The notes below the pieces were generated by a model. That model ran no database searches, was not told the origin of the DNA, and saw only the letters and a program-made list of their open reading frames with translations. Positions 1 through 59,972 of a DNA stretch of 59,972 bases are shown here, one piece after another. The DNA lies in assembly GCA_018829335.1 (NCBI GenBank), contig JAHJUD010000009.1, positions 1 through 59,972 of the forward strand. The letters are read 5' to 3'. The first letter of the stretch is position 1. Each line of letters starts with the position of its first letter. Origin of the DNA: Candidatus Micrarchaeota archaeon (lineage in GTDB: Archaea; Iainarchaeota; Iainarchaeia; Iainarchaeales; 1-14-0-10-31-34). A program made the position numbers and the translations under genes.

Positions 1-154
1 TTCAGAAAAAGAAAATTTGGCAGTACGAGTTTATCTCGTACATTTGCTAAAACTTTTGGAAAAGTTTTGGGTAAAAGGTTCTACTAAATTATTGTGAGAG
101 GATACGCTTAAATAGTTAATTTCATTTATTATTTAGGTTGAAAAAGGCGGGAAC

Positions 155-1846
155 ATGGGAGAAAAACAGTTAAGCGAATTAAGCAAGAAAACAGTTGACT
201 CTGAATTTTTTACTTTGATTCCTGACGGATACAAAAAAGGAAAAGTCAAATATGTTGTTATTACTGGTTCAGTGATTAGCGGAATAGGAAAAGGCACTGT
301 AACTAGTTCTATTGCAAAATTACTGGAAGAAAGAGGATTAAAAGTTTCTCCAATGAAAGCTGAAGCATATTATAATGTTGATGCAGGAACATTAAATCCT
401 TTCAGGCACGGCGAAGTATTTGTTTTAGATGACGGAACTGAAACAGACATGGATTTAGGTTCATATGAAAGATTTATTGACAGGAATTTAACAAAAGAAA
501 ATTATCTTACCACAGGAAAAATTTTAAGCGAGATAATTGAAAAAGAAAGAGCAGGAAAATATTTGGGAAGAGACGTCCAATTTATTCCTCATGTTACAGG
601 AGAAACAAAAAAATATTTTAGGCAATTAGCAGTTGACTCTAGAGCTGATGTTGTTTTAATTGAAATTGGCGGAACAGTAGGAGACTATGAAAACATGTAT
701 TTGTTGGAGGCTGCAAGGCAGTTAAGATATGAAGAAGGAGAAGAAAACGTTTGTTTTATTAATTTGACTTATATTTTTGAGCCAAAAACTTTAGGAGAAC
801 AAAAAAGTAAGGCAGCTCAATTAGGAATAAAGAAAATGATTGAAATGGGTTTAATGCCAGATATTGTAATCTGCAGAAGCGAAAATCCAGTTCATGATAA
901 TATCAGAGAAAAAATAAGTGTTTTTTCTAATGTTCCTTTGAACAGGGTAATTGGATTGCATGACTCTGAAAATTTTTATCAGATTCCTTTAATGCTAAAA
1001 GAAAAAGGATTAGACAAGGCAATATTTGAATCATTAAAAATTGAAGAAAAAAAACTGCAGAACAACAATAGTTTAGAGAAATGGACTGAAGCAATGACAG
1101 TAAAAAATCCAAAGAAAAAAATTACAATAGGAATTGCAGGAAAATACACTGGCTTAAAAGACTCTTATATTAGCATAATCAAAGCATTAGAGCATTGTGA
1201 AGCAGAATTTAAAGTTAAAATTGAAGTTAAATGGATTGAAGCAACAGAAATTGAAACAGGAAAAAAGAAAGTAGAGGACGTAATAAAAGGAGTTGATGGA
1301 TTAATTGTGCCTGGAGGCTATGGAAAAAGAGGCGCAGAAGGAAAAATTGAGTGCGTTAAATACTGCAGAGAAAAAAACATTCCTTTTTTGGGCATATGCT
1401 ATGGTCTTCAGATGGCTTTAATTGAATTTGCAAGAAATGTGTTAGGAAAAGAAGATGCAAACACCATAGAAATTGATTCAGAGACAAAACAGCCTGTAAT
1501 CTGCCTGCTTCCAGACCAAAAAAAGATTGAAGGGCTAGGAGGCAATAACCGCCTTGGAGGATTTGACATTAAAGTAAAAGAAAACACTATAGCATTTAAA
1601 TTATATGGAAAAAATACAATCAGGGAAAGATTTAGGCACAGATATGAATGCAATCCTGAATTCATTAAAGAATTTGAAGAAAAAGGCATGGTTTTTTCTG
1701 GCAAGTCCCCTAAAGTGGACATAATGCAGATTCTTGAATTACCCAAACATAAATTCTTTTTGGGAACTCAATTCCATCCAGAATTAACTTCCCGTCCATT
1801 AAAACCAAGCCCTTGCTTTAAAGGATTAATTAAAGCTTGCTTGTGA
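155..1846 (+). CDS. pyrG: CTP synthase
   Basis: 563-aa ORF. Synthetase-domain motifs KYVVITGSVISGIGKG and DLGSYERF. C-terminal class-I glutamine amidotransferase motifs GICYGLQ, HRYE and GTQFHPE. ATG at 155 preceded by aaaggcggg. Confidence 0.95.
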   Translation: MGEKQLSELSKKTVDSEFFTLIPDGYKKGKVKYVVITGSVISGIGKGTVTSSIAKLLEERGLKVSPMKAEAYYNVDAGTLNPFRHGEVFVLDDGTETDMDLGSYERFIDRNLTKENYLTTGKILSEIIEKERAGKYLGRDVQFIPHVTGETKKYFRQLAVDSRADVVLIEIGGTVGDYENMYLLEAARQLRYEEGEENVCFINLTYIFEPKTLGEQKSKAAQLGIKKMIEMGLMPDIVICRSENPVHDNIREKISVFSNVPLNRVIGLHDSENFYQIPLMLKEKGLDKAIFESLKIEEKKLQNNNSLEKWTEAMTVKNPKKKITIGIAGKYTGLKDSYISIIKALEHCEAEFKVKIEVKWIEATEIETGKKKVEDVIKGVDGLIVPGGYGKRGAEGKIECVKYCREKNIPFLGICYGLQMALIEFARNVLGKEDANTIEIDSETKQPVICLLPDQKKIEGLGGNNRLGGFDIKVKENTIAFKLYGKNTIRERFRHRYECNPEFIKEFEEKGMVFSGKSPKVDIMQILELPKHKFFLGTQFHPELTSRPLKPSPCFKGLIKACL

Positions 1847-1901
1847 TTAAGTCAATTAACGAAACTCAAGTTTTTTATTCTATTTTATTTTGACTTTTTT
1901 A

Positions 1902-2324
1902 ATGCAGGAAAAAAAGAAATTCTATTTGGATACTTGTATTTGGCGGGATTATTTTGAAGACAGAAAAGACAATTTAAAGCCTTTAGGTGAATTTGCTTTT
2001 CAGTTCCTTAAAAAGTGCATAAAAGAGAATGCAGTAATTTTTGTTTCTGATTTGGTTATTGAAGAGTTAAAGAAAGATTATTCTTTAGAACAAATTGAAT
2101 TAATGTTCTCAGATTTTAAGCATTTAATTGTAAGAACTGTTTATTCAAGAGAACAAGCTAAAGAAGCTTTTCAGTTTCAAAGAAATACTAAAAAAAAGTT
2201 TCCTTTATCAGATGTATTGCATTCAATTATGTCAAGAGATGAAAAAGCAATTCTTGTAACCAGAGACAAACATTTTGAAGAAATAAAAATCAGCGAAACT
2301 GACTTGCCTGAAAATCTTCTTTAA
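1902..2324 (+). CDS. PIN-domain protein (VapC-like toxin candidate)
   Basis: The ORF-track start at 1890 is TTG; the first ATG is at 1902 (MQEKKKFYLDTC). Acidic residues lie in PIN-like spacing: YLDTC, VIEEL, LSDVL, VTRDKHF. Confidence 0.7.
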   Translation: MQEKKKFYLDTCIWRDYFEDRKDNLKPLGEFAFQFLKKCIKENAVIFVSDLVIEELKKDYSLEQIELMFSDFKHLIVRTVYSREQAKEAFQFQRNTKKKFPLSDVLHSIMSRDEKAILVTRDKHFEEIKISETDLPENLL

Positions 2325-2620
2325 GGCTTTAAACCGAATTTTTTAAAGAGTTCTTTTTCAAGTTCTTTGCTTCCTTCATTGCTTCTCCAGTCATGCCATT
2401 CTTCATCTGATTTAAACCTGCTTTTTCCTTTAAGGCTTCCTCTTGCTGCAATTAAATTATTCCATGCTTTCTTCTTATCCCTTTGTTCATCTAATTCCCT
2501 TAACTTGCTTCTTATTGCCTCGCGAATGAATTCAGTTTTAGTTGAATACTTGAATTCTTTCATGTCTTTTTCAATCTGCTTTGAAAGAGAACTATCCAGT
2601 CTTAAACAAATATTTTCCAT
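2321..2620 (-). CDS. Ribbon-helix-helix (CopG/VapB-like) DNA-binding protein
   Basis: ATG at 2620 (track start 2629 is TTG). The N-terminus ICLRLDSSLSKQIEK..TKTEFIREAIRSKLRE fits a beta-strand/helix/helix RHH pattern. Convergent with the PIN gene with a 4-nt overlap. Confidence 0.55.
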   Translation of the reverse strand: MENICLRLDSSLSKQIEKDMKEFKYSTKTEFIREAIRSKLRELDEQRDKKKAWNNLIAARGSLKGKSRFKSDEEWHDWRSNEGSKELEKELFKKFGLKP

Positions 2621-2659
2621 GCAATACAATGCAATGCAAAGTAATGTTTAAAAACAGTG

Positions 2660-3076
2660 TTATTCTCCCATTATTTTTACTTCAATTTTCCTGTTTCTTG
2701 GCTTGTTGTCTGATTCAACAAAAACAATCTGCTGCCATGTGCCAGTTAAAAGTTTTCCTTCAGAAAAAGGAATAAATAAATCTGGCTTTAAAAGTGAAGC
2801 GCGAACATGAGAATGGCCGTTTCCGTCATGCCAGGTTAAATCATGCTGGTATTTTCCTTTAGGAATAATCCTGTCAAGGAATTCCGGAAAATCTTTTTGC
2901 AGGCCTGGCTCAAATTCAATTGTAGTTAAAGCTCCAGTTGAGCCAACAGCAAACAAAAAAACTATTCCTTCTTTTAATTTGCTTTTTTTTAATTCAGCTT
3001 CAACTTGAGATGAAAAGTCAATTAAATGATTTTCTTTTTTTGATTCAAATAAAATTTGGGAAGAAAAAATTTTCAT
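2660..3076 (-). CDS. YjbQ/UPF0047 family protein (secondary thiamine-phosphate synthase-like)
   Basis: 138 aa with family-typical STGALTTIEFEPG, HDGNGHSHVRASL, and GKLLTGTWQQIVFVESD..PRNRKIEV. Confidence 0.85.
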   Translation of the reverse strand: MKIFSSQILFESKKENHLIDFSSQVEAELKKSKLKEGIVFLFAVGSTGALTTIEFEPGLQKDFPEFLDRIIPKGKYQHDLTWHDGNGHSHVRASLLKPDLFIPFSEGKLLTGTWQQIVFVESDNKPRNRKIEVKIMGE

Positions 3077-3241
3077 TTAATCATCCATTAACATGTTCGG
3101 AATTCCGTTTTCTATTTTGAATTCTTTTCTGCATTTAGTGCAGATTAATTTCGAGTTTTTTTTGTTGTAATTTAAATCTGAACTGCATGCAGGGCATGCA
3201 AGAACATCAAGCAGTTCTTTTGATAATTCATTTGAATTCAT
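3077..3241 (-). CDS. Trm112-family small zinc-ribbon protein (54 aa, below the ORF-track cutoff)
   Basis: Hand translation of the minus strand gives MNSNELSKELLDVLACPACSSDLNYNKKNSKLICTKCRKEFKIENGIPNMLMDD*. It carries the CPxC..CxxC and GIP.ML signature of Trm112/UPF0434. Its TAA stop abuts the ATG of the YjbQ gene. Confidence 0.8.
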   Translation of the reverse strand: MNSNELSKELLDVLACPACSSDLNYNKKNSKLICTKCRKEFKIENGIPNMLMDD

Positions 3242-3268
3242 TTTTTCACCAACAATTTTTTTATTTCA

Positions 3269-4357
3269 TCAAGCCTTTTGTTTTCTTTCCTCTAAAACTT
3301 CTCTATAAAGTTTTTCTGTTTTCTCTGCAATAACTTTTACATCAAATTCTTTTAATACTTTTTCTCTTGCTTTAGAGCCAAAAGAACTGCATAAAGTAGA
3401 ACTTGAAAGTAAATCAATTAAATGATTTTTTAATTCTTCTTTTTTTCCTTTTTTAAACACTAAACCATTTTTTCCTGAATCAATCTGGTCTTTTATTCCA
3501 AAAGCATTTGATGCAATTACTGCACAACCTGAACTCATTGCTTCTAATACCACTACAGGCATTACCTCAAAAAAAGAGGGAAGAACAAAAACAGATGCAG
3601 TTGAAAAGAAAAAAGCCAGTTCTTTGTGGGAAACAAAACCAAAAAAATTGCATTTAATGCCTGCTTTTTTTGCCTGTGATTCAAGTTTTTTTCTTTCAGG
3701 GCCTTCTCCTATAACTTCTAATTCAAAATCAAATTTGTTTTTTAATTCTCCTAAAACTTCAATCAGCATTTCAAGGTTTTTTTCTTTATCCAGTCTTCCA
3801 ACAAAAAGAATTTTGTTTTCCTGTTTTTTTGCCGGAACAAATATTCCAGAATCCACAAAATTTGGGATAAAAACCACTTTATTTTTTCTTTCAGGAATTT
3901 TTTCCTGAATTATTTCTTTTATTTCTGAACTTAATGCAATAATTCTGTCAGCTTTTTCATAGACTTTTTGCTGGAAAAAACTGAACATTGGAGTAAATAA
4001 AGTTTTATGGTATTTGGCTTTTGGAAGGTTATACCAGTTGTGTTCTGAATAAACTAAAGGTTTTCCAAGAAAAGGATAAGCGGTTAAAGGGTAATGGCAA
4101 TGCAGTATTTCCCCTTGAACTAAACTCTTTTTTTTCCAGCAGTTAACCATTGAATAAAAATTATGTATTCTGTCAAAAGAAATATTTGAGCCGATTTCAA
4201 TTGAATTTTCTAATTCAGATTTTGAGGCAAAAAGCTGGACTGTGTTTCCTCTTTTTTTCAGTTCTTTTATTAAATCAAATTCAAGTATTTCTATTCCTCC
4301 TTTTGTCGGAGGAAAAACATCAATTCTTGAACCAGTACTAATAAACGTGATATTCAT
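3269..4357 (-). CDS. Glycosyltransferase, GT4 (GT-B fold)
   Basis: 362 aa. GRLDKEKN and FVLPSFFEVMPVVVLEAMSSGCAVIAS..GKNGLV match the E-x7-E retaining GT-B signature. ATGA overlap with the upstream gene. Confidence 0.85.
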   Translation of the reverse strand: MNITFISTGSRIDVFPPTKGGIEILEFDLIKELKKRGNTVQLFASKSELENSIEIGSNISFDRIHNFYSMVNCWKKKSLVQGEILHCHYPLTAYPFLGKPLVYSEHNWYNLPKAKYHKTLFTPMFSFFQQKVYEKADRIIALSSEIKEIIQEKIPERKNKVVFIPNFVDSGIFVPAKKQENKILFVGRLDKEKNLEMLIEVLGELKNKFDFELEVIGEGPERKKLESQAKKAGIKCNFFGFVSHKELAFFFSTASVFVLPSFFEVMPVVVLEAMSSGCAVIASNAFGIKDQIDSGKNGLVFKKGKKEELKNHLIDLLSSSTLCSSFGSKAREKVLKEFDVKVIAEKTEKLYREVLEERKQKA

Positions 4358-5490
4358 CTAAATCTCTCTTCATACAATTCTTTCATTGTTTTTATGAGAA
4401 CAGAACTTGCAATCAGCTGGATTCCAATAAACAAACAGACAACCCCAATCAGAGGAATTGAAAGATGAGAATAATTTGAAATCGAAAAAACCATTGTAAA
4501 GCCCAAAACAAACAAAAATAATCCTATTAGATTGTATCTTGAAAGAAAGAAACGATTGTATGCACCCTGATAAACTATTGCAGTGTTAAGTTTCCTGTAA
4601 AAAAGTTTTACAATAAAGTTTGCAAGAAAACCAAAAAAAATCAGGGAAATTCCAACAAGAATTAATGAAGAAATAAGAAAAACTCTTCTTAACCCAAAAC
4701 TGCCAAAACTCATTCCGCTGAAAAAAAACGGATAAAATAAAAGAATCCCAAGCAAAACAAAAATAAAACCGATTGAGCCAAACAATTTTAATGGATTATA
4801 TCTTTTGACAACTTCAAGAATCGACAAAAGAAAATTAAATCCGTATTTAAAACTGTTAAGTTTTGAGTTTCCTGTTCTTTTAGAGTATTCTATTGGAATA
4901 AAATCTATTTTCCATTTTTCGTGCACTGCCATTGCAGTCATTGCAGGAGTAAAAGAAAGATTGTCAGGCAATGAATCAAAAGATGAAGCAAGTTTTCTTT
5001 TAAAGACACGCATTCCTGACGCAGTGTCTTTTACTTTAGAGCTTCCAAAAAAATTCAGTAAAAAAACAAACATTTTGTTTCCAATAAGCCTTTGGGCAGG
5101 CATTTTAGTTCCATGCCCTAATCTTGAACCTATAACTATGTCAGCATTCTTTGAAATTAAAAATTTTATTAATTCAGTCATTTTGTTTATTGGATAAGTT
5201 CCGTCAGCATCATAAAAAGCAATTAAATCAGATTTAGAGTTTTTGATTCCTGTCTTTAATGCTGCACCATAACCTTTGTTTTCTTTATGTGAAATTAATT
5301 TTACTTGGGGAGCAAATTTTTGAATTAATTTTTCTGTTGAATCAGTTGAACAATCATTAACCATTATTATTTCTACTTCTTTAATTTCAGTGTTTTGCTG
5401 GATTCTTTCTTTTTCTTTCAGGGACTGTTTAATAGTTGAAACTATTGCTTTTTCTTCATTAAAGGCAGGAATGATTATTGAAAGCTTCAT
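4354..5490 (-). CDS. GT2 glycosyltransferase with C-terminal multi-TM domain (polyprenyl-phosphate glycosyltransferase-like)
   Basis: LSIIIPAFNEE, VNDCSTDST and FYDADG motifs, followed by about 4 hydrophobic helices in the C-terminal 130 aa. Confidence 0.8.
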   Translation of the reverse strand: MKLSIIIPAFNEEKAIVSTIKQSLKEKERIQQNTEIKEVEIIMVNDCSTDSTEKLIQKFAPQVKLISHKENKGYGAALKTGIKNSKSDLIAFYDADGTYPINKMTELIKFLISKNADIVIGSRLGHGTKMPAQRLIGNKMFVFLLNFFGSSKVKDTASGMRVFKRKLASSFDSLPDNLSFTPAMTAMAVHEKWKIDFIPIEYSKRTGNSKLNSFKYGFNFLLSILEVVKRYNPLKLFGSIGFIFVLLGILLFYPFFFSGMSFGSFGLRRVFLISSLILVGISLIFFGFLANFIVKLFYRKLNTAIVYQGAYNRFFLSRYNLIGLFLFVLGFTMVFSISNYSHLSIPLIGVVCLFIGIQLIASSVLIKTMKELYEERFR

Positions 5491-5587
5491 GGCATCAAAA
5501 CATAACTTTTAATAAATAAGAATACTATTATGATTACTTAAATAAAAAGGTTTTGCCAATTTCATTTTATTTCTTAAAGGGCTTATA

Positions 5588-6337
5588 ATGAACGAAAAAA
5601 TTATTGAAACAAGAAATTTAAGAAAAGAATTCAAGTCAAGTTTGAATCCTAATTCTATTACAGAATTTTTTTTTCCAAAACACAAGACAACTATTGCAGT
5701 TAATTCAGTTGATTTAAATGTATTTAAAGGAGAAACTTTAGGTTTGCTTGGGCCAAACGGCGCAGGAAAAACCACTTTAATAAAGCTTTTGACTGGAATA
5801 CTTTATCCTACTTCAGGAGAAACTCTCATTAAAGGAAAACCAGTTGAACAGCAAAAAAGTCTTATAGGAATAATGCTCGGATATGAAATGATTTATTACA
5901 GGTTAAGCGGATACGACAACTTAAAATATTTTGCAAGATTATACAAAATAAAAGATTTTGATTCAAGAATAAAAGAGTTAAGCTCTTTTTTGGGTTTTGA
6001 AGAATACTTGTATGATTATGTTGAAAATTATTCTTTGGGTACAAAATCAAAGCTGGCTTTAGCAAGGGCTTTAATTCATGACCCTGAAATTCTTGTATTA
6101 GATGAACCAACTTTAGGATTGGATATTAATGTTTCTGACAGAATCAGAAAACACATAAAAGAAATGGACAAAACAATAATTCTTACAACTCATTACGAAA
6201 AAGAGGCAAGAGATTTATGCGACAGAATTGCATTAATGGATGAAGGAAAAATAATTGAAATTGAAAACAAAGGAAACTTTGACAAAACAATAAAAACTTT
6301 TATTGGGTTAGGCGTAAAAAATGGAAATTTTAAGTGA
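5588..6337 (+). CDS. ABC transporter ATP-binding protein (ABC-2 exporter type)
   Basis: Walker A GPNGAGKTT, signature-like YSLGTKSKLALARAL, Walker B ILVLDEPT, H-loop TTHY. Confidence 0.9.
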   Translation: MNEKIIETRNLRKEFKSSLNPNSITEFFFPKHKTTIAVNSVDLNVFKGETLGLLGPNGAGKTTLIKLLTGILYPTSGETLIKGKPVEQQKSLIGIMLGYEMIYYRLSGYDNLKYFARLYKIKDFDSRIKELSSFLGFEEYLYDYVENYSLGTKSKLALARALIHDPEILVLDEPTLGLDINVSDRIRKHIKEMDKTIILTTHYEKEARDLCDRIALMDEGKIIEIENKGNFDKTIKTFIGLGVKNGNFK

Positions 6338-7115
6338 AATAATTGCAATAACAAAAAAAGACTTTAAATTAAGCATCAGATTCAAGACAGCATACCTGCT
6401 AAACACTTTTATTAATCCTTTTCTTTCAGTCATTCCATTGTTTATTATTTATTATGGCTTTCTTCATTACACTGGATCAGAAGGTTTTGGAGGAGTCACA
6501 GCAGACAATTATGTCCAATTCCTTATTTTTGGAATAATAGCGCAGGCTTTTTTTTACAATGGAACCTATATTTTTGCATTAAAATTCAGGGAAGAAAAAT
6601 ACTGGAAGACAATTGATGCTTTATTTGTTGCGCCAATAAATTATCTTTCATTGATTATTGGAACAGGAATAAATGTCGGATTAAACCTGCTTCCATTGTT
6701 CTTGGTTTTCTTGCTGTTTGCTTCAGTGTTTGGCGCGCCTTCAATTTTGATGATTACTTTGACTGTTTTGATAATGTTTATTCTTTTAGGGTTTTGTTTA
6801 GGAGCCGGCTTAATTTACGGTGCATTAACTTTATTCAACGAAAACTTTGATCCTTTTTTCAGGTATTTTTTTGCGGCATGGATTCTTTTAAGCTGTTTTG
6901 CTTATCCGCTTAATATTATTCCTGAAGTTTTTAGAGGAATAGTTTTAATCAATCCTGTTTTCCATGCAGTAAACTTTGCAAGAGAAATGTGGATGCATAA
7001 TTTTATTGCATGGGGAAGCTTTTTTTATGTTTTAGGTTTTGCAATAATCATGCCAATAATTTCAGTTTTTGTTTTCAAGCTTGCATGGAAAAGAATGGAA
7101 GTCCAAGGTTATTAG
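6321..7115 (+). CDS. ABC-2 type transporter permease
   Basis: 264 aa with about 6 hydrophobic helices. Overlaps the ATPase gene by 17 nt. Lies within the glycan cluster. Confidence 0.75.
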   Translation: MEILSEIIAITKKDFKLSIRFKTAYLLNTFINPFLSVIPLFIIYYGFLHYTGSEGFGGVTADNYVQFLIFGIIAQAFFYNGTYIFALKFREEKYWKTIDALFVAPINYLSLIIGTGINVGLNLLPLFLVFLLFASVFGAPSILMITLTVLIMFILLGFCLGAGLIYGALTLFNENFDPFFRYFFAAWILLSCFAYPLNIIPEVFRGIVLINPVFHAVNFAREMWMHNFIAWGSFFYVLGFAIIMPIISVFVFKLAWKRMEVQGY

Positions 7116-7121
7116 CTTTTA

Positions 7122-7757
7122 TTATTTTTTTGAACAGATAAACGAAAAACTGTAAGTTAAATTTTTTGGAATCAACCTGCCTAAAGAATTATGCGTGTGC
7201 TTAAAATCTTTTTCAACAACAAAAAATTTTTCCAGAAGTTTCCTCCATTCATTCAGAGAAGCAAGCCTTTCATTTGGCTGAAAATAAGTTGCTTTGTTCA
7301 GCTTAAATAAAATAAAATTAGAGTTAGGCACATAAAAATTGGCTTTTCCTTTATTCTTTAAAACCCTCTGCATTTCATTTAATGCTTTTTCCATTTCAAT
7401 AAAATGCTCTAAACTTCCCAAACAAGAAACAAAATCAAATGAACGGTCCTTAAACGGCAGGCTTGAAGCTGAAGCAAGAATCAAATCTGCATTACAGTTT
7501 TTTTTTGCCTGAATTAATGCCTCTAAACTAAAGTCAACTCCAAAGCATTTAAGGAATTTTTCTGCTTGTTTAAGGAAAAAGCCTCCGCCACAGCCTACAT
7601 CCAAAAGCTTTTTTTCTGTTTTTTCTTTGACTTCAAGCCATTCAAGCATTAAAGAATTGTATTTTTTTGTTGTTTCAAACACACCAAAATCAGAAAATCT
7701 TTTATTATACCATTCTGCAGCAGATTCATCAGTATTAAATGCAATTCTTTTGATCAT
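7122..7757 (-). CDS. Class I SAM-dependent methyltransferase
   Basis: Motif I LLDVGCGGGFF, then post-I and motif II spacing (DLILASASS..FDFVSCLGSLEH). Confidence 0.8.
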   Translation of the reverse strand: MIKRIAFNTDESAAEWYNKRFSDFGVFETTKKYNSLMLEWLEVKEKTEKKLLDVGCGGGFFLKQAEKFLKCFGVDFSLEALIQAKKNCNADLILASASSLPFKDRSFDFVSCLGSLEHFIEMEKALNEMQRVLKNKGKANFYVPNSNFILFKLNKATYFQPNERLASLNEWRKLLEKFFVVEKDFKHTHNSLGRLIPKNLTYSFSFICSKK

Positions 7758-7791
7758 GAAAAAATAAGGAAGCCAAATAATTAAAGAAGAT

Positions 7792-8772
7792 ATGCAGAAA
7801 AATCATACAATGAAGCCAAAAATTTCAGTCATAATATGCGAAAGGAATTCAGAAAAATTCATTGAAGAATGCATTGCATCAGTGATCAGCCAGTCTTTCA
7901 GGGATTTTGAGCTGATTATAATTGATGATTTTTCAACAGACAAAACAAAAGAAAAAATAAATAAGCTGAAAGAAAAACACGAAATGAATTTGATTGAATT
8001 AAAAAAGCATTCAGGAATCAGTTTTGCAAGAAACACAGGAATAAAAAATTCCAAAGGAGAATTTGTCGCTTTCCTTGACTCTGATGCAATGGCAGGAAAA
8101 AACTGGTTGCAGGAACTTCTTGAAGCGTTTGATGAAAAGGCTGCTTCAGTTGGAGGGCCCAACATTCTGCCTGAAAACACAGGCGAAAAAGAAAAAATTT
8201 TTGATGAACTCCTTGAATTCATTTCAAGAATAGGTTCAGATTACATAAAAAAATCAAGCAAAATAACTGAAGTAAAGCATAATCCTGGATGCAATTCAAT
8301 GTACAGGAAAAAAACCCTTGAAGAAATTAATGGATTCAATGAAAAGCTTTCAAGCAATGAAGACCCTGAACTTGATTTCAGAATTAAAAAGAAAGGCTAT
8401 AAAATAAAATTTAATCCAAAAGCAGTTGTTTATCATCACAGAAAGAATTCAGCTAAAAAAATATTCAATCAGGCTTTCTGGTTTGGCTTGGGCAGAATGC
8501 AGGCAATAAAAGTTAATTTTAGAATGATTGAATGGTTTAGAACAGTTCCTGCAATTTCAATCATCATAATTTTGCTTTTGTTTTTTTTTGGGGTTTATTC
8601 AGGAAAATTTGAATTAATAGTTTATTTTTCTTTTTTTCTGGTTTTAGTTTTGATCATGATTTCTTTGGCTGCAATGATTAAATACAAAAGGATTTCATTG
8701 CATTATTTTATTTTTTTGTTTTCATGGTTTTTTGGTTATGGTTTTGGAATGATTAAAGGAGTATTCAAATGA
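7792..8772 (+). CDS. GT2 glycosyltransferase with C-terminal TM segments
   Basis: ISVIICERNSEKFI, IIIDDFSTDKT, FLDSDA and EDPELDFR motifs. Hydrophobic C-terminus. Confidence 0.85.
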   Translation: MQKNHTMKPKISVIICERNSEKFIEECIASVISQSFRDFELIIIDDFSTDKTKEKINKLKEKHEMNLIELKKHSGISFARNTGIKNSKGEFVAFLDSDAMAGKNWLQELLEAFDEKAASVGGPNILPENTGEKEKIFDELLEFISRIGSDYIKKSSKITEVKHNPGCNSMYRKKTLEEINGFNEKLSSNEDPELDFRIKKKGYKIKFNPKAVVYHHRKNSAKKIFNQAFWFGLGRMQAIKVNFRMIEWFRTVPAISIIIILLLFFFGVYSGKFELIVYFSFFLVLVLIMISLAAMIKYKRISLHYFIFLFSWFFGYGFGMIKGVFK

Positions 8773-9932
8773 AAATACTTATTACTTCAATGTTTTACAA
8801 AAAAAGTTATGGTCAGGGCTTGTGTGCAGAAAAATTAGCTGAATTCCTTGCGAGAAAAAGGCACAAGGTTACTGTATTCCATGGAGAAAAAAATTCATTT
8901 AAAGGAAAAAAAAACCTTAAAATTGAAAGAATTAAATCAAGCAGAATAAAAGGCCTTGATTTTTTTTCTTTTGCCTTAAACCTTAAGCAAAGGCTAATTA
9001 AAGAAAAAGAATTTGATGTATTTTACCCTCAAGACTATACTTTTGGTTTAGTTGATTTCAGCAGGCTTAATTTTCCTGTAATTTATCATGCAAGAGGCAC
9101 AGTAAAAGGAAATGCAGAAAACAGGCCTAAAACAAGAATTAAAACAGAATTAATGCGGAAAATTGCAATTCCTTTAATGGCAGAAATGGACAAAAAATGC
9201 TGTGAAAAAGCAAAAACAATTATTGCAGCCTCAAAAACAATAAAAAAAGAAATAAAAAATTATTATAAAATTCCGGACAAAAAAATAAGGATTGTATCAG
9301 ACGGGGTTGACTTAAAAAAATTCAGCAAAAATACTGAAACCAAAAGAAAAGCAGAAAAATTAAAGAAAAAGCTCAGATTGCAAAACAAGAAGATTATTTT
9401 GTTTGCAGGAAGGCTTGTTCCCCAAAAAGGAATAATTTATCTTGTCAAAGCAATGCCTAAAGTGATTAAAGAAATTCCCCAAGCATTTCTTTTAATTGCA
9501 GGCGAAAACACGCAGGAAAATCACAAAAAAGTGATTGAAGAAGAAATCGCAGTACAAGGCATTCAAAAACATGTTAAGTTTCAGGGCTATGTTGAACAAA
9601 AAAAAATGCCTGAAGTGATTCAGTTAAGTGATTTGATTGCAAGCCCGTCAACTTATGAGCCAATAGGAATAATAAACATTGAAGCAATAGCTTTAGGCAA
9701 ACCAATTGTTTATTCAAAAAACATCGGTTCAGTGGAGGTATTGAAGAATTCAGGAATTGCAGTTAATCCGAGAAAGCCGCAAAAAATTTCAGCTGCAATA
9801 ACAAAAATTCTTTCATCAAAAAAGCTTTACAAAAAGTTTTCAAATACAGGAAGAAAAAATGCTGCAAAAGTTGAATGGAATAAAATAGGCAGCCAAATAG
9901 AAAAAATTTTAATGAAATCAAAGGAGAATTAA
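8769..9932 (+). CDS. Glycosyltransferase, GT4
   Basis: 387 aa. GRLVPQKG and SPSTYEPIGIINIEAIALGKPIV motifs. ATGA overlap; aaaggag Shine-Dalgarno-like motif upstream. Confidence 0.85.
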   Translation: MKILITSMFYKKSYGQGLCAEKLAEFLARKRHKVTVFHGEKNSFKGKKNLKIERIKSSRIKGLDFFSFALNLKQRLIKEKEFDVFYPQDYTFGLVDFSRLNFPVIYHARGTVKGNAENRPKTRIKTELMRKIAIPLMAEMDKKCCEKAKTIIAASKTIKKEIKNYYKIPDKKIRIVSDGVDLKKFSKNTETKRKAEKLKKKLRLQNKKIILFAGRLVPQKGIIYLVKAMPKVIKEIPQAFLLIAGENTQENHKKVIEEEIAVQGIQKHVKFQGYVEQKKMPEVIQLSDLIASPSTYEPIGIINIEAIALGKPIVYSKNIGSVEVLKNSGIAVNPRKPQKISAAITKILSSKKLYKKFSNTGRKNAAKVEWNKIGSQIEKILMKSKEN

Positions 9933-10895
9933 ATGAATTCAAGCATTATTATCCCAACTTTTAATTCTGAATCAACAATAGAAAAAACAATTAATTCAAT
10001 ATTAAAGCAAAGCATTAAGCCTTATGAAATAATTGTGTCAGACGGCGGGTCAACAGATAAAACAATAAAAATCGCTGAAAAACTATCGGAAAAAAACAAG
10101 GAAATCAAATTAATCAAAAAAAAAGGATTCGGAATCAGCGCAAGCAGAAATATTGGGGCAAAACAGGCTTTAGGGGAAATAATTGTTTTTCTTGATTCTG
10201 ATGTTATAGCAGAAGAAAAATGGCTGGAAAAGCTTTTGGTCTGCATGGAAAAAGAAAAGCCTTTTTGCTGTTGCGGAAAATACTCTGTTGAATTAAACAA
10301 AAGTTTTGCTTCAGACTTTTTTTCTTTTGTAGTTAGCAGCTCTTCTTTTCAAGGCTATAACATTGCTTTAAGGAAAAAAGACTTTCTTGAATCAAAAGGC
10401 TTTGACGAGAAAATGAAATATTGTGAGGACCCTGAGTTTTTTTTAAGGGCTTTTCTTTCAGGGAAAAAGTTTGCTGTAACAGGAGCAGAAACATTTCATG
10501 AAAGTTATTCAGTAAAAGACAGAATTAAATCAAATTTCAATTACGCTTTCTTTGATGCAGTTTTATTCAAAAAAAACATTTCCTTTTTTTTAAATCCGTT
10601 TAACCTCGTTAAAAGCCCAAAAAACATTAAGCTTATTTTTGGGTTTTACTGGATATTGTTTTTTTCTTTTATTTTTTCAGTTGTTGTATTAACAATAACC
10701 AAAAATATTTTTTCTCTTGTTTTTATTTCAGTTCCTGCATTAGCTGGCTGCATTAAAATTATTTTGAATAAGAACAAAACAAAATACAAAAACAATTTTC
10801 TGGTTTTATTAATATATTCTTTTTTTGCATTGTTTTTGTTTGGTTTAATCAAAGGAGCAGGTTTTCTTAATGGATTAATTCAAGGTAAACATTAA
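9933..10895 (+). CDS. GT2 glycosyltransferase with C-terminal TM segments
   Basis: SIIIPTFNSESTI, VSDGGSTDKT, FLDSDV and EDPEFFLR motifs. aaaggag precedes the ATG. Confidence 0.85.
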   Translation: MNSSIIIPTFNSESTIEKTINSILKQSIKPYEIIVSDGGSTDKTIKIAEKLSEKNKEIKLIKKKGFGISASRNIGAKQALGEIIVFLDSDVIAEEKWLEKLLVCMEKEKPFCCCGKYSVELNKSFASDFFSFVVSSSSFQGYNIALRKKDFLESKGFDEKMKYCEDPEFFLRAFLSGKKFAVTGAETFHESYSVKDRIKSNFNYAFFDAVLFKKNISFFLNPFNLVKSPKNIKLIFGFYWILFFSFIFSVVVLTITKNIFSLVFISVPALAGCIKIILNKNKTKYKNNFLVLLIYSFFALFLFGLIKGAGFLNGLIQGKH

Positions 10896-11946
10896 TATGA
10901 GCATCAGAAACTGCCTGAAGAGAATACTTTTGCCTGACCAGATTAAGCCCATTACGCCCCATTTTCTGTCTTAAAGAATTATTCTGCAGCAATTCTAATG
11001 CAACAGTCAGTTCAGTGCTTTTCTTTGGAGAAACAAGAAAACCATTGAATCCATCTATTATAACTTCTTTTATTCCTTCAATTGAAGTTCCAATTACAGG
11101 TTTTGTGCAGGCCATTGCTTCAATCAAAACCAGACCAAATGCTTCAGAAGAAATTGAAGGCAAAACAAGAACATCGCATGCATTCATTGCCTCAACAACT
11201 TCTTTTTCTTTTAGTTCCCCCAAAAAAAGTGTTTTGTCAGCAACACTTAATTTTTGGGCAAGAGAAAAATAATATTTGTATGTTGTGTCAAAAAAAGCAG
11301 GATTTTCTTTTCCTGCAACCAAAAGTTTTCTGTCCTGATTTTTTATTCCCCTGAAAGCATCAAGAAGATAAGGAATGCCTTTATTTGATGCAAGCCTTCC
11401 CAAAAAAAGGACAACAAAAGTTTTTTTGTTTATTTTGTGCTTTTCCCTGAACTCTTGTTTATTTTGCAATGGCATGAATTTTTTTATGTCAACTGAATCA
11501 GGGATTACCTCAATTTTTTTAAAGCCTAAATTCTCAAGAATTTTTTTTTCCCTTGAAGTCAATGCAATAATTCTGTCAAAACTCATTAATTTATGAAAGA
11601 AAAAATTAAGTTTTTCTCTGAATAATGAAGGATTATAATCAAAATGAGGGGTCATAACAACAGGAATGCCTGCTAGCCTGCACCCAAGCCAAGGAAAAAA
11701 GTTTATTATCCTGAATCCATGAAAATGAACCACTTCAGGATCTTTTTTAACAATTCTGAAAGCAGTCTTAATTCCTAAAGAAAAATTTTTTGAATTAAAT
11801 TCAAAAAGATTCTTGGACAAGTCGTTCTGATTGAAAACAAAAACTTCATGCCCTTTTGCAGAAAAACTATTGCGGAAATTCTCAATGACTTTTTCTATTC
11901 CCCCAACATTTTCAGGGTATTGTTTTGTTATAAATACAATTCTCAT
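10867..11946 (-). CDS. Glycosyltransferase, GT4
   Basis: GGIEKV, GRLASNKG, and VLPSISSEAFGLVLIEAMACTKPVIGT..GFNGFLV. Confidence 0.85.
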   Translation of the reverse strand: MRIVFITKQYPENVGGIEKVIENFRNSFSAKGHEVFVFNQNDLSKNLFEFNSKNFSLGIKTAFRIVKKDPEVVHFHGFRIINFFPWLGCRLAGIPVVMTPHFDYNPSLFREKLNFFFHKLMSFDRIIALTSREKKILENLGFKKIEVIPDSVDIKKFMPLQNKQEFREKHKINKKTFVVLFLGRLASNKGIPYLLDAFRGIKNQDRKLLVAGKENPAFFDTTYKYYFSLAQKLSVADKTLFLGELKEKEVVEAMNACDVLVLPSISSEAFGLVLIEAMACTKPVIGTSIEGIKEVIIDGFNGFLVSPKKSTELTVALELLQNNSLRQKMGRNGLNLVRQKYSLQAVSDAHINVYLELIH

Positions 11947-13148
11947 TTCAGCACTTTCCTGTAGATTTTAATTGTCTCTTCTGAAATCTTATTCCAGTTA
12001 AGCTTTTTTTGCACTTTAATAAACGCGTTTTCTGAAATTTTTTCTGATAAATTTTTATTATCCAAAACTAATTTAATTTTTTCACTTAATTCAACTGAAT
12101 TCCCCGCATCAAAAAGCAAGCCATCTTTTTTGTCTTCAATCAAGTCAGTAAAACCTCCTGTTTTTGAAGCAATAACAGGTTTTCTTGAAGCCATTGCTTC
12201 TGTAACAATTGTAGAACATGGTTCAGGCCACAAAGAAGGAATAACAATCAAATCAGAAAAAGGAATAAACTTTTCCCTTATTTTCTTGTTTGAAACCAGA
12301 GAGTAAAGAAACACAGTATTCAAATTGTTTTTGTTTTTGTATTCATTGAATTCTGCAAGGTATTTTTTATCTGCATAACTGTAAACAAAAATAAACAATT
12401 CATTAATGTTTTTTGCTGCTTCAAGTAAAACTTTTGCTCCTTTTTCTTCAATCATTGACCCAATAAAAAGAATTTTTTTTCTATTTGAATTAAAAGGAAA
12501 CTCTTTTAGGGCTTTATTGTCAGGGAAAAAACCTTGATTTGAAGCAACATTTGGAATGACACTGATTTCTTTTTTTCTTGATAAAACAATAGAATTTTTT
12601 ACTTCAGAACTTACTGCAATAATCTGATTTGAATTTTCTGCAGCCCACACAAGAATTTTTCTTTTTATTTTCATTATTGTTTTGCCTGAATTCATGCATT
12701 CAGCGCACCTGTTTAATTCAAAATCATTGCAAATCTTTTTTTTGTAATATCTTCTTCCTTTAACACAGTTAATCCAGTTTCCATGTATAGTCAACACAAT
12801 TGGAATTCTAAAAACCTTCAGCGGAATAACTGAAAGCAAAGAAAAAGGGCAGTGAACATGAATCAAATCATATTTTTTTTCTGAATGAAGTTTGATTGCA
12901 TTAAAAAAAAAAGGGATTATAAGGTTTCTTCCTTTAAATGAAAGCTCTTCCTGCTTGTTTATTCCTGCATTAATCCTAAAGACATTAACTGAACCAATCT
13001 TTTCAGCTGAATCTGTTTTACCGATTTTTGCTGTCAAGACATCAACTTGGTTTCCTTTTTTTTGAAGTTCTTTTGAGAGATTAAGCACATGCTGTTCAAT
13101 GCCCCCAAGAGAAGGAAAAAAAACAGGTGAAACCATTAAAATTTTCAT
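11943..13148 (-). CDS. Glycosyltransferase, GT4, with Cys4 insertion
   Basis: GGIEQH and IPSLWPEPCSTIVTEAMASRKPVIAS..KKDGLL. Carries an extra CVKG..C..CAEC segment at aa 128-151. Confidence 0.8.
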   Translation of the reverse strand: MKILMVSPVFFPSLGGIEQHVLNLSKELQKKGNQVDVLTAKIGKTDSAEKIGSVNVFRINAGINKQEELSFKGRNLIIPFFFNAIKLHSEKKYDLIHVHCPFSLLSVIPLKVFRIPIVLTIHGNWINCVKGRRYYKKKICNDFELNRCAECMNSGKTIMKIKRKILVWAAENSNQIIAVSSEVKNSIVLSRKKEISVIPNVASNQGFFPDNKALKEFPFNSNRKKILFIGSMIEEKGAKVLLEAAKNINELFIFVYSYADKKYLAEFNEYKNKNNLNTVFLYSLVSNKKIREKFIPFSDLIVIPSLWPEPCSTIVTEAMASRKPVIASKTGGFTDLIEDKKDGLLFDAGNSVELSEKIKLVLDNKNLSEKISENAFIKVQKKLNWNKISEETIKIYRKVLK

Positions 13149-13149
13149 T

Positions 13150-13833
13150 TCATTTCCTCGCCTTTATTATAATGCTTAAAGAAAGCGTAGGAAAAAAATC
13201 TGCTAGAATGCTTTCAGTTTTGTAAAGCAAAGAAAACTCTATTTTGTCGCTTAACCTTAATAATTCAGAAAAACGCTTTTCTATCCTGAATCCTTTTTCT
13301 TTTAATTGTTTTTCAAGAAGCGAAAAAGTGTATGCCCTGATATGGCCTCCGCTTTTAAAGTAATCAAGATTAAACGGTTTTTTTCCAAATAACAGAAGCA
13401 AGCGGTTTGGCAGTGCAGCAGTATTTGGAGTTGAAATTACCAGAAAACCATTTGGTTTTAATATTCTGTAAAGCTCTGAAACAAAAAAGTCAGTGTCAAA
13501 AATATGTTCTATTACTTCTCCTGCAAAAATCGCATCAAAGGATTTATTGCTGAAAGGAAAAGGTTTTTCAAAATCAAATCTAGTGCATTTAATTCCTTTT
13601 TTTTCTGCTTCATTTAATGCAGAAGAAATGTCTGCACCAAAAACATCCCATCCTTTTTTTTTCAGTTCCAAAGAAAACTCTCCTTTAAGGCAGCCAACAT
13701 CAAGAATTTTACCTCTTTTTTCCTTGTTTATTTCAACAAAAATTTTTTTGAGCCTTTCACTGCCGTTTAAGTCAACAGGCAAATCAGAATATCTTTCGCC
13801 CTGAAAACTGGCAATAGAATCATTTTTTTTCAT
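13150..13833 (-). CDS. Class I SAM-dependent methyltransferase
   Basis: Motif I ILDVGCLKGEF, followed by FDAIFAGEVIEH and LKPNGFLVIS. Confidence 0.8.
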   Translation of the reverse strand: MKKNDSIASFQGERYSDLPVDLNGSERLKKIFVEINKEKRGKILDVGCLKGEFSLELKKKGWDVFGADISSALNEAEKKGIKCTRFDFEKPFPFSNKSFDAIFAGEVIEHIFDTDFFVSELYRILKPNGFLVISTPNTAALPNRLLLLFGKKPFNLDYFKSGGHIRAYTFSLLEKQLKEKGFRIEKRFSELLRLSDKIEFSLLYKTESILADFFPTLSLSIIIKARK

Positions 13834-14935
13834 TTAAAAACTCCCTAAAAAATAAAAGATATGTTTTTGCAATATCTTTCCATAAAAATTCTCTTTTAAT
13901 CTTTTTAAATCCATTTAATCCCATTTCTTCACTTCTTTCAGGGTTATCCAGAATAAAATTTACTTCTTTAACAAATCCATTCAGATTAGATGGGTTTACT
14001 CTTATCCCAATAGAAGAGTCAACTAATTCTTTTAAGCCGCCTACACCAGAAACAATTACAGGTTTTCTGCAGGCCATTGCTTCTAAAGTTGAAACAGAAA
14101 CAGGCTCAAAAAGCGAGGGAAGAACATAAACAGAACAGGCATTAAGCAAAGCAATTTTTTCTTTTTCTCCAACCCACCCCAAAAATTTTACTTTAGCTGA
14201 AAGGTTTTTTTGGTTTATGAATTCTTTTAGTTTTTCTTCTAAAGGGCCTTTTCCTGCAACAATAAAAACACAGTCTTTTCTGTTTATTTTTTTTGCTATT
14301 TCAAGAAACAATAAAGGGTTTTTTTGCAGTTCAATTCTTGCAAGAAACAAAACTATTTTTTTCGGGAATTTTTCTTTTATTTTTTTTACTTGATTTTCAT
14401 CTGAACTGAATTTTTCTGGGTAAATTCCGTTATGGATTACAGTGCATTTTGTTTTAGTGTGTTTTTCTGCTTTAGCTTTCTCTTCTTTGTTCAGAAAAAC
14501 TATTCCATCAGCTTTATTCATTGAAAGTTTCTGAAAAAAAGAGTCAATCATTACTGCAAGCTTAAATTGTTTTCCAATAAAAGGAGTGAATTTTGCTCTT
14601 TCAGAAAAATTGTCATGAATTACTGCAACTTTAGGAATTTTCCATTTATTCAGGAAAAAAAGGGTTTCTGCCATAGTGGAAAGCACTAAATCAAATTTTT
14701 TTGGGTTAACAGTTTTTGAAACAGCCCTGCTGAAAAAAAAACGATTAACAAAGCCAAAAGGATAATCAATTAACTTGAATTGATTTATTTTAATGCATTT
14801 AAAATCAGAGAATTTGCCTGAAAGATTTGCAACAGTAATTTCATTCCCCTGGTTTCTTAATTCCTGAATTAATTCATAATATGCAGGCGAAACTATTTCA
14901 TCAAAATTTTCCCTTATCAAATAAAGTATTTTCAT
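13820..14935 (-). CDS. Glycosyltransferase, GT4
   Basis: ARIELQKN, and VLPSLFEPVSVSTLEAMACRKPVIVSGVGGLKELV. Confidence 0.85.
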   Translation of the reverse strand: MKILYLIRENFDEIVSPAYYELIQELRNQGNEITVANLSGKFSDFKCIKINQFKLIDYPFGFVNRFFFSRAVSKTVNPKKFDLVLSTMAETLFFLNKWKIPKVAVIHDNFSERAKFTPFIGKQFKLAVMIDSFFQKLSMNKADGIVFLNKEEKAKAEKHTKTKCTVIHNGIYPEKFSSDENQVKKIKEKFPKKIVLFLARIELQKNPLLFLEIAKKINRKDCVFIVAGKGPLEEKLKEFINQKNLSAKVKFLGWVGEKEKIALLNACSVYVLPSLFEPVSVSTLEAMACRKPVIVSGVGGLKELVDSSIGIRVNPSNLNGFVKEVNFILDNPERSEEMGLNGFKKIKREFLWKDIAKTYLLFFREFLNEKK

Positions 14936-14944
14936 TTAACACAA

Positions 14945-15841
14945 CTACTTTTTTTGAATTGAATAAATAACCTTTTTTAGTCCTTCTTCAAGCGAAGTAT
15001 TGCAGGTAAAGCCGGTTAATTTCTTTAATTCAGCTGAATTAAAAGCAATTCTTTCTGTTTCCAGTTCATCCAACCCTGAAGGAAATTTATCGCGGATTAG
15101 TTCTGACTTTGAATGAGTAAGTTTTTTTATCAGCTTTGCCAAGTCAAGCACGCTTGTATTTTTTCCTGTACCTACTTCAACTGCCTTTGAAAAAGTTTTT
15201 TCAGAGAAAGCTGCAAGAATTGTTGCTTTTGCTGCATCACCTGCATAAGTAAAATCTCTTTGCTGTTTTCCTGAACCAAAAAGTACTATAGGCCTTCCTT
15301 CAATTGCATCCCTTACAAAAAACGGCACAACCATTTCCTTGTTTTGGCCTTCGCCGTAAACATTATAATATCTTATAATGGAATAACCTATTTCGTTTTC
15401 TTTATGGAATTCTTCAATAAAGTATTCTCCCATTTGTTTTGCTGCAGGATAAGAAAAAAAAGCATTTGAATGAACTTTAGAAAAAGAAAAATTTTGTTTA
15501 AATTTATCGCTTAAAATAGCGCTTGAAGGATAAATCACTTTTTTTGTATTGTATTCCAAAGCATAATTCAGCACATTATAAAGCCCTGTTAATTCAGTGT
15601 GAATTAATTTTATGGGATTTCTTGAACTGTAAATTCCCCCGCCAATATAAGCAAAATGAAAAACATAATCAAATTTGCCGACTGAATCAATCCAAGAATT
15701 ATCTGTAACATCAAAAACAAGAGAATCAAAATTCCTGTTTTCTGTCAAATCAAGAATCATTACTTTATTTTCTTTTGAAAGCTCTGAAGCAATCCTTGAA
15801 CCAATCAAGCCATTGCCTCCTGTAACAAGAATTTTATTCAT
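14945..15841 (-). CDS. NAD-dependent sugar epimerase/dehydratase (SDR family)
   Basis: Rossmann motif ILVTGGNGLIGSRI and catalytic YxxxK (YPAAKQMGE). 298 aa. Confidence 0.85.
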   Translation of the reverse strand: MNKILVTGGNGLIGSRIASELSKENKVMILDLTENRNFDSLVFDVTDNSWIDSVGKFDYVFHFAYIGGGIYSSRNPIKLIHTELTGLYNVLNYALEYNTKKVIYPSSAILSDKFKQNFSFSKVHSNAFFSYPAAKQMGEYFIEEFHKENEIGYSIIRYYNVYGEGQNKEMVVPFFVRDAIEGRPIVLFGSGKQQRDFTYAGDAAKATILAAFSEKTFSKAVEVGTGKNTSVLDLAKLIKKLTHSKSELIRDKFPSGLDELETERIAFNSAELKKLTGFTCNTSLEEGLKKVIYSIQKK

Positions 15842-15905
15842 TAAATTAATTATTCTAAAAAGTCAATAAAAGCTTTTCTTGCTTGGGAAACAGAAGTTTT
15901 CCAGG

Positions 15906-17027
15906 TTATTTGTTTTCTTTCATCCAGTTTTCCAGTTTTAAAACATTTTTATCCAAATCAAGGTTTTCAACTGCAATTTTTCTTGCAGTTAAAGAAAGAT
16001 TTTTTAGTTCAATCTTATTTAATCTTGTTTTTTTCTCAAAATTTATTCCTGCTTTTCCGGCCTGAAGCAATGGCCCATTTATTTCAGGAACCAATACAGG
16101 CAGACCAGAAGAAAGATACTCTGAAATTTTAACCATAAAGCTTGCGTCAGCTAAACTTGAATTAAATTTTTTCAGGTAAACTCCTGCATCAAAAAAAGGA
16201 ATTAACCCAAAAAGGCTTTTATTAGAAAAACCATGCAAAAAAATTATTTTTTCTTCAAGGTTTCTCTGCTTTATTTGTTTCCTGAAATCATCTGGCGCAT
16301 TTGGGGAAATTACATAAAGAATGCATTTGTTTTCTTCAAGTAAACCAAAAAAAGGAATAAAATCTTTCAGGTCACAGGAAGAGCTTAAATAAAGCAGATT
16401 GATTTTTTTTGCTGAAAGATTCAAAGAAAATTTTCCTTTTTTTCCTGAATATTTTTTTGAATCAACAGGGGCAGGAAAAAAAGTTTTAGGTTTTTTTATT
16501 CCAAAAGAAGAAAGAATCTCGTTTTGTAAAGGGCTTAAAGAAATAATGCCATTTGACTCTTTCATTAAGCTGATTTGGGTTTCTTTAGAGCAATCCATCA
16601 AAAAAGAAACAAAATCGTTTTTTTCTGTTATTCCTTCAACAAAAACAAAAAAAGGGATTTTTCTTTTCTTTAATTCAAAAACAATCCTTGAATAAAAGCT
16701 TATTCTGAACAAAGGCCTTAATTCCGCCCAGAAACCTGAAGCAGAAGCAACAGGAAGCTTTAGTATTACTGCGTCAAACGATTCTTTTTCAAGCAATGAA
16801 ATAAATTTCCTGAAAGAAAAAAAAGAAGTTAAAGGAAAAGTAAATGCTTTAGTGTAAAACCAGAAATTTCCGGGAGGAAAAATCTTTGCTTTATCCGAGT
16901 TCCCATGACAGACCCCATAAACCTGATTTTCTCTTTCTGCAAGGCCTTGCATCATTCTTTTAAGCAAAATGGAATCTCCTTTGAATAAATCAATGTTTAC
17001 TCTGTCAGCAAAAAAAAGGATTTTCAT
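15906..17027 (-). CDS. Divergent GT-B-fold glycosyltransferase-like protein
   Basis: 373 aa. The N-terminus MKILFFADR and C-terminal EYLSSGLPVLVPEINGPLL resemble GT-B enzymes, but the canonical E-x7-E is not clear. 4-nt overlap with the upstream GT4. Confidence 0.5.
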   Translation of the reverse strand: MKILFFADRVNIDLFKGDSILLKRMMQGLAERENQVYGVCHGNSDKAKIFPPGNFWFYTKAFTFPLTSFFSFRKFISLLEKESFDAVILKLPVASASGFWAELRPLFRISFYSRIVFELKKRKIPFFVFVEGITEKNDFVSFLMDCSKETQISLMKESNGIISLSPLQNEILSSFGIKKPKTFFPAPVDSKKYSGKKGKFSLNLSAKKINLLYLSSSCDLKDFIPFFGLLEENKCILYVISPNAPDDFRKQIKQRNLEEKIIFLHGFSNKSLFGLIPFFDAGVYLKKFNSSLADASFMVKISEYLSSGLPVLVPEINGPLLQAGKAGINFEKKTRLNKIELKNLSLTARKIAVENLDLDKNVLKLENWMKENK

Positions 17028-18133
17028 TTTTTCACCAAAATCTTTTTGAGAAACTGCTCAAAAGAGTTTAACGAATTAACAAAAGAAAACTTTTCTTCAA
17101 TTTTTTTTCTTGCTTTAAAGCCAAAAGAAATTCTTTTCTTTTCGTCTTGAGTTAGCTCTAAAAGCTTTTTTTCAAATAAATCAAAATCATTTAGTTTTAC
17201 CAGAAAGCCGTTTATGTTGTCCTCTATTATTTCTGTTGTTCCTCCAATTGAAAAAGCCACGCAAGGAGTAAAACAAGCCATTGCTTCAGCCAAAACCATT
17301 CCAAAAGATTCCTGAGAAGAAGGCAGAACAAGGATTGAAGCAGAAGAAAATGCTTTGATTAATTCTTTTCTTGAAATTCCTGACCTAAAAGACACTTTTT
17401 TTTTGGAAGAATCCACTAAACTCTTTATTTTCTTTAAGTAGTTTTTTTCTTCAGTTGAATCTGGTTCAGGAAAAATTATTTCAAAAATCCATTTCTCAAA
17501 ACCACTTTTTTTTGTTAAATTCAAAACAAAATCTATTCCTTTATGTTTTACAAGCCTTGCAACAAACAAAATCTTTTTTTGCTTTTTTTCCGGCGAAAAC
17601 GGAAATTCATCTAACACAACAAAATCAGGCAGCTGAAGAATTTTTTTTTCAGGAATTTTTGTCTGTTCAATCACTGATTGTATAATAGAATTGCCTGCAA
17701 TAAGCGTGTAATCTGAATGTTTTACGCTGAATCTCGCAAGAAAATCATAAAAAAAATTGTTTGGTTTAATCCAAGGGTTATGGTTGAATTCATGGTAAAT
17801 TAAAGGAGTTCTCTTGATTTTTGAAAGAATCAGGCCTGCGAAAATCATTGAACAGCCTGAAACATAAACTGCATCAGTTTTTTTGAAAAGGCTTTTGAAT
17901 AAAACAAAAAAAGAAAAAAATAAGGCATTGGTTTTTTTTGCAGGAAACCTTTCAATATTCAATAAAGGAACTGAACTGAATTTTATTTTTGGGTCAACAG
18001 AAAAATAAGTGACTTCAAATTCTTTCTGTGAAAGGCCTTTTGCCAGATTAAATGAAAGGTATTCTATTGCACCGCCTTTGTCTGTTGGAACGCCAAGAAA
18101 CTGTGTTCCAATCATGCAAATCCTGTAAGCCAT
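17024..18133 (-). CDS. Glycosyltransferase, GT4
   Basis: ARLVKHKG, and VLPSSQESFGMVLAEAMACFTPCVAFSIGGTTEII..NINGFLV. Confidence 0.85.
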   Translation of the reverse strand: MAYRICMIGTQFLGVPTDKGGAIEYLSFNLAKGLSQKEFEVTYFSVDPKIKFSSVPLLNIERFPAKKTNALFFSFFVLFKSLFKKTDAVYVSGCSMIFAGLILSKIKRTPLIYHEFNHNPWIKPNNFFYDFLARFSVKHSDYTLIAGNSIIQSVIEQTKIPEKKILQLPDFVVLDEFPFSPEKKQKKILFVARLVKHKGIDFVLNLTKKSGFEKWIFEIIFPEPDSTEEKNYLKKIKSLVDSSKKKVSFRSGISRKELIKAFSSASILVLPSSQESFGMVLAEAMACFTPCVAFSIGGTTEIIEDNINGFLVKLNDFDLFEKKLLELTQDEKKRISFGFKARKKIEEKFSFVNSLNSFEQFLKKILVKK

Positions 18134-18194
18134 AAAGAATTAAATGCATTCAACTTAATTTAGTTTTGCGTCAAAAACAATCAGACAATTCATT

Positions 18195-20078
18195 TTACTT
18201 AAATTTGGCTAAATCTTCAGCTAAAACCAGATAAACTTTTGAATGGCCGGAATCATAAATTTTTTTGCCTAAAGGCATTCTGGAAAAATCATCGCATCTT
18301 AAATAAATCCCGTTAAGATAAAACTCAAAAGGCTTTTGGTCAACACAAGAAACAACAAAACCTGAATTAGATAAATATTCTTTTGAGCCAAAAGAACCAG
18401 ACATTGTCACAGTAACAAGGTTTTTGCCGATTAATTCTTTTGACGAAAACTCGCTTGCAAAAAGCTCTGCGGATTCTCCATACTGGTTTGAAGCAAAAAG
18501 AACAGGTGCACTAATTGAAGAAATAAACAAAAGAATTAAAGGAATAAAATACAATGGTTTTCTGTAAAAAACAAGGACAATGCAGACTCCCATTACAAGA
18601 GAAGTTAATTCAAGTGTTGCATGCACTCCGTCCTGAAACTGCAAGTGAATCAAAAACAAAACCAAGAAAAATATTGCAATACTAAAAACAAAAATCTGCT
18701 TTTTATCAGGAAAAAGAAAGAAAACAGTCAATACAAGAACTGAAAGCAAAAAATAATTTAAGAGCTTTAAAACCAATTGTTCCAATCCAAACTGCATTAT
18801 ATAATTGTTTATAAAAGGTATAAACCGCCTAAGAAAAGGAATTTCAAGGAATTTTTCTTCTGGAACAAGTTCTTCTGAAGGCGGCAGACCTGATTTTTGT
18901 ATTTCTAAAGGATTAACTTTTGAACTTAAATCTTCTTCTCTTATAATTTCCTGCTGAACATTTCCTCCTACATCAGAAATGCTTCCCTGAACATCAGAAA
19001 AACTTCCAGCCAAGCCAAATAAGTCAATTGAAGTTGAATAAGTGCCTACAAGAACAATAAACAAAAACAAAATAATGATGTCAGTAAAATATGCTTTTCT
19101 TGAAATAGCGTTCTTGAAAAAGAAAAGGAAAACAAAAAAGCCGAAAACTGCAAGAGAAATATACAAAGTCGTTAAATTAATGTAAGTGATTAAAAGCATC
19201 ATTATAACAAGAAGAATCCTTGAATTCAGCTGGTTGAAATATTTTAAGTAAAGGTAAATAAAAACAGGAAAAATAATGAATTTTCCTATCATTTGCGGGG
19301 CCAGATGAAGGTTTTGTATTGGAAAAAAAGCAATTAAAATCGCAAAAATAACAAGTTTTTCTTCAATAAAACGTGTTGCAAGCAGGTAAAAGGAAAGAAA
19401 CATCAATAAAAGAAAGAAAAACTTTAGCAGGAAAAAAATATTTGCAACAGTTGTCCCGAAAATTTTTGCTATAATTACAAGATAATAAAAATAAACAAAG
19501 CTTACATTAACATAATTGTGTTTTCCAAAATCAGCTGGATGCAAAACCCCTGATTCAAGCCTTGAAGTGTTGTCAAGCAAAACCCTTTCGTCTCCAATAA
19601 GGATTTGAGGTGTAATCAAAGGGCTTAAAGTTGAAGCAAAAAGCAAAAACAAGGAAATCCAGAAAAATTTTTTGTTTTGCTGGATCAAAGCATAAATCAT
19701 TGAAGCAGAAATCAATCCAAATCCCAGAAAATAAAAGACATTATATTCTATTATTAACTCAAATTTCTGGGAAAAAAAAGAAAAAAAGACAAGTATTGCC
19801 CCTAAAGAAACTACAGGAAAAAATTTATGGAATCTGAAAAGAAAAAATACTGCAATCAAGGAAACAATAAATGCAAGAAAAGTCAGGTAAAAATCCTGAA
19901 TTAACTCATGTGACCTGAAAGAATTAAAGATGAAATAAAAGAAAAGAAACAAAAAAAGCAATGCAGTAAAATACTTGTTTGAAGCAAAAGCTAAAGCCTT
20001 TGAGTTAATTTTCTCTATCAGCCAGTTATCTTTAATTTTTTCCAATAACATTTCTTTCCACCAAAAAAACCAATCCAA
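18195..20078 (-). CDS. Large polytopic membrane protein (possible glycan polymerase/GT-C-like; function unknown)
   Basis: About 15 hydrophobic helices, an acidic loop (QQEIIREEDLSSKVNP..), and a C-terminal soluble domain. The track start at 20078 is TTG; an ATG alternative lies at 20051. Confidence 0.6.
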   Translation of the reverse strand: MDWFFWWKEMLLEKIKDNWLIEKINSKALAFASNKYFTALLFLFLFFYFIFNSFRSHELIQDFYLTFLAFIVSLIAVFFLFRFHKFFPVVSLGAILVFFSFFSQKFELIIEYNVFYFLGFGLISASMIYALIQQNKKFFWISLFLLFASTLSPLITPQILIGDERVLLDNTSRLESGVLHPADFGKHNYVNVSFVYFYYLVIIAKIFGTTVANIFFLLKFFFLLLMFLSFYLLATRFIEEKLVIFAILIAFFPIQNLHLAPQMIGKFIIFPVFIYLYLKYFNQLNSRILLVIMMLLITYINLTTLYISLAVFGFFVFLFFFKNAISRKAYFTDIIILFLFIVLVGTYSTSIDLFGLAGSFSDVQGSISDVGGNVQQEIIREEDLSSKVNPLEIQKSGLPPSEELVPEEKFLEIPFLRRFIPFINNYIMQFGLEQLVLKLLNYFLLSVLVLTVFFLFPDKKQIFVFSIAIFFLVLFLIHLQFQDGVHATLELTSLVMGVCIVLVFYRKPLYFIPLILLFISSISAPVLFASNQYGESAELFASEFSSKELIGKNLVTVTMSGSFGSKEYLSNSGFVVSCVDQKPFEFYLNGIYLRCDDFSRMPLGKKIYDSGHSKVYLVLAEDLAKFK

Positions 20079-20442
20079 TAAGAATGATTAAAGCCAAGGC
20101 AATAAACAGCCTGTAGTCTGGCCTGACAACAACAGAAGAAAAATATTTTTCTTCGTTTTCTGTTACCTCAAAAGCATAAAATCCAGGTTTCAAGTTTTCT
20201 GTGCTTAAAACAAATTTTTTTTTCCCTGAATCCTTTAAAGAATTGTTTTCAAATAAAGGGCAGTTTTTTTGGGTGCATTCTTCAAGCAGATTAAGATTAT
20301 AATAATATTTCATTTCAACTGAAGCCTTTGAATCAAATTCTAATACAACTTTTTCTCCTGGAAAAGAAACAAAAGGCTCTGCATTAATTGCATAACTAAA
20401 TGGAATCAGCAAAATGCAAAACAATAACACAAGTTTATTCAC
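20032..20442 (-). CDS. Small secreted, C-terminally anchored protein
   Basis: GTG start. Signal peptide MNKLVLLFCILLIPFSYAINA, about 90 aa of beta-rich domain, and a C-terminal TM (LFIALALIILIGLVFLV). Confidence 0.55.
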   Translation of the reverse strand: MNKLVLLFCILLIPFSYAINAEPFVSFPGEKVVLEFDSKASVEMKYYYNLNLLEECTQKNCPLFENNSLKDSGKKKFVLSTENLKPGFYAFEVTENEEKYFSSVVVRPDYRLFIALALIILIGLVFLVERNVIGKN

Positions 20443-20824
20443 TTAAAACACCCTTCAAAAAGTGTATTCCCAGAAAAACTACATCAGAAAAAACTGCTGC
20501 AGAAGTTATTGTTATTTTATCTAAAGGAAAAGAAAAGACAACTGTAAGGATAAAAGTTGAAAAAACGATTATTCCCATGCTTAAAACAATTGAAACAACA
20601 AATGTTTCCACTGCAGAAGAAGACTTTATTATCAGCCTGAAAAAAAGATAGCCTGGAAAAAACAATGCAGCAAAAGCAACAACTAATTCATGCAGAGGAA
20701 AAGCAAAGTAAACGCTGAATCCTGAAAGCGCAATAATAAACAAGCCGAAATTAAGCAAATTGATTCTTGAACGAAAATAACCCAAAGCAGTAATTATTTC
20801 AGCTGTTCTTTCATTAAAATTCAT
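20435..20824 (-). CDS. Small 4-TM membrane protein
   Basis: I prefer the ATG at 20824 (MNFNERTAEII). The track start at 20944 is TTG, and a TATA-like tttatttatataac lies 25-39 nt upstream of 20824 (20849-20863). 129 aa, hydrophobic. Confidence 0.5.
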   Translation of the reverse strand: MNFNERTAEIITALGYFRSRINLLNFGLFIIALSGFSVYFAFPLHELVVAFAALFFPGYLFFRLIIKSSSAVETFVVSIVLSMGIIVFSTFILTVVFSFPLDKITITSAAVFSDVVFLGIHFLKGVLSE

Positions 20825-20970
20825 CTGACCAGAACTAATAGCATTAAAGTTATATAAATAAATTCTTGATAACCTTATAAAACAGCATTTTTTCCTACAC
20901 TGATTTTGTGTATTTTCGTGCATGCAATTATTTTTTTCTTGCAATTAAAATATACGAATCGCCATTCAAA

Positions 20971-21303
20971 TCAGCGCACGATAACTTTTATTTTTTCTTT
21001 TTGTTTTTCTTCAATACTTTCAAGCCGGCTTTTAAGGATTGCATCATACAATAAGACAAGCTTTTTTACTCCGATGTTGTTCTGGTTAAGCTTAAACAAT
21101 TTAGCCCTTCCGACTTCCCTTGTTTTAATTACAATTTCTCTTTTTTCAAAAACCGGAAAAATCCTGTGCAAAGTGCTCCAGCTGATTCCTGAATTTTCAG
21201 CAAGGTCAGTTAAAGTGTAATCAAATTCCCTTCCAGAAATCAGGAACTCCAAAAGCCTTGTGTGTGGATTATCGCCTAAAAACTCCAAAAACACATTAAC
21301 CAT
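20971..21303 (-). CDS. Winged-helix transcriptional regulator
   Basis: 110 aa. The pattern HTRLLEFLISG..YTLTDLAENSGISWSTLHRIFPVFEKREIV..REVGRAKLFKLN is typical of archaeal wHTH proteins. Confidence 0.7.
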   Translation of the reverse strand: MVNVFLEFLGDNPHTRLLEFLISGREFDYTLTDLAENSGISWSTLHRIFPVFEKREIVIKTREVGRAKLFKLNQNNIGVKKLVLLYDAILKSRLESIEEKQKEKIKVIVR

Positions 21304-21414
21304 AATTTCACTCCAAAAACATAATTAATGCAACAAATATTTAAATCTTCTGCTTTGGGATATTAATATTCCATAATAGCAATAAAACTGCTTTTAACTG
21401 TTTTTAAAGATTAT

Positions 21415-21693
21415 TTGAGTGTGCCAAACAATGTTGAATTTATCAAGAACTTCATTTTGAGGAAATTAATTAACCTTGGAAAAATTGGCGGGGCGCACAT
21501 TTCTGTTTTTAATTTAAATAAAGGCCTGCCTAATCACATAAGAGGCAACAAGAAAGGGCAAAAAGAAATAAAAGAAGCAATCAAAGAATTAATTAACGAA
21601 AACCTGTTATTGTCAAAACCTTCAACAGGAGAACAGCATATTTCAATTAACCCAAGAAAAATCAGGGAAATAAAAGAATTCCTGAAGCTATGA
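21415..21693 (+). CDS. Hypothetical small protein
   Basis: 92-aa ORF with a TTG (21415) or GTG (21421) start and no in-frame ATG. No family recognised. Confidence 0.35.
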   Translation: MSVPNNVEFIKNFILRKLINLGKIGGAHISVFNLNKGLPNHIRGNKKGQKEIKEAIKELINENLLLSKPSTGEQHISINPRKIREIKEFLKL

Positions 21694-21736
21694 CGCCCAA
21701 AAAGGATTTAAAGAAGTAAAACATTCATTTAATGAA

Positions 21737-23239
21737 ATGAATCAGAACTCCTTGATTATATTGGCAATCTTCATTGCATGCGTGTTTTCTGTTTACTCAC
21801 TGCATATAAATTACCCTTTGCCTTATCATTCAGAAGAATTTGACCATGAAATCATGGCAAAAGAAACAGCAAAAACAGGGAAAATTACTGCAGGAACAAA
21901 CTGGGAAATAGGCTTTTCAGTATTTTTTGGGATAATAAACTCGCTTTTATTCAATAATTTAATTGATTTTCTGGTTTTTATTCCAATTTTGTTTGCTTTA
22001 ATGATTTCGTTTTCTTCTTTTCTTTTAGGAAGGCATTTATTCAAAAACAATCTGGCAGGAATGCTTTTTGCGCTTTTTGCTTTAATGATTCCAAGCAATC
22101 CAGGCATAATGGGCTTAATGTTTGCTGTACCAAACTCAATGGCTTTAGCATTAACTCCGATGCTTTTATTCTTGTTTTTGAAAGGCACAACACACAAAAA
22201 AAGCGCATTATTGTTCATAATTTTGTTTGCTTTTACTACAATAGTTCATCCTGCGTTTACATTAATACTTATTCCAATTATTGGATTTTACCTGTTAATC
22301 AACCCAAAACTTTTTGAAAGAAACCAGTTCAAAATAGCAGTGGGAATAATTGCATTAATTTTGCTGCTGCCGTTTTTTGCTTCAAGAATTGGATTAGAAC
22401 AAGTGAATTTAACTCATAACACTTTAACTTCAATTTCAAAAAACCTAAGTAAAGTTCTGGTATGGGAATCAATAACACAATCCAATCCAAAATTTTATTT
22501 AACAGACTTTTTAGGCCACTATATTCTGTTTCTTGCAGGAATAGGCTTTGGCTTAATGCTAATGCTAAGGCTTTTAATTGAAGTAAAACGAAGAAAAGGA
22601 AAAACCTCTGAAATGGAAAAAGATTTCATTGTATCAAAACACCAGATAATTCTTCCAATTGCATTAATTATTTTAGGCTTTCTTTACATGCATTTTAACC
22701 TGAAAAATTATACTTTTATTGTACCATATGAAAGAATGTACCTTGAATTAATGCTTTTCTTTTTATTAAATGCTGCTTCAGGAGTGTTTCTTTTATGGAA
22801 AATTCTCTCCAAGAAAACCAGCCAGGAAATGCTTAAGCCTTTATCAATAGGATTTATTGTATTAATTCTTTTCCTGCTTTTAACTGTGCCTTTTTCACAG
22901 CAAAAAGAATTATACAAAAACATTGAAGTAACAGGAATTCCGGCGGTTTCATGGATTCAAGAAAACACAAAAAAAGATTCTTCTTTTATTGCATTGCCAA
23001 AGCATTCTCTTGCAATAAAGGCTTTCACTGAAAGAAAAATTTTTGCTTCACCTTCAACCAGGGCAGGAATTCCAGACGACTATGGAATGGAAAGCTTTTT
23101 TATGAAAAACTGCCCTGAAAAAAAAGAAACAATAGAAAAAACAAAAGCAGAATATATTTTCAGCGAAAAAGAAATTTCCTGTGATTCATTTGAAAAAATA
23201 TATGACAAAAAAGAATACAAAATTTACCTTGTTTCATAA
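21737..23239 (+). CDS. Polytopic membrane protein, GT-C-like glycosyltransferase candidate
   Basis: 500 aa. About 11 helices, an acidic first loop (HSEEFDHE), and a C-terminal soluble domain of about 110 aa. Sits at the end of the glycan cluster. No WWDYG motif was seen, so it is not called AglB. Confidence 0.5.
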   Translation: MNQNSLIILAIFIACVFSVYSLHINYPLPYHSEEFDHEIMAKETAKTGKITAGTNWEIGFSVFFGIINSLLFNNLIDFLVFIPILFALMISFSSFLLGRHLFKNNLAGMLFALFALMIPSNPGIMGLMFAVPNSMALALTPMLLFLFLKGTTHKKSALLFIILFAFTTIVHPAFTLILIPIIGFYLLINPKLFERNQFKIAVGIIALILLLPFFASRIGLEQVNLTHNTLTSISKNLSKVLVWESITQSNPKFYLTDFLGHYILFLAGIGFGLMLMLRLLIEVKRRKGKTSEMEKDFIVSKHQIILPIALIILGFLYMHFNLKNYTFIVPYERMYLELMLFFLLNAASGVFLLWKILSKKTSQEMLKPLSIGFIVLILFLLLTVPFSQQKELYKNIEVTGIPAVSWIQENTKKDSSFIALPKHSLAIKAFTERKIFASPSTRAGIPDDYGMESFFMKNCPEKKETIEKTKAEYIFSEKEISCDSFEKIYDKKEYKIYLVS

Positions 23240-26200
23240 TTTTAAAACAAATTTTTTTTTGCTGCCTTTTTTATTCTTTGTGCTTTTTTCTTTTTCTTCT
23301 TTTTCAAGATTCTCTTTTTTGTTGTTTTCAAATTCATCTCTTTCATTATCCAGCCTGGCTGACTTTTTTTTCTGGATTTTTGACTCAAAGTATTTCTGGA
23401 AAGAATAAACAAAAAACAATTCAAGCGCAATCAAAACAATAAAACCTAAAATTCCAAAAAACTTGTTTGAAAACAATGCCAGGAAAAAGAAAATCACTGC
23501 AATAATAATGCTTAACCCTGTTCCATAATTAGGTTTTACAACAAAAAAGTCAGATAAGTCAAAGCAATGCCTTTTGCATTTAGAGAAAGCATAAGATGAA
23601 GCAATAAAAGCCAAAAGCAGTAAAACAGGAATAAGAAAAGGGTTTGTCTGTTCAGGAGAGCCAAAAAAGAATTCAGCTGCAAGGAAAACAAAAGAATAAG
23701 CTTCTTCTTCCTCTGAAATAACCTTAAAAGAAGTCTTAAATTCAGCTGACTTAACTAAAGCCAGAACCTGATAGGTTCCTAATTCATCTGTAATAAAGCT
23801 TACACTTCCTTCAGGCCCTGTAAAAAAATCAAATGATTTTCCGCTGGGAGAAACAACAGTTATTTTTTCTTCTGTTATTGGCCCAAAAACAGAATGATAA
23901 AGAACAATTTTCTGCAGCTGGCCTAAAACAAGCTTTTCCCGCATTACATCTAAAACAAAATCTTCTTTTACTGTATCCCCTGAAACCAAAACAAAGTTTC
24001 TTGCAGGGCATCCTTCATCTATTGTTCCATCCAAATCATCATCAACTGCATTATAACATTTTTCAACCAAATAAGAATAAAGATTAACTGAAACAATATT
24101 GTTTGATTCATCATCTTCAAAAACTTTTTTTGTTGAATCAAGTTCAGCAAAAACACTGCCGTTAATTTCTTCAGAGAAATCAACTGAAAGCAAAACTTTT
24201 TCTTTTTTTCCGCTTGCAAGAGAAAAACCTGAAACTGAATTAATAACCATTTTCTTGTTTTCTTTGGTGTAATAATACAACTCAAGAGAAAAATCCTCTG
24301 CTTCAAGCAGGCCCTGGTTTTCCATTTCCAGTTCCAAAAGAACCAAATTGCCTAACCTCACTGAAAGGTCATTGACCGGCTTAAAATAATTGACTCTTAA
24401 GTCTGCCTGACTTGAAACAACAAAAAATATTTTCCTGCAGTTTTCAGAGTCAATTTCAGAAGAATTCTCTGAAAAAGAAATGCAGACATCATAACCTTTA
24501 TTGCCTGTCAAGCCTGCAGGAAGAACATAATCATATTCAACTGTAACAGAAGAAAGATCATCAAAATTAAGCTTTGAGTCAGCAAAAAAAACCTGTTTAA
24601 TTCCGGCAAATTCTTTAAGGTTCTGCAATTCTATTCCTGCTTTAAGATTTGAAACCTTAACTGAATCAACTATCTGGTTTGAAAGTGAATCCCTTAAAAC
24701 AACAAAAAAGTCAGATGAATCCACAAAACCATTGTTTTTTATTTTTGCGGTCAGCTTTACTTTAGCTCCAGGGGAAACAATTTCCCTGTCAGCATCAAGC
24801 TCGCTTATTTTCAGGTTAACAGAATCACTGTATTTTAGCAGAATTGATTCTTTTTGGTTGTTTGATTCATCTGATTCAGCAAAAGAATTCTGAAAATCAA
24901 TTAAAGCAATTACTTTGTTTTCAGTCCCAGAAAAAACAGCTGAAGGAATACTAAAAGAAAAAGTTTTTGTTTCTCCTGGTTCAATTGAAGTTATCTTATC
25001 AGAAAAAATAATGTTTTTTTCTTTTGCTTCATTCAAAAAGAAATCAATTCCAACCTGAGGCGAAACAAATTTTCCGTTATTTTTTATTTTAACAACAGCA
25101 TTTGATTCTGTTTCCCCTGCAAGCAGGTTTTCTTCAAAATAAAAATCTTCTAAAACCAAATCAAATCCTTCATCAATTATTCCGTTGTCATTGTCGTCAA
25201 TTCCATTGTCTTCTTCTTTTGAGGCAATCTTTACTGCAAAAGAACTAAAATCATTTGATACATCTGCGTCATTGTCTTTGCCATAACAGTCTGAAGTAAA
25301 AGTCAACTCAAATTCTCCTGAATCAAAACCCAAAAGCTTTGGATTAAAATAAAATCCTGAATCATCTTTTCCTGAAAGCTTTCTTGAATAAAGAGATGAA
25401 AGGTAATTTTCAGGAAGCTTTTTTGCTTTTCCTTCAACAACCCAAAAATAAGAAAAAGAGCTTCCAAAAGAGTCAACGAACTCCAAAAAAGAAAGCTGTT
25501 TTTTTTCAGCTGAATTTCCTGCTTTAGCTGAAAACACCAAAAACAATTCATTGTTTTTCTTTTTGTCTGAAACATACACGCAAAATTCCTTGTCGTTAAA
25601 TTCCTTAAAATAGTCTTTTTCTTCTCCAAAAAGTACCTTAACATCAAAAGGCACAACAAAAAAATCCGGAACCTGGGATAAATCAAACCTGAATTTTTTT
25701 ATTCCTGAAACAGGGTCAGCCAAAGGAAACATTTTTTCCCCTGAAGAAAGAACAATAAAATCCCCTAATTCAACTGAATAATCTGCCTTGCATTCTTCAT
25801 CTATTATTCCATCCAAATCATCATCAATGTTGTTAAAGCATTTTTCAGCCAAAACAGTATTCCCTGAAACCACATTAAAAGAAAAAGTACTTGAATTATT
25901 GCTTTTAGAGGCTTCACCCAAAGAATTAACTTTGTCAATTGACACAGAAAGTTCTGTTTTTCCGCTAAAATCAGAAGAAGAAACAAAAAAAGAAATGGTT
26001 TTTTCTTTTCCTGCATTCAAGCCATAGACAATCCTTGACTCAATTGAATTTCCTTTTCCATCAAGAACTGAAACCAGAAAAGAATCTAAAACATCAGTTA
26101 ATCCGTTGTTTTTTATTTTTACAACCAAAGGAAGCAAATCTCCTTGATTAACTGAATTCAAATGATCAACTGAAACAACAAACAAGTCAGGAAATTCTGA

Positions 26201-26989
26201 AGAAGCATTTAAAACAATTTTTTTCTGGAAACTGTTATTGTTTTCATTTTGTTCTATAACATCAAAACCTGAATCAACGACTGCTTCAAGAATATATTCT
26301 CCTGGAGCAAGAAAAGAAGAGTCAAAAACAAATTCAACTTTATCAGAGGCACCTTCTTTTAATTGCTGCAGTTGTTTTTCGCCAATAAAGGTTTTGCCTG
26401 AAGCAGAATTAAAATACAATGAAACATTAAAAAAAGAAGAATCCTTTAATCCGGAATTTGAAACAAAAACTTTTACGGGAATTTTCTGGCCTACAGAGCT
26501 TTCAGGAAAATCAACTGAAGAAACAGAAAGCTCTGGATTATTTGAATTAATTTTTATTGCGCCGACTTTTGTCTGAAAAACAGCAGACTTTCCTAAAGAA
26601 TCAAACAAAATTACATGCAAAGTATAAGAGCCGTCTTTTGCATCAGAAGAAATCCCGCAGACATCCTCAATTAAATCAGAACCTGAAGTTCTTTTGCAGG
26701 AATTGCCTGAATAAGTGTTTGTTACAGTCCAGCCCATTCCCTTGACTATTCTTGAACAGACATAATCAGACAAGTCATTGTCTTTGTATATATGGATTGC
26801 ATAAGCTGAAGGGCAAGAATATTTGTAATTGAATTCCACTGGAATTTTTTCTCCAGGAGAAAAAACATTATCATAAACAGAAAGAATTCTTAAAGGCGCA
26901 TTAGGGTTTGATTCAGGAACAGAAACTAACGCAAAAGCTGAATTAAATAAAAGCAGAAAACACAAAACCAACAAACCATAAAATTTCAT
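23234..26989 (-). CDS. Giant surface protein with CARDB-like beta-sandwich repeats and Ca-binding-like DDDLDG motifs
   Basis: 1251 aa. Signal peptide MKFYGLLVLCFLLLFNSAFA. At least 5 repeats carry the N(N/S/Q)G...(F)xVxLY signature and end in E(S/Q)(D/N)E(S/N)NN. Also CFNNIDDDLDGIIDEEC, DDNDNGIIDEG and CYNAVDDDLDGTIDEGC. C-terminal TM helices plus a K/E tail. Confidence 0.8.
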   Translation of the reverse strand: MKFYGLLVLCFLLLFNSAFALVSVPESNPNAPLRILSVYDNVFSPGEKIPVEFNYKYSCPSAYAIHIYKDNDLSDYVCSRIVKGMGWTVTNTYSGNSCKRTSGSDLIEDVCGISSDAKDGSYTLHVILFDSLGKSAVFQTKVGAIKINSNNPELSVSSVDFPESSVGQKIPVKVFVSNSGLKDSSFFNVSLYFNSASGKTFIGEKQLQQLKEGASDKVEFVFDSSFLAPGEYILEAVVDSGFDVIEQNENNNSFQKKIVLNASSEFPDLFVVSVDHLNSVNQGDLLPLVVKIKNNGLTDVLDSFLVSVLDGKGNSIESRIVYGLNAGKEKTISFFVSSSDFSGKTELSVSIDKVNSLGEASKSNNSSTFSFNVVSGNTVLAEKCFNNIDDDLDGIIDEECKADYSVELGDFIVLSSGEKMFPLADPVSGIKKFRFDLSQVPDFFVVPFDVKVLFGEEKDYFKEFNDKEFCVYVSDKKKNNELFLVFSAKAGNSAEKKQLSFLEFVDSFGSSFSYFWVVEGKAKKLPENYLSSLYSRKLSGKDDSGFYFNPKLLGFDSGEFELTFTSDCYGKDNDADVSNDFSSFAVKIASKEEDNGIDDNDNGIIDEGFDLVLEDFYFEENLLAGETESNAVVKIKNNGKFVSPQVGIDFFLNEAKEKNIIFSDKITSIEPGETKTFSFSIPSAVFSGTENKVIALIDFQNSFAESDESNNQKESILLKYSDSVNLKISELDADREIVSPGAKVKLTAKIKNNGFVDSSDFFVVLRDSLSNQIVDSVKVSNLKAGIELQNLKEFAGIKQVFFADSKLNFDDLSSVTVEYDYVLPAGLTGNKGYDVCISFSENSSEIDSENCRKIFFVVSSQADLRVNYFKPVNDLSVRLGNLVLLELEMENQGLLEAEDFSLELYYYTKENKKMVINSVSGFSLASGKKEKVLLSVDFSEEINGSVFAELDSTKKVFEDDESNNIVSVNLYSYLVEKCYNAVDDDLDGTIDEGCPARNFVLVSGDTVKEDFVLDVMREKLVLGQLQKIVLYHSVFGPITEEKITVVSPSGKSFDFFTGPEGSVSFITDELGTYQVLALVKSAEFKTSFKVISEEEEAYSFVFLAAEFFFGSPEQTNPFLIPVLLLLAFIASSYAFSKCKRHCFDLSDFFVVKPNYGTGLSIIIAVIFFFLALFSNKFFGILGFIVLIALELFFVYSFQKYFESKIQKKKSARLDNERDEFENNKKENLEKEEKEKSTKNKKGSKKKFVLKL

Positions 26990-27028
26990 TTAATCACTTA
27001 ATATTTGTTTTATCCTTTAATAAACTTT

Positions 27029-28243
27029 TCATTTAATCTCCTGTTTTTGCCTTAATTCAAAGATATTTTGTTCAATCTGGTCAAGCTGTCTTTTATAGTC
27101 ATCAAACTGTTCATTGTAAACTTCCCTTGAAATCAACTGCTGATTAAAATAATCTTCTTGAAGCTTTTTCATTAAAATCAAAAGCTTTTTCCTTTTTCTT
27201 GTAAGCAAAGTTCTTTTAACAAAAATTCTTCCTTCCTTGAATGAAACAAAAAAAACATAAACAATAAATAAAACAGGAAAAACATAAACTATTGCATTTT
27301 GCGCAATATAAAAATATAAGTAACCTTTTGGCTCAAAATCAAAGGAACTGCTTCCTGTGTTGCCATAATTGTCTTCTGCAAAAACATTCACATAAAATAT
27401 TTCTGCATTAAGGTCTGTTGTATTGATTACAACAGAATAAAGCCCTGAAGAAATTTCCTCTAATTCAGTTCTCTGGTTATTGAATTCAGCCCAGACTTTA
27501 ATGCCTGAAGCAGAAAAATCATCACTATAAACAGGCCTGATTTTTAAATCCAAAGGCTTGCCGAAATTAAATTCTTTTATTGCAGGCGAAACAAGCTGTA
27601 ACTGCAATGGAACTTTTCTTATTTCAAAAGAAACAATATTGCTTCCGCCGTCTTTTTCTTCTCCAGGAGAAAAAGCAGTAACCATCAAAGCCCATTGTTT
27701 TACTTCAGCATCAATAGGGATTTCAACTTCCTCAAAAAAATAAACTCCGTTTGCTTCAAAATAAAGCCTTTTCTTATTTCCCTGAAAATCCCAAAAATAC
27801 ACTTCAGCGTTATCAACATCTTTTCCTGCATCAGTTATTTTTATTCTTACATCAAATTTTTGCGTCCTAAAATAAGAAGAACTTGAAGGATTAATGAAAT
27901 CAACCCTTAAGTATTCGCATTCAACAGAAGAATTCACATAAAACTCAAGCTCTTTTTCTGATTCATCATCTGAAACAAAAACTTTCCATTGGCCTGCAGG
28001 GTCAATGCAAGGAATAAAATAATTAAAAGAAAAAAAACCGTTTACATCAGGCTGAACAATTGAATTCAAAACTTTTTTTTCTCCGGGGGCTGCAATAAAA
28101 GCCAAATTGACTTTTCCTGAAGAAAAACCATTAAAGTCAATGAACTCTCCTTTAGAATAAGTTCCTTTAACTGAACCCACTTCCAGAGAAAAAGCAAAAG
28201 AAAGCAGTAAAACAAAGAAAACCAAAAACAATAATTTTTTCAT
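27029..28243 (-). CDS. Secreted single-pass membrane protein with Ig-like domains and a conserved cytoplasmic tail
   Basis: I prefer the ATG at 28243 (MKKLLFLVFFVLLLSFAFS signal peptide), 4 nt after the upstream stop. TM helix near aa 325-342, then a RKRKK..LQEDYFN..S.E.Y tail. Confidence 0.7.
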   Translation of the reverse strand: MKKLLFLVFFVLLLSFAFSLEVGSVKGTYSKGEFIDFNGFSSGKVNLAFIAAPGEKKVLNSIVQPDVNGFFSFNYFIPCIDPAGQWKVFVSDDESEKELEFYVNSSVECEYLRVDFINPSSSSYFRTQKFDVRIKITDAGKDVDNAEVYFWDFQGNKKRLYFEANGVYFFEEVEIPIDAEVKQWALMVTAFSPGEEKDGGSNIVSFEIRKVPLQLQLVSPAIKEFNFGKPLDLKIRPVYSDDFSASGIKVWAEFNNQRTELEEISSGLYSVVINTTDLNAEIFYVNVFAEDNYGNTGSSSFDFEPKGYLYFYIAQNAIVYVFPVLFIVYVFFVSFKEGRIFVKRTLLTRKRKKLLILMKKLQEDYFNQQLISREVYNEQFDDYKRQLDQIEQNIFELRQKQEIK

Positions 28244-28247
28244 TTCA

Positions 28248-30347
28248 TCAGCTCCACAAATCATCTTCTCTTCCTTTTTTTTTCTCTGTTCTTTTTTTTG
28301 GTTTAGTTTCTTTTTCCGGCAACTTTTTTCCAGAAAGCTCTTTTTCAGGGAATTCTGTTTTCTCTTCTTTTTTTTTCACTGAAAAAAGCCCTGGCATTTC
28401 CTCTTCTTCGAAAGAATTTTTTTCTCCTGAAATCTTAAACATTGAAGCAGTTTCAACATCATCAAAAGAAACCTTTTTTTCTCCAAAAACCTCTTCTTCG
28501 TCTACTTCAATTCCTTTTTCTTCTGAAGCCTTTTTGAATGCATCAATCGCAGAATCAATGTCTCTTAATTCAGAACTATACTTTGAAAGCAAAGAATAAT
28601 ATTGTTCACTGCTCATTGCACCTAAATTAAAGTATTTTTCCTGCAAATCTCCTTTAAGCCTTTCAAGCTCTTTTTTTCTTTTTGCCAAAGAATTAAGCGT
28701 ATTCAGCCTTTTCCTTACAACAATAATCACAATAATAATAAAAATAAAGGCAAAAATCACTGAAAGAAAAAGCAAAGGGTTTTCCCTGAAATAATACTCT
28801 AAAGTAAGCTCTCCTGTAACTTCAAACAATCTATCAAAATAAACTTTGTTTCCAAAAGCGTCTGTTGCCTGAACCTCTAAAAGAAGCTGTCTTGCCTCAG
28901 ACAAATCCTCGTTTTTCACAACATAAGAAAAATAAAATACTCCAGGTTCTTTTTCATTGCTTGAAATTTCTTTATTGTTTATTTTAACTGAAATCTTGGG
29001 CTTGCTTAAAGCATTTCCATTTTCATAATTCAGTTTAAGCCTGAAATTCAGTTCTTCTCCTAAAGCAGCAGTCTGTTTTTGCGGTTCAACCAAAACAGCA
29101 TTAATTTTTGCTTCATCTACAGTAATTCCCATTTCAGTTGAGCCGCCATATTTCACTGAACCAATTGTTTTTTTTGCATTAACAAGAATTTTTTGTTCTC
29201 CTAAAGGGAAATCAAAAGGCAGAGAATAAGACAAAGAATATTTTCCTTTAGAAACCATTTTCAAAGCAACTTCTTTTCCATCAGGAAACAATGCATTGAC
29301 TTCAGCGTCTTCAACCGGAATTTCATCAAAAAGCACGTCAAACAAAATCCTTATTTCTGAACCCCTGCTGTAAAGCTTTTGATAAGAATCAGGCAAAACC
29401 ACATCCATGAAAATTGTTCCTGCTTCCCTGCTTACAACAACAGTTTTTTCAAGCAATCCCTCGTTTTCAAACCCGTCTTTTCCTGAAACAATAAAATGCC
29501 AGTTTCCTTCAGGATAAATTAAGCTGGTTCTCTGATCCAAAGAAAAAAATCCGTTCTTGTCTGATTTAGTTTTTGATTCAAAAACAGCCTGGTTTTTGTT
29601 TAAAGCAGTAATCGTAATAACAGTTGAAACAGGATTTCCCCTTTTAAGCAAGAATCCCTCAAAATGAATTATGTCGCCTAATACAAAATTGTTTTTGTCA
29701 ATTAAAAAATCAAGTGAAAGCTCAGGGTTTATTTCAACAATAAAATTGTGTGTTTTGCTTACACCCAACTTTTCAGCTGAAATCTCTGAAGCATAATTGT
29801 TTTTAGAGGTAAGTTCAGAGACAAGAAAACTTACAGCATAAATTCCGTCATTTGCTTTTTCGTCTGAATGATTGCCATCATCATACATTGGAATATCTCC
29901 TGCAAAAGTTTTGACTCTTACATTAGCCTGTTTTGCAATAACCCCGTCAGCTTTTATTTTAGCCTTAAAAGTTATTTGATCCCCTCTCAAAAAAACGTTT
30001 TCATCTAAAGGCGAAAGCAATTCAATGGTTAATTCAGTTGGCGCACAATCTGCATCACAATTAGAAAAATCTTCTCCTGACTCACAAATATGGTTTCCGC
30101 AACAATAATACTTTATCTGTGCCCTGCACAAGCCAGTCAGACAGCTGTATTCCTGGCATAAAGCATTTGGCACATTGCCAGAGCATTCACCGCAATCAGA
30201 AGCACAAGTGCATTTGTCTTCTCCTGAATCACAAATGCCGTCATTGTCGCATAATGCAAAATTCAGTTGATTCCATTGTTCAGCCAAAGAAAAAGGCACA
30301 AAACACACAAAAAAAATTAACAAAACCAAAAACAATTTTTTAATCAT
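28248..30347 (-). CDS. Secreted single-pass membrane protein: Cys-rich N-domain, Ig-like repeats, conserved cytoplasmic tail, K/E-rich C-terminus
   Basis: 699 aa. Signal peptide. Duplicated GIC(D/E)SGED..C..DC motif (aa 33-101). TM at aa 524-544, then KRKKELERLKGDLQEKYFN..SSEQY. Confidence 0.75.
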   Translation of the reverse strand: MIKKLFLVLLIFFVCFVPFSLAEQWNQLNFALCDNDGICDSGEDKCTCASDCGECSGNVPNALCQEYSCLTGLCRAQIKYYCCGNHICESGEDFSNCDADCAPTELTIELLSPLDENVFLRGDQITFKAKIKADGVIAKQANVRVKTFAGDIPMYDDGNHSDEKANDGIYAVSFLVSELTSKNNYASEISAEKLGVSKTHNFIVEINPELSLDFLIDKNNFVLGDIIHFEGFLLKRGNPVSTVITITALNKNQAVFESKTKSDKNGFFSLDQRTSLIYPEGNWHFIVSGKDGFENEGLLEKTVVVSREAGTIFMDVVLPDSYQKLYSRGSEIRILFDVLFDEIPVEDAEVNALFPDGKEVALKMVSKGKYSLSYSLPFDFPLGEQKILVNAKKTIGSVKYGGSTEMGITVDEAKINAVLVEPQKQTAALGEELNFRLKLNYENGNALSKPKISVKINNKEISSNEKEPGVFYFSYVVKNEDLSEARQLLLEVQATDAFGNKVYFDRLFEVTGELTLEYYFRENPLLFLSVIFAFIFIIIVIIVVRKRLNTLNSLAKRKKELERLKGDLQEKYFNLGAMSSEQYYSLLSKYSSELRDIDSAIDAFKKASEEKGIEVDEEEVFGEKKVSFDDVETASMFKISGEKNSFEEEEMPGLFSVKKKEEKTEFPEKELSGKKLPEKETKPKKRTEKKKGREDDLWS

Positions 30348-30353
30348 GCAATT

Positions 30354-31205
30354 TCACCACAAAATATCGTCTTGTTTCTTCTGAATCTTGATTTTTTCAA
30401 GCTTTATTCCTTTAGAGGTAATTGAATAAGGAACTAAATTCTTTGAATGGTCACAGCATCTCATTTTCAGTATTTCCATTGCCCTTTTCCTTGAATTGCC
30501 TATTTTTACATTATAAAGCACTATTACCCCGTCTCCAAGAAATTCTTCTATTCCTGTCCTGGAATAAATTCCAGGGTCTTGTTCTGTTTCGGAAATAATG
30601 TAATTCACTGAATCATACTGGTTTAATGAATCAAACATATGCTTGATATAATAACGGTAATTTTCTGAATTTCCCATAAAAGCAACATTTAATGCAGACA
30701 AAGAATCAACTGCAATCTTGTCTGGAACAAAAGGCAGTTCTAATTGTTCAACCTGAACCAATAAAGCCCTTCTCTGTTTCATTAAAGAAGCTTCAACGCT
30801 TCTTGCAATCTTAAAAGGATTAATTTTCAGCATTGCAAAGCTTTCTTCTTTTTCAAATCTTTCTAAATCCCAGCCATAATTGTTTTTCATATGCCTTTTC
30901 AGCTTTTCAGCTGACTCTTCAAACAAAATATAAACAGCTTTTTCGCCCTGCAATAAGCCATGATAAATTGACTGCAGGCAGAAAGTGCTTTTACCTGTTC
31001 CGCATCCGCCTGAAACCAGAATAGTAGAGCCTCTTTCAATTCCATGGGCTGCCAGATTCTCATCAAAAGAGTCAACCCTTACAGGCAGAAACTCCATTTT
31101 TTCTTTTTTCCTTAATTTCCTGTCCTTCATATCCTCTAATTCTTCTTCTTCAATGCTTCCAGGCTCAATCTCTTCTTTTCCTGCAAACTTAATTCCAAAC
31201 GGCAT
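30354..31205 (-). CDS. KaiC-like / RecA-superfamily ATPase (single domain)
   Basis: 283 aa. Walker A ILVSGGCGTGKST, FCLQSIYHGLLQGEKAVYILFEES, and Walker B-like KIAVDSLSAL. Acidic N-terminal extension of about 45 aa. First gene of the operon. Confidence 0.8.
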   Translation of the reverse strand: MPFGIKFAGKEEIEPGSIEEEELEDMKDRKLRKKEKMEFLPVRVDSFDENLAAHGIERGSTILVSGGCGTGKSTFCLQSIYHGLLQGEKAVYILFEESAEKLKRHMKNNYGWDLERFEKEESFAMLKINPFKIARSVEASLMKQRRALLVQVEQLELPFVPDKIAVDSLSALNVAFMGNSENYRYYIKHMFDSLNQYDSVNYIISETEQDPGIYSRTGIEEFLGDGVIVLYNVKIGNSRKRAMEILKMRCCDHSKNLVPYSITSKGIKLEKIKIQKKQDDILW

Positions 31206-31235
31206 TTTTACACCTTTACATAGGATTTCACATTA

Positions 31236-31249
31236 ACTTATATAAAAAG
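31236..31249 (-). promoter_or_regulatory. TATA-like box for the KaiC-like operon
   Basis: The minus strand reads ctttttatataagt, centred about 38 nt upstream of the ATG at 31205, inside a 133-nt divergent spacer. Confidence 0.4.
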
Positions 31250-31338
31250 CTTTCCTTTTGGAATACAAAAAATATATAATTATTATATACTCAGTTAAAA
31301 CCAAATAATATTAATTGATTGCAGATTATATTTTTTGA

Positions 31339-31839
31339 ATGTCTGGAGTTCGCAGTAATCCTTCTTTACGCCCAAAAATTAACAGCCTTACACGTTCTCT
31401 TCAAAGAAAAGGGTTTTTTGTTAAAAAACCTTTAAGTTCTTCTAAAGCCCAAGCAATAAAAATTCTTTTAATGGTTTATCCTGGAATCCCTAATAAAATG
31501 ATTAAATCAAAACTTGAAGAATTTGGAATAAGAGATATACCTGCAGGGCAGGTCAGGCTTGAAAGATTCAGGTTAATAAGAAAAGGAAAAATTTTTGTAG
31601 GCAAACACAGCAAATTTAACACTCTTGAAGCAAGAATAAGAAAAGAATTAATTAAAAGCAAAGGAACAAAAACTTTTGCTGAAATTGCAAGAGAAACTAA
31701 TGCGAGCAGAGGTCATGTAATGGATGTAAAGACAAAAATGAAAAAAGAAAGCAAAGAACTTGAAAAACAAGGCCTGAAAGGATTTGATGTAAAGTTAAGG
31801 GACGAAAGAAAAGACTTTAAAGGAAAAAGCAGTAAATAA
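31339..31839 (+). CDS. Basic hypothetical protein with HTH-like segment
   Basis: 166 aa and very basic. TFAEIARETNASRGHVMDVKTKM resembles a helix-turn-helix. No family recognised. Confidence 0.45.
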   Translation: MSGVRSNPSLRPKINSLTRSLQRKGFFVKKPLSSSKAQAIKILLMVYPGIPNKMIKSKLEEFGIRDIPAGQVRLERFRLIRKGKIFVGKHSKFNTLEARIRKELIKSKGTKTFAEIARETNASRGHVMDVKTKMKKESKELEKQGLKGFDVKLRDERKDFKGKSSK

Positions 31840-31844
31840 AAAAA

Positions 31845-32354
31845 TTATGCTGCAGCTTTTGTGTTATTTTCATTGGCTAAAATTTCTTCTCTTGAAATCC
31901 TTAGTCTTCCAATTCGTACTTTTCCTATTCCAAATCCTTTGTAATTAGAACCTGTTATTCTTCCTTTTTTGTCAATAAAAATATACTTGTGCTTCAGCAC
32001 ATAATCCCTGAAATTAGAATCATTTTTTGACTGATTGTGTAAATCGCCAATTAAATCCCTGGTTGCCTTTCTGACTTCTTTAGAAGCACTTTTGTACAGG
32101 CCAGCAACCCCTAACGCAATAGCTGAAGTACCAATCAGCGAAACTAAATCAGGATTCACAGCAACAAGAATGCCTGAAAGAGAACCAACCCCTGCAGCTG
32201 TGCCAGTAACTTTAGCCCTATATCTTCTCTCATCCTTTATTTTTACTATTCGTTTAGCTGTTTCTCTGCTAATGCCTCCCTTGTATCTTTCCCTTTTCTT
32301 AAAAGGATTCCATCTCTTTTTTGGTTTACTCAAACTAGCAGGTTTTTTAGGCAT
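31845..32354 (-). CDS. Basic hypothetical protein with Gly/Ala-rich hydrophobic core
   Basis: ATG at 32354 (MPKKPASLSKPKK); the track start at 32402 is TTG. ttttatatatg lies about 30 nt upstream. 169 aa. Confidence 0.45.
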   Translation of the reverse strand: MPKKPASLSKPKKRWNPFKKRERYKGGISRETAKRIVKIKDERRYRAKVTGTAAGVGSLSGILVAVNPDLVSLIGTSAIALGVAGLYKSASKEVRKATRDLIGDLHNQSKNDSNFRDYVLKHKYIFIDKKGRITGSNYKGFGIGKVRIGRLRISREEILANENNTKAAA

Positions 32355-32637
32355 AAAATATTTTACAACTCCAACATATATAAAACTATAGGTTAAAATC
32401 AAAGAAAAAACAGCAGAACATACAAAAGCATGGTGTAAGCAATAATCACCCTAAATCGTTTATGTATAAGAAAAGGCATGAGTACAACAAAAAACCCAAA
32501 CAAAAATAATGCCTGCTTGTCCATCTATTTTTTTAGCTGCGAATTTTTTTTAAATATTCTGCTGGCAGCCTTCAGCAACTGAATAATTTAGCAAATTAAC
32601 CCAAAACATTTAAATTGTTTAATGGCTAATAGTATTT

Positions 32638-32775
32638 TATGCAGGAAACTATTACTATCCCAAAAAAAGAATATGTTCGCCTTAAAAGGCAGGGTAACAT
32701 AGACATGGAATTTTTAAGGGAATTAGTCCAAAGCCTTTTTGACATTAAGTCTGGCAAAGTTAAACAGGTTCGCTG
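32638..32775 (+). CDS. Small ORF (45 aa), antitoxin-like candidate
   Basis: Hand translation gives MQETITIPKKEYVRLKRQGNIDMEFLRELVQSLFDIKSGKVKQVR*. Below the ORF-track cutoff. Ends 1 nt before the stop codon (3' end) of the convergent RelE-like ORF. Confidence 0.3.
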
Positions 32776-32776
32776 A

Positions 32777-32992
32777 TTATTCCATTATTTTTTCTATTTC
32801 TTTTTTGTATGCGTCCAGTAAAAGCATTATTGAATTAATTATTTTTTGCTGTTCTTTTTTGTTGCTTAAATTCACCACATAAACGCTTTGAATGTTTTCA
32901 TAAATTAAGTAATAAATTCTGTATTTCTTGAATTTTTTTTCCCTAAACCATTTTACGCTTAAAGGTTTTCCTACAAAAGGGTTTTCTGCCAT
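32777..32992 (-). CDS. RelE/ParE-superfamily toxin-like protein, N-terminally truncated
   Basis: NPFVGKPLSVKWFREKKFKKYRIYYLIYENIQSVYVVNLSNKKEQ matches the C-terminal core (nP.GkpL...yRi.Y.i.e..v.v....K). The usual N-terminal helical part of about 30 aa is absent, and stop codons lie upstream. Confidence 0.5.
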   Translation of the reverse strand: MAENPFVGKPLSVKWFREKKFKKYRIYYLIYENIQSVYVVNLSNKKEQQKIINSIMLLLDAYKKEIEKIME

Positions 32993-33051
32993 AAACTAAA
33001 ACTAGTTATTAAACAATTCCTCTTATTAAATTTGCTTTGCCTAGTTTTTGA

Positions 33052-34209
33052 ATGGACATAGAAAAAGTCAAAGTTGACGGAAAAGAAATAATCCTTGTAG
33101 GAACTGCCCATATTTCTGATAAAAGTGTTGACTTAGTAAAAGAAACAATTGAAAAAGAAAAACCTGATTCAGTTGGAATTGAACTGGATTATGCAAGATT
33201 CAAACAGCTTGAATCAGGAAACAAATGGCAGGAAACAAATGTTTCGCATATAGTTAAAACAGGCAAAACATACCTTTTCTTGATTAATTTAATGCTTTCA
33301 AACATGCAGAGAAAATTAGGCAAAGAACTTGGAATAAAGCCTGGCGCAGAAATGCTTGAAGCATTTAATATAGCAAAAGAAAAAGGACTGGTAGTTGAAC
33401 TGCTTGACAGGGATGTTCAGGTAACTTTGAAAAGGGCTTTAGCTTTTACCGGCTTAAAAGAAAAAATCAAAATATTAATGCATATTGTTTCAGGTTTTTT
33501 TTCTGAACAAGAACAATTAACAAAAGAAAAAGTTGAATCATTAAAACAAAAAGATGTAATGACTGAATTAATGAATGAACTTGCAAGAACTGCCCCTACA
33601 ATAAAAAAAGTCCTTGTAGATGAAAGAGACTTGTATATTGCCAACAGGATTCTTGAATCTAAATCAAAAAAAATTGTTGCGGTAGTCGGAGCAGGACATT
33701 TGGAAGGAATAAAAACTGCGTTAATGAAAGAAAGAATTGATTTAAGGCCTTTAAAGATTGTGCCAAAAAAGAAATCAATTTTAGGAACTGTATTAAAATA
33801 TTCTATTCCTGCAGTTTTTATTGTTTTTTTGGTTTATGCTTTTTACAATAAAGGCGTTAATGCTTCAATTGAATTAATTTTTTTGTGGTTTATTATTACA
33901 GGAGTTTTTTCTGCTTTAGGCGCATTACTTGCAAGAGCTCATCCGGTTTCAATTATTGTTGCATTTCTTGCAGCGCCTTTTACTACTTTGCATCCTGCTT
34001 TGGCTGCAGGATGGTTTGCCGGCGCAGCAGAAATCAAATTTAATTCCCCTAAAGTAAAAGACTTTGAAAATTTGAATCAATTGGATTCAGTTGGAAGCTT
34101 TTATTCAAATAAAGTCACAAAAATTCTTTTGGTTACTGCTTTCACAAACATTGGCGCAACAATCGGAGTAATAATTGCCCTGCCTTATATTTTGAGTATT
34201 TTAGCATAA
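33052..34209 (+). CDS. TraB/PrgY/GumN-family protein with C-terminal membrane domain
   Basis: ILVGTAHISDKSVDLV, DSVGIELD, DRDVQVTL and VVGAGHLEGI motifs. Four C-terminal hydrophobic helices. Confidence 0.8.
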   Translation: MDIEKVKVDGKEIILVGTAHISDKSVDLVKETIEKEKPDSVGIELDYARFKQLESGNKWQETNVSHIVKTGKTYLFLINLMLSNMQRKLGKELGIKPGAEMLEAFNIAKEKGLVVELLDRDVQVTLKRALAFTGLKEKIKILMHIVSGFFSEQEQLTKEKVESLKQKDVMTELMNELARTAPTIKKVLVDERDLYIANRILESKSKKIVAVVGAGHLEGIKTALMKERIDLRPLKIVPKKKSILGTVLKYSIPAVFIVFLVYAFYNKGVNASIELIFLWFIITGVFSALGALLARAHPVSIIVAFLAAPFTTLHPALAAGWFAGAAEIKFNSPKVKDFENLNQLDSVGSFYSNKVTKILLVTAFTNIGATIGVIIALPYILSILA

Positions 34210-34217
34210 AAAAAGAA

Positions 34218-34559
34218 TTACTTTTTTTTCTTTATTTTGTAACTTTGTCTTCTTTGTTTTTTACGTTCGTCAGGAACTGCTTTTGGCAAATTTGTTATGC
34301 TATTAATTCTCGGATAACCCAATCCTGCAGGAACTTCATGCCCCATTAAAAAATCCCATGTATTAACATGTAGCCAAGGGGCTTTTTTTTCCTTCCTTCT
34401 TGTTCTATGTCTTCTTTCTGGAAGGATTTGTCCTGTATCAAAATAATAAACATCTTTTCCTTGTTTTCCTGAAGTTACTGTGTAAAGCCTTTTTTTGGGT
34501 TTTTTTAGAGCAGGTTTCTTTAGAACATGCTTTTTTGGATTCGGTTTTCTTGCAGGCAT
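34218..34559 (-). CDS. Basic hypothetical protein
   Basis: ATG at 34559 (MPARKPNPKK); the track start is TTG. 113 aa and Lys/Arg-rich. No family recognised. Confidence 0.4.
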   Translation of the reverse strand: MPARKPNPKKHVLKKPALKKPKKRLYTVTSGKQGKDVYYFDTGQILPERRHRTRRKEKKAPWLHVNTWDFLMGHEVPAGLGYPRINSITNLPKAVPDERKKQRRQSYKIKKKK

Positions 34560-34593
34560 ACAAGCATTACGCAATACACTTATTTATTTCTTT

Positions 34594-35703
34594 CTAGAGT
34601 TTACCGCATTTCCTGCACTGGTCTTTTACTCTTTCCACTGCAATTTCTCTTGCAACATGCCTTGGATATTCTTCCTGTTCTTTTGCCTGCTTCAAAACCA
34701 ACTCAGTATTTTTTTCTATTTTTTCTTTTACTAGCTCAAACATTTCTTTTTCTGTTCCGCCAAGGTATTCAACATAAGAAGAAATTACTCCTCCGGCGTT
34801 TGCAACAAAATCCGGAATAACCCAAGTTCCTTTTTCGTGCAGTCTTCTTTCAATATGGTTTCTCATAGGAATATTGCTTCCTTCAACAATCAGTTTAGCC
34901 TGAACTTTTTCTACATTAGAAGAATTAATTACATTTGGTATTGCGGCAGTAATTATTACATCTACTGGCAGTTCAAATAATTCTTTATCGTAAAGTTTTT
35001 GTGCGTCAGGATACTTGAATGGCGTTCCCTTTTCTTTTGTTACCTTTACAAGCCTTTCATAATCTAATCCTTCAGGATTATAGATTGTGCCGTTAATGTC
35101 TGAAACTGCATGAACTGTTGCGCCTTCTTCATGCAAAAATTTTGCAACAAAAGAACCAACATTTCCAAATCCTTCAATTGCAATTTTTGCTGTCTTTAAA
35201 TCAATTCCTGCATATTCTGCTCCAATTTTTGCTGCAAGAAAAACACCATATCCTGTAGAGCCTAATTCATGTGGAAGCCCTCCTAATTCTTTTGGTTTTC
35301 CTGTAACAGACTTCATATTTGAGTTTGTTTCAGCATAAATTCTCATTTCTTTTTCGCCCATGTTAATGTCTGGTGCCGCAACATACTCGTTTGGTGAAAC
35401 GCATTTTAATGCTTCAGCAAAAGCTTTTACAATATCTTCTTTTGCTTTAGGAGTAATTTTTCTTGGATCAGCAACAATTCCGGATTTTGCTCCCCCAAAA
35501 GGCAGTTCAGCCAAAGAATTCTTTAAAGTCATTGCCCTTGCAAGATTTTGGACTTCTTCTACTGTAACAGTTGGAGTCATTCTTATTCCGCCTTTGCCTG
35601 GCCCAAAAGCCGTGTTGTCAATTACAACAAAGCCTTTCATGCCATGTTTTGCATGATAAACTTCAACAACTTTTTCCGGACCAATTTCATCGTATTCTAA
35701 CAT
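34594..35703 (-). CDS. Glutamate dehydrogenase (short Glu/Leu/Phe/Val dehydrogenase family member)
   Basis: GPGKGGIRM catalytic-Lys motif, PFGGAKSGI, and dinucleotide fold IEGFGNVGSFVAKFL. 369 aa. Confidence 0.85.
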   Translation of the reverse strand: MLEYDEIGPEKVVEVYHAKHGMKGFVVIDNTAFGPGKGGIRMTPTVTVEEVQNLARAMTLKNSLAELPFGGAKSGIVADPRKITPKAKEDIVKAFAEALKCVSPNEYVAAPDINMGEKEMRIYAETNSNMKSVTGKPKELGGLPHELGSTGYGVFLAAKIGAEYAGIDLKTAKIAIEGFGNVGSFVAKFLHEEGATVHAVSDINGTIYNPEGLDYERLVKVTKEKGTPFKYPDAQKLYDKELFELPVDVIITAAIPNVINSSNVEKVQAKLIVEGSNIPMRNHIERRLHEKGTWVIPDFVANAGGVISSYVEYLGGTEKEMFELVKEKIEKNTELVLKQAKEQEEYPRHVAREIAVERVKDQCRKCGKL

Positions 35704-35799
35704 AAAAAAACTACCCCCAAAAATTCATAAAAATTATGAAAACTAAAAAAACAAGGAACAAAAAGATTTAAAAAACAGTTTCCCTGAATCTCCTGCCTG

Positions 35800-36426
35800 T
35801 TATTTTAATATTTTGCCTGTTTTCATATACCATAAAAACAGGTCGAGTTCTCCTTGCAATAAATTTAATTTTTTTGCAAGCTTTTCAAGTTTTTTTTCTA
35901 ATGTAAAATAGTTTTTTTCATTTAATTTTTGTTTTTTTCCTTTAATCAGGTTGTTTTCAACGCATAAATTAAACACGTGCTTGTCTATTATTGCATAATT
36001 TAAGTTGCCTGTATTCCTCAGAAAATGGCTTGCTTCTTTTAACCCAAATCCTTTAATGTTTTTTACAAGGAAATTCCTTTTCTCTTTTTTAGGCATTGAA
36101 TTCATTAATTCTTTTAAGCCGTAAAATTTTCTTGCAGAACAAATAAAGTTTGCCCTGCGGTTGTAGAAACGAGAGCCTGCTTTTTTTAGTTCTAAAGCCA
36201 GATTTTTTTCTGGAAGCAACAAAAACTTTTTTGCACTAACTTTCTTCTGAACCCTTAATCCCATTTCAGCTGAAGTGTTTGCAGTCAGAATGCAGAAACA
36301 TAACTCTGAAAACCATTCTTCTTCTGTTTTTGAATCAAAGTCAAGGAATTCTTTTATGCGTTCTTTTGCTTTAACACCAGTCTCTGATTTCATTAAAGCT
36401 TTTATTTCTGATTCAAGTTTACGCAT
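35800..36426 (-). CDS. ogg: 8-oxoguanine DNA glycosylase/AP lyase, Ogg2 (archaeal-type HhH-GPD)
   Basis: I prefer the ATG at 36426, giving 208 aa. WFSELCFCILTANTSA, FYNRRANFI, and HhH with catalytic Lys (GFGLKEASHFLRNTG), followed by IIDKHV. Confidence 0.8.
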   Translation of the reverse strand: MRKLESEIKALMKSETGVKAKERIKEFLDFDSKTEEEWFSELCFCILTANTSAEMGLRVQKKVSAKKFLLLPEKNLALELKKAGSRFYNRRANFICSARKFYGLKELMNSMPKKEKRNFLVKNIKGFGLKEASHFLRNTGNLNYAIIDKHVFNLCVENNLIKGKKQKLNEKNYFTLEKKLEKLAKKLNLLQGELDLFLWYMKTGKILK

Positions 36427-36460
36427 AATAAAAAAAGAAATGAAAAAGATTAAATAAGCT

Positions 36461-37591
36461 TTAATTTCCGTAAATTTTGTAAAGCCAGCCAACAATTTGC
36501 TCGTTTACTCCTAGAAGTTTTAGTTCTTCAGGGCTTAATTTTCCAGTTAACTCTTTGACGTAGTCTGATAGTCGAGACACATTCAAATAATCAAAGTATT
36601 CTTTTTTCCATTCTTTTTCAGGGTAATTTTTTTTAATGTAATCAACAACATCACCTTGTCCTTTCAGATAACTTACAGTTTTTGCATCCGCCTTTGTTAA
36701 ACTAGCAGTCAGTTCATCAGCACTTTTTTCAGGTGCTTTCTGTTTTTTAACCACTGTTTTTTTTGTTTCAGGAAACGGAAATCTTTCGCTGAATGAAACC
36801 TCTCTTGTGATGTTTCCGTCTTTGTCAAAAAACAACTGGACTTTTGTGGAAATCTTTGCAGAACTTCCTGTAGGGACTGCTTCCTGCGAAGCAGGATCCA
36901 TTTTTACTCCTGAAACATTTCCTGCCTGAAACAATACAAGTTTTTTTGTTCTTCCGTCAAAAACATAAATTCTTTCTGAAAGCTTTTCTGCTGAAGGGAA
37001 ATAAAATCTTCCTTCAAGGTTTGGATTATGTTTTAATCCTGCACCTGAAATAGTTTCTTCTAAAAGGTTTTCAGGCATTTTCTTGTATTTTGAGTAAACA
37101 TTGTAGTTAAACGAAACTCCTTCAAATGGCCGCACTCTGTTAAGAGAAAAAGCAGTTGAAGAAAGCTGTTTGCTGATTACAGTGCTTTGCTGTTCTGAAA
37201 TTTTTTGCCCTGTTCTCCAACGATGAATTAATGCATTAGGGGTATTTAATGAAATTCTTTCCAAAAGCAAATCTCCACCCATGTTCCAATATCTTGTTAC
37301 ATTTCTTGCAATGCCTTGTTTTCTTATTCTCTGCCTCTGCACTATTGCGCCTTCTCCTTTAAGGAGTTTTGGATTGAACGAAATAACATTTGAACTGCTT
37401 GGAGTGGAAGTTTTTTTTAAGACAGCAGGCTTTGAAGTTCCAGCAACTTTTCTTATAAGTAACTTTATTTCACTTGCCAAAGGATACACTGCAAGCTTTT
37501 GCCCTCTTTCAGCAGGAACAAGCTTTTTTGAAGGCTTCGCTCGAGGAACAGCACGAAGTTCACCTCTTTTTTTACTCCAAGGCAGTTTCAT
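36461..37591 (-). CDS. Hypothetical protein (376 aa), basic N-terminus
   Basis: Long ORF with an ATG start and no recognisable motifs. Visibly higher G+C than its neighbours. Confidence 0.5.
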   Translation of the reverse strand: MKLPWSKKRGELRAVPRAKPSKKLVPAERGQKLAVYPLASEIKLLIRKVAGTSKPAVLKKTSTPSSSNVISFNPKLLKGEGAIVQRQRIRKQGIARNVTRYWNMGGDLLLERISLNTPNALIHRWRTGQKISEQQSTVISKQLSSTAFSLNRVRPFEGVSFNYNVYSKYKKMPENLLEETISGAGLKHNPNLEGRFYFPSAEKLSERIYVFDGRTKKLVLFQAGNVSGVKMDPASQEAVPTGSSAKISTKVQLFFDKDGNITREVSFSERFPFPETKKTVVKKQKAPEKSADELTASLTKADAKTVSYLKGQGDVVDYIKKNYPEKEWKKEYFDYLNVSRLSDYVKELTGKLSPEELKLLGVNEQIVGWLYKIYGN

Positions 37592-37629
37592 AGACCAATA
37601 TTGTTTTCTTTCTTTAAAAACTTTTCAGT

Positions 37630-37962
37630 TCAGCTAATTTTTGAACCAGAAGGAATTTCTTTGTCTGTGGTAAGCAATACAACTTTCCCGTTTTCTTCTG
37701 CTGCCAAAAGCATTCCTTCAGATAAAATTCCGCCTAATTTTTTTGGTTCAAGGTTTGCAACAATAATTAGTGTTTTTCCCTGTAATTCTTCAGGAGAATA
37801 ATATTCCCTTAAGCCTGCAACTAAAGTCCTTTTTTCTTTTCCGACTTCAATTGTTAATTTATACAGTTTGTCTTTTCCTTCAATGTTTTGCACTTCAATG
37901 ATTTTTGCTGTCCTTAAATCAAGCTTTAAAAAATCGTCAAAAGAAATTTTTTCTTTGTCCAT
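37630..37962 (-). CDS. tRNA-binding domain protein (Trbp111/CsaA/EMAP-II-like OB fold)
   Basis: LDLRTAKIIEVQNIEGKDKLYKLTIEVG...LVAGLREYY..EELQGKTLIIVANLEPKKLGGILSEGMLLAA is the canonical tRNA-binding OB motif. 110 aa. Confidence 0.85.
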   Translation of the reverse strand: MDKEKISFDDFLKLDLRTAKIIEVQNIEGKDKLYKLTIEVGKEKRTLVAGLREYYSPEELQGKTLIIVANLEPKKLGGILSEGMLLAAEENGKVVLLTTDKEIPSGSKIS

Positions 37963-38086
37963 TAAACTTCACCAAATAATTTTAGAAAGCTAATTCTTAA
38001 AAATACAGTCCAGACTTAAACTGTGTGTTTTGTCAGTTTTCTTTTTTGAGCAACCGGTTGCCTTTTCTTTCTTTGGGCAACTTGCA

Positions 38087-38114
38087 CTTTCTTTCTTTCG
38101 GAAAAGAAAGAAAG
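38087..38114 (-). terminator. Perfect 12-bp hairpin (CTTTCTTTCTTT / cgga / AAAGAAAGAAAG)
   Basis: 38087-38098 pairs perfectly with 38103-38114 around a 4-nt loop. It lies 7 nt downstream of the stop of the 38121-38321 gene on the minus strand. Confidence 0.45.
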
Positions 38115-38120
38115 GGCAGA

Positions 38121-38321
38121 TTAGCTGACTTCAGTTAACCTTTTAACATTAATTTTGACTTTAGAGTTAATATCTGAAATCATTTCAGACTCTTCCAGAT
38201 AACGCACTGCTCTTTTTATTTCTCTAACACTTAAATTAGTTTTTTCTGACAATAAAACCAAATCAAGTTTCCTGTCTGGCTTTATTTCACGAAAAACTTT
38301 CAGGTAATTAATCAAGTTCAT
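38121..38321 (-). CDS. Small winged-helix-like DNA-binding protein (66 aa)
   Basis: The segment LVLLSEKTNLSVREIKRAVRYLEESEMI is HTH-like. ATG start with a ggggatt Shine-Dalgarno-like motif upstream. Confidence 0.5.
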   Translation of the reverse strand: MNLINYLKVFREIKPDRKLDLVLLSEKTNLSVREIKRAVRYLEESEMISDINSKVKINVKRLTEVS

Positions 38322-38366
38322 TTAATCCCCAAATTCTGCGATAAAAATAACGAAGAAGTTATATAT

Positions 38367-38421
38367 AAAACTTTTGGAAAAAGTTTTATCAAAAACAACT
38401 TTTACAAAAGTTGTATCAAAA
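38367..38421. promoter_or_regulatory. Tandem 27/28-nt repeat, each unit containing an AACTTTT-N2-3-AAAAGTT palindrome (operator candidate)
   Basis: Unit 1 is aaaacttttggaaaaagtttt+atcaaaa (38367-38394). Unit 2 is acaacttttacaaaagttgt+atcaaaa (38395-38421). Unit 1 overlaps the TATA-like ttttatatataa (38359-38370, minus strand) upstream of the wHTH gene. Confidence 0.55.
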
Positions 38422-38422
38422 T

Positions 38423-38441
38423 GCACAGGACAAGCCTGTGC
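38423..38441 (-). terminator. GC-rich hairpin GCACAGG-acaag-CCTGTGC downstream of the methyltransferase gene
   Basis: 7-bp perfect stem and 5-nt loop, about 10 nt past the stop at 38451. Confidence 0.35.
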
Positions 38442-38450
38442 TGCAACAAA

Positions 38451-39200
38451 TCATTTCTCTAAACAAAAAGAATAGTATTTTTCTGCTTCAAATTCTTTTA
38501 TCACTTTTAGTCCATTAAAATACGCCATTAATTTTTCTTTTGGAATGATTTCTTCTTCAGCAAAAGGAATCCCGTTTTCCTGATGCCTTGCCTTGTGTTC
38601 TTCTTCCCATGCATCAAAAAAAATGTCTGAGACTCCGATGAATCCATTGCTTACACGCATTAATTCTACAGCAGCTTTTTGCTTGTCAAAATCAGGAATA
38701 TGATGGAAAACAAAATTCATTAAACTTAAATCAAAAAAATTATCTCCTTTAGGGATTTCAGTCACAGAAGAAACAATTGAATGTGCAGAAGAAAGTTTTG
38801 TTTTTAATTTTTCAAGTTTCTTCCAGTAAAGACTTTCATTTTGTTCAGAAGGCACAGGCAAAGAAAAATTTCCTTTGATTGTTTCGCTTAAAACTTTCTG
38901 AGATGGGTCCAATAAAAAAAGTTCTGTTTTTTCAAGTAAATCCAAAGGCATTTTTTCAAGTGCAATAAGGGAACTTAATGCACCTATAGCACAGCCTGCA
39001 TCAAGAAGCCTTATTTTTTCTTTTTTTTCGAATTCATTGCATTTTTCTTCAAGATAAAAAGAAAGGCATTCAGCCACTTTTTTGTTTCCTTCAACAACAA
39101 AAGGATGTTTTCCATATGTTTCAGCAATTTTGTTGTTTAGGTTTCCGAAACGGTTAATTGAAGATTCAAGGAATTTTCTTCTTATTTCGTCTTTGCTCAT
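38451..39200 (-). CDS. Class I SAM-dependent methyltransferase
   Basis: ATG at 39200 (MSKDEIRRKF); the track start at 39245 is TTG and would overlap the upstream gene. Motif I LLDAGCAIGALS. Confidence 0.7.
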   Translation of the reverse strand: MSKDEIRRKFLESSINRFGNLNNKIAETYGKHPFVVEGNKKVAECLSFYLEEKCNEFEKKEKIRLLDAGCAIGALSSLIALEKMPLDLLEKTELFLLDPSQKVLSETIKGNFSLPVPSEQNESLYWKKLEKLKTKLSSAHSIVSSVTEIPKGDNFFDLSLMNFVFHHIPDFDKQKAAVELMRVSNGFIGVSDIFFDAWEEEHKARHQENGIPFAEEEIIPKEKLMAYFNGLKVIKEFEAEKYYSFCLEK

Positions 39201-39207
39201 TTTAATC

Positions 39208-39876
39208 CTAATAATTTTTTGGCTTAAAAAAGCCTTTTTTTGCAAAAAAAGTTTTTACGTGAACCATTAAAGAGCTTCTTTTGCCTGAAACTTTAACTAA
39301 ATTTTTTTTCATCATTTTTCTTGCGTCTTCCAGAGAAAAAGCTTTTGGCAGTTCAATGAAAGCGTTTCCGATTTCTTCAGGAAAATGCGCATCGCTTCCT
39401 GCAGTTACAGGCAAATTATGAGCTAAAGCAAAAGCTTTGGCTTTTGAATTAAATGAATCAGAATAACAGCGTGAATTAAAGACTTCAACTGCATCAATTT
39501 TTTTAAATTCAGTTTTCAGATAAGAAAAATTGCTTCTCAAAAAATCAAACGGATGAGGCACAGTAATAAAAGCATCTTGTTCTCTTAAGGAATCAATTAC
39601 TTCAAGGTAATTTCCCGGCTTAACGTACTCGTTCATAAACAAGCCGATTAATTCTCCCCCAATTTTTTTTTCGTCAAAAGTCATTATTTCTTCGCCTTGA
39701 ATTACTTTAACTTTTCCTGTTCTTCCAAGAGAATTCATTTCTTTCCAGGCTCGATTAGTGTTATGGTCTGTTATTGCTATAGCCAAATCTTTTTTGTGTG
39801 CCATATGAATAATTGTTTTTGGCCTGTTAACTGAATCCCCTGAACGAAAAGAATGAATATGACAGTCAATTTTCAT
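39208..39876 (-). CDS. PHP-domain metal-dependent phosphoesterase
   Basis: MKIDCHIHSFRSGDS, AITDHN, VPHPFD and AGSDAHF are the His/Asp metal-ligand motifs of the PHP family. Confidence 0.8.
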   Translation of the reverse strand: MKIDCHIHSFRSGDSVNRPKTIIHMAHKKDLAIAITDHNTNRAWKEMNSLGRTGKVKVIQGEEIMTFDEKKIGGELIGLFMNEYVKPGNYLEVIDSLREQDAFITVPHPFDFLRSNFSYLKTEFKKIDAVEVFNSRCYSDSFNSKAKAFALAHNLPVTAGSDAHFPEEIGNAFIELPKAFSLEDARKMMKKNLVKVSGKRSSLMVHVKTFFAKKGFFKPKNY

Positions 39877-39926
39877 TTAAATCACTTAAATTTAACTAGT
39901 TTATTGCATTAAATAATATTCTTTCA

Positions 39927-39937
39927 GATATATAAAA
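39927..39937 (+). promoter_or_regulatory. TATA-like box upstream of the cysteine desulfurase gene
   Basis: gatatataaaa is centred about 22 nt upstream of the ATG at 39954, implying a leaderless or very short-leader mRNA. Confidence 0.4.
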
Positions 39938-39953
39938 CCGTGCAAGTGAAAAA

Positions 39954-41174
39954 ATGAATGAAAAAATAAGAAAAGATTTTCCATTGCTTGAAAGACAAGA
40001 CAACGGGAAAAAAATAATTTACTTTGACAATGCGGCTACCTCATTAAAGCCTTTAAGCGTAATAAAAGCAGTAAATGAATATAATTCAACTGGAACTGCA
40101 AATATTCATAGAGGAGTACATAAATTAAGCGAAGAAACCTCAATTTTGTATGAAAAAGCCCATGACAAGACAGCAGAATTTTTTGGCGCAAAAAAAGAAG
40201 AATTTGTTTTTACAAAAAATGCAACAGAAGCAATTAATTCAGTAATGTATTCCCTGCTTACTTCAGATTTTTTCACCAAAGGAGACAAAATTTTACTTTC
40301 AGAAATGGAGCATCATGCAAATCTGGTTCCATGGCAATTGCTTGAAAAAAAAGGTTTAGCTGAATTAGAATTTGTTAAATTAAACGAGGATTTTACTTTA
40401 AACATGCAAGACTTTGAAGAAAAACTTGATTCAAAAACAAAATTGGTTGCCTTAACACATGCATCAAACACTATTGCAACAATTAATCCAATAAAAGAAA
40501 TAGGGAAAATGGCTAAAGACAACAATTCTCTTTTTTTGGTTGACGGCGCACAAAGCGCACCGCATATGGAAATAAATTTTCCGAAATTAAACGCAGACTT
40601 TTTTGCTTTTGCAGGACACAAAATGTTAGGGCCTTCAGGAACAGGCGGATTAATTGCAAAAAAAGAACTCCTAGAAAAATTCAATCCGTTTCTTTTCGGA
40701 GGAAGCATGATTCATTCAGTTAAATTGCATGAAAGCACTTGGAATAAGATTCCGTGGAAATTTGAGGCAGGAACACCAAATATTTCAGGAATGATTGGAT
40801 TAGGCAAAGCAGTTGAATACCTTAAAGAAATAGGAATGGATAAAATCAGAGACCACGAAAAAGAATTAACAAGATATGCCCTGGAAAAAGTTGCAGAAAT
40901 TGCTTCAATCAAAGTTTATAATCCAAAAAACGAAGAAAAACAAGTAGGCATTTTATTGTTTGAAGCAAAAGGCATTGAAGCACACGACCTTGCAATCACT
41001 TTAGACGAATTCTCAAACATTGCAGTAAGAAGCGGAATGCACTGCGCTGAACCATTGGTAAGTTCACTTAACCCAAAAGGATTAGACAGGGCTTCATTTT
41101 ATTTATATAACACAAAAGAAGAAATAGATGAATTTGCACAAGCACTTAAAACAATAACAAAAAGCTTCTTGTAA
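39954..41174 (+). CDS. sufS: Cysteine desulfurase, SufS/CsdA-type (class V aminotransferase)
   Basis: YFDNAATS, HRGVHKLS, HHANLVPW, PLP-lysine context FAGHKMLGPSGTGGL, and catalytic Cys loop RSGMHCAEP. Confidence 0.9.
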   Translation: MNEKIRKDFPLLERQDNGKKIIYFDNAATSLKPLSVIKAVNEYNSTGTANIHRGVHKLSEETSILYEKAHDKTAEFFGAKKEEFVFTKNATEAINSVMYSLLTSDFFTKGDKILLSEMEHHANLVPWQLLEKKGLAELEFVKLNEDFTLNMQDFEEKLDSKTKLVALTHASNTIATINPIKEIGKMAKDNNSLFLVDGAQSAPHMEINFPKLNADFFAFAGHKMLGPSGTGGLIAKKELLEKFNPFLFGGSMIHSVKLHESTWNKIPWKFEAGTPNISGMIGLGKAVEYLKEIGMDKIRDHEKELTRYALEKVAEIASIKVYNPKNEEKQVGILLFEAKGIEAHDLAITLDEFSNIAVRSGMHCAEPLVSSLNPKGLDRASFYLYNTKEEIDEFAQALKTITKSFL

Positions 41175-41223
41175 AAACTGAACGTAAACATTAAATACCC
41201 AAAAGCACTTTATTTTAGCTGAA

Positions 41224-42780
41224 ATGGCTTTCAGTACAGAAGAATTAATTCAGATTGGATTGGTTGTAGGAATCATTATAGTCTTTGGATTAGTTGTTTA
41301 CAATTACCTAAAAAGCAAAGGCGTGTTTGAAAAAAGAAAAGAAGAAAAAAAATCCCTTTCCTTTACTAAAAACAGGAAAATGCGGGGATTAGAAAAACTG
41401 ATTCCAGAAAAAAAATTAAGCAGAAAGCCTACCATGACTGAAATAAAATTCGAGAACGGTTTATGGGAGCCAGAAGAAATGGAACTCAAAAAAGAAGACT
41501 TAAATAAAAAGAAAGAAGAAGCGCCATTGCTGAAAGAACAAAAAACAAAGAAAACAGAAGTTCTTCCTGCTGAAATAAAATCAAAAGGAAAATTTGCATT
41601 CAATAAAATCATTCCAGGAAAAAAAGAAGAAAAAACAGTGAAAAAACTAGAAGAAAAATCACTGGCTGGAATCATTTCAGGAAAATCAAAAACAAAAGAA
41701 AAACCAGAAGAAAAATACAGTGAAATGGGAAAAAAACTAGAAGAAAAAATAAAGGAAATGGAAGAAAAAAAGAAAGCACAAAAACCAGTGGATTTGTTTG
41801 CTTTGCCTGAAGACAAAGGAACAGGAAAAACTGCCGGAAGGAAAATAATTGAAGGAATAAAATCTGAACCAAAACTATTCAGAAGCCAAGAAGAAAAAGA
41901 AAAACACGAACAAAAATTCGTTCAAAAAATACTTGATTCAAAAGAAGATGAACTAGAATCAATAAGCAAGGCAATAGAAACCAAACCAGACGAAAAATGG
42001 AATAAAGAAAAACAAGAGACAATAAAAGCCTTAAGGAAAGAGTTTGAAGAATTTGACAAAAAAGAAGATTTATGGAAAGACAAAAAAGAAGAAAAAACAT
42101 TAAAAGCAAAAGAAGTTCAAAAAAAAGAAATCGTTGAAACAAAAAAAGAAGAACCTGAAGAAAAGCAAATCAAAGAAAAAGAAACCAAAAAGAAAGAAAA
42201 GCCATTGACAGAAATTGAATCAAACGGAAAGTTTGCTTTCAGAAAAAAACACGTTGAACAAAAAAAAGAGTTAAAGAAAAACAAAGGCTTTGATGAGGAA
42301 ATGAAAAAGCTTTTAGAAGAAAAAAGAAAAAAAATAAAAAAACAGAAAGGAAAAACTTTTGAACCAAAAAAAATCATGCAGGAAAAGCCTGAACCAAAAA
42401 TAAAAAAAGAAGAAATTTTTATTCAACCAGAACCAAAAAAACTTGTTTTAAAAGAAAAAGAAGAAAAAATTGTTCCAACAAAACCAGAAACCCCGCAAAC
42501 CACAAAAACAGGAAAATATACTTTTGAGCCGACACAAGAAGAAATAGAAATGAAAAAAAAACAGAAAAAACCAAAAAACAAAGGATTGTTTGCAAGATTT
42601 GGAATCGGAGTCAAAAAAGTTAAATTAACCAAAGAAGAAGAAGAAAAAGCACAAAAAATACTGATGGTTTTAAAAGAAAAAAAGGCAGAATATTCAAAGG
42701 AAGACATGATTGAAGCAATGAAAAACCTGGGTTACAGCGAAAAAATAACTCAAGAGGTTTTAAGGCGGTTATATGGATAA
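41224..42780 (+). CDS. N-terminally anchored, extremely K/E-rich protein with GK(F/Y)xF repeats and a conserved C-terminal module
   Basis: 518 aa. TM helix IQIGLVVGIIIVFGLVVYNYL. Low-complexity K/E body. Three copies of GKFAF/GKYTF. C-terminal YSKEDMIEAMKNLGYSEKITQEVLRRLY. Confidence 0.65.
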   Translation: MAFSTEELIQIGLVVGIIIVFGLVVYNYLKSKGVFEKRKEEKKSLSFTKNRKMRGLEKLIPEKKLSRKPTMTEIKFENGLWEPEEMELKKEDLNKKKEEAPLLKEQKTKKTEVLPAEIKSKGKFAFNKIIPGKKEEKTVKKLEEKSLAGIISGKSKTKEKPEEKYSEMGKKLEEKIKEMEEKKKAQKPVDLFALPEDKGTGKTAGRKIIEGIKSEPKLFRSQEEKEKHEQKFVQKILDSKEDELESISKAIETKPDEKWNKEKQETIKALRKEFEEFDKKEDLWKDKKEEKTLKAKEVQKKEIVETKKEEPEEKQIKEKETKKKEKPLTEIESNGKFAFRKKHVEQKKELKKNKGFDEEMKKLLEEKRKKIKKQKGKTFEPKKIMQEKPEPKIKKEEIFIQPEPKKLVLKEKEEKIVPTKPETPQTTKTGKYTFEPTQEEIEMKKKQKKPKNKGLFARFGIGVKKVKLTKEEEEKAQKILMVLKEKKAEYSKEDMIEAMKNLGYSEKITQEVLRRLYG

Positions 42781-43936
42781 AACAAAAAAAATTGTTTTTG
42801 TTCTTTCAGTTTTCCTGCTGGTAATGTTTACAGGATGCATTCAGCTGGTAAAAAACGGTGAAGAAACAATTCAGATAAATTATTCAAAAAATGGTTCAGC
42901 ATATTTTGTTCACACAATAAAAGGCCAGAAAGGAGACGCATACTTTAACTGGGAAGGAGACTGCACTAACCTTGCAAAAGGAATAATTGACGCAAACATA
43001 GGCAACTTCCAAAAACAATCATTAGAAATAAAGAATTCAGCAAACCTAACCCAAGAAGAAAAAAACGAATTAATAGAAGAAAACAATAGAAAAATAAACA
43101 CTCTTCTTTCAATTAAGTCAAACATTAAATGCTCTTTAAAAGACGAGAATTCAATGGCTGTTCTGGAATACTCTTTTAATTTAACCCAAGGATTTGAAAA
43201 CATCAAGCTGTTGAATAGCAATTACGATTTTTCTCTTGTAAAAACAGAAGACACAATTGATTCAAAAATAAAAGTAAATGACACAGCAGACCAAAAAACA
43301 GGAAATATTCTGACAAAAATAAGAATTTACTCTGATGCAGAAATAAAAGAAATTGAACCCAAAGAAAAATTTGAATTCACCGGCCAAACATATGACATTA
43401 ACATGCTTGGAATGGACGGAAAAGACATTACAATAAAAATAAACAGAAAACAGGCAGGAACAGGAACAATACCAGATGACGGAGAAAAAAAAGACATTAT
43501 TTCTCTGCTAATTGAAGGATTTACCCCTGAAAAAATAATCAGCTTGGAAAAAGAAGACCCAGTGCAATGGATTCCAGATGCATTAATTTTATTGATTCTG
43601 ATAATACTTGTCGCAAAACTTGTTAAAGGAATCAAATTGCCGGAAAAAGAAGAAACCCTGCCAAAAGAACAGCAATTAGAAGAAAAAATTCTTTCAAAAG
43701 AAAAAAAAATTACTTTAAAGAAAAAAGACTTTGCTTTTATGAGACAGCAAATAAACGCAAAACCGCCTGTCAAGCAAATGTTTACTGAAGAAGAAAAAAA
43801 ACAAATTAAAACAATAATAATGTCCTTAAAAGAAACCTTCAACAAATACTCAAAAGAAGAAATAAAAAAAGCAGTAATGGGAAAAGGCTATTCAGACAAA
43901 GTCGCACAAGAAGTCGCTGATTTTTTCTACCCATAA
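42773..43936 (+). CDS. Lipoprotein-like membrane protein with the same C-terminal module
   Basis: 387 aa. Signal/lipobox-like VFLLVMFTGC. Ectodomain, TM ALILLILIILVAKLV, K/E linker, and C-terminal YSKEEIKKAVMGKGYSDKVAQEVADFFY. 8-nt overlap with the upstream gene. Confidence 0.65.
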   Translation: MDKTKKIVFVLSVFLLVMFTGCIQLVKNGEETIQINYSKNGSAYFVHTIKGQKGDAYFNWEGDCTNLAKGIIDANIGNFQKQSLEIKNSANLTQEEKNELIEENNRKINTLLSIKSNIKCSLKDENSMAVLEYSFNLTQGFENIKLLNSNYDFSLVKTEDTIDSKIKVNDTADQKTGNILTKIRIYSDAEIKEIEPKEKFEFTGQTYDINMLGMDGKDITIKINRKQAGTGTIPDDGEKKDIISLLIEGFTPEKIISLEKEDPVQWIPDALILLILIILVAKLVKGIKLPEKEETLPKEQQLEEKILSKEKKITLKKKDFAFMRQQINAKPPVKQMFTEEEKKQIKTIIMSLKETFNKYSKEEIKKAVMGKGYSDKVAQEVADFFYP

Positions 43937-43963
43937 ACCCTTTAATAAAGGGTTTAACCAAAC

Positions 43964-43982
43964 GTCCAGCACAAGGCTGGAC
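43964..43982. other. GC-rich hairpin GTCCAGC-acaag-GCTGGAC in a convergent spacer
   Basis: 7-bp perfect stem. The loop is identical to that of the hairpin at 38423-38441. Confidence 0.4.
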
Positions 43983-44106
43983 TGCATTTAAGAAAAGTTT
44001 CATCAAAACGCATGACCTTTGTTTCACTTAGTCCTGCTGTTTCGCCGTTTCAGCACCATGCATTATCTTCGCTTTCAGCTCGATAAAGCTTGCTTCGCTC
44101 TTTAAC

Positions 44107-46629
44107 TCAAATTCCTGCTTCTTTTTTCAAAACTTCAGCTTTATCAGTTTTTTCCCAGGTAAAATCTGGATCATCTCTTCCAAAATGCCCGTAAGCTGCA
44201 GTCTTCTTATAAATCGGCCTCTTCAAATTAAGGTGCTTTAAGATTCCAGCAGGCTTTAAAGGAAAAATTTTCCTGACCAATTCACAGATTTTTTCCTCTG
44301 AAATTTTCCCTGAACCAAAAGTATCAACATGCAGGGAAACAGGATCAGGATGGCCAATAGCATAAGCTAGTTGTATTTCACATTTATCTGCAAGACCTGA
44401 AGCAACAATATTTTTTGCAATATATCTTGCCATATAAGCAGCGCTCCTGTCAACTTTGCTTGGGTCTTTACCTGAATTATGACAAACAAAACCGTTGGCA
44501 GTAAAAGTGTGGCTTTTTGGGACAAGCAAATCATATACATGAGTTAAAGAGTTTTCTATTTCTTCAACCCCAGAGTAATAATGATTCATTTTGCATAAAA
44601 GTTCCAGTTCCTTAAACTCTTTTTCTTCTCCCAACTTATTTCTGTAGATTTCTAAAAATTCTCTTAATTTTTGACAAGTTAACTCTTTTGTTGTTTTTCC
44701 TTTTTTGCTTCTTGTGAATCTTCCGATTTTTGCTTTATCTAACTGATGATCCTCTAATGAAAGCTTTTGCCACAAACTTTTGATTCTCTTTTGTTGGCGG
44801 GGTACAACAAAAAGATTTCTTTTTTCTTTTAACTTCAGGTTGTCTAAAATTTTTTGCTTTCTTGGCAGTCCAAAACCTATTTCTTCCTTAAAAATTCTGA
44901 CACTTTCAGCGCCTTTAATTCTTAATGCGTAAATAATTCTTCTTGTAGTTGCCTCTCTGTCTTTGATTCTGAACACGGTTCCTATTTTATCAGTTTTTTG
45001 TATTCTTGAAATTATGCCAAAACTCAAAAGCAGTTGTTGAATTTGCTGAATCAAAGTGTAAGATGATGAAACCAATTTAATATCAGGAAAATTTTTATTT
45101 CTTCCATGAATTCGTATCCCTCCATCAGTGTCAAATAAACCTCTAATAAATGCTGCTACAACTTTCTTTGGTGCCTTAAATATTTTTTCTGGAACACTTT
45201 TCTCCCAAGATCTCCTGTAATCAAGTCCAATATGTTTCAGATAAGCTCTTAACTCAACTCCTGCAACATAAGCCCAATGCCCAAAAATCTTCCATTTGTT
45301 TCCAAAAAGTTTTTTATACAAATTCCCTAAATTTTCCTTTTGTTCTTTTTCACAAACACAAATGGCTATTGCGCCTTCCATCATACAATTACCATCGCCT
45401 ATAAGTGACCCAAGCAGATAAGCATAATCTTCTGTCAGTTCTTTTGGAAAGGAAAACTTATTTTTCCTTGCTTCGGCAGTGCTCTCTTTATAGGTATAAG
45501 TAAAATCACTCAAATCAACTCTTTCTCCAAACAGCCTATTGCTTTTGTGAATAGCCACAGAATCTCCTTTCTTAAGCTGATCCATTCTTTTCCAAATATA
45601 ATTTCCATTATTGTCAATAACCCTGACAGCCTGATTATTTGAGCCCTCCAAAGAATAACCATCTTCTGACCTAACAACAAGAGTTTCCATTACGCCATTG
45701 TCATACCATTCTTTTGCAGGTTCAGGATGAACATCTGTTTTAACTAGCAAGTGGTTATCCACGGTTTCTTTCATTTCTTTAATTAGCTCTAGGCCTTTGG
45801 CAGTATTAACCAAAGAGTTTCCTTCAACACAAAAAGCGCCTCCTCCATGCCTGCCTATTCCTCCATAAGTGTCAACAATAATTTTTCTTCCTGTTAAGCC
45901 TGCATCAGCATAAGGGCCTCCTCGAACAAAAGCTCCTGTTGGATTAACAAAAAATTTTGTTTCAGAGTCAATCCATTCTTTGCAGACAGGCTTAATTATT
46001 TTTTCAATTATTTTTTGCTGTAATTCCTTATAAGGAATGTTTTCATCATGCTGGGTTGAAACAACAACTGCATCAACCCTTAAAGGCTTTCCATTCTTGT
46101 CGTATTCAACTGTAACCTGGCTTTTACCGTCAGGCCTTAAAAAAGTTAATTCATTGCTTTTCCTTACTTCAGCTAATTTCATGCATAATTTATGTGCAAG
46201 ACTAATAGTCAAAGGCATTAACTCTGGAGTTTCATTGCAGGCAAAACCAAACATCATTCCCTGGTCGCCGGCACCCTGCTCTTTTGTCTGGCTTGTGGTT
46301 TCATTTACGCCTAAAGCAATGTCAGGGCTTTGCTCGGTAATCTGGGTCCACACAGAACAGGTTTCATACTCTATTCCGTATTCAGATTTAGTGTAACCTA
46401 TTTCTTTTATTGTTTCTCTTACCACAGAAGGAATATCAACATAAGCTTTAGTTGTAATCTCGCCAAAAACATTTACTCCGCCGTTTTTGGCTGAAGTTTC
46501 ACAGGCAACCCTTGCATCAGGATCCTGCTCAAGAATTGCATCAAGAATTGCATCAGAGATTTTATCAGACATCTTGTCAGGGTGCCCTTCAGTAACAGAC
46601 TCAGAAGTCAATAAAATTTTTTCAGCCAT
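44107..46629 (-). CDS. metK: S-adenosylmethionine synthetase (bacterial/eukaryotic MetK type) precursor containing an intein
   Basis: ATG at 46629 ([19 protein letters not shown]). [15 protein letters not shown], and GGGAF|intein|[14 protein letters not shown]. The exteins sum to 388 aa. The 112-aa upstream extension of the track ORF is rejected. Confidence 0.9.
44476..45831 (-). mobile_element. Intein (452 aa) with LAGLIDADG homing-endonuclease domain
   Basis: Starts with Cys (tgt at 45829-45831; CVEGNSLV). LAGLIDADG motifs [11 protein letters not shown] and [11 protein letters not shown]. Ends [21 protein letters not shown] (aat at 44476-44478), followed by Ser+1. Confidence 0.9.
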
Positions 46630-46735
46630 AAAAATTCCCCCATAAAGAAACAATAAAAATAATGAAAGAAGAATACATTTAAAAGAATAATTTAGAATAA
46701 AATTATTCAAATAAGAATAAAGAGAAGTGATTGCC

Positions 46736-47293
46736 ATGCTTCCGGACTTAAGCGAGATAAAAATAAAAAGAAAAGAGCTGAATTTAACACAAGAAGAACT
46801 TTCAGAATTAAGCAAAGTCCCGCAGTCAATTATAGCAAAAATTGAAAACCATAAAATTTCCCCTTCATATGAAAGCGCAAAAAAAATTTTTGATGTTTTA
46901 GGCAAAGAAAACAAAAAAAAGCAGACTGCAAGAAATGTGATGAGCAAAAACCTTATTTCAATCAAAGAAAACGAAAAAGCAGAAAAAGCAATTTATCTGA
47001 TGAACAGGCATGGAATAAGCCAGCTGCCTGTAATGAAAAAAGACATTCCAATCGGCACAATAACAGAAAAAACCCTTGTAGAAAAAATCAGTTCAGGTAA
47101 AGTAAGGAGTTCAGACAAGGCTTCAGACTTAATGCAGGAAAGCCTGCCAATAATTGAATCAAACTCTGAAATTGAAGCAGTTTCTGCCATGCTGAAATAT
47201 TATTCTGCTGTATTAGTAAAAGAAAAAGACAAAATAATCGGAATAATTACAAGAACAGATGTAATCAGGAAATCCATTAACAGGAAAAACTGA
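46736..47293 (+). CDS. Transcriptional regulator: XRE-type HTH fused to a CBS-domain pair
   Basis: ATG at 46736 (the track start at 46727 is GTG). [23 protein letters not shown] is the HTH. It is followed by two CBS-like repeats ([17 protein letters not shown]; [15 protein letters not shown]). Confidence 0.8.
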
Positions 47294-47303
47294 AAGAAAG
47301 AAA

Positions 47304-47913
47304 TCAAGCTGGCAGTTTAGATCGTGTGTGTGGAAAGAAGTCCTTTGCAACCTTAAGCTGTTCAAAAATATTTTTTTCTCCTGCTAATCCCTCTGCCAAA
47401 GCCGATTGAGTTCTTTCATTACTAAAACACCCTTTAGCCCAACAATGTGCTAAAAGGCGATTTAGCAACCCATTTGCTTGGCTGGAGTTATTTTCAATAA
47501 AATCTGTATAGTTTATCAAAAGGTTCATAAGTTTGTTTTTTTGAGTTATAATCCTTAATCAAACCTGATAAAGCTTTTTTTTCAGCTTCACTTAAAGGCA
47601 AAGGACGTTTAAATTTACTGCCTTTAAGCTTTTTAATGCGCCTTAAAAACATTGCTTTGTCTTCAGCAAGGCTTCTGGCTTTTTTGAGTCCATACCTAAA
47701 AATGAGTTCTCTTCTCTTTGCCCTGCCTTCTCGCGCAGCCTTTAATGCTTTCACTGTTTTCCTGATTTTTCCAAATCTTTCTGCAGTAACAGAGCCTGCT
47801 TTAATCCTGCTAGGATAATGTTTTTTAGGGCGAACTAAAACTTCGCCACTAGGACCTAAAACAGTTCCTTTAGGGTAAGTCCTTTGAACAGGTTTTTTTT
47901 GGAGGTAATTTTC
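47304..47913 (-). pseudogene. Decayed gene: open frame without canonical start plus a +1 frameshift at an A7 run
   Basis: The frame is open from 47913 (ENYLQKKPVQRTYPKG..) with no ATG/GTG/TTG until the GTG at 47754. The 86-aa and 74-aa track ORFs overlap. Removing one A from the A7 run (T7 at 47536-47542) joins ..IKDYNSK to NKLMNLLINYTDF.. Confidence 0.5.
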
Positions 47914-48051
47914 CTATGTAAAAATATATGCTTTGATTATATAAAAAACTATGTGCACTTTTGTCAGATTTTTTCTTTTATCAAAATACAATTTTATTCT
48001 TTCGTTCATTGACGAAAGCAAACTTATTTATATTGTAATTTATTTAATATC

Positions 48052-48270
48052 ATGGAGAACATGAATTTTAATTCTGACTTCAAAAATTATGATTATTATG
48101 TTAATGCAGATTTAACAGTTTATGCAGGAGAATGGGTTGCAATAATAAACAAAAAAGTTGTAGCACATGAAAAAAGCGTCAAGAAACTAATAAGCAAAGT
48201 AAAAGAAAGTTATCCAAAAATAACCCCTTTTGTTGTTAAAGTGCCTGCAAAAGAAATACTAATATGGTAA
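48052..48270 (+). CDS. Small protein of the GEWVAI type (DUF5678-like)
   Basis: 72 aa. YAGEWVAIINKKVVAHEKSVKKLISKVKESYPKITPFVVKVP resembles the small archaeal family often found next to retropepsin-like proteases. The family name is from memory. Confidence 0.5.
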   Translation: MENMNFNSDFKNYDYYVNADLTVYAGEWVAIINKKVVAHEKSVKKLISKVKESYPKITPFVVKVPAKEILIW

Positions 48271-48274
48271 TCAA

Positions 48275-48687
48275 ATGACTCTTTCTTTCAGGTATAGAAA
48301 AGAAATTTTTAAAAACAAGCAAGCATATTTCCCTAAAATTCCAGTTTTATTGCACAATAAAGGGATTGCCTTTAAAATACTGCTGCATTGCTTGATTCAG
48401 GTGCAACAGACATTTTTATTCCAAGAGAAATTGCAGACACACTAAGCTTAAAGCTTCAGAATCCTGACACTGCGGACAGCTGGACAGGAGAATTCAAAAT
48501 ATGGCAGTCAAATACAGGAATTGTTGTAGGAAAAGGAAGCCAGACTTTCAGGAAAATTCTCCCATGCACTGTTCCAGATAAAGAAAGAGAAAACCAGGAA
48601 GTTGTTTTTGGAAGAAGCTTCTTTAAGTTTTTTGAAATAACATTCAACGAAAACAAGAAAACAACAAAATTAAAGAAAATCAATTAA
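48275..48687 (+). pseudogene. Retropepsin-like aspartic protease, disrupted by two +1 frameshifts in A-runs
   Basis: ATG at 48275 (MTLSFRYRK) stops at 48311. The frame-shifted continuation reads KEIFKNKQAYFPKIPVLLHNKGLPL. A third frame carries NTAALLDSGATDIFIPREIA.. (the D-S-G-A active site) through to 48687. Deleting one A at 48298-48302 and one at 48374-48377 restores a protease of about 137 aa. Confidence 0.65.
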
Positions 48688-48805
48688 CTGCACCCACGCC
48701 TTACAAAAATACCTTTTTAACCGTAAGCAGTTATATTTAAATACTTGTTTTAACTCTATAGTAATAACATTATATACATAAATGCGGGTTTTTCTGGGGG
48801 GCAAA

Positions 48806-49585
48806 ATGAACTCAAAATATTTGATTGCATTAGGCATTTTTATTCTCTTTTTCTCAGGAGTTAATGCATTGGTTTCAGAGGCAACAAACCACTTGAATTT
48901 TTATGAAGAGCCTAAAACCTTTTCTTTTGAAGTGGAAAACGATTCAGGAAATTCACAGGAATTAAGTGTTCAGGTTTATTCTCCTTTAAGCTATGAAATT
49001 TCTGGTGCAAGAAATACATTAGATGCAGGTGAAACTGTTTTAATTGAAATAACTTTTTTTCCTGAAAAAAGGTTCATTAACTCTTCATATAAAACCACTA
49101 TATATATAGAGTTAGGAAAAGAAAAAGTGAAAAAAGAGGTTTCAATGAGCTTTAATGAAAGAATGAACTGTCCTGTTGTTTTCAGCGCAGAACAAAATTC
49201 AGGAAAACTTGAATTGACTGCATTTAATTCAAGTACAGAAGAAATGAATTTTGAAGTAAAAGGATTCAAGGAAACAGGAAACTGGAATGTTGAAGAAAAA
49301 AGCTTTTTGCTTGAAGCAGGAGAAGAAAAAAAAGTTTCTTTAAGCCTGACAGGGTTTGGAGACGAAAAAAATTTTTTGGTTATTGCATGCACTGGATTTG
49401 AAGAAGAAGTTGAAGTTGAACTTAAAGGCAGCTCTAATCCTGTTAATGCAACAGGAAATTTTCTTGTCGCAGGTTTAGGGGAAATTTTTTCTCCGGTTAA
49501 TTTAATTCTGGCTGTTATTGCAGCAATTCTTTTGATTGTATTTATTTCAAGACTAGTAAAAAGAATTCAGGGGGAAGAACAATGA
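48806..49585 (+). CDS. Secreted, C-terminally anchored protein with about 2 NEW3/CARDB-like beta-sandwich repeats
   Basis: I prefer the ATG at 48806 (MNSKYLIALGIFILFFSGVNA signal peptide), preceded by gggggg. C-terminal TGNFLVAGLG plus a TM and a short basic/acidic tail. Confidence 0.7.
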   Translation: MNSKYLIALGIFILFFSGVNALVSEATNHLNFYEEPKTFSFEVENDSGNSQELSVQVYSPLSYEISGARNTLDAGETVLIEITFFPEKRFINSSYKTTIYIELGKEKVKKEVSMSFNERMNCPVVFSAEQNSGKLELTAFNSSTEEMNFEVKGFKETGNWNVEEKSFLLEAGEEKKVSLSLTGFGDEKNFLVIACTGFEEEVEVELKGSSNPVNATGNFLVAGLGEIFSPVNLILAVIAAILLIVFISRLVKRIQGEEQ

Positions 49586-51384
49586 AAAAACAATTGATTG
49601 CAGTAATTTTTCTTTTGACTTTAATTTCAAGCGCTAATGCTTTGATTATGCCTTATAAAAACGAGATAACTATTTCTCCAAGCGAGGCTTTTTCTTTGCC
49701 TGTAAGAATTTTGAATGAATCTGATTCAAAAGAATTAATCCATTTAAGGGTTTTAACTGATTTGGAAGCAGAGTTTGCTGAAAACGATTTTTACTTAAAT
49801 GCAGGAGAAGAAACAACTATTGCATTGAATTTAATGCCATATCATTTTTTTGGCTCTCATACAGTAAACCTTATTGCAGAATATCCTGAACAGGGCTTTT
49901 CACAGAATGCATGGCTGACTGTGAATATAAGCCAGGGAAATGAATTAGAGTTAAGGTATTACAGGCAGAACATCTGCAACAATACACTTGATTCATTGAA
50001 TTTATGGGTTAAAAACAATTCTTTAGGGGGAAAAAGAATTAATTTAACTGCAAGCTCTGAAGTGTTTAATCCAAGCTTAGACAAAGATTACCTTGAATTG
50101 CAGTCAGGAGAAGAAAAATTAGTTAAAGTAGAGCTTTATTCTGACAAGACTTTTCCTTTGGACGATTATTCTGTTGTAGTTTTTGCTGAAACAGACAGCA
50201 CAATTATTTCAAAAGAATTGTTTTTTGATTTAGTTGAATGCATTCAGCCAAAAAAACCTTTTATTTTAACTTTGAATGCAAATGAATTCAGCTTAAAAAA
50301 AGAAGAAACCAGAAAAATTTATTTCACTGTAAGGAATCTGGATGAAGAAAGCAATGAAATCCAGTTTGCAGTCAAATCAGACCTTAAAACAAAATTACAG
50401 CAAAATATTTCAGTTCTTGACGGAGAAGAAACAAGGACTTTCTGGCTTGAAGTTGAAGCATTAAAAGGAAATGACACCGGAAAACATAAAGTTGAATTAT
50501 ATGCTTTCAACCAGTTCAATGACACAAAAAAAGTTTTTTATGTTGACGTAATTGGCTTGCATGAAGTTACTTCAACTTTGCTTACTTCTCATCCTGAAAT
50601 ACAAAGAGGGCAATCAAAGATTTTCACTTTGCTTGTGGAAAACAAAGGAGATTTCAGGGAAAGAATTGAATTAAGAGAATACTCTGACGAAGAAATTAAT
50701 GTTAATTTATCAGAAGAAAATTTTTATCTTAACACAAAAGAAAGCAAAAAAGTTTATCTTTCAGTTAATCCATTGCTTGATTCAGAATTAGGCAACAAAA
50801 AAATACGCGTTAACATTAAAGGAAAAGATATTTACCTGAAATTCAAGGTAGTAAAAGAAGAAAAGCCTTTAATCGAAGAAGGCATGATTGAGTTGCTTTC
50901 AGTGCCTGAAAAAGTCACTTTAACCGAAAAAGAAGCCAAAATAACTGTTGTAATTAAAAACATTTCAGGGGAAAAGATTGAAAATGTAGTGTTTTGGATT
51001 GAAGGACTTCCTGAAGGAGTTTACTTTAATTCAGTTCTCTCAAAAAACATTGAAATAAATAATTCAAGGGAATTAATGGGAAAACTGCTTTTGGATCAAG
51101 AAAACGCAGTTAAAGGAACTTACACAATAAAATTGGTTTTTGAGAATTCAGGATTCAGACAAGAAAAAGAAATACAGCTTGTTGTATTAGAAGAAGAAAC
51201 ACAAGAAGAAAAACAAGAAAAAGAAAAACAAGAAAATCCCGGCTTTATTGCAGGATTGTTTTCTCTTGCAACCTCGCAATTTATTGGATTGCTTGTGATT
51301 GCATTAGTTATATTGATTTTGCTTTTCAGCCCTGGAAACAGGAAAGAAAGATGGCAGAAAAAAAAGGAAATACAGGGGGAATAA
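49582..51384 (+). CDS. Secreted, C-terminally anchored protein with about 5 NEW3/CARDB-like repeats
   Basis: 600 aa. Signal peptide. Repeats of the form V(K/E/R)N.(G/S)....i.L....... C-terminal NPGFIAGLFS plus a TM and an RKERWQKKKE tail. ATGA overlap with the upstream gene. Confidence 0.75.
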   Translation: MKKQLIAVIFLLTLISSANALIMPYKNEITISPSEAFSLPVRILNESDSKELIHLRVLTDLEAEFAENDFYLNAGEETTIALNLMPYHFFGSHTVNLIAEYPEQGFSQNAWLTVNISQGNELELRYYRQNICNNTLDSLNLWVKNNSLGGKRINLTASSEVFNPSLDKDYLELQSGEEKLVKVELYSDKTFPLDDYSVVVFAETDSTIISKELFFDLVECIQPKKPFILTLNANEFSLKKEETRKIYFTVRNLDEESNEIQFAVKSDLKTKLQQNISVLDGEETRTFWLEVEALKGNDTGKHKVELYAFNQFNDTKKVFYVDVIGLHEVTSTLLTSHPEIQRGQSKIFTLLVENKGDFRERIELREYSDEEINVNLSEENFYLNTKESKKVYLSVNPLLDSELGNKKIRVNIKGKDIYLKFKVVKEEKPLIEEGMIELLSVPEKVTLTEKEAKITVVIKNISGEKIENVVFWIEGLPEGVYFNSVLSKNIEINNSRELMGKLLLDQENAVKGTYTIKLVFENSGFRQEKEIQLVVLEEETQEEKQEKEKQENPGFIAGLFSLATSQFIGLLVIALVILILLFSPGNRKERWQKKKEIQGE

Positions 51385-51385
51385 A

Positions 51386-53884
51386 ATGAACAAAAAGATT
51401 CTGGTTGCATTAAGTTTGATTATACTGGGCGTTATGGTTAATGCTCACACTCTAGAAGGAAATTTTGAAGGATTAACCTTTCAAGGAGAAACAGTTGAAA
51501 GTGTTTTTTATCTCTGCAATTCAAGTTCTTCAGGAGAAAACTTTAATATTTCAGATAACAGCATTTGGATGGAAATAAGGCCTTTAAGCGTTTATATTAA
51601 TGCAGACTCCTGCGAAGAAATTTATGCTTTTACAACCCCTTTTCCTTATGCTGAATCAGGAAAACATGAAATAGAAGTTACAGCAAAAGGCGAAACAGAT
51701 TCTGTTTCAAGAACTTTTTATTTAACTGTAGTCGAAGGACACAAGATTTCAATTAATTCAAACCAGAATTCAATTAATTCAACCCAATGCAATCAGGAAA
51801 CTTTTGAAATAGAATTAAAGAACACAGGAATATTTGACGAAAGAGCTTTAATTTCAGTTCAAGGAATAAACCCTAACTGGATTTCTTTGAGTTCAGAAGA
51901 AATCCTTCTGCCAAAAAATTCAAGCAGGAACTTTGAATTAGATGTTTTGATTCCATGCAATGAAGAAACAAAAAACTATGAATTCACTTTATTTGTGGAA
52001 TTAAAGAACACAGGAATCATAAAAGAAAAAACTCTTGCAGTTAATGTCAAAGAAGGCCAAGGAATAGGCATTGAATCAAAGGAATTTAATGCATGCAATG
52101 ACCTGAAAACAGAAGAAAAATTAATGATAGAAAATTCAGGGATTCTTTCAGACAACATTAAAGTTGAATTAGAAGGATTAAACTGGATTACATTAAAAGA
52201 AAACAGTTTTAGCTTGAATCCAGGCCAGACAAAAGAATTAGAACTTGAATTCAACGGAAAAGACCTAGAAAAAGGAAACTATAATTTTACATTAAAAATT
52301 TACTCTGAAAAATTCAATAACTTTTATTCAAAAGATTTCAGCGTAAAATTAGAGGACTGCTTTAATCTTGAAGTAACTAAAGGCCAGTTCCAGGATTCAG
52401 CCTGCATTGAATCAACACCGGAAATTTCATTTATAATCAAAAACACCGGCACAAGAAAAGCAAATGTAAAAGCGGGAATTGAAGGAATTAATGCAGTTTT
52501 AGAAAAAAATTCAATTGGATTAAATCCAAATGAAAGCACTGAAATAAAAGCAAAACTTAATTTAAGTGAAGAACAAGAAGGAAAAATAAATTTTATTTTC
52601 CTTGCAGACTCAGAAAATTATTCGGCAAGCCTTGAAAACTCAATTGAAATACAAAACTGTTATGAAACAGAAGCAATAGTTCCTTCAATTGAAGTATGCA
52701 ATGAAGTTCCATTAACAGGAAAATTCATTGTAATAAAAAATACTGGAACAAAAAAACAGTCTTTTGAGGTTTCATCTGACGTAGACTGGATTAAATTAGA
52801 AGAAACAAACTTTGAATTAGAAGGAAACCAAGAGAAAACAATCGGCTTAATAATCACTCCAGGAAAAGATTCAAGAGAAGAAAACTATTCAATTAAAACA
52901 AAAACAGAAAACAACCAATACCAGCTAAAAGCAAGCATAACTTACCCAAACCAGCAAACCTGCTTTGGAATAAGCATGACAAATTTACAGTCAACAGTTG
53001 ATGTCAACGCAGGAGAAGGCTCAATTACAACAATCAAAATAACAAACAATGGAAGAACAATACAGCACTTGGAGTTTTCAGTTGACAACTATTACTGGGT
53101 TTACTTTAACCCAAAAGAATTCGATTTAATGGAAAACGAGACAAAAGAAGTTTATGTTTACTTTAATCCTCCATTTGACTTCAAAGAAGAAACAGTCAAA
53201 GTAAAGATTAAAGGAACAACAAACTTTGGATTTAAAACAGAACAAGAAGTTCAGGTAAACATTTCAGGCGGAAGCGTTGTTTTAACAATTAATCCAGAAG
53301 ACATTAAAGTTAATTCAACAAATCTGAACACAGAAGACACAAACCAGAATACAGTTGAAATAAAAATAGAGATAGCAAACAACACTGAAACAAACATGAA
53401 AATCTTGGACATAAAATCAAATTACCCTAACTCAAAATACTTTATTGAAGACCCAATAATAAAAAAAGGCACTGCATCAGAAGCAAGATTAAGTTTTACT
53501 GCAAGTACTGAACTAAATTTGTCAGGATTAGAAGTGCCAATAGAAATAATCACAGACAAAGGAACATATTACAAGGTTGTAACCCTGCCTGAAAAAGAAT
53601 CAATGCAAGAAGAAAAAGAAAATGAAGCAGGGGAAGGAACAGGCTTTGTATTGTTCGGCGGAGACGAATACATTTTAGTAATCCTGATAGTTATTGTAGT
53701 TATTTTAATAATTATGGCTGCAATAAGAACAGGAAAAGAAGAAAAACAAGAAGAAATTGTTGACTATTCAGAAGAAAAAAACTTTCAAGACGAAATCAAA
53801 GAAATAGTAACAAAGCCTGCAAAAACAGAAAAACCAATCAAATCAAAAACTACAAAAAAGAAATCAAAGAAAAAAAAGAAATAA
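51386..53884 (+). CDS. Secreted, C-terminally anchored protein with about 7 NEW3/CARDB-like repeats
   Basis: 832 aa. Signal peptide. Repeats include ELKNTGIFDERALISVQGINPNWISL, IKNTGTRKANVKAGIEG, IKNTGTKKQSFEVSSDVDWIKL and ITNNGRTIQHLEFSV. C-terminal GTGFVLFGG plus a TM and a K/E tail. Confidence 0.75.
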   Translation: MNKKILVALSLIILGVMVNAHTLEGNFEGLTFQGETVESVFYLCNSSSSGENFNISDNSIWMEIRPLSVYINADSCEEIYAFTTPFPYAESGKHEIEVTAKGETDSVSRTFYLTVVEGHKISINSNQNSINSTQCNQETFEIELKNTGIFDERALISVQGINPNWISLSSEEILLPKNSSRNFELDVLIPCNEETKNYEFTLFVELKNTGIIKEKTLAVNVKEGQGIGIESKEFNACNDLKTEEKLMIENSGILSDNIKVELEGLNWITLKENSFSLNPGQTKELELEFNGKDLEKGNYNFTLKIYSEKFNNFYSKDFSVKLEDCFNLEVTKGQFQDSACIESTPEISFIIKNTGTRKANVKAGIEGINAVLEKNSIGLNPNESTEIKAKLNLSEEQEGKINFIFLADSENYSASLENSIEIQNCYETEAIVPSIEVCNEVPLTGKFIVIKNTGTKKQSFEVSSDVDWIKLEETNFELEGNQEKTIGLIITPGKDSREENYSIKTKTENNQYQLKASITYPNQQTCFGISMTNLQSTVDVNAGEGSITTIKITNNGRTIQHLEFSVDNYYWVYFNPKEFDLMENETKEVYVYFNPPFDFKEETVKVKIKGTTNFGFKTEQEVQVNISGGSVVLTINPEDIKVNSTNLNTEDTNQNTVEIKIEIANNTETNMKILDIKSNYPNSKYFIEDPIIKKGTASEARLSFTASTELNLSGLEVPIEIITDKGTYYKVVTLPEKESMQEEKENEAGEGTGFVLFGGDEYILVILIVIVVILIIMAAIRTGKEEKQEEIVDYSEEKNFQDEIKEIVTKPAKTEKPIKSKTTKKKSKKKKK

Positions 53885-54022
53885 AACAAAAAACAAGCAA
53901 AATAACAGAAACCAAAAAAGAAGAAAAAATAAAACCAAAAAAAAACAACTCAAACAAAAAAAGAAATAATTGAATTGCAAAAAAAACAATTCAGACAAAA
54001 AGAAACCAAAAAGAAGTTTAAT

Positions 54023-54041
54023 AAGAGGATTTAATCCTCTT
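54023..54041. terminator. Hairpin between convergent genes, flanked by A-rich and T-rich runs (bidirectional terminator candidate)
   Basis: aagaggatt-t-aatcctctt is a near-perfect 19-nt palindrome, followed by ctatttttattttttt. An A-rich tract lies upstream. Confidence 0.55.
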
Positions 54042-54055
54042 CTATTTTTATTTTT

Positions 54056-54844
54056 TTATTCAATTTCACTTAAATAATTTGCAATAAAAGGGCTTTCAAT
54101 CAATAAAGCTTTCTCGTTTTCATCTTTTTTTTCATTCAAAAAAAGCAGTACTTTTTCTTTGTCAAACAATATAAACCTTGCATTAGTTTTTGATTTAACT
54201 GCATTAAAAGCCTTTAATTCCCTTGAAAAACTGTTATTTGAACTATTTAAAGCAAATTTAATTTGAACTCCTCTGGCCTTTAAAGCCTTTAATTTTGAAT
54301 TAAAGAAGCCTATTTTCTTTAAGGCATTGGCTTCAGAAGTAGAAATTATAACGCTTGCCTTTGCATTTTTTAACGACAAGGCTATTATGTTGTTTATCTG
54401 GCTTGATGAAACAATACTCCACACCCCAGAAAAGCTTTCTTTTGAAGGCTTTTCATTAAAGTTTTTTTTGAGGTCTTCTTTAAGGGATTTCATTTCCTCT
54501 AATTCTAATTCAAATAATTCCCTTTTTTGCCTTTCAAAATTCATTAAAGCTGTTTCTGGCTCTATTGCCTTAAAAGAAACAGGCCTTCCCAAAGAAACCA
54601 TTACAAAACCTTTTTTTTCCAAAGACATTAAAACATCATAAACTCTTGCCCTTGGAATGCCTGCTTTCCTGCTTACATCTGATGCAGTCAAAGTCTTATT
54701 TGAACTCAAAGAAGAATACACTTTTGATTCATATTCATTTAATCCAATTCTCTTCAATAAAGCAGTCAAGTCATCCAAAGAATTCACCAAAAAAAAATGA
54801 TTAGATGAATAATGCTGTTTTCCTTTAAATTCTTTTCTGTTCAA
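54056..54844 (-). CDS. TrmB-family transcriptional regulator
   Basis: LKRIGLNEYESKVYSSLSSNKTLTASDVSRKAGIPRARVYDVLMSLEKKGFV is the TrmB wHTH, plus a C-terminal domain. The only in-frame start is the TTG at 54844, 4 nt after the upstream stop. Confidence 0.75.
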   Translation of the reverse strand: MNRKEFKGKQHYSSNHFFLVNSLDDLTALLKRIGLNEYESKVYSSLSSNKTLTASDVSRKAGIPRARVYDVLMSLEKKGFVMVSLGRPVSFKAIEPETALMNFERQKRELFELELEEMKSLKEDLKKNFNEKPSKESFSGVWSIVSSSQINNIIALSLKNAKASVIISTSEANALKKIGFFNSKLKALKARGVQIKFALNSSNNSFSRELKAFNAVKSKTNARFILFDKEKVLLFLNEKKDENEKALLIESPFIANYLSEIE

Positions 54845-54848
54845 AAGC

Positions 54849-57800
54849 TTACTCTGTTTTAGCTATTCCTGAAACAAACTTGTAGTCAACACAAGCAAGG
54901 CATTCAACAATAGTATTGCATGTACTGCATGCAGCCGGAGTTTCAATTGGGGGAACTACTCCAGTTGAAACAATTTTTGTCGGCTTGCAGTAATCTTTTC
55001 CTAATTCTGCTTTTTTTCCATAGTTTTCTGCAAACACCCTATACCATGCAATAACTTTTGGCACATAAGTTTCTCTTGTTGTAGAACAGCCTATTGAATC
55101 ACATGAAACCTGCGAACAATTATATCTTGCAATCTTTAATGCAGTCTTCCATGTTGCCTGTACTTCACCTGAACCACTTAAAACCGTACTAAGGCTTTCC
55201 TGGCTGCATGAAAGATTATTAACCCATTTTTCAAGAGAACCCAAAAAATTACCTGAATTAAAATATCTTGTTCCAGCCTGAATATTTTTATTTACATCCT
55301 TCCATGTTTCTGTTGTACTCCATCCTGAACCAAAAATATCAGTCCAAGCAGTAAGATTTGATTCATGAATCTGCATTAAGCCATAAGAGCTTTTTTCTCC
55401 AGAACTATCCTTGCCTATTGCATTAGCCTTAAAAGAGCTTTCAGCCTGAATTATTGCTCGCGTAAGGTTTGGATCCATTGAAAAAATTTCAGAATATTTT
55501 TCAATTTCTGCCTCAAATTTTTCTGCATTATCCATTGCAATAATGCAGTCCTGGCTTGGCGGCTGATCGCTAATCCTTACAGTTGTAGTTTGCTGTCCTT
55601 GTGATTCAGGGGTAAGAGTAATAGTTACTTCTATTTCCCGGCCTTCAATTATTAAAGTTCCGCCGCTTCCCTGCTGGGGTGCTGCATTAAAATTTCCTTG
55701 GGGAGTTTCAAGACTGAAGTTATTTAAGTAAACGTTTCCTTCATCGCATTCAAGGGTTCCTTCCCCTGAAGGAGTGCAGGTTATACCTTGTCCTTCAAGC
55801 TGTCCTTCTATTTCATTTAATGATTCTTGAATAAATTCATCAAGGTAAAGAACTGGTTCAGGCAGATTCAAATTTAATTTAACCACTGCTTTTTTTGATT
55901 CAGACTTAATTGTAATTGATGCAGCCTCATAATTTGGTTCAATAAAAGTTGCGCCATGCTTTTCTGTTCCATTAACATAATATAAATCGCATTTGTTGTC
56001 TGCATCCTTGTCCTGGCAGGCATAAAATTCTAATGAAGTTTCATCCCAGTTATTTAAGACAATTTTTTGTCCTGAATAAGAGTCAATAGAAAAATATTTT
56101 CCGTTCTTGAATTGTGCTGTGAAAGCATCAAATTCTACAATAGAATTTGAAACACTTGCCGAAGGGTAATCTGATGAATTGTTTGCTGTTGTTGAAGGCT
56201 GTTTTACTTTTCCTTTTTCTCCTACAGCAAAAAACATTTTTTCATTACTGTAATCCTGTAATTCTATTTCAATTTGTTTTGTGCCTTTTGCAAGATAAAC
56301 AATATGAGGCACTTTGTTTTCAAGGCAGACAAAATTGTTTTTGTTGTTTGGAGTGCAGGTTAAACCATTCACTGACTTAACCTGAAGGTTAGTTAAGTTT
56401 CCTGCAGGCTGTGCAGTTAATTTAACTGTTGCAGGCGCTGTTTTTGAAACCTGAATTAATTTTTTGTCTGGAATAATCAAAAAACCTGGTGTGCCTGCAA
56501 GAGGAATAAAAATTGTACCGTCAGCTATCTGATAAGAGCCTTCAGGACAGGAAATCTGTTCTTTTGCCGGTTCTGTTACCTTGCAAGAAGAAGACAAACT
56601 TGACTTTAATTCATCTATTATCTGCTGGTTTAATTCTTGTTTTTGTGCCTGAGTTAAAGGATAATTTCCTAAATCAATTTGCAATTGAATTATTCCTGAC
56701 TCAACAGAAATTGAAGCCAGTGAAACAGCCTGCTGTGCTTTTCCTGCTATTGGCCCTGAAATCAAAGCAGACTTAGTATTGGCAAAAGAATATCCTGTTA
56801 AATCAAGTTCAGTCATTGAATCAGTTATAGGCTGTCCTGAAGAAGGAATTCTTACTGCTTCCTTATAATAATTAAAAGAGCGTGTGTTATCTGATTCTTC
56901 AACAACAAAATTATATTCTGTGCCTTTAGACAATAATATAATAAGCCTGTCTTTTGTTAATGAATCAGGAGAGAATAAATATGCTTTGTTTATATACCAT
57001 CTTTCATCCTTGTGACTAGAATCCAAAGAATAAACATAAACTCCTTGCCAGTTATTTTTTTCCAGCAAAGCATAATTGTCTTTTCCAATGATTATACTGA
57101 GTTTAAAATCTTCTTCTGGAACAGGACAGGAAGAAACATCTGGGTTTATAATAGTAACTGAATCAGGAATAATTGCAGAAAACACGTCTGGTGCAGTCTG
57201 AGTTAAAGGAATTAGTTTTTGATTAGTTGTACAACTGTCAGGAACACTAATTCCAAGTTTTCCTTTATATTCTTCAGCAGTTCCATAAATTTTCAAAGTT
57301 GCAGTAGCTAAATTTGTTTCAATGTTACTAACCCAATTGTTGAATAATCCTTTGCCTGTATGGCCCAGTATTCCAACATAATCTGGTTCTTCTCCTGAAG
57401 AATCCTTTAATTCAGGTGCAATTCCTCCCTGATTTAATGCATCAACCACTGCATGAGATGACTGAACCTGAACAACAAATGTATCAGGATTAACAGCAAT
57501 CTGGTTAATTAAATCAACTACAGTGTTTCCGTTAACTGAAACTGTAGTGGAATCAATTATTTGCCCTGAAGTTGAATCAGTTACATTCAAAACATATTCT
57601 CCTGTAGGAACTGAATCAGCATAAGCAACTGCAGTGGTTCCTGCAGGAGCAAGATTCAACTGAATGCTGTCGCCTGAAGAAGGCTTCAAAGAAAAATCAA
57701 ATTTGTCAGCTAAAGAAGGCTGAGTGAATACGCTGTCAACATAAGCTTTTACATTAAATTCTTCTGGTTTAGGAGCAAGCTGAAGAAAATTGTTTTGTGT

Positions 57801-59468
57801 TTTGATTTCTTTTAATGCACTAAGTTTTCCTTCATTCAAAGAAAAAGACACAGAAAATTCATCGGTTCCAATTCCATATGAATCCTTGATTTCAGTTATA
57901 TCAGAATTAACTACCCCTAATTTTTCATGCAAAAAAATAAATCCCTGAACAGACTGACTGAAATCATTTGGCTTTGGCAAAAGCATTGTTTCAGGAACAA
58001 GTTCTTGATATCCATACATAGTATCTAAATAAAAGTAAATTGGAAGCCCTTCAAGCTTATGCACGCCATTTAATCCTTTCTTCATTTTAGAAACAACATA
58101 TTTTCCTGAAGAATCTTTTACTGCTTCAGGAAGCTGGCTTTCTTCAATTAAATTTATTTTAATTGAAGCAGTTTTTGCGGCAGAATCCAGAGAAACGAAA
58201 ACAGTTTTAAAATAGGTTCCACCAAAATTATTTGTTTCGCATATACGCTTTTGCATTAATCCAAAAGAAACTTCCATATTTTTGCAGTTATCAAATTGAA
58301 CAAATGATTTAAGCCCTTCAATTGTTGCAAAAGAAGGAATAAATCCATATGAAATAACAACTTCATTTTGACTTATGTCTTCAATTGCAATCCAGTAAGG
58401 AGAATACTCGTTTTGGTTTGCAATAATCCTGTAAGCTTTTCCTGCAGAAACATTATTTAACACAGTCATGTTTTCTATTGTATCAAAATAATATTGTTCT
58501 GAAGAATTTGACTGAGAAGAAACCTGGCTTAAAGCAGAACCAGCATTCCAGGATAAAATTGAAGGAAGCGCTGAAGCAGCATAAGCTGAATCAGGTTCAG
58601 CCAAGCCTGTGTTTGGGTCAACAATCCATTGGGTTGAATCATCTACTACATTAGATTCTCTAGGTAATTCTTCAATCAAGCCTGCATATAATAAAAAAAA
58701 GTGGTCTGGCAACATCAAAAAAATTTTATATCCTACGTCAACAACATATTTTCTATCCATTTTTGGAATTACAGCGGCATCCGCGCTTTCTGGAAGAAAA
58801 CTTAATTTAACATCTATAGCTATATCATTTTCTGGCTCAAATTGTGGAAAAACCCAAATAGGATAACCTTCAAGCTTGTATACAATGTTTTGATTCTCTG
58901 AATAATCAATCCAACCATAGCCTTTCTCGCTTTGGTTATATGAAACTTCATCAAAAGTTAAACCCAAATCAGGAAAACCATTATCAGCGTATTTTATTCT
59001 TATTTCAACACAAGAAGGACCCGCAGAACAATTCGCAGCATCGGCTACCTCAATTAATTTAACTTTAAATTGATTTCCGTAAAAGTCTTTTGAATTTGGT
59101 GTTGTAGATTGACCAGAAGGAAGAACAGTAGTGTAACGTCTTGAGAATTCAAGCTCATATTCTTCATAAGAATCATTACAAATTGTCTTATTATTTGCAG
59201 TTTCACAATATGCAATAGACTCCAATAAAGGCAATTCACCTATTGAAAATTTGGCGGTCTTATTTGCAGCATCTATTTCTGAAATATAAATCCAGAAAGG
59301 AGAAAACTCGTTTTCGTTTTTGATAATTCTTAAAGCTAAACCTGCTTCAGTATTTATAACAGTTTCTTCTGCAACAGGATCCCAATAAACATTAAAACCA
59401 TTTGCAGAAACACTTAAAGAAAACAAAACCAAAAAAACTAATAACAAAACAATTTTTTTCATTAACAT
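54849..59468 (-). CDS. Giant secreted protein (1539 aa) with duplicated N-terminal module and a C-terminal lytic transglycosylase (SLT) domain plus Cys-rich tail
   Basis: Signal peptide MKKIVLLLVFLVLFSLSVSA. Tandem module with RII.N.NE(F/Y)SP(F/Y)WI. SLT motifs AIIQAESSF, YGLMQI, NIQAGTRYF and ARYNCS near the C-terminus. Confidence 0.8.
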   Translation of the reverse strand: MLMKKIVLLLVFLVLFSLSVSANGFNVYWDPVAEETVINTEAGLALRIIKNENEFSPFWIYISEIDAANKTAKFSIGELPLLESIAYCETANNKTICNDSYEEYELEFSRRYTTVLPSGQSTTPNSKDFYGNQFKVKLIEVADAANCSAGPSCVEIRIKYADNGFPDLGLTFDEVSYNQSEKGYGWIDYSENQNIVYKLEGYPIWVFPQFEPENDIAIDVKLSFLPESADAAVIPKMDRKYVVDVGYKIFLMLPDHFFLLYAGLIEELPRESNVVDDSTQWIVDPNTGLAEPDSAYAASALPSILSWNAGSALSQVSSQSNSSEQYYFDTIENMTVLNNVSAGKAYRIIANQNEYSPYWIAIEDISQNEVVISYGFIPSFATIEGLKSFVQFDNCKNMEVSFGLMQKRICETNNFGGTYFKTVFVSLDSAAKTASIKINLIEESQLPEAVKDSSGKYVVSKMKKGLNGVHKLEGLPIYFYLDTMYGYQELVPETMLLPKPNDFSQSVQGFIFLHEKLGVVNSDITEIKDSYGIGTDEFSVSFSLNEGKLSALKEIKTQNNFLQLAPKPEEFNVKAYVDSVFTQPSLADKFDFSLKPSSGDSIQLNLAPAGTTAVAYADSVPTGEYVLNVTDSTSGQIIDSTTVSVNGNTVVDLINQIAVNPDTFVVQVQSSHAVVDALNQGGIAPELKDSSGEEPDYVGILGHTGKGLFNNWVSNIETNLATATLKIYGTAEEYKGKLGISVPDSCTTNQKLIPLTQTAPDVFSAIIPDSVTIINPDVSSCPVPEEDFKLSIIIGKDNYALLEKNNWQGVYVYSLDSSHKDERWYINKAYLFSPDSLTKDRLIILLSKGTEYNFVVEESDNTRSFNYYKEAVRIPSSGQPITDSMTELDLTGYSFANTKSALISGPIAGKAQQAVSLASISVESGIIQLQIDLGNYPLTQAQKQELNQQIIDELKSSLSSSCKVTEPAKEQISCPEGSYQIADGTIFIPLAGTPGFLIIPDKKLIQVSKTAPATVKLTAQPAGNLTNLQVKSVNGLTCTPNNKNNFVCLENKVPHIVYLAKGTKQIEIELQDYSNEKMFFAVGEKGKVKQPSTTANNSSDYPSASVSNSIVEFDAFTAQFKNGKYFSIDSYSGQKIVLNNWDETSLEFYACQDKDADNKCDLYYVNGTEKHGATFIEPNYEAASITIKSESKKAVVKLNLNLPEPVLYLDEFIQESLNEIEGQLEGQGITCTPSGEGTLECDEGNVYLNNFSLETPQGNFNAAPQQGSGGTLIIEGREIEVTITLTPESQGQQTTTVRISDQPPSQDCIIAMDNAEKFEAEIEKYSEIFSMDPNLTRAIIQAESSFKANAIGKDSSGEKSSYGLMQIHESNLTAWTDIFGSGWSTTETWKDVNKNIQAGTRYFNSGNFLGSLEKWVNNLSCSQESLSTVLSGSGEVQATWKTALKIARYNCSQVSCDSIGCSTTRETYVPKVIAWYRVFAENYGKKAELGKDYCKPTKIVSTGVVPPIETPAACSTCNTIVECLACVDYKFVSGIAKTE
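55032..55475 (-). other. SLT / goose-lysozyme-like lytic transglycosylase domain (aa 1332-1479 of the giant protein)
   Basis: DPNLTRAIIQAESSFKANAIGKDSSGEKSSYGLMQIHESN...NKNIQAGTRYF...ARYNCS...YVPKVIAWYRVF. The catalytic Glu-Ser and GLMQ motifs are in canonical order and spacing. Confidence 0.75.
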
Positions 59469-59972
59469 AACCTCTCCAGCTCTTGTAAAGCTAATTCATT
59501 TTCTAATTTTGTCTGGGAAAAATTTGATGCATCAACAATAAATGAAGCTAAATTTGCCTGCTCTTCAAATCCTGAATGCAGTTCATTGAAAGCATAAACT
59601 AATTCATTGACCTGAGCCATTTTATTGTTTAATTCAATTGTTTTTTCTCCCACAAACATTAAATCAGTTTTATTTAAGCATAAATTGTCTCCGGTTATTT
59701 CCCCTAAAGAATCATTTTTTTCCTTTAATTTTAAAGCTAAATCTAATTCGTCAACTAAAAGCAAATGAATTTCAGTGAAATCTTTTAATGCTTCAACATC
59801 CTCTGTTTTCTTTAAGTCATTCAAAGAATTTTTGAATTCAATCAAGTCATCGCTTAAAGCATCTAAATCGCTTGAAGAAAACTTTAATTCAGAGTCACTG
59901 CTTGAAAGGTAAGCTGAATTCACTTTGTTTTTTTCCCATAATCCATTAATTTGTTTTACTCCTTCAGAGAAA
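59462..59972 (-). CDS. Acidic coiled-coil protein, 5' end probably outside the window
   Basis: The frame is open to the window edge; the track start at 59923 is GTG. Heptad-like, D/E/L/K-rich sequence. Its TAA stop overlaps the start (ATGTTAATG) of the giant protein gene. Confidence 0.5.
   Translation of the reverse strand, partial: FSEGVKQINGLWEKNKVNSAYLSSSDSELKFSSSDLDALSDDLIEFKNSLNDLKKTEDVEALKDFTEIHLLLVDELDLALKLKEKNDSLGEITGDNLCLNKTDLMFVGEKTIELNNKMAQVNELVYAFNELHSGFEEQANLASFIVDASNFSQTKLENELALQELERLC

What the first reader, a model, noticed from the sequence alone, without database searches (positions are those of the whole stretch)
23234..31205. Four-gene operon: KaiC-like ATPase followed by three secreted, membrane-anchored beta-sandwich proteins
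All four genes lie on the minus strand with tight spacing of 6, 4 and 39 nt, behind one TATA-containing divergent spacer. A single-domain KaiC/RecA-like ATPase with an acidic N-terminal extension comes first. It is followed by a 699-aa protein, a 404-aa protein, and a 1251-aa CARDB-repeat giant with Ca-binding-like DDDLDGxIDE motifs. A cytoplasmic P-loop ATPase co-transcribed with cell-surface adhesin-like proteins that carry conserved cytoplasmic tails suggests an ATP-driven or ATP-gated surface apparatus for attachment or host interaction. It contains no known archaellum or pilus components: no ArlI/ArlJ, prepilin or secretin-like genes are present.
Basis: inference. Interest (0 to 1): 0.65.

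Follow-up and report, generated by a model that had tools for sequence, protein, structure and literature searches.

The report
KaiC-type ATPase with paired surface receptors
A small archaeon carries a conserved, undescribed gene module in which a KaiC-type ATPase is always encoded next to two related cell-surface proteins that share a cytoplasmic tail, most likely an ATP-controlled surface receptor or adhesin unit.

Summary
Four tightly spaced minus-strand genes sit at the stated coordinates: a single-domain KaiC-like ATPase (283 aa), two signal-peptide/one-TM beta-sandwich proteins (699 and 404 aa), and a 1251-aa CARDB protein.

New here: the 699- and 404-aa proteins are paralogues. They share a beta-sandwich stalk, a TM helix and a cytoplasmic helical hairpin (LQxxYFxxxxISxxxY). 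They belong to a large family with no Pfam model (1593 representative clusters).

ATPase + two tail-bearing paralogues is a conserved triad in Iainarchaeia/Diapherotrites, Micrarchaeia and Woesearchaeota; a Hadarchaeum locus has the ATPase with one tail protein. Gene order is A-B-C or B-C-A. Tail proteins flank about 22 of 25 informative loci whose ATPase is at least 40% identical, and none of about 50 loci with more distant KaiC-like ATPases. The associated ATPases form one clade.

The fourth gene is not core. It varies between lineages, has a different three-TM anchor, and has its own conserved BRE/TATA-like element.

Best reading (inferred, not shown): the B/C tails dock a membrane-proximal KaiC-type hexamer that acts as a nucleotide or phosphorylation switch for a surface receptor/adhesin pair. 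No published description was found. It is not an archaellum, pilus, circadian KaiC or GvpD system.

The parts
31239..31257 (-). BRE/TATA promoter element (GGAAAGC-TTTTTATA-TA), about 35 nt upstream of the ATPase ATG
   Evidence: Read. The motif is conserved in position in six relatives while the flanking sequence diverges (alignment A6).
30354..31205 (-). Gene A: single-domain KaiC-like RecA-fold ATPase, 283 aa. It has an N-terminal extension of about 40 residues (MPFGIKF..., acidic run 11-27).
   Evidence: PF06745 scores 163.8 bits. The best PDB matches are KaiC CI domains. Walker A, catalytic EE and Walker B are conserved. It falls in the clade of tail-associated ATPases.
28248..30347 (-). 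Gene B: 699-aa type-I membrane protein. In order: signal peptide, Cys-rich head (about 23-100), choice-of-anchor-X motif (152-176), four beta-sandwich domains (about 105-514), TM helix, cytoplasmic hairpin, disordered K/E tail.
   Evidence: Homologues found.
28518..28790 (-). B residues 520-610: TM helix continuing as a long cytoplasmic helix, a turn at YFNLGAMS, then a second helix. This is the conserved tail hairpin.
   Evidence: AF2 helices 524-575 and 580-610. Tail alignment and HMM.
27029..28243 (-). Gene C: 404-aa paralogue of B, with signal peptide, three beta-sandwich domains, TM helix and the same tail hairpin. An alternative start at 28264 gives 411 aa.
   Evidence: phmmer B versus C gives 1e-21 to 1e-23. 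AF2 pLDDT 79. Foldseek best matches are macroglobulin-domain arrays.
27032..27319 (-). C residues 309-404: TM helix plus the conserved cytoplasmic helical hairpin.
   Evidence: AF2 helices 308-368 and 373-403. Tail HMM E=5e-31.
27016..27029 (-). BRE/TATA-like element AAAG-TTTATTAAA in the 39-nt C-D spacer. It is a candidate internal promoter for gene D.
   Evidence: Read. It is conserved in L007, L008 and L005, with an equivalent AAAGCTTTAAATA in L002 (alignment A7). Function is not shown, and the genome is AT-rich.
23234..26989 (-). Gene D: 1251-aa secreted CARDB-repeat protein with three DDDxDGxIDE Cys-flanked motifs. It is a lineage-specific accessory of the module.
   Evidence: CARDB scores 162 bits in 5 stretches. 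Motifs located. Homologues occur only in the window's clade.
23237..23647 (-). D residues 1115-1251: conserved C-terminal anchor of about three TM helices plus a Lys/Glu-rich end. It is unrelated to the B/C tail.
   Evidence: alignment with L001, L002, L004, L007, L008.
21737..23239 (+). Convergent 500-aa polytopic membrane protein with a weak DUF6541 match. It is syntenic with the module in the window's clade only.
   Evidence: Pfam. Homologues adjacent in L001, L002, L004, L007 and L009.
33052..34209 (+). TraB/PrgY/GumN-family gene, divergent upstream neighbour. It is syntenic in the window's clade only.
   Evidence: Pfam 126.6 bits. Homologues found in L001, L002, L007, L008 and L009; searches show the divergent upstream position for L001/L002 only.

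Best explanation
Proposal. The core is a three-gene module: a dedicated KaiC-type ATPase (A) plus two paralogous type-I surface proteins (B long, C short).

Shown by sequence and models:
- B and C each project a rigid stalk of macroglobulin/Ig-like beta-sandwich domains from the membrane.
- In relatives the membrane-distal head of B-type proteins is variable and can be lectin-like.
- In both proteins the single TM helix continues as an unbroken helix into the cytoplasm. It then folds back as a conserved helical hairpin (basic juxtamembrane KRKK, then LQxxYF, a turn, then ISxxxY...Y..EL).

Inferred:
- B and C pair or oligomerise.
- Their hairpins form the docking site that holds a hexamer of A at the membrane.
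- The nucleotide or autophosphorylation state of A is coupled to the state of the ectodomains. This could run outside-in (ligand or contact sensing relayed to a KaiC-type switch) or inside-out (ATP-dependent control of receptor clustering or conformation). The direction cannot be decided here.

Accessory genes. The CARDB giant D and the polytopic membrane protein downstream are clade-specific envelope genes that travel with the module, not parts of the core machine.
For: Co-occurrence:
- Among 80 species-representative loci fetched with the ATPase profile, tail-HMM hits lie beside the ATPase in about 22 of 25 informative loci with at least 40% ATPase identity.
- No tail hits occur in about 50 loci with more distant KaiC-like ATPases.
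- The three apparent misses inside the core clade are explained. L010 is a 1.8-kb contig. L017 and L019 have the ATPase at the contig edge.
- The associated ATPases form one clade in an NJ tree.
- Reciprocal test: all 4 metagenome loci found with the B/C profile that have upstream DNA carry the ATPase directly upstream of B.

Linkage survives rearrangement:
- The order is A-B-C in the window's clade, Micrarchaeia and Woesearchaeota.
- The order is B-C-A in several Iainarchaeum lineages.
- Tandem duplicated modules occur in L026.
- Gene gaps are 4-6 nt or 4-nt overlaps.

B/C paralogy and tail:
- B and C cross-hit at 1e-16 to 1e-39.
- The tail has near-invariant Q, Y, F and E positions.
- The family has 1593 representative clusters, and in the listed top 150 the match almost always runs to the protein's C-terminus.

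Structure:
- AF2 models show the continuous TM-to-cytoplasm helix plus hairpin.

Ectodomain:
- Long family members carry ConA-like lectin (Laminin_G_3), DUF2341 or fibrinogen-C heads. This fits ligand binding.

ATPase:
- Catalytic motifs are intact.
- Some homologues carry N-terminal TM helices, which fits action at the membrane.

Precedent:
- The KaiC-like protein ArlH binds the cytosolic domain of the single-pass membrane protein ArlX and switches partners by autophosphorylation (PMC8978795).
- KaiC-like ATPases have been proposed as archaeal signalling hubs (Makarova 2017, cited in PMC5847659).
Against: - No direct evidence of a tail-ATPase contact.
- The tail is not more conserved than the ectodomain core: pairwise identity is 23-56% for the tail and 24-47% for the ectodomain. 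Tail conservation alone does not single it out as the interface.
- No output component is conserved next to the module, such as a transcription factor, kinase or effector. A signalling role therefore lacks a visible downstream partner.
- Some lineages have only one tail-bearing protein (L016, L018, L028).
- A few ATPases of the sister clade lack tail neighbours (L021, L022).
- Placement beside glycosyltransferase clusters in the window and in L004 fits a structural envelope role equally well.
Confidence: 0.45

Rival explanations
1. Envelope-assembly reading. B and C are structural envelope proteins, for example S-layer stalks or pseudoperiplasm spacers. The KaiC-like ATPase would be their dedicated assembly, insertion or turnover factor, not a signalling switch.
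For: - The beta-sandwich core of B/C is itself conserved at 24-47% identity.
- The family is large and widespread.
- The module sits in envelope and glycosylation neighbourhoods, with GT clusters in the window and in L004.
- The published Micrarchaeota S-layer protein lacks a clear membrane anchor, and its authors suggest a separate stalk protein.
Against: - No S-layer Pfam or NCBIfam model matches B or C.
- Variable lectin-like heads fit receptors better than lattice components.
- KaiC-family proteins are known as switches and autokinases rather than unfoldases or insertases (PMC8978795).
- B and C have ordinary signal peptides, so Sec export needs no extra ATPase.
Confidence: 0.2
2. Mechanical reading, closest to the first reader. 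The ATPase hexamer does work on the TM-continuous helices of B/C to move or retract the surface stalks. This would be an ATP-driven attachment or gliding-type apparatus, analogous to Mycoplasma mobile surface legs driven by an internal RecA-fold ATPase (analogy from my own knowledge).
For: - An unbroken helix runs from the membrane into the cytoplasm in both AF2 models.
- ATPase catalytic residues are intact.
- Some relatives have lectin-like heads.
- Genetic coupling is strict.
Against: - No polytopic stator or platform protein is conserved in the triad.
- The characterised KaiC-like relative ArlH does not hydrolyse ATP, according to PMC8978795; my own background is that KaiC-family ATPases generally turn over ATP slowly.
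- No motility or attachment data exist for these organisms.
- The reading is analogy only.
Confidence: 0.08
3. Loose association. The ATPase is a general KaiC-type regulator that merely shares an operon with surface proteins, for example for co-expression, without any physical contact with them.
For: - No interaction has been demonstrated.
- The tail is no better conserved than the ectodomain.
- Archaeal genomes hold many KaiC paralogues in varied contexts.
Against: - Linkage persists across phyla and through gene-order changes and duplications.
- Linkage is restricted to one ATPase clade. That pattern is typical of subunits of one complex.
Confidence: 0.12
4. Secretion reading. The triad is a dedicated export or display system for the large neighbouring surface protein, such as the CARDB giant D.
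For: - Large secreted proteins often lie next to the triad: D in the window's clade, a 1474-aa NosD/beta-helix protein in L005, and proteins of 700-2300 aa in L015, L023, L028 and L029.
Against: - The neighbour is not conserved and is often absent.
- D has its own signal peptide, its own anchor and probably its own promoter.
- The triad contains no channel-forming polytopic protein.
Confidence: 0.05

Closest known systems
ArlH with ArlX in the crenarchaeal archaellum motor
   Same: A single-domain KaiC-like RecA-fold protein works at the membrane together with the cytosolic helical domain of a single-pass membrane protein. ArlH acts as an ATP-binding/autophosphorylation switch (PMC8978795).
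   Different: - There is no ArlI, ArlJ, archaellin or prepilin peptidase in the window.
- The NCBIfam ArlH score is 44 against a cutoff of 215.
- ArlX has an N-terminal TM helix and no ectodomain. B and C are type-I proteins with large beta-sandwich ectodomains.
KaiC-like ATPases as archaeal signal-transduction hubs (Makarova, Galperin & Koonin 2017, mBio; the paper itself was not readable here)
   Same: An archaeal single-domain KaiC homologue is genomically wired to putative input modules. The concept is summarised in PMC5847659.
   Different: The partner here is a pair of type-I surface proteins with a shared cytoplasmic hairpin and no Pfam model. I found no description of this partner in the papers I could search. 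I could not check that paper's own figures.
Cyanobacterial circadian KaiC
   Same: It is the best sequence and structure relative of the ATPase domain (CI domain; full-sequence E=5e-52, domain E about 1e-30). The P-loop and catalytic glutamates are the same.
   Different: The window protein has one domain rather than two. No kaiA or kaiB was seen among the window ORFs scanned. TIGR02655 scores 100 against a cutoff of 546.
Integrin-type heterodimeric adhesion receptors (functional analogy only, from my own knowledge)
   Same: Two related type-I membrane proteins, one longer and one shorter, carry stalks of Ig-like domains, single TM helices and short conserved cytoplasmic tails that would bind a cytoplasmic regulator.
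   Different: There is no sequence or family relationship. Heterodimerisation is not shown here. The cytoplasmic partner is an ATPase rather than talin/kindlin.
Predicted archaeal secretion/membrane complex around arCOG01314 (Makarova 2015, PMC5898192)
   Same: It is a cluster of membrane-anchored and secreted Ig-like proteins with a cytoplasmic P-loop ATPase, predicted from gene neighbourhoods.
   Different: That system is defined by a MoxR/GvpN AAA+ ATPase, vWA-domain proteins and a DUF4350 protein. None of these is present here.

Membership tests
KaiC/RecA-like ATPase superfamily (Pfam PF06745) | Domain match above the gathering score | tested here: met
   163.8 bits against a cutoff of 26.6, residues 44-270.
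KaiC/RecA-like ATPase superfamily (Pfam PF06745) | Walker A, catalytic glutamate pair and Walker B present | tested here: met
   GGCGTGKST (residues 65-73), FEE (95-97) and DSLS (167-170) are invariant or nearly invariant in 26 homologues. Catalysis itself was not tested.
Circadian KaiC (TIGR02655 / PRK09302) | Two tandem KaiC domains and an equivalog-level score | tested here: not met
   The protein has a single domain and 283 aa. It scores 100 bits against 546 and 124 against 408.
Circadian KaiC (TIGR02655 / PRK09302) | kaiB/kaiA partner genes nearby | tested here: not met
   No such domains were seen in Pfam scans of most larger window ORFs; a few (e.g. 1890-3076, 7122-7757, 37630-37962) were not scanned. 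The rest of the genome was not seen.
ArlH (archaellum KaiC-like protein, NF052589) | Equivalog score, and location in an arl cluster with ArlI/ArlJ | tested here: not met
   44.3 bits against a cutoff of 215. No T2SSE/ArlI, ArlJ or archaellin was found in the window.
GvpD (gas-vesicle KaiC-like regulator, PF07088) | Domain match above the gathering score | tested here: not met
   18.1 bits against a cutoff of 24.
Archaeal KaiC subfamily KaiC_arch_3 (TIGR03880) | Score above the curated cutoff | tested here: not met
   119.4 bits against 249.45. This is the closest named archaeal subfamily, but the protein is not a member.
Type IV pilus / archaellum-type machinery | PilB/ArlI-type hexameric ATPase, polytopic platform protein and prepilin-like substrates | tested here: not met
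   T2SSE scores 12.9 bits against 24.9 for the ATPase. The window ORFs scanned contain no platform or pilin genes.
CARDB-domain surface proteins (PF07705), gene D | CARDB repeats above the gathering score | tested here: met
   162.3 bits against 22.7, in 5 stretches.
Choice-of-anchor X domain (NF041940), gene B | Motif match above the cutoff | tested here: met
   37.2 bits against a cutoff of 25, residues 152-176. This is a short motif only and says nothing about function.
Alpha-2-macroglobulin/complement MG-domain proteins | MG2 domain above the gathering score and overall fold agreement | tested here: inconclusive
   Pfam MG2 scores 17.9 and 15.8 bits against 32.8. Foldseek gives E=6e-15 to C3/C5 MG arrays, but TM-score is only 0.24. 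The domain type is shared; family membership is not shown.
SHOCT domain (PF09851) for the B/C cytoplasmic tail | Significant match to the SHOCT profile or to a bona fide SHOCT sequence | tested here: not met
   No Pfam hit at E up to 10. The tail HMM scores a real SHOCT sequence from L016 no better than shuffled controls.
arCOG01314-type predicted secretion system (PMC5898192) | MoxR-type AAA+ ATPase, vWA protein and DUF4350 membrane protein in the neighbourhood | tested here: not met
   None of these domains was found in the module or its neighbours. System composition taken.
Known anti-phage defence systems (PADLOC) | Matches to the components of a defence system | tested here: not met
   The only hit is a partial P-loop match of the ATPase to mad8 (33 bits). 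B, C and D have no hits.

The most novel reading that the evidence does not exclude
The triad would be a previously unrecognised, DPANN-wide ATP-coupled surface machine. A membrane-docked KaiC-type hexamer would actively change the conformation, clustering or extension of paired stalk-like receptors through their TM-continuous helices. This would give these tiny, often host-attached archaea an energy-dependent attachment, release or contact-sensing device unrelated to pili or archaella.
Probability: 0.15. Interest if true: 0.85.

Novelty: new variant of a known kind. Interest (0 to 1): 0.6.

Why it matters
DPANN archaea make up a large share of archaeal diversity, and many live attached to other cells. 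How they sense or hold on to surfaces and hosts is largely unknown. This module is widespread in at least three DPANN lineages, with an ATPase-plus-one-tail-protein variant in one Hadarchaeum locus. It is built from a protein family that has no database model.

It links the cell surface directly to a member of the ATPase family proposed as the main archaeal signalling hub. It therefore offers a concrete, testable receptor-to-KaiC pathway: defined tail peptides, a defined ATPase clade and defined ectodomain heads.

If the ATPase proves to do mechanical work on the stalks, the module would be a new kind of prokaryotic surface machine.

Tried and rejected
1. SHOCT-like tail. The LxxLxxxYFxxGxIS pattern looks like SHOCT. 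Pfam gave no hit, and the tail HMM scored a genuine SHOCT sequence no better than shuffles. Rejected as unsupported.

2. Shared C-terminal 'DDLW' ending. The ATPase ends in DDILW and B ends in DDLWS, which suggested a docking motif. A similar ending recurs in some close relatives (P0005, P0012; the B consensus ends DLWx) but is absent from L001, L002, L004, L005 and more distant homologues. Not followed further.

3. 'The tail is the most conserved part of B/C.' Pairwise identities of tail and ectodomain core are similar. Claim dropped.

4. arCOG01314 secretion system and the DPANN 'dark matter' cluster. These come from PMC6393860 and PMC5898192. Their composition is different: MoxR, vWA and DUF4350.

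5. S-layer identity. B and C match no S-layer model. The Micrarchaeota S-layer protein is of the PF05123 type. S-layer stalk is kept only as a rival.

6. Defence system. PADLOC gave nothing meaningful.

7. PDB search with the tail profile. No significant hit; the best was a designed helical hairpin at E=0.056.

8. Makarova 2017 KaiC-hub paper. It could not be read; it is not held.

9. Reciprocal metagenome scan with the B/C profile. It returned only 5 loci. These agree with the linkage but are too few for statistics.

10. Sigma-70 promoter/terminator scan. Not used, because the organism is an archaeon. BRE/TATA elements were read and aligned instead.

Full report
**Observation**

- A: 30354-31205, 283 aa.
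- B: 28248-30347, 699 aa.
- C: 27029-28243, 404 aa from the second ATG, or 411 aa from 28264.
- D: 23234-26989, 1251 aa.

The gaps between them are 6, 4 and 39 nt. The window has about 32% GC and no tRNA or Rfam hit. Its closest relatives are MAGs labelled Diapherotrites/Iainarchaeum.

**The four proteins**

*A (ATPase).* A has one KaiC domain (PF06745, 163.8 bits). Its best solved relatives are KaiC CI domains, followed by the single-domain archaeal proteins PH0186, PH0284 and SSO2452. Walker A, the catalytic Glu pair and Walker B are conserved across 26 homologues. It falls below the curated cutoffs for circadian KaiC, ArlH, GvpD and the named archaeal KaiC subfamilies.

*B and C.* Each has a signal peptide and one C-terminal TM helix.
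- The AF2 model of C (pLDDT 79) shows three beta-sandwich domains.
- The AF2 model of B (pLDDT 71) shows four, after a low-confidence Cys-rich head.
- In both models the TM helix continues unbroken about 35 residues into the cytoplasm, turns at the YFNxxxIS motif, and returns as a second helix. This forms a helical hairpin.
- B then has about 90 disordered Lys/Glu-rich residues.
- Foldseek matches C to macroglobulin-domain arrays of complement C3/C5, but with a global TM-score of only 0.24. This indicates a shared domain type and nothing more.

*D.* D has five CARDB stretches and three Cys-flanked DD[DN]xDGxIDE motifs. Its C-terminal anchor has about three TM helices.

**B and C are paralogues with a shared tail**

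B and C hit each other and each other's orthologues at 1e-16 to 1e-39. The cytoplasmic hairpin aligns across Iainarchaeia and Micrarchaeia. Its consensus is L.KRK..L..L.KKLQ..YF....IS...Y......Y..EL..IE..L.

D does not have this tail.

The tail has no Pfam or PDB match. A resemblance to SHOCT did not survive testing. The tail is not more conserved than the ectodomain core.

**Family size and heads**

An exhaustive profile search found 1593 representative clusters at 50% identity with E<=1e-3, and 412 with E<=1e-30. In the listed top 150 the match almost always runs to the C-terminus, and lengths range from 254 to about 1660 aa. No Pfam family covers this core.

Long members add N-terminal ConA-like lectin (Laminin_G_3), DUF2341 or fibrinogen-C domains. 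Others add Big_13 or NPCBM_assoc Ig-like domains. The conserved part is therefore stalk + TM + hairpin, and the membrane-distal head varies.

**Conservation of the gene arrangement**

Contigs carrying ATPase homologues show these arrangements:
- 76% and 66% ATPase identity: A-B-C-D-like, plus the convergent polytopic membrane protein and the divergent TraB gene.
- A Micrarchaeia MAG: A-B-C followed by an unrelated 1474-aa NosD/beta-helix protein.
- An Iainarchaeum contig: B-C-A.

I then fetched 80 species-representative loci with an ATPase profile and searched their ORFs with a tail HMM.
- Tail-bearing ORFs lie next to the ATPase in about 22 of 25 informative loci with at least 40% ATPase identity.
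- They lie next to none of about 50 loci with more distant KaiC-like ATPases (haloarchaea, Bathyarchaeota, Altiarchaeota, other DPANN paralogues).
- The misses inside the core clade are a 1.8-kb contig (L010) and two contigs cut at the ATPase (L017, L019).

In an NJ tree the associated ATPases form one clade. Its core is Iainarchaeia plus Micrarchaeia. A sister group contains Woesearchaeota, Nanoarchaeia and Hadarchaea and is only partly associated.

The reciprocal scan of metagenome contigs with the B/C profile gave only 5 loci. All 4 with upstream DNA have the ATPase directly upstream of B.

Variations seen:
- one rather than two tail proteins (L016, L018, L028);
- three tail proteins (L038);
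- a second divergent KaiC-like gene after the first (L011, L014, L038);
- tandem modules (L026).

**Operon structure**

A BRE/TATA element (GGAAAGC-TTTTTATA) lies about 35 nt upstream of the ATPase start. It is conserved in six relatives while the surrounding spacer diverges.

The A-B and B-C junctions are 4-6 nt or 4-nt overlaps in every relative examined. A-B-C is therefore very likely one transcript.

The 39-nt C-D spacer contains AAAG-TTTATTAAA. The same element occurs in L007, L008 and the Micrarchaeon L005, with an equivalent in L002. D probably has its own promoter in addition to any read-through. In L001 D overlaps C by 4 nt, so arrangements differ between relatives.

D is also variable between lineages and has a distinct anchor. 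For these reasons I treat D as a clade-specific accessory gene rather than a core part.

**Interpretation**

Three points are shown:
- a specific KaiC-like ATPase clade is genetically locked to a pair of paralogous type-I surface proteins;
- those proteins have a stalk of beta-sandwich domains and a conserved cytoplasmic hairpin on a TM-continuous helix;
- heads vary and can be lectin-like.

The rest is inferred. I propose that the hairpins recruit the ATPase hexamer to the membrane, and that its nucleotide or phosphorylation state is coupled to the state of the receptor pair.

A documented precedent exists for a KaiC-like protein working with the cytosolic domain of a single-pass membrane protein. 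ArlH binds ArlX and switches partners by autophosphorylation (PMC8978795). The general idea of KaiC-like ATPases as archaeal signalling hubs is published (cited in PMC5847659).

Some homologous ATPases carry N-terminal TM helices, which fits action at the membrane.

Against a pure signalling reading, no conserved output component is adjacent. The module also sits among envelope and glycosylation genes. A structural or assembly role is therefore the main rival.

**Comparison with known systems**

The module is not an archaellum or pilus: the window ORFs scanned contain no ArlI/PilB, ArlJ/PilC or pilin genes. It is not circadian KaiC, GvpD or ArlH by curated thresholds. It is not the arCOG01314/MoxR/vWA predicted secretion system. 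It is not a known defence system.

Literature searches on KaiC with DPANN or surface proteins found no description of this triad. The key 2017 KaiC survey could not be read, so prior mention there cannot be excluded.

**Verdict**

The functional link between the ATPase and the surface proteins is strongly supported by comparative genomics. The unit is a triad rather than a four-gene operon. The mechanism remains inference.
- Novelty: a new variant of the KaiC-centred module idea, built around an uncharacterised and widespread receptor-like family.
- Interest: 0.6.

Noticed in passing
window 44107-46965 (-): The S-adenosylmethionine synthetase (bacterial MetK-type N, M and C domains) is interrupted by an intein with a LAGLIDADG homing endonuclease. 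The resulting ORF is 952 aa.
   Followed up: no
window 54849-59468 (-): A 1539-aa protein has a lytic transglycosylase (SLT) domain near its C-terminus (residues 1322-1405) and no other Pfam match. A peptidoglycan-cleaving domain is unexpected in an archaeon without murein and might act on bacterial neighbours.
   Followed up: no
window 3269-18133, including 5588-7115: A large glycosylation island holds at least nine GT1/GT2/GT4 glycosyltransferases, an epimerase, a methyltransferase and an ABC-2 type exporter pair. It lies just downstream of the module, together with two polytopic membrane proteins at 18195-20078 and 21737-23239.
   Followed up: partly
window 31262-31290 (-), upstream of the ATPase promoter: A second AT-rich element (TATATATTTTTTATATATTTTTTGTAT-like) is conserved in the window, L007, L001 and partly L008. 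It may be the divergent promoter or a regulator site.
   Followed up: no
ATPase residues 1-10 (window 31176-31205) and B residues about 650-662 (window 28362-28400): Short aromatic/glycine/lysine motifs recur in three places: MPFGIKFAGK at the ATPase N-terminus, PGLFSVKKK in the disordered end of B, and GLFGGLFGKK-like motifs in the N-terminal extensions of many homologous ATPases. They could be membrane-binding or docking peptides. This is unexplained.
   Followed up: partly
P0098, P0101, P0103; P0040-P0090 group (ATPase homologues): Some ATPases of this family carry N-terminal TM segments. Many others carry a conserved small helical N-terminal domain (RLLDAxKRLL...EEIxxxLxxxGLSxEEA) followed by an FWExxxGxFF motif.
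   Followed up: no
L023 8752-12636, L024 3203-7093, L026 8789-12679, L029 9023-13594: Woesearchaeota B-type proteins (about 1300-1500 aa) give two consecutive tail-HMM hits at the C-terminus, which suggests a duplicated hairpin.
   Followed up: no
L011 8733-9527, L014 9553-10314, L038 9794-10648; L026 4130-6097: Several Iainarchaeum loci have a second, divergent KaiC-like gene right after the module's ATPase, and these form their own clade. In L026 an extra module ATPase is fused to an N-terminal DUF5752 domain.
   Followed up: partly
window 48782-53884 (+): Three co-oriented genes of 267, 600 and 832 aa. The last has weak Cep192/TMEM131-type Ig-like matches and the others have no Pfam hit. 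This looks like another uncharacterised surface-protein cluster. It has no B/C-type tail.
   Followed up: no
window 28243-28264 (-): Gene C has two possible starts. The 411-aa form, as called in public data (P0140), overlaps B by 17 nt. The 404-aa form starts with a canonical MKKLLFLVFF signal peptide 4 nt after the B stop.
   Followed up: partly

Follow-up and report, generated by a model that had tools for sequence, protein, structure and literature searches.

The metK gene of a Candidatus Micrarchaeota archaeon, which encodes a bacterial-type S-adenosylmethionine (SAM) synthetase, is interrupted between Phe266 and Ser267 of the enzyme by an insert that is very probably a genuine class 1 intein bearing a LAGLIDADG homing endonuclease. 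From the sequence we infer that this intein splices and that its endonuclease is active. The gene lies in a contig stretch of 59,972 nucleotides (JAHJUD010000009.1), hereafter the window. The intein lacks the block B histidine typical of inteins, carrying a glutamine instead, and this peculiarity is shared by about half of a family that we find at the same codon in archaea and bacteria.

Position and anatomy of the insert

The relevant features, all in the window, are the following:

44107..46629, minus strand: metK precursor CDS (bacterial-type S-adenosylmethionine synthetase with one intein), 840 aa plus TGA
45832..46629, minus strand: N-extein, MetK aa 1-266, ending in ..GRHGGGAF, with Phe as the -1 residue
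44476..45831, minus strand: very probable class 1 intein, 452 aa (precursor codons 267-718), from Cys1 to His451-Asn452
45793..45831, minus strand: block A; the Cys1 codon, TGT at 45829-45831, encodes the predicted step-1 nucleophile
45631..45642, minus strand: block B turn Ser64-Asn-Asn-Gln67, equivalent of Thr(B:7)-x-x-His(B:10); Gln codon CAG
44872..45459, minus strand: nested LAGLIDADG homing-endonuclease domain, about intein aa 125-320 (PF14528, phmmer, Foldseek)
45388-45420, minus strand: LAGLIDADG motif 1, with Asp146
45118-45150, minus strand: LAGLIDADG motif 2, with Asp236
44584..44871, minus strand: helical region, intein aa 321-416, basic, following the endonuclease core and preceding the C-terminal splicing strands
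44476..44547, minus strand: blocks F and G, with Asp434 (F:4), His441 (block F His), His451 (penultimate) and Asn452 (predicted to cyclise in step 3), assigned from TIGR01443 and alignments
44107..44475, minus strand: C-extein, aa 267-388 of mature MetK plus stop; first residue Ser+1

The precursor runs on the minus strand from the ATG at 46629 to the TGA at 44107-44109. A TTG start at 46965 was rejected: it overlaps a divergent HTH-CBS gene, and intein-less orthologues are 388 aa long and start at the equivalent of 46629. Profile searches detected the three Pfam domains of the enzyme, S-AdoMet_synt_N, _M and _C (PF00438, PF02772 and PF02773, the last spanning precursor aa 718-827), and the TIGR01034 metK model (E 2e-168, 560 bits versus a cut-off of 309); the GHPDK, GAGDQG and GGGAFSGKD motifs are all present. 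A previous sequence-only reading had placed an intein at 44476-45831, and these limits hold to the base. Translation bears out its description: the protein is collinear with MetK up to ..GRHGGGAF at aa 266 and is then interrupted by 452 residues that start with Cys (CVEGNSLV), contain two LAGLIDADG motifs and end in His-Asn (..ANGFVCHN) followed by Ser, encoded by TCA at 44473-44475 (precursor residue 719). The N-extein aligns with residues 1-266 of the intein-less alleles L001-L004. Removing the insert in silico yields, as anticipated, a 388-aa MetK with the junction peptide GGGAFSGKDPSK. This product aligns with solved structures of MetK over its whole length (E. coli 1fug: E 2e-153, query residues 4-388), and its alignment with the best match, 7r3b, passes through the junction gap-free.

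The insertion point was correctly located within a conserved catalytic motif, which it splits as GGGAF/SGKD. This motif has been described as the P-loop of MetK (PMC2148060), and inteins are known to cluster in P-loops (PMC4760082). As one more case in a phosphate-binding loop, the site adds weight to the rule that nucleotide-binding motifs attract inteins.

Searching the insert with Hint/intein and LAGLIDADG profiles, as the earlier reading had proposed, gave scores above the curated cut-offs for Intein_splicing (PF14890, 40 bits versus 35.8), TIGR01443 intein_Cterm (26.4 bits versus 15.6) and LAGLIDADG_3 (PF14528, aa 224-319, E 1e-17, 64.6 bits versus 22.5), while TIGR01445 intein_Nterm stayed below its own (11.7 versus 24.5). 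An AlphaFold (AF2) model of the intein reached a pLDDT of 90.7 and a pTM of 0.91, and its top Foldseek matches were TliVMA (7qss; E 3e-23, TM 0.67) followed by 1dq3, 7qst, 2cw7 and 1vde. Matches comprise endonuclease-bearing inteins (TliVMA, PI-PfuI, PI-SceI) and also mini-inteins. The assignment to class 1 comes from the Cys1 nucleophile, the C-terminal ..FVCHN/S (His-Asn with Ser at +1), and an in-frame insertion whose removal restores a contiguous host protein of which empty alleles exist. In alignments of MetK inteins, D434, H441, H451 and N452 are invariant or nearly so. Cys1, the Asp at F:4 and the His-Asn plus Ser+1 rule out a class 2 intein, a class 3 intein and a bacterial intein-like domain. 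Specifically, class 2 inteins have no nucleophile at residue 1, where this one has Cys; the class 3 Trp-Cys-Thr triad has its Cys at F:4, and we found no Cys in block F, F:4 being Asp434.

The endonuclease is of the single-chain type, which has an alpha-beta-beta-alpha-beta-beta-alpha core with two motif helices, each terminating in a catalytic acidic residue (Asp146 and Asp236). Phmmer aligns this domain with TliVMA and PI-PfuI, and Foldseek also matches it to I-DmoI and I-Tsp061I (target TM 0.64-0.70). Residues G145-D146-G147 and D234-T-D236-G237 are invariant in the A2 comparison set. The region past the endonuclease core is modelled by AF2 as helices 323-330, 347-355, 359-364, 370-373, 386-400 and 404-415, and is conserved in MetK inteins and in the nearest P-loop inteins. 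Its profile search returned only a weak match to DUF1456; it is probably an extra DNA-contacting module.

These residues allow a pathway to be proposed. With the intein dividing its P-loop, the 840-aa precursor would have no SAM synthetase activity. Cys1 would form a thioester, Ser+1 would attack it, Asn452 would cyclise with the aid of His451 and His441, and after an O-to-N shift the products would be normal MetK of 388 aa (43 kDa) and the excised intein of 52 kDa. Through Asp146 and Asp236, the latter would then cut intein-less metK at the conserved site encoding HGGGAF/SGKDPSK, and repair would copy the intein into the cut allele. Such cutting and copying would account for the scattered distribution of the element across lineages and domains.

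A glutamine at the block B histidine position

To the sequence-only reading, the canonical Thr-x-x-His of block B was not obvious, and it offered SNNQ, at insert aa 64-67, as an atypical candidate. This choice proved right: SNNQ falls in the same alignment columns as the TANH of Mxe GyrA and Ssp DnaB and the TxNH of sister MetK inteins, so that Ser and Gln stand at B:7 and B:10 instead of Thr and His. In the AF2 model it is the turn that joins strand 60-64 to strand 68-72 (residues 61-70 average a pLDDT of 97). Approximately half of the MetK intein family, including the present copy, has Gln at B:10 (clade II), and the sister clade (clade I, with L028 and L044 among its members) has His.

His(B:10) has been called the intein residue with the highest conservation; as of 2014, only two inteins were known to lack it, one of them a pseudogene (PMC4031507). 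Given that active exceptions have been published, the block B histidine is not strictly defining for class 1 (PMC4031507). The pseudogene precedent favours a reading in which the intein, deprived of its histidine, is splicing-dead, metK is itself a pseudogene, and SAM comes from another gene or from a host organism. DPANN organisms often depend on hosts, and with 60 kb of genome in view a second SAM synthetase could lie elsewhere. We nevertheless consider this reading very improbable. The ORF is intact across 840 codons, and conservation extends to every catalytic motif of MetK and to each of the remaining splicing residues. Furthermore, Gln is kept in 22 species-level genomes with zero stops or frameshifts, despite 50-76% sequence divergence and synonymous turnover of its codon (CAA in 12, CAG in 10). 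This turnover indicates that Gln is maintained by selection, and such preservation is not expected of a dead element.

If the intein splices, the first step would have to proceed without the block B histidine. Ser64 (B:7) and Asp434 (F:4) are the residues that we infer to compensate for Gln67, possibly helped by the host motif, whose invariant Phe(-1) is bulky and could introduce strain. The Gln and His clades differ at twenty positions (e.g.: A:3, Gly/Ala at B:6, Val/Thr in block F), and among these we saw no obvious new catalytic residue as compensation. A broader proposal, which we put forward tentatively and regard as possible though unlikely, is that the Gln clade splices by an extein-assisted route, with the host's invariant Phe/Tyr(-1) straining the scissile bond; that the element has moved among DPANN archaea and CPR, Omnitrophota and gammaproteobacterial bacteria; and that MetK, with three insertion points, is a hotspot for inteins that has gone unrecognised and can mark gene flow between domains among ultra-small microbes. 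If true, the engineered Gly(-1)Phe/His73Ala DnaB intein would have its natural equivalent in the Gln clade of MetK inteins. The explanation through Phe(-1) cannot be general, since the MCM inteins of DPANN archaea combine Gln at B:10 with a Gly at -1. We rejected these MCM inteins as orthologues of CDC21-1, given that they are inserted at G/SGKS and Pab/Pho CDC21-1 after the P-loop Lys (SAK/C..N/T; PMC6801210). Since the sister clades share an identical extein context and differ in having His or Gln, activation of the first acyl shift, a long-standing question, can be tested by a one-residue swap, which also bears on whether the -1 extein residue can replace His.

Gln at B:10 could also make splicing slow or conditional. 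Taken further, the intein might act as a post-translational switch, with Gln slowing step 1 and redox, temperature or substrate triggering the release of active SAM synthetase. The location in a catalytic P-loop, which implies an inactive precursor, speaks for such a switch, and the missing histidine is expected to weaken step 1 (PMC4031507). Cysteines that could be involved are there too: Cys450, beside the terminal His-Asn, is a conserved feature of almost all MetK inteins, which their closest relatives (in RecA, RuvB and PhoH) do not share; C149, C158 and C160 show no variation. That P-loop inteins are retained for regulation has been argued by Novikova et al. Still, the sister clade keeps its His at the same site and between the same exteins, and close relatives live without the intein, so there is no apparent host need for a switch. 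Overall, we find conditional splicing improbable.

Family, empty sites and mobility

A MetK intein occurs at the identical codon in at least 43 species-level genomes (genome loci) and in proteins P0001-P0024, P0034 and P0037. Hosts include DPANN and other archaea, and CPR, Omnitrophota and Thiomargarita bacteria. On bacterial-host contigs the flanks encode LptF/G, SecF, sigma-70 region 4 and an ATP-synthase alpha/beta-family subunit, and these genes indicate that the bacterial hosts are real. The exteins of L042 and P0021 are 76-77% identical to E. coli MetK. Across the 40 genome copies compared, inteins are 448-456 aa long with zero frameshifts; Cys1 is invariant (40/40, with both TGT and TGC in use), as are Asp(F:4), His-Asn and Ser+1, while the block F His is retained in all except L009-L011 and both LAGLIDADG Asp are present in nearly all. 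Related MetK genes have two further intein sites, at GAGDQG and GLTGRK. An exhaustive search of representatives yielded 7121 relatives, nearly all of them other multi-intein proteins, and added little.

Metagenome contigs and protein matches provide alleles both with and without the insert at this codon. The clearest empty sites are those of L001 and L002, where the gene order is as in the window (TrmB, an 830-aa Ig-like protein, 600 aa, 267 aa, HTH-CBS, metK, 385 aa; in L001 synteny continues to Aminotran_5) and where metK encodes 388 aa with the insert absent. Deprived of nt 44476-45831, the window gene aligns with both codon for codon and gapless, at 80-81% nucleotide identity. In L002 the empty site reads CATGGAGGAGGAGCTTTT up to the point of insertion and TCTGGAAAAGATCCAAG after it; L001 has a variant in which AGT encodes the Ser. 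That the junctions arose by chimeric assembly or binning is thus next to inconceivable: the insertion is in frame, codon-precise and has canonical intein ends, and the recurrence of this arrangement, at one and the same codon, across more than 60 assemblies obtained independently in different studies, together with the precise syntenic empty sites, rules a chimera out.

Among the matches listed, the 120 nearest MetK proteins (84-72% identity) all lack the intein; named MetK matches are from Aenigmarchaeota, Woesearchaeota and 'archaeon'. The nearest intein (L005, 73% identity) resides in a MetK of only 61% identity, and intein and extein trees, built by neighbour-joining and without support values, are discordant. 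The absence of the intein from the closest alleles (84% identity) suggests that the element is mobile.

Mobility of the family does not tell whether the present copy still homes. GC3 is 0.265 in the intein and 0.276 in the extein, the former within the range of the long ORFs of the window, which rules out a foreign base composition and suggests that this copy is not a recent arrival. One could then see in it a passenger that has become fixed in this lineage, is passed on vertically and stands late in the homing cycle, still splicing but with an inactive endonuclease. Besides this match in codon composition with the host gene, the nearest intein relatives are only 71-76% identical, so that no recent transfer is visible, and endonuclease decay does occur in the family, as in P0021 (394 aa, with motifs degraded to GDP.. 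and FASAG). The endonuclease of the present copy could likewise have decayed functionally without visible loss of its motifs. On the other side, both motifs and both catalytic Asp are intact here, the whole 200-residue domain and its helical extension are full-length and conserved across 40 species, and the lack of the intein in all the closest host alleles listed fits cycles of gain and loss better than fixation. We hence regard a retired endonuclease as a minority hypothesis, and an intein that both splices and homes as the preferred reading.

Within the window, a phmmer search of the intein against all ORFs of at least 100 aa found only itself, and we found no SAM riboswitch, other RNA elements or tRNAs. 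Neighbour genes in the window (TrmB, CARDB) are archaeal-type; together with the named MetK matches, they make the genome look like that of a DPANN-type archaeon.

In the literature searched we found no paper on a MetK intein or MetK intein family, and the main text of the Novikova 2016 survey does not include MetK. The suggestion that MetK is outside the classical intein hosts agrees with this literature. An enzyme of central metabolism that is the cell's sole route to its main methyl donor would thus join the list of intein hosts, and the distribution of its intein across DPANN archaea, CPR and other bacteria would provide a compact marker of gene exchange among co-occurring lineages. At present, annotations give these genes only the name 'methionine adenosyltransferase (domain-containing protein)' or break them into fragments, and an intein-aware MetK model would help annotation pipelines.

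Comparison with known inteins

In its architecture, the MetK intein resembles TliVMA, PhoVMA, PI-PfuI, PI-PkoII and PI-SceI, in which a split Hint domain holds a two-motif LAGLIDADG endonuclease at the same usual place (Foldseek E 3e-23 to 6e-11). It shares with them the Cys1, the penultimate His, the terminal Asn and the +1 nucleophile, as well as a location in the conserved nucleotide-binding site of an essential enzyme. However, sequence identity to them is only 11-21%, their hosts are V-ATPase, RNR or polymerase, and the MetK intein differs in having Gln for the block B His, Ser for Thr at B:7, and an extra helical module of about 95 residues past the endonuclease core.

The nearest relatives in sequence are the P-loop inteins of RecA/RadA, RuvB, PhoH and other GxxGxGK/T ATPases (P0025-P0036), with 27-32% identity over the full 452 residues, endonuclease and helical extension included. 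They too sit in a phosphate-binding loop, but are inserted after the Lys of a true Walker A (GK/C..HN/T), with Thr at +1. In contrast to the MetK intein, all of them keep His at B:10 and lack a Cys at G:5, and their hosts are unrelated to MetK.

For the missing histidine there are two precedents. The Tko CDC21-1 intein and its orthologues are a natural class 1 group without His(B:10), which is active nonetheless and also resides in a P-loop (PMC4031507, PMC6333167, PMC6801210). Its -1 residue is bulky (Leu), as in MetK inteins (Phe or Tyr), whereas its host is MCM and its register is after the P-loop Lys. Compensation there comes from Lys58, some 23 residues past B:10; counted by that distance, the corresponding residue of the MetK intein is Asp90, and conservation within the clade is lacking for the neighbouring Lys87 and Lys88. 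The second precedent is the engineered Ssp DnaB M86 intein Gly(-1)Phe/His73Ala, which undergoes the N-S acyl shift and splices despite the loss of its block B His (Friedel et al., 2018; PMC6333167). It is a laboratory mini-intein and has Ala rather than Gln at B:10, yet the combination of Phe(-1) with an absent block B histidine is common to this mutant and to the natural clade-II inteins of MetK.

Anatomy and fold of the MetK intein

The insert proposed from sequence alone matched coordinates 44476-45831 exactly upon translation of the minus-strand ORF, and its two LAGLIDADG motifs, as well as SNNQ at insert residues 64-67, were located where the sequence-only reading had placed them. The gene is laid out as follows:

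46629 (ATG) to 44107-44109 (TGA), minus strand: metK precursor ORF, 840 residues
Precursor residues 1-266: N-extein, with C-terminal end [14 protein letters not shown]
45831-44476, minus strand: intein, precursor residues 267-718, starting with CVEGNSLV and ending with ANGFVCHN
From precursor residue 719: C-extein, sequence [14 protein letters not shown]

A longer, TTG-initiated ORF was rejected as the metK gene, because there is overlap between it and the divergent HTH-CBS gene and because orthologues begin at the equivalent of 46629.

Profile searches matched the precursor to the MetK equivalog TIGR01034 as two pieces (E 2e-168) and the insert to LAGLIDADG_3 (E 1e-17). The insert also scored 40 bits against Intein_splicing (cut-off 35.8) and 26.4 bits against TIGR01443, the intein C-terminal region (cut-off 15.6), while the N-terminal intein model, TIGR01445, gave 11.7 for a cut-off of 24.5, hinting at an atypical N-terminal half. 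Among solved structures searched by sequence, its endonuclease domain matched the TliVMA intein and PI-PfuI, and its splicing domain Mxe GyrA and Mtu RecA. An AlphaFold2 model of the intein (29 homologues; pLDDT 90.7, pTM 0.91) had as closest PDB folds the endonuclease-bearing inteins 7qss (E 3e-23, TM 0.67), 1dq3, 7qst, 2cw7, and 1vde, followed by free LAGLIDADG enzymes (I-DmoI) and mini-inteins. The Intein_splicing, LAGLIDADG_3, TIGR01443 and fold matches bear out the proposed Hint/LAGLIDADG identity. Removing the 452 codons in silico yields a 388-aa MetK that, as anticipated, aligns to MetK structures without a gap across the junction in its best match (7r3b); further SAM synthetase structures are matched as well, among them E. 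coli MetK 1fug over query residues 4-388 (E 2e-153). Judged by the features tested, the element is an intein of class 1 that carries a LAGLIDADG endonuclease, and His at block position B:10 is the only canonical class-1 feature that it lacks.

In E. coli numbering, the break falls between Phe262 and Ser263, two residues ahead of Lys265. GGGAFSGKD is described as the P-loop of MetK (PMC2148060), and since this phosphate-binding loop is split, the precursor would be inactive until splicing. We infer a class-1 pathway, in which Cys1 would form a thioester, Ser+1 would attack it, Asn452 would cyclise with the help of His451 and His441, and splicing would be completed by an O-N shift to give normal MetK. 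The freed intein would then cut the conserved target in metK alleles without an insert, and repair would copy the intein in.

Empty sites, spread and genomic context

Two MetK proteins of 388 aa come closest to that of the window (84% identity). They are encoded on contigs L001 (94 kb) and L002, where the genes are ordered as in the window: TrmB, an Ig-like protein (830 aa), proteins of 600 aa and 267 aa, the HTH-CBS regulator, metK, and a protein of 385 aa. In L001 a class-V aminotransferase comes next. Without nt 44476-45831, the window metK aligns with both metK alleles ungapped and codon for codon at 80-81% nucleotide identity, the empty junction reading ..GGA GGN GCT TTT | TCN GGN AAA GA.., so that insertion was precise and near relatives carry intein-less alleles. 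The insert is absent from all 120 of the best MetK matches listed (84-72% identity). The Ser+1 codon is TCN in 40 of 40 intein-bearing alleles compared (44473-44475 in the window); in intein-less alleles it is AGT in L001 (6799-6801) and TCT in L002-L004. An AGY codon might make the target resistant to the endonuclease.

Alleles of the occupied kind were found as well, in the search that had been proposed for MetK with or without an insert at this codon. An intein-only search returned 26 MetK proteins with a homologous intein (76-37% identity), all GGG[ACS][FY]|C...HN|SGKD, and a GTDB scan with one genome per species placed an intein at the same metK codon in 43 loci. Hosts comprise DPANN archaea (Iainarchaeum, Aenigmatarchaeota, Woesearchaeota, Micrarchaeota, Nanoarchaeota, Diapherotrites), one Heimdallarchaeota and one Nitrososphaerales bin, and bacteria (Saccharibacteria, Parcubacteria, other Patescibacteria, Omnitrophota, Thiomargarita). 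Binning noise as the source of the bacterial hosts is rejected by their flanking genes, which encode LptF/LptG, SecF, sigma-70 region 4, and a subunit of the ATP-synthase alpha/beta family. Two gammaproteobacterial MetK proteins, the metagenome protein P0021 and that of Thiomargarita (L042), carry a clade-I intein; their exteins are 76-77% identical to E. coli MetK, which likewise speaks for real bacterial hosts.

The intein nearest to that of the window, in locus L005, is 73% identical, yet its host MetK is only 61% identical to the window MetK. Intein and extein neighbour-joining trees, built without support values, conflict, and bacterial inteins are nested within both intein clades. The L005 contrast, the intein-less alleles at 84% identity and the discordant trees together bear the signature of a mobile element that would be spreading horizontally. 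The window intein retains the acidic residues of both LAGLIDADG motifs (Asp146, Asp236), and a nine-sequence alignment shows no variation in the G-D-G and D-T-D-G segments, which nearly all of the 40 genome copies retain; we lean towards an active endonuclease in the window copy. In P0021 the endonuclease has decayed, as the homing cycle predicts (394 aa, motifs reduced to YLLGVLTGDP and FLRGLFASAG). The window intein has the codon composition of its host gene and is therefore no fresh arrival.

The window is part of a low-GC (32%) cellular genome in which many ORFs have no Pfam match, and neither tRNA nor Rfam matches were found in its 60 kb. Its proteins include a TrmB regulator, a CARDB protein (1251 aa) and Ig-like surface proteins; another, of 1539 aa, contains an SLT lytic transglycosylase domain. 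Example context features and the gene divergent from metK are:

155-1846, 23234-26989, 51386-53884, 54056-54844, 54849-59468: example context features
46727-47293, plus strand: HTH_3 and CBS-pair regulator, 97 bp from metK, a pairing kept in L001 and L002

As adenosyl ligands are common partners of CBS domains, this protein may regulate metK in response to SAM or ATP. The SAM synthetase itself is of the bacterial and not the archaeal type, with its nearest named matches, among those listed, in Aenigmarchaeota, Woesearchaeota and 'archaeon'.

A glutamine in block B

The suspicion that SNNQ is an atypical block B proved well founded: E-G-S-N-N-Q-A-V of the window aligns with the T-G-T-A-N-H-P-L columns of Mxe GyrA, Ssp DnaB (both TANH) and the nearest non-MetK inteins, making Ser64 B:7 and Gln67 B:10. 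In the model, SNNQ is the turn joining strands 60-64 and 68-72 (residues 61-70, mean pLDDT 97). MetK inteins fall into clade I, with TxNH in block B and T-Y-D in block F, and clade II, which includes the window, with [ST]xNQ and V-[YF]-D. Gln at B:10 is invariant in 22 genome copies despite codon turnover (CAA 12, CAG 10), which argues that it is held by selection. Three bacterial inteins inside clade II (L009, L010, L011) have His at B:10 but Asn at the position of the block-F His (..ANTF/..SNTF vs ..SHTF), the reverse of their Gln-type tree neighbours.

His(B:10) is called the best-conserved residue of inteins, and only two inteins without it were known in 2014, one a pseudogene and the other Tko CDC21-1, where Lys58 compensates (Mills, Johnson and Perler 2014, PMC4031507). 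The MetK alignment contained no conserved Lys58-like residue, and the 20 positions separating the Gln and His clades included no obvious substitute catalytic residue. Every MetK intein is preceded by Phe or Tyr at -1, as this residue belongs to the host motif. An engineered Ssp DnaB M86 intein with Phe at -1 (Gly(-1)Phe/His73Ala) can still splice despite having lost its block-B His (Friedel et al. 2018, PMC6333167), and by analogy extein-assisted activation through the -1 residue is a reasonable candidate for compensating the Gln.

Cys450 (G:5, 44482-44484), beside His-Asn, is kept by nearly every MetK intein; G:5 is Asn or Ser in the nearest RecA, RuvB and PhoH relatives. In the endonuclease domain, Cys149, Cys158 and Cys160 (45385-45387, 45358-45360, 45352-45354) are invariant in the nine-sequence alignment. 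A redox or metal role for these four cysteines is possible.

Other insertion sites and comparison with known inteins

MetK has at least two intein insertion points beyond GGGAF|SGKD (site a). Site b (..DTGL|C...VVHN|[12 protein letters not shown]) is occupied in L008 (844-4731, Patescibacteria), together with site a, and site c (GAGDQG|C...VHN|S[VM]FG) in the archaeal MAG loci L013 and L027; Intein_splicing and LAGLIDADG_3 match both of these inserts. Identity among the three site families is only 24-30%, pointing to independent invasions, and each family lies in a conserved active-site motif. In P0004, a metagenome MetK with a site-a intein, the ATP motif reads GSGDQG-S-MAGY, with Ser exactly at the site-c +1 position of L013/L027; this may be a trace left by a site-c intein since lost, or the allele may be a receptive one.

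Gln at B:10 also occurs in about 24 DPANN MCM helicase genes (L056, L058-L083; e.g. L070 ORF residues 324-707), whose intein, at Walker-A GDPG|C...NGIVCHN|SGKSQ, has T[YF]NQP in block B, aligned to Ssp DnaB TANH. They share the x|SGK register and Ser+1 with the MetK inteins but have Gly at -1. This is not the CDC21-1 site, which follows Lys.

No description of a MetK intein was found in the literature searched, in agreement with the earlier remark that MetK is not a classical intein host, and the main text of the Novikova et al. 2016 survey (PMC4760082) does not mention MetK. NCBIfam intein-aware 'exception' models exist for GyrA, RtcB and Tes, with none matching MetK, and public records label these proteins only methionine adenosyltransferase or 'domain-containing protein'. 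Both the host protein and the insertion site are new for a classical intein; the noteworthy catalytic variant and the broad cross-domain distribution appear undescribed in the literature searched. A specialist would find the MetK intein useful more than startling, chiefly for its natural pair of His and Gln clades in an identical extein context.

The nearest sequence relatives (27-32% identity) are the Walker-A loop inteins of RecA/RadA, RuvB, PhoH and similar ATPases. They differ in being inserted after Lys, with Thr+1, and in keeping His at B:10. The placement of the MetK intein fits the clustering of inteins in P-loops, as described in the Novikova et al. survey (PMC4760082).

Follow-up and report, generated by a model that had tools for sequence, protein, structure and literature searches.

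Near one end of the window, by which we mean the whole stretch of 59,972 nt that was analysed, lies the gene of a giant secreted protein, with a partner gene upstream, a TrmB-type regulator gene downstream and a trio of envelope protein genes convergent with them (Table 1). The longest reading frame of the giant, 1539 codons at 54849..59468 on the minus strand, appears in the ORF list just as a sequence-only reading of this DNA had reported it. Its real start is probably Met3 (nt 59462), giving a protein of 1537 aa, since the junctions of relatives are conserved at the methionine of an MKK sequence, which lies at or overlaps the TAA of the partner gene (TGTTAATG, TGTTAAATG), and since an SD-like GAGAGG is found 8 nt upstream of this start. 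The stop/start overlap that had been described with the upstream frame is present at GAGAGGTTATGTTAATG; with Met3 as start, it is a 1-nt TAATG overlap and not one of 7 nt.

Table 1. Features of the giant gene and its neighbours, with positions in the window.
Feature	Position	Strand	Details
Envelope protein trio (267, 600 and 832 aa), convergent	48782..53884	+	TM scan, weak Ig-like Pfam matches
TrmB-family regulator (predicted)	54056..54844	-	wHTH and weak TrmB sugar-binding match; starts 4 nt after the giant's stop
Giant secreted protein gene	54849..59462	-	CDS from the conserved MKK start Met3 (probable), 1537 aa plus stop
C-terminal tail	54852..55031	-	aa 1480-1539; ENYG..ELG.DYCKPT, linker, C..C.....CLAC.DYKFVSG
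GH23/SLT (lytic transglycosylase or goose-lysozyme-like) domain	55032..55529	-	aa ~1314-1479; Pfam, PDB phmmer/profile, AF2/Foldseek
Codon of Glu1343, predicted catalytic acid	55440..55442	-	AIIQAE-S; alignment with MltC and MltE
CQDK domain, most conserved domain of the body	55899..56396	-	aa ~1025-1190; invariant columns in A2/A3
Beta-rich domain, second copy	58029..58490	-	aa 327-480; same YRII...SPYW domain; aligns with the N-terminal domain of relatives
Beta-rich domain, first copy	58848..59387	-	aa 28-207; YRII-NENE(F/Y)SPYW ... KLEG(L/Y)P; extra copy, absent in most relatives
Sec-type signal peptide	59403..59462	-	MKKIVLLLVFLVLFSLSVSA / NG, read from the sequence
Partner gene, 3' part	59462..59972	-	cut by the window end; frame open to the edge

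The upstream frame, previously taken for a coiled-coil ORF, does adjoin the giant, and is the window-cut fragment of a membrane-anchored protein of ~200 aa. Relatives of this partner carry an N-terminal TM helix, found in the homologues at locus L003, and a helical ectodomain whose last residues are ELER(L/V)C. With the gene lying immediately upstream of the giant in L002-L006 the fragment shares 57-67% identity, and the ELER(L/V)C-stop abuts the ATG of the giant in the window and in L002, L003, L004, L006 and L013. Downstream, the frame that begins with TTG, 4 nt beyond the stop of the giant, was found where it had been placed, and its wHTH and sugar-binding domain matches assign it to the predicted TrmB-family regulators (PF01978, 80.7 bits; PF11495, a borderline 22.7 bits against 22.2), while the NCBIfam TrmB/TrmBL1 equivalogs score far below cut-off. 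A survey of relatives for the triad of upstream partner, giant and TrmB, as had been suggested, found TrmB directly downstream in four of five full loci, the fifth, L003, having an FTR1 permease gene in between; TrmB holds the same position in L004, L005, L006, L008 and L010. The synteny extends from the partner through giant, TrmB and envelope trio to MetK, the neighbours being 50-84% identical. Each protein of the trio has a signal peptide, a C-terminal TM anchor and Ig-like repeats, and the three are kept in identical order at 32-63% identity in L003-L006 and L008; they form the context of the locus, and any joint action with the giant would be putative. The window also holds a large glycosyltransferase cluster and an ABC-2 exporter, implying a cell-surface polysaccharide.

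The giant bears a signal peptide, as had been proposed, here read as Sec-type. This is its sole hydrophobic segment in a TM scan, and no membrane anchor, PGF-CTERM or lipobox was found in the protein. The N-terminal MKK and the hydrophobic stretch after it are kept in all full-length relatives, and the body carries cysteines in close pairs along its length, as would be expected of an extracellular protein.

The C-terminal region is a genuine and apparently intact GH23/SLT domain. Pfam SLT (PF01464) matches aa 1322-1405 with E = 1.2e-11 and 44.7 bits against a gathering score of 21.3, a sequence match far beyond chance, and it also matches eight of nine full-length relatives (best E = 2e-32). 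The four ordered motifs that had been named were all located: AIIQAESSF at aa 1338-1346 (nt 55431-55457), YGLMQI at aa 1362-1367, NIQAGTRYF at aa 1395-1403 and ARYNCS at aa 1447-1452, the last slightly off the family consensus A.YN.G, with C-S for x-G. PDB phmmer and profile searches match MltC, MltE, Slt70 and g-type lysozymes, and a profile of the family aligns over the whole GH23 domain of the cod g-type lysozyme 3gxk, including the AYN.G motif and the C-terminal Tyr helix, where TYVPKVIAWYRVF aligns with the lysozyme segment DYSNDVVARAQWY. The domain limits from this profile lie close to the aa 1332-1479 first proposed. The context of the catalytic Glu, on which the assignment had been made to hang, also aligns: Glu1343 of AIIQAES falls on the Glu of IMQIESSF in MltC and of IIAIESGG in MltE, where the first long helix ends. 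Of 13 aligned modules, 11 retain this Glu, as do 15 of the 17 family members that bear an SLT. An AF2 model of the C-terminal module reached pLDDT 79.8 and pTM 0.75 on a shallow alignment of 13 sequences. The top Foldseek matches of this model were all GH23, at moderate scores (prob ~1.0, E ~4e-3, TMt up to 0.59), and its PDB and viral structure matches were exclusively GH23 enzymes. The HMM and structure searches called for by the sequence-only reading both give GH23/SLT.

The Glu-Ser, GLMQ and AYN-type motifs, the Tyr helix and the fold are common to the giant and the bacterial family-1 lytic transglycosylases (MltC, MltE/EmtA, Slt70), from which the domain differs in its identity of only ~18-20%, in its fusion to an orphan body of 1300 aa and a Cys tail in a host without murein, and in a ~40-residue Cys-containing insertion between NIQAGTRYF and the AYN motif. 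Because of this insertion, PF01464 covers its profile positions 3-78 only. The best Foldseek matches were goose-type lysozymes (GEWL, cod, salmon; 3gxk and 1gbs, TMt ~0.57), which are disulfide-stabilised and secreted, as the giant is predicted to be. These enzymes have an Asp after GLMQV, a position at which the family consensus has no acid and the window protein reads GLMQIH, so the sequence does not separate hydrolase from lytic-transglycosylase chemistry.

The remainder of the protein is an orphan, fast-evolving and beta-rich body. In its N-terminal part one domain occurs twice (aa 28-207 and aa 327-480 match each other at E = 3e-10); its invariant residues include R, I, S, Y and W of YRII..SPYW, together with LEG.P. 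The CQDK domain, with the sequence NLQ(V/I)KSVNG ... FFSVGEKGKV ... W.G..F(Y)(A/V)CQDK.GDGKCD ... EPNYEAASI, recurs in the short family members P0010, P0011 and P0016, and twice in P0009. A model of the body (aa 274-1310) was of low confidence (pLDDT 57.8, pTM 0.29) and gave only generic tandem Ig/FN3-like matches in Foldseek (TM <= 0.1), from which no function can be drawn. The tail signature C..C.....CLAC.DYKF is shared by all 20 of the 20 distinct proteins of the family, even where no SLT was detected, with C215, C218, C224, C227, D229 and F232 of the module invariant; AF2 confidence is low here. A tail of about 60 aa with eight Cys had been described, a count that needs correcting: the last 60 aa hold five, and eight Cys span aa 1451-1526. 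Eight Cys are invariant or near-invariant in the family (1308, 1421, 1456, 1494, 1514, 1517, 1523 and 1526). Pfam at E <= 1 gave nothing usable on the tail, the CQDK domain, the partner or the short members. At E <= 0.05 across the family members it returned SLT-type families and isolated sub-threshold matches only, with no LysM, SH3, PG_binding or similar wall-binding domain in any of them.

By sequence comparison, the giant is a member of a rare family. An exhaustive phmmer search of 1.84 billion representatives returned 27 matches, made up of ~20 family members and a few small SLT proteins, and found no relatives of the body outside the family. A word-indexed homologue search with the C-terminal 239 aa gave no match, the same type of search with the family profile gave only P0015 and one bacterial MltC-like protein, and a metagenome scan added only four further loci. 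The giant and its relatives share 36-44% identity, and between relatives identity is 40-63% in the C-terminal module and 25-30% in the body. This difference, together with the retention of the Glu in 15 of 17, suggests that the module is under purifying selection. Across 20 members the SLT is intact in 15; in P0010 and P0011 it is degenerate, with E changed to D and the GLMQ segment deleted, and in P0009, P0016 and L016, the last being no more than a frame of 244 aa on a contig of 1765 nt, no motif was detected. All members with a degenerate SLT or none detected keep the tail and the locus, and catalysis is therefore not essential to the core role of the family. The SLT is duplicated in P0002, and a strain variant, P0001, differs from the giant in one 80-residue patch only (aa 687-766).

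The protein is archaeal, as first read. Gene order and the 50-84% identical neighbours place the contig in the DPANN Iainarchaeota, and seven of seven reference-genome loci belong to Diapherotrites/Iainarchaeum or archaeon MAGs; Crystal Geyser groundwater and Guaymas sediments are among the sources of such MAGs. Neither Rfam nor tRNA scans of the window gave a match, so no rRNA-based taxonomy was available. The possibility of a bacterial contig was dismissed because its gene order is shared with named archaeal MAGs. Across divergent MAGs the family occupies a fixed locus of the chromosome beside conserved envelope genes, and by this comparison the giant gene is vertically inherited.

Murein-cleaving domains in organisms that lack murein are among the few genome-readable hints of contact between archaea and bacteria, which for the DPANN archaea, almost none of which have been cultured, is largely an open question. 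Very large SLT proteins of Woese- and Pacearchaeota have been described with a proposed role against bacterial walls (PMC8204110, PMC9723730), where Rinke 2013 and Castelle 2015 are cited for the first mention of such proteins. The fam00969 proteins (Castelle 2021, PMC8204110) and the GH23 proteins of Vigneron et al. 2022 (PMC9723730) likewise belong to DPANN archaea without murein, are very large, carry a signal peptide and one SLT/GH23 domain, and are proposed to bind or degrade walls; the giant shares the DPANN host, the very large size, the export signal and the single lytic-transglycosylase domain. Its carriers, Iainarchaeota, lie outside the stated range of fam00969, which was described as specific to Woese- and Pacearchaeota, and the giant differs in having its own Cys tail, CQDK domain, membrane-anchored partner and fixed envelope locus. 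Experiments have shown that bacteria are killed by secreted archaeal peptidoglycan hydrolases (Strock et al. 2025, PMC12352652). Like the giant, as predicted, those enzymes are archaeal and secreted with a peptidoglycan-cleaving domain, and an archaeon-bacterium interaction is inferred for both; they are small and modular, joining a catalytic to a known wall-binding domain (e.g. M23 + PG_binding_1), and patchy and often plasmid-borne, whereas the giant is huge and chromosomally fixed; it has no known binding domain, and the screen in PMC12352652 would have missed it. Phage virion-associated SLT/GEWL proteins (tape measure, internal virion proteins, PRD1 P7) carry GH23 within very large structural proteins that serve local wall penetration, a useful mechanistic analogy for the giant, which differs from them in being cellular, with a signal peptide, a syntenic locus and neither viral context nor viral relatives.

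The archaeon makes no murein itself, and the suggestion that the giant acts against bacterial walls is plausible. The reading we favour, at about an even chance, is that of an exported envelope giant whose GH23 domain cleaves bacterial peptidoglycan through Glu1343 and which is held by the membrane-anchored partner made with it. After signal-peptide cleavage, the body of ~1300 residues, with its beta strands and paired cysteines, would serve as a stalk or binding region, ending in a muramidase (SLT type) predicted to be catalytically competent and then in the disulfide-rich tail. The stop/start overlap and the common SD-like site would ensure co-production with the helical partner, which probably keeps the giant at the cell surface or assembles it there, conceivably by binding the conserved tail. 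Outside the cell, Glu1343 would cleave the beta-1,4 MurNAc-GlcNAc bonds, so that the archaeon could breach or grip the walls of bacterial hosts or prey, or harvest material from walls. Expression may be tuned by the TrmB-type, sugar-sensing regulator encoded in the same orientation. Against wall cutting stand the lack of a known peptidoglycan-binding module in family members, where SLT alone was recognised, and the five members that keep tail and locus with a degenerate SLT (two) or no SLT motif (three). No bacterial host of Iainarchaeota is known, and they have been argued to be free-living (PMC10936187). A weapon in particular would fit poorly with a gene stably inherited among core envelope genes rather than patchy or mobile.

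GH23 enzymes can also cut chitin-like glycans, and the closest structures include g-type lysozymes with NAG oligomers and MltE with chitopentaose. The domain might target a non-murein glycan: either a surface polysaccharide or glycosylated envelope of the archaeon itself, remodelled as the cell grows or divides, or host polymers of beta-1,4-HexNAc, chitin-like or otherwise. The position of the gene beside core surface proteins in a conserved envelope locus, the glycosyltransferase cluster with its exporter, and the adjoining sugar regulator would all suit such a target. We nevertheless give it no better than an outside chance, because the motifs it carries (ES, GLMQ, AYN.G, Tyr helix) are the set found in the murein-specific family-1 lytic transglycosylases. 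To our knowledge no archaeal polymer is cleaved by GH23, and pseudomurein, with its beta-1,3 links, is a polymer of methanogens rather than of DPANN archaea.

Having no hydrophobic segment beyond its signal peptide, the giant could instead be released freely as a soluble exoenzyme that digests the peptidoglycan of bacterial necromass or lyses distant competitors, in a nutritional or bacteriocin-like role in which the partner would not be an anchor. The killing enzymes of PMC12352652 offer a precedent, and Iainarchaeota are regarded as possibly free-living heterotrophs (PMC10936187). Such a role seems unlikely: a stalk of 1300 residues is expensive for a diffusible enzyme, no peptidoglycan-recycling or uptake genes were found within the window, and the strict coupling to a membrane-anchored partner, with the universal tail, suggests assembly at the cell surface.

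The members in which the SLT is degenerate (P0010, P0011) or no SLT motif was found (P0009, P0016, the short L016) lead to a further proposal, in which the family serves mainly as a structural or adhesive part of the envelope, made of stalk, CQDK domain and tail, and the SLT is accessory or lectin-like with dispensable catalysis. It agrees with the universal presence of tail and CQDK domain and with a body that evolves fast, as exposed surface proteins do, the strain variant P0001 differing in its single patch. We regard it as distinctly improbable, since 15 of 20 members retain every catalytic motif, SLT and tail are the best-conserved part of the protein, and P0002 has even duplicated its SLT.

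An origin as a virus or mobile-element remnant (a virion-associated lysin, a tape-measure-like SLT protein or a VirB1/IagB-type transglycosylase) is extremely unlikely and effectively refuted by the synteny, the position being fixed across divergent MAGs: large phage structural proteins with SLT/GEWL domains are among the structural matches, and there are weak matches to PHROG 19349 (a family of uncharacterised function, E = 2.7e-4) and to NCBIfam IagB (22 bits against a cut-off of 208), but 2.9 M viral contigs contained no relatives, PHROGs, PADLOC and the viral-contig scan pointed to neither a virus nor a defence system, the surrounding genes have envelope and housekeeping roles with no phage or secretion-system genes nearby, and the GC content of the giant is like that of the rest of the window.

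The giant extends the theme of giant exported SLT proteins to a third DPANN phylum, the Iainarchaeota, by way of an apparently unrelated body, which would point to independent recruitment of the same bacterial domain. The concept has already been published, so the advance is incremental; what appears new is the family itself, rare and separate, whose proteins end in a new cysteine tail and whose genes are accompanied by one for a membrane-anchored partner. Testable parts are supplied in a compact catalytic module of ~240 aa with a defined Glu, the conserved Cys tail and the membrane partner. A bolder proposal, which we regard as a long shot, is that the ~200-aa ELER(L/V)C membrane protein and the C..C.....CLAC.DYKF tail form an undescribed anchor-and-cargo display cassette, repeated in the locus as a ~200-aa TM-helical gene followed by a large secreted protein, and mounting a muramidase on a long stalk in most Iainarchaeota of the clade. 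Were this true, supposedly free-living DPANN archaea would be obligate epibionts or predators of bacteria, and the fast-evolving stalk would set their host range.

An exact-sequence look-up of the giant, from Met1 or from Met3, returned no record. One family member bears the name 'soluble lytic murein transglycosylase-like protein'.

The 1539-aa reading frame proposed for the giant secreted protein was present as claimed at 54849..59468 on the minus strand, and the four SLT motifs of its C-terminal region were located at aa 1338-1346, 1362-1367, 1395-1403 and 1447-1452. Pfam SLT (PF01464) matched aa 1322-1405 at 44.7 bits (E = 1.2e-11; gathering score 21.3), and a comparison of the region with PDB sequences returned MltC, MltE/EmtA and Slt70. 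The context of the catalytic Glu could be aligned, AIIQAE1343S falling on the E-S of MltC (IMQIESSF) and of MltE (IIAIESGG). A family profile was found to align with the complete g-type lysozyme domain of cod, AYN.G and the C-terminal Tyr helix included; by this alignment the GH23 domain spans about aa 1314-1479. For the final 240 aa an AlphaFold2 model (pLDDT 79.8, pTM 0.75), built like our other models on a shallow alignment (9-13 sequences), matched exclusively GH23 proteins of the PDB in Foldseek (g-type lysozymes, MltE, Slt, MltC and MltF; prob ~1, TMt up to 0.59, with modest E-values of ~4e-3), and again GH23 proteins only in a viral structure library. Thus, on the Pfam, PDB, family-profile and AlphaFold2/Foldseek results, the SLT/GH23 assignment is sound. 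G-type lysozymes have an Asp after GLMQV, which the giant family does not conserve, and by sequence the enzyme may be either a lytic transglycosylase or a lysozyme.

An exhaustive phmmer search of 1.84 billion representatives with aa 340-1539 gave 27 matches in total, among them seven full-length relatives (1148-1356 aa, 36-44% identical) whose alignment reaches the C-terminus, several shorter forms and a 99% identical strain fragment, P0001; a scan of JGI metagenomes added 4 loci. The SLT motifs were intact in 15 of the 20 distinct proteins, degenerate in two (RALIEVDG; GLMQ segment deleted) and not detected in P0009, P0016 and L016, the last seen only as a 244-aa frame of a 1765-nt contig, which makes absence uncertain. 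P0002 (JGI, 1356 aa) carries two SLT domains, one right after the signal peptide and one C-terminal, and P0014/L011 (L011 3395-3892), encoded directly behind the partner gene, likewise has the domain at its start, following the signal peptide. All 20 proteins carried the tail at the extreme C-terminus (DYCKPT ... C..C.....CLAC.DYKFVSG). Eight Cys had been read in the last ~60 aa, where we counted five; the invariant or near-invariant Cys of the C-terminal module (n=8) are 1308, 1421, 1456, 1494, 1514, 1517, 1523 and 1526. The body matched no Pfam family, its Cys are closely paired, and its beta-rich model, of low confidence (pLDDT 57.8), found only generic Ig/FN3-like arrays. Identity between relatives was 25-30% in the body, 40-63% in the C-terminal module and 50-68% in flanking genes, values that characterise the giant as a predicted surface protein that evolves fast while its enzymatic end stays constrained. 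Against the window protein the 863-aa P0001 showed 10 differences, confined to aa 687-766 (window 57171-57410), and none over the next 773 aa; this stretch is hypervariable locally or else an artefact of mixed strains where that contig ends.

The upstream coiled-coil ORF of the sequence-only reading exists and meets the giant start, but it is cut by the window end, so that only the end of this partner gene is seen. Partner homologues measure ~200 aa and carry a transmembrane helix at the N-terminus (here, as elsewhere, signal peptides and membrane spans were assigned by inspection and hydropathy scan alone), and their ...ELER(L/V)C-stop abuts the giant start in every locus with a visible junction. 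In relatives the giant ATG lies at or overlaps the partner TAA (TGTTAATG, TGTTAAATG, TGTTAAAATG), with a conserved GAGAGG ~8 nt upstream; the earlier ATG in ATGTTAATG stems from a window-specific TTA ahead of the conserved TGT-TAA, and by this comparison translation likely starts at Met3, giving 1537 aa. The Shine-Dalgarno-like GAGAGG falls inside the partner's conserved end codons E-L-E-R-L/V-C (window 59462-59485 and the junctions of L002-L004 and L013), and conservation of ELER(L/V)C at the protein level may partly reflect a translation-initiation constraint. Such a motif preceded only 9 of the 33 long ORFs of the window, mostly operon-internal genes. The proposed coiled-coil/giant/TrmB triad held in 4 of 5 full loci for TrmB after the giant; the exception was L003, where an FTR1 permease gene intervenes. 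Just upstream in L003 lies a paralogous pair, a 201-aa TM-helical protein (...GVC end) and then a 339-aa secreted protein (MLMKK start), and in L009 [~200 aa][large] pairs are repeated. In L010 (2656-9557) the SLT-and-tail protein is just 518 aa long, two separate genes (729 and 965 aa) come before it and downstream synteny is kept, which suggests gene fission or fusion in the family history.

A C-terminal-module scan of GTDB r232 (one genome per species) gave 7 loci, all in 'Candidatus Diapherotrites', 'Candidatus Iainarchaeum' or 'archaeon' MAGs (Archaea, Nanobdellati, Iainarchaeota, a taxonomy resting on MAG labels). Window neighbours are 50-84% identical to same-order genes of related loci, the order being partner, giant, TrmB, convergent 832-/600-/267-aa envelope proteins, a 188-aa HTH-CBS protein and MetK. 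The GC of the giant gene (0.34) is similar to that of the remaining window, and no relative was found among 2.9 M viral contigs. These GTDB loci, the synteny, the GC and the absence from viral contigs identify, at sequence level, the contig as archaeal and the gene as chromosomal and vertically inherited. A bacterial contig was ruled out by the synteny with archaeal MAGs. Rfam and tRNA scans found no rRNA or tRNA genes in the window.

Features of the window, of the giant protein and of related loci
Feature	Location	Strand	Remarks
Glycosyltransferases GT1, GT2, GT4, methyltransferases, epimerase	3269-18133		large cluster
ABC-2 type (Wzm/Wzt-like) exporter	5588-7115		within glycosyltransferase cluster
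Second surface-protein cluster	23234-31205	-	
Bacterial-type MetK (S-adenosylmethionine synthetase)	44107-46965	-	intein and LAGLIDADG homing endonuclease
HTH-CBS gene	46727-47293	+	conserved, 188 aa
Three envelope proteins (267, 600, 832 aa)	48782-53884	+	signal peptide, C-terminal TM anchor, Ig-like repeats each
Internal duplication in giant body	aa 28-207 vs aa 327-480		E = 3e-10
'CQDK' domain of giant	aa ~1025-1190		well conserved; family alignments
Duplicated [~200-aa TM-helical][secreted protein] cassettes	L003 4915-7141; L009 4791-12836		

We interpret the giant as an archaeal protein, predicted to be exported, whose GH23 domain is conserved under constraint and appears competent. Since the domain has the GH23 motif set and the host makes no murein, the substrate would be bacterial murein; partner and tail could mount the protein at the surface, where it may serve to contact bacteria, penetrate them or feed on them. 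Against this reading count the lack of any wall-binding domain of known type in Pfam searches of the giant and its relatives, the dispensability of SLT in some orthologues, and the core-envelope, non-mobile setting of the gene; the archaeal peptidoglycan hydrolases with demonstrated bacterial killing are, by contrast, patchy and plasmid-enriched (PMC12352652). Iainarchaeota also have no known bacterial host, and a free-living way of life has been argued for them (PMC10936187). On the rival reading, that the GH23 domain targets the cell's own glycans, bears the glycosyltransferase cluster, which probably makes a polysaccharide or glycan of the cell surface.

Giant SLT proteins of Woese-/Pacearchaeota are described in PMC8204110 with the same wall-binding/degrading hypothesis, and are said there to have been recorded earlier in three DPANN genomes; thus the bacterial-wall idea is an existing hypothesis. 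GH23 proteins are also an argument for predatory Woesearchaeota in PMC9723730, with similar remarks on DPANN archaea of oxygen-deficient zones in PMC10936187, and likewise for Pacearchaeota. New here are the lineage (Iainarchaeota), an apparently unrelated body (fam00969, the Woese-/Pacearchaeota family of PMC8204110, being compared by its description), the CQDK domain, the Cys tail shared by all members, a membrane partner coupled to the giant gene and the fixed envelope locus.

The envelope trio keeps its order among Iainarchaeota MAGs at 32-63% identity and probably represents core envelope or S-layer-type proteins, the 600-aa member having a PGF-like motif near its end, then a TM helix and basic residues. 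The second surface-protein cluster holds a 1251-aa CARDB-repeat protein, a 699-aa 'choice-of-anchor X' motif protein, an orphan 411-aa protein and a KaiC/ArlH-like ATPase. In L004, L005 and L006 the MetK match ends at ~aa 367-378 and restarts at aa 831, and these copies appear to be without the intein, which L008 has. The 952-aa MetK ORF as listed runs too far at the 5' end, and the excess overlaps the real HTH-CBS gene on the opposite strand.
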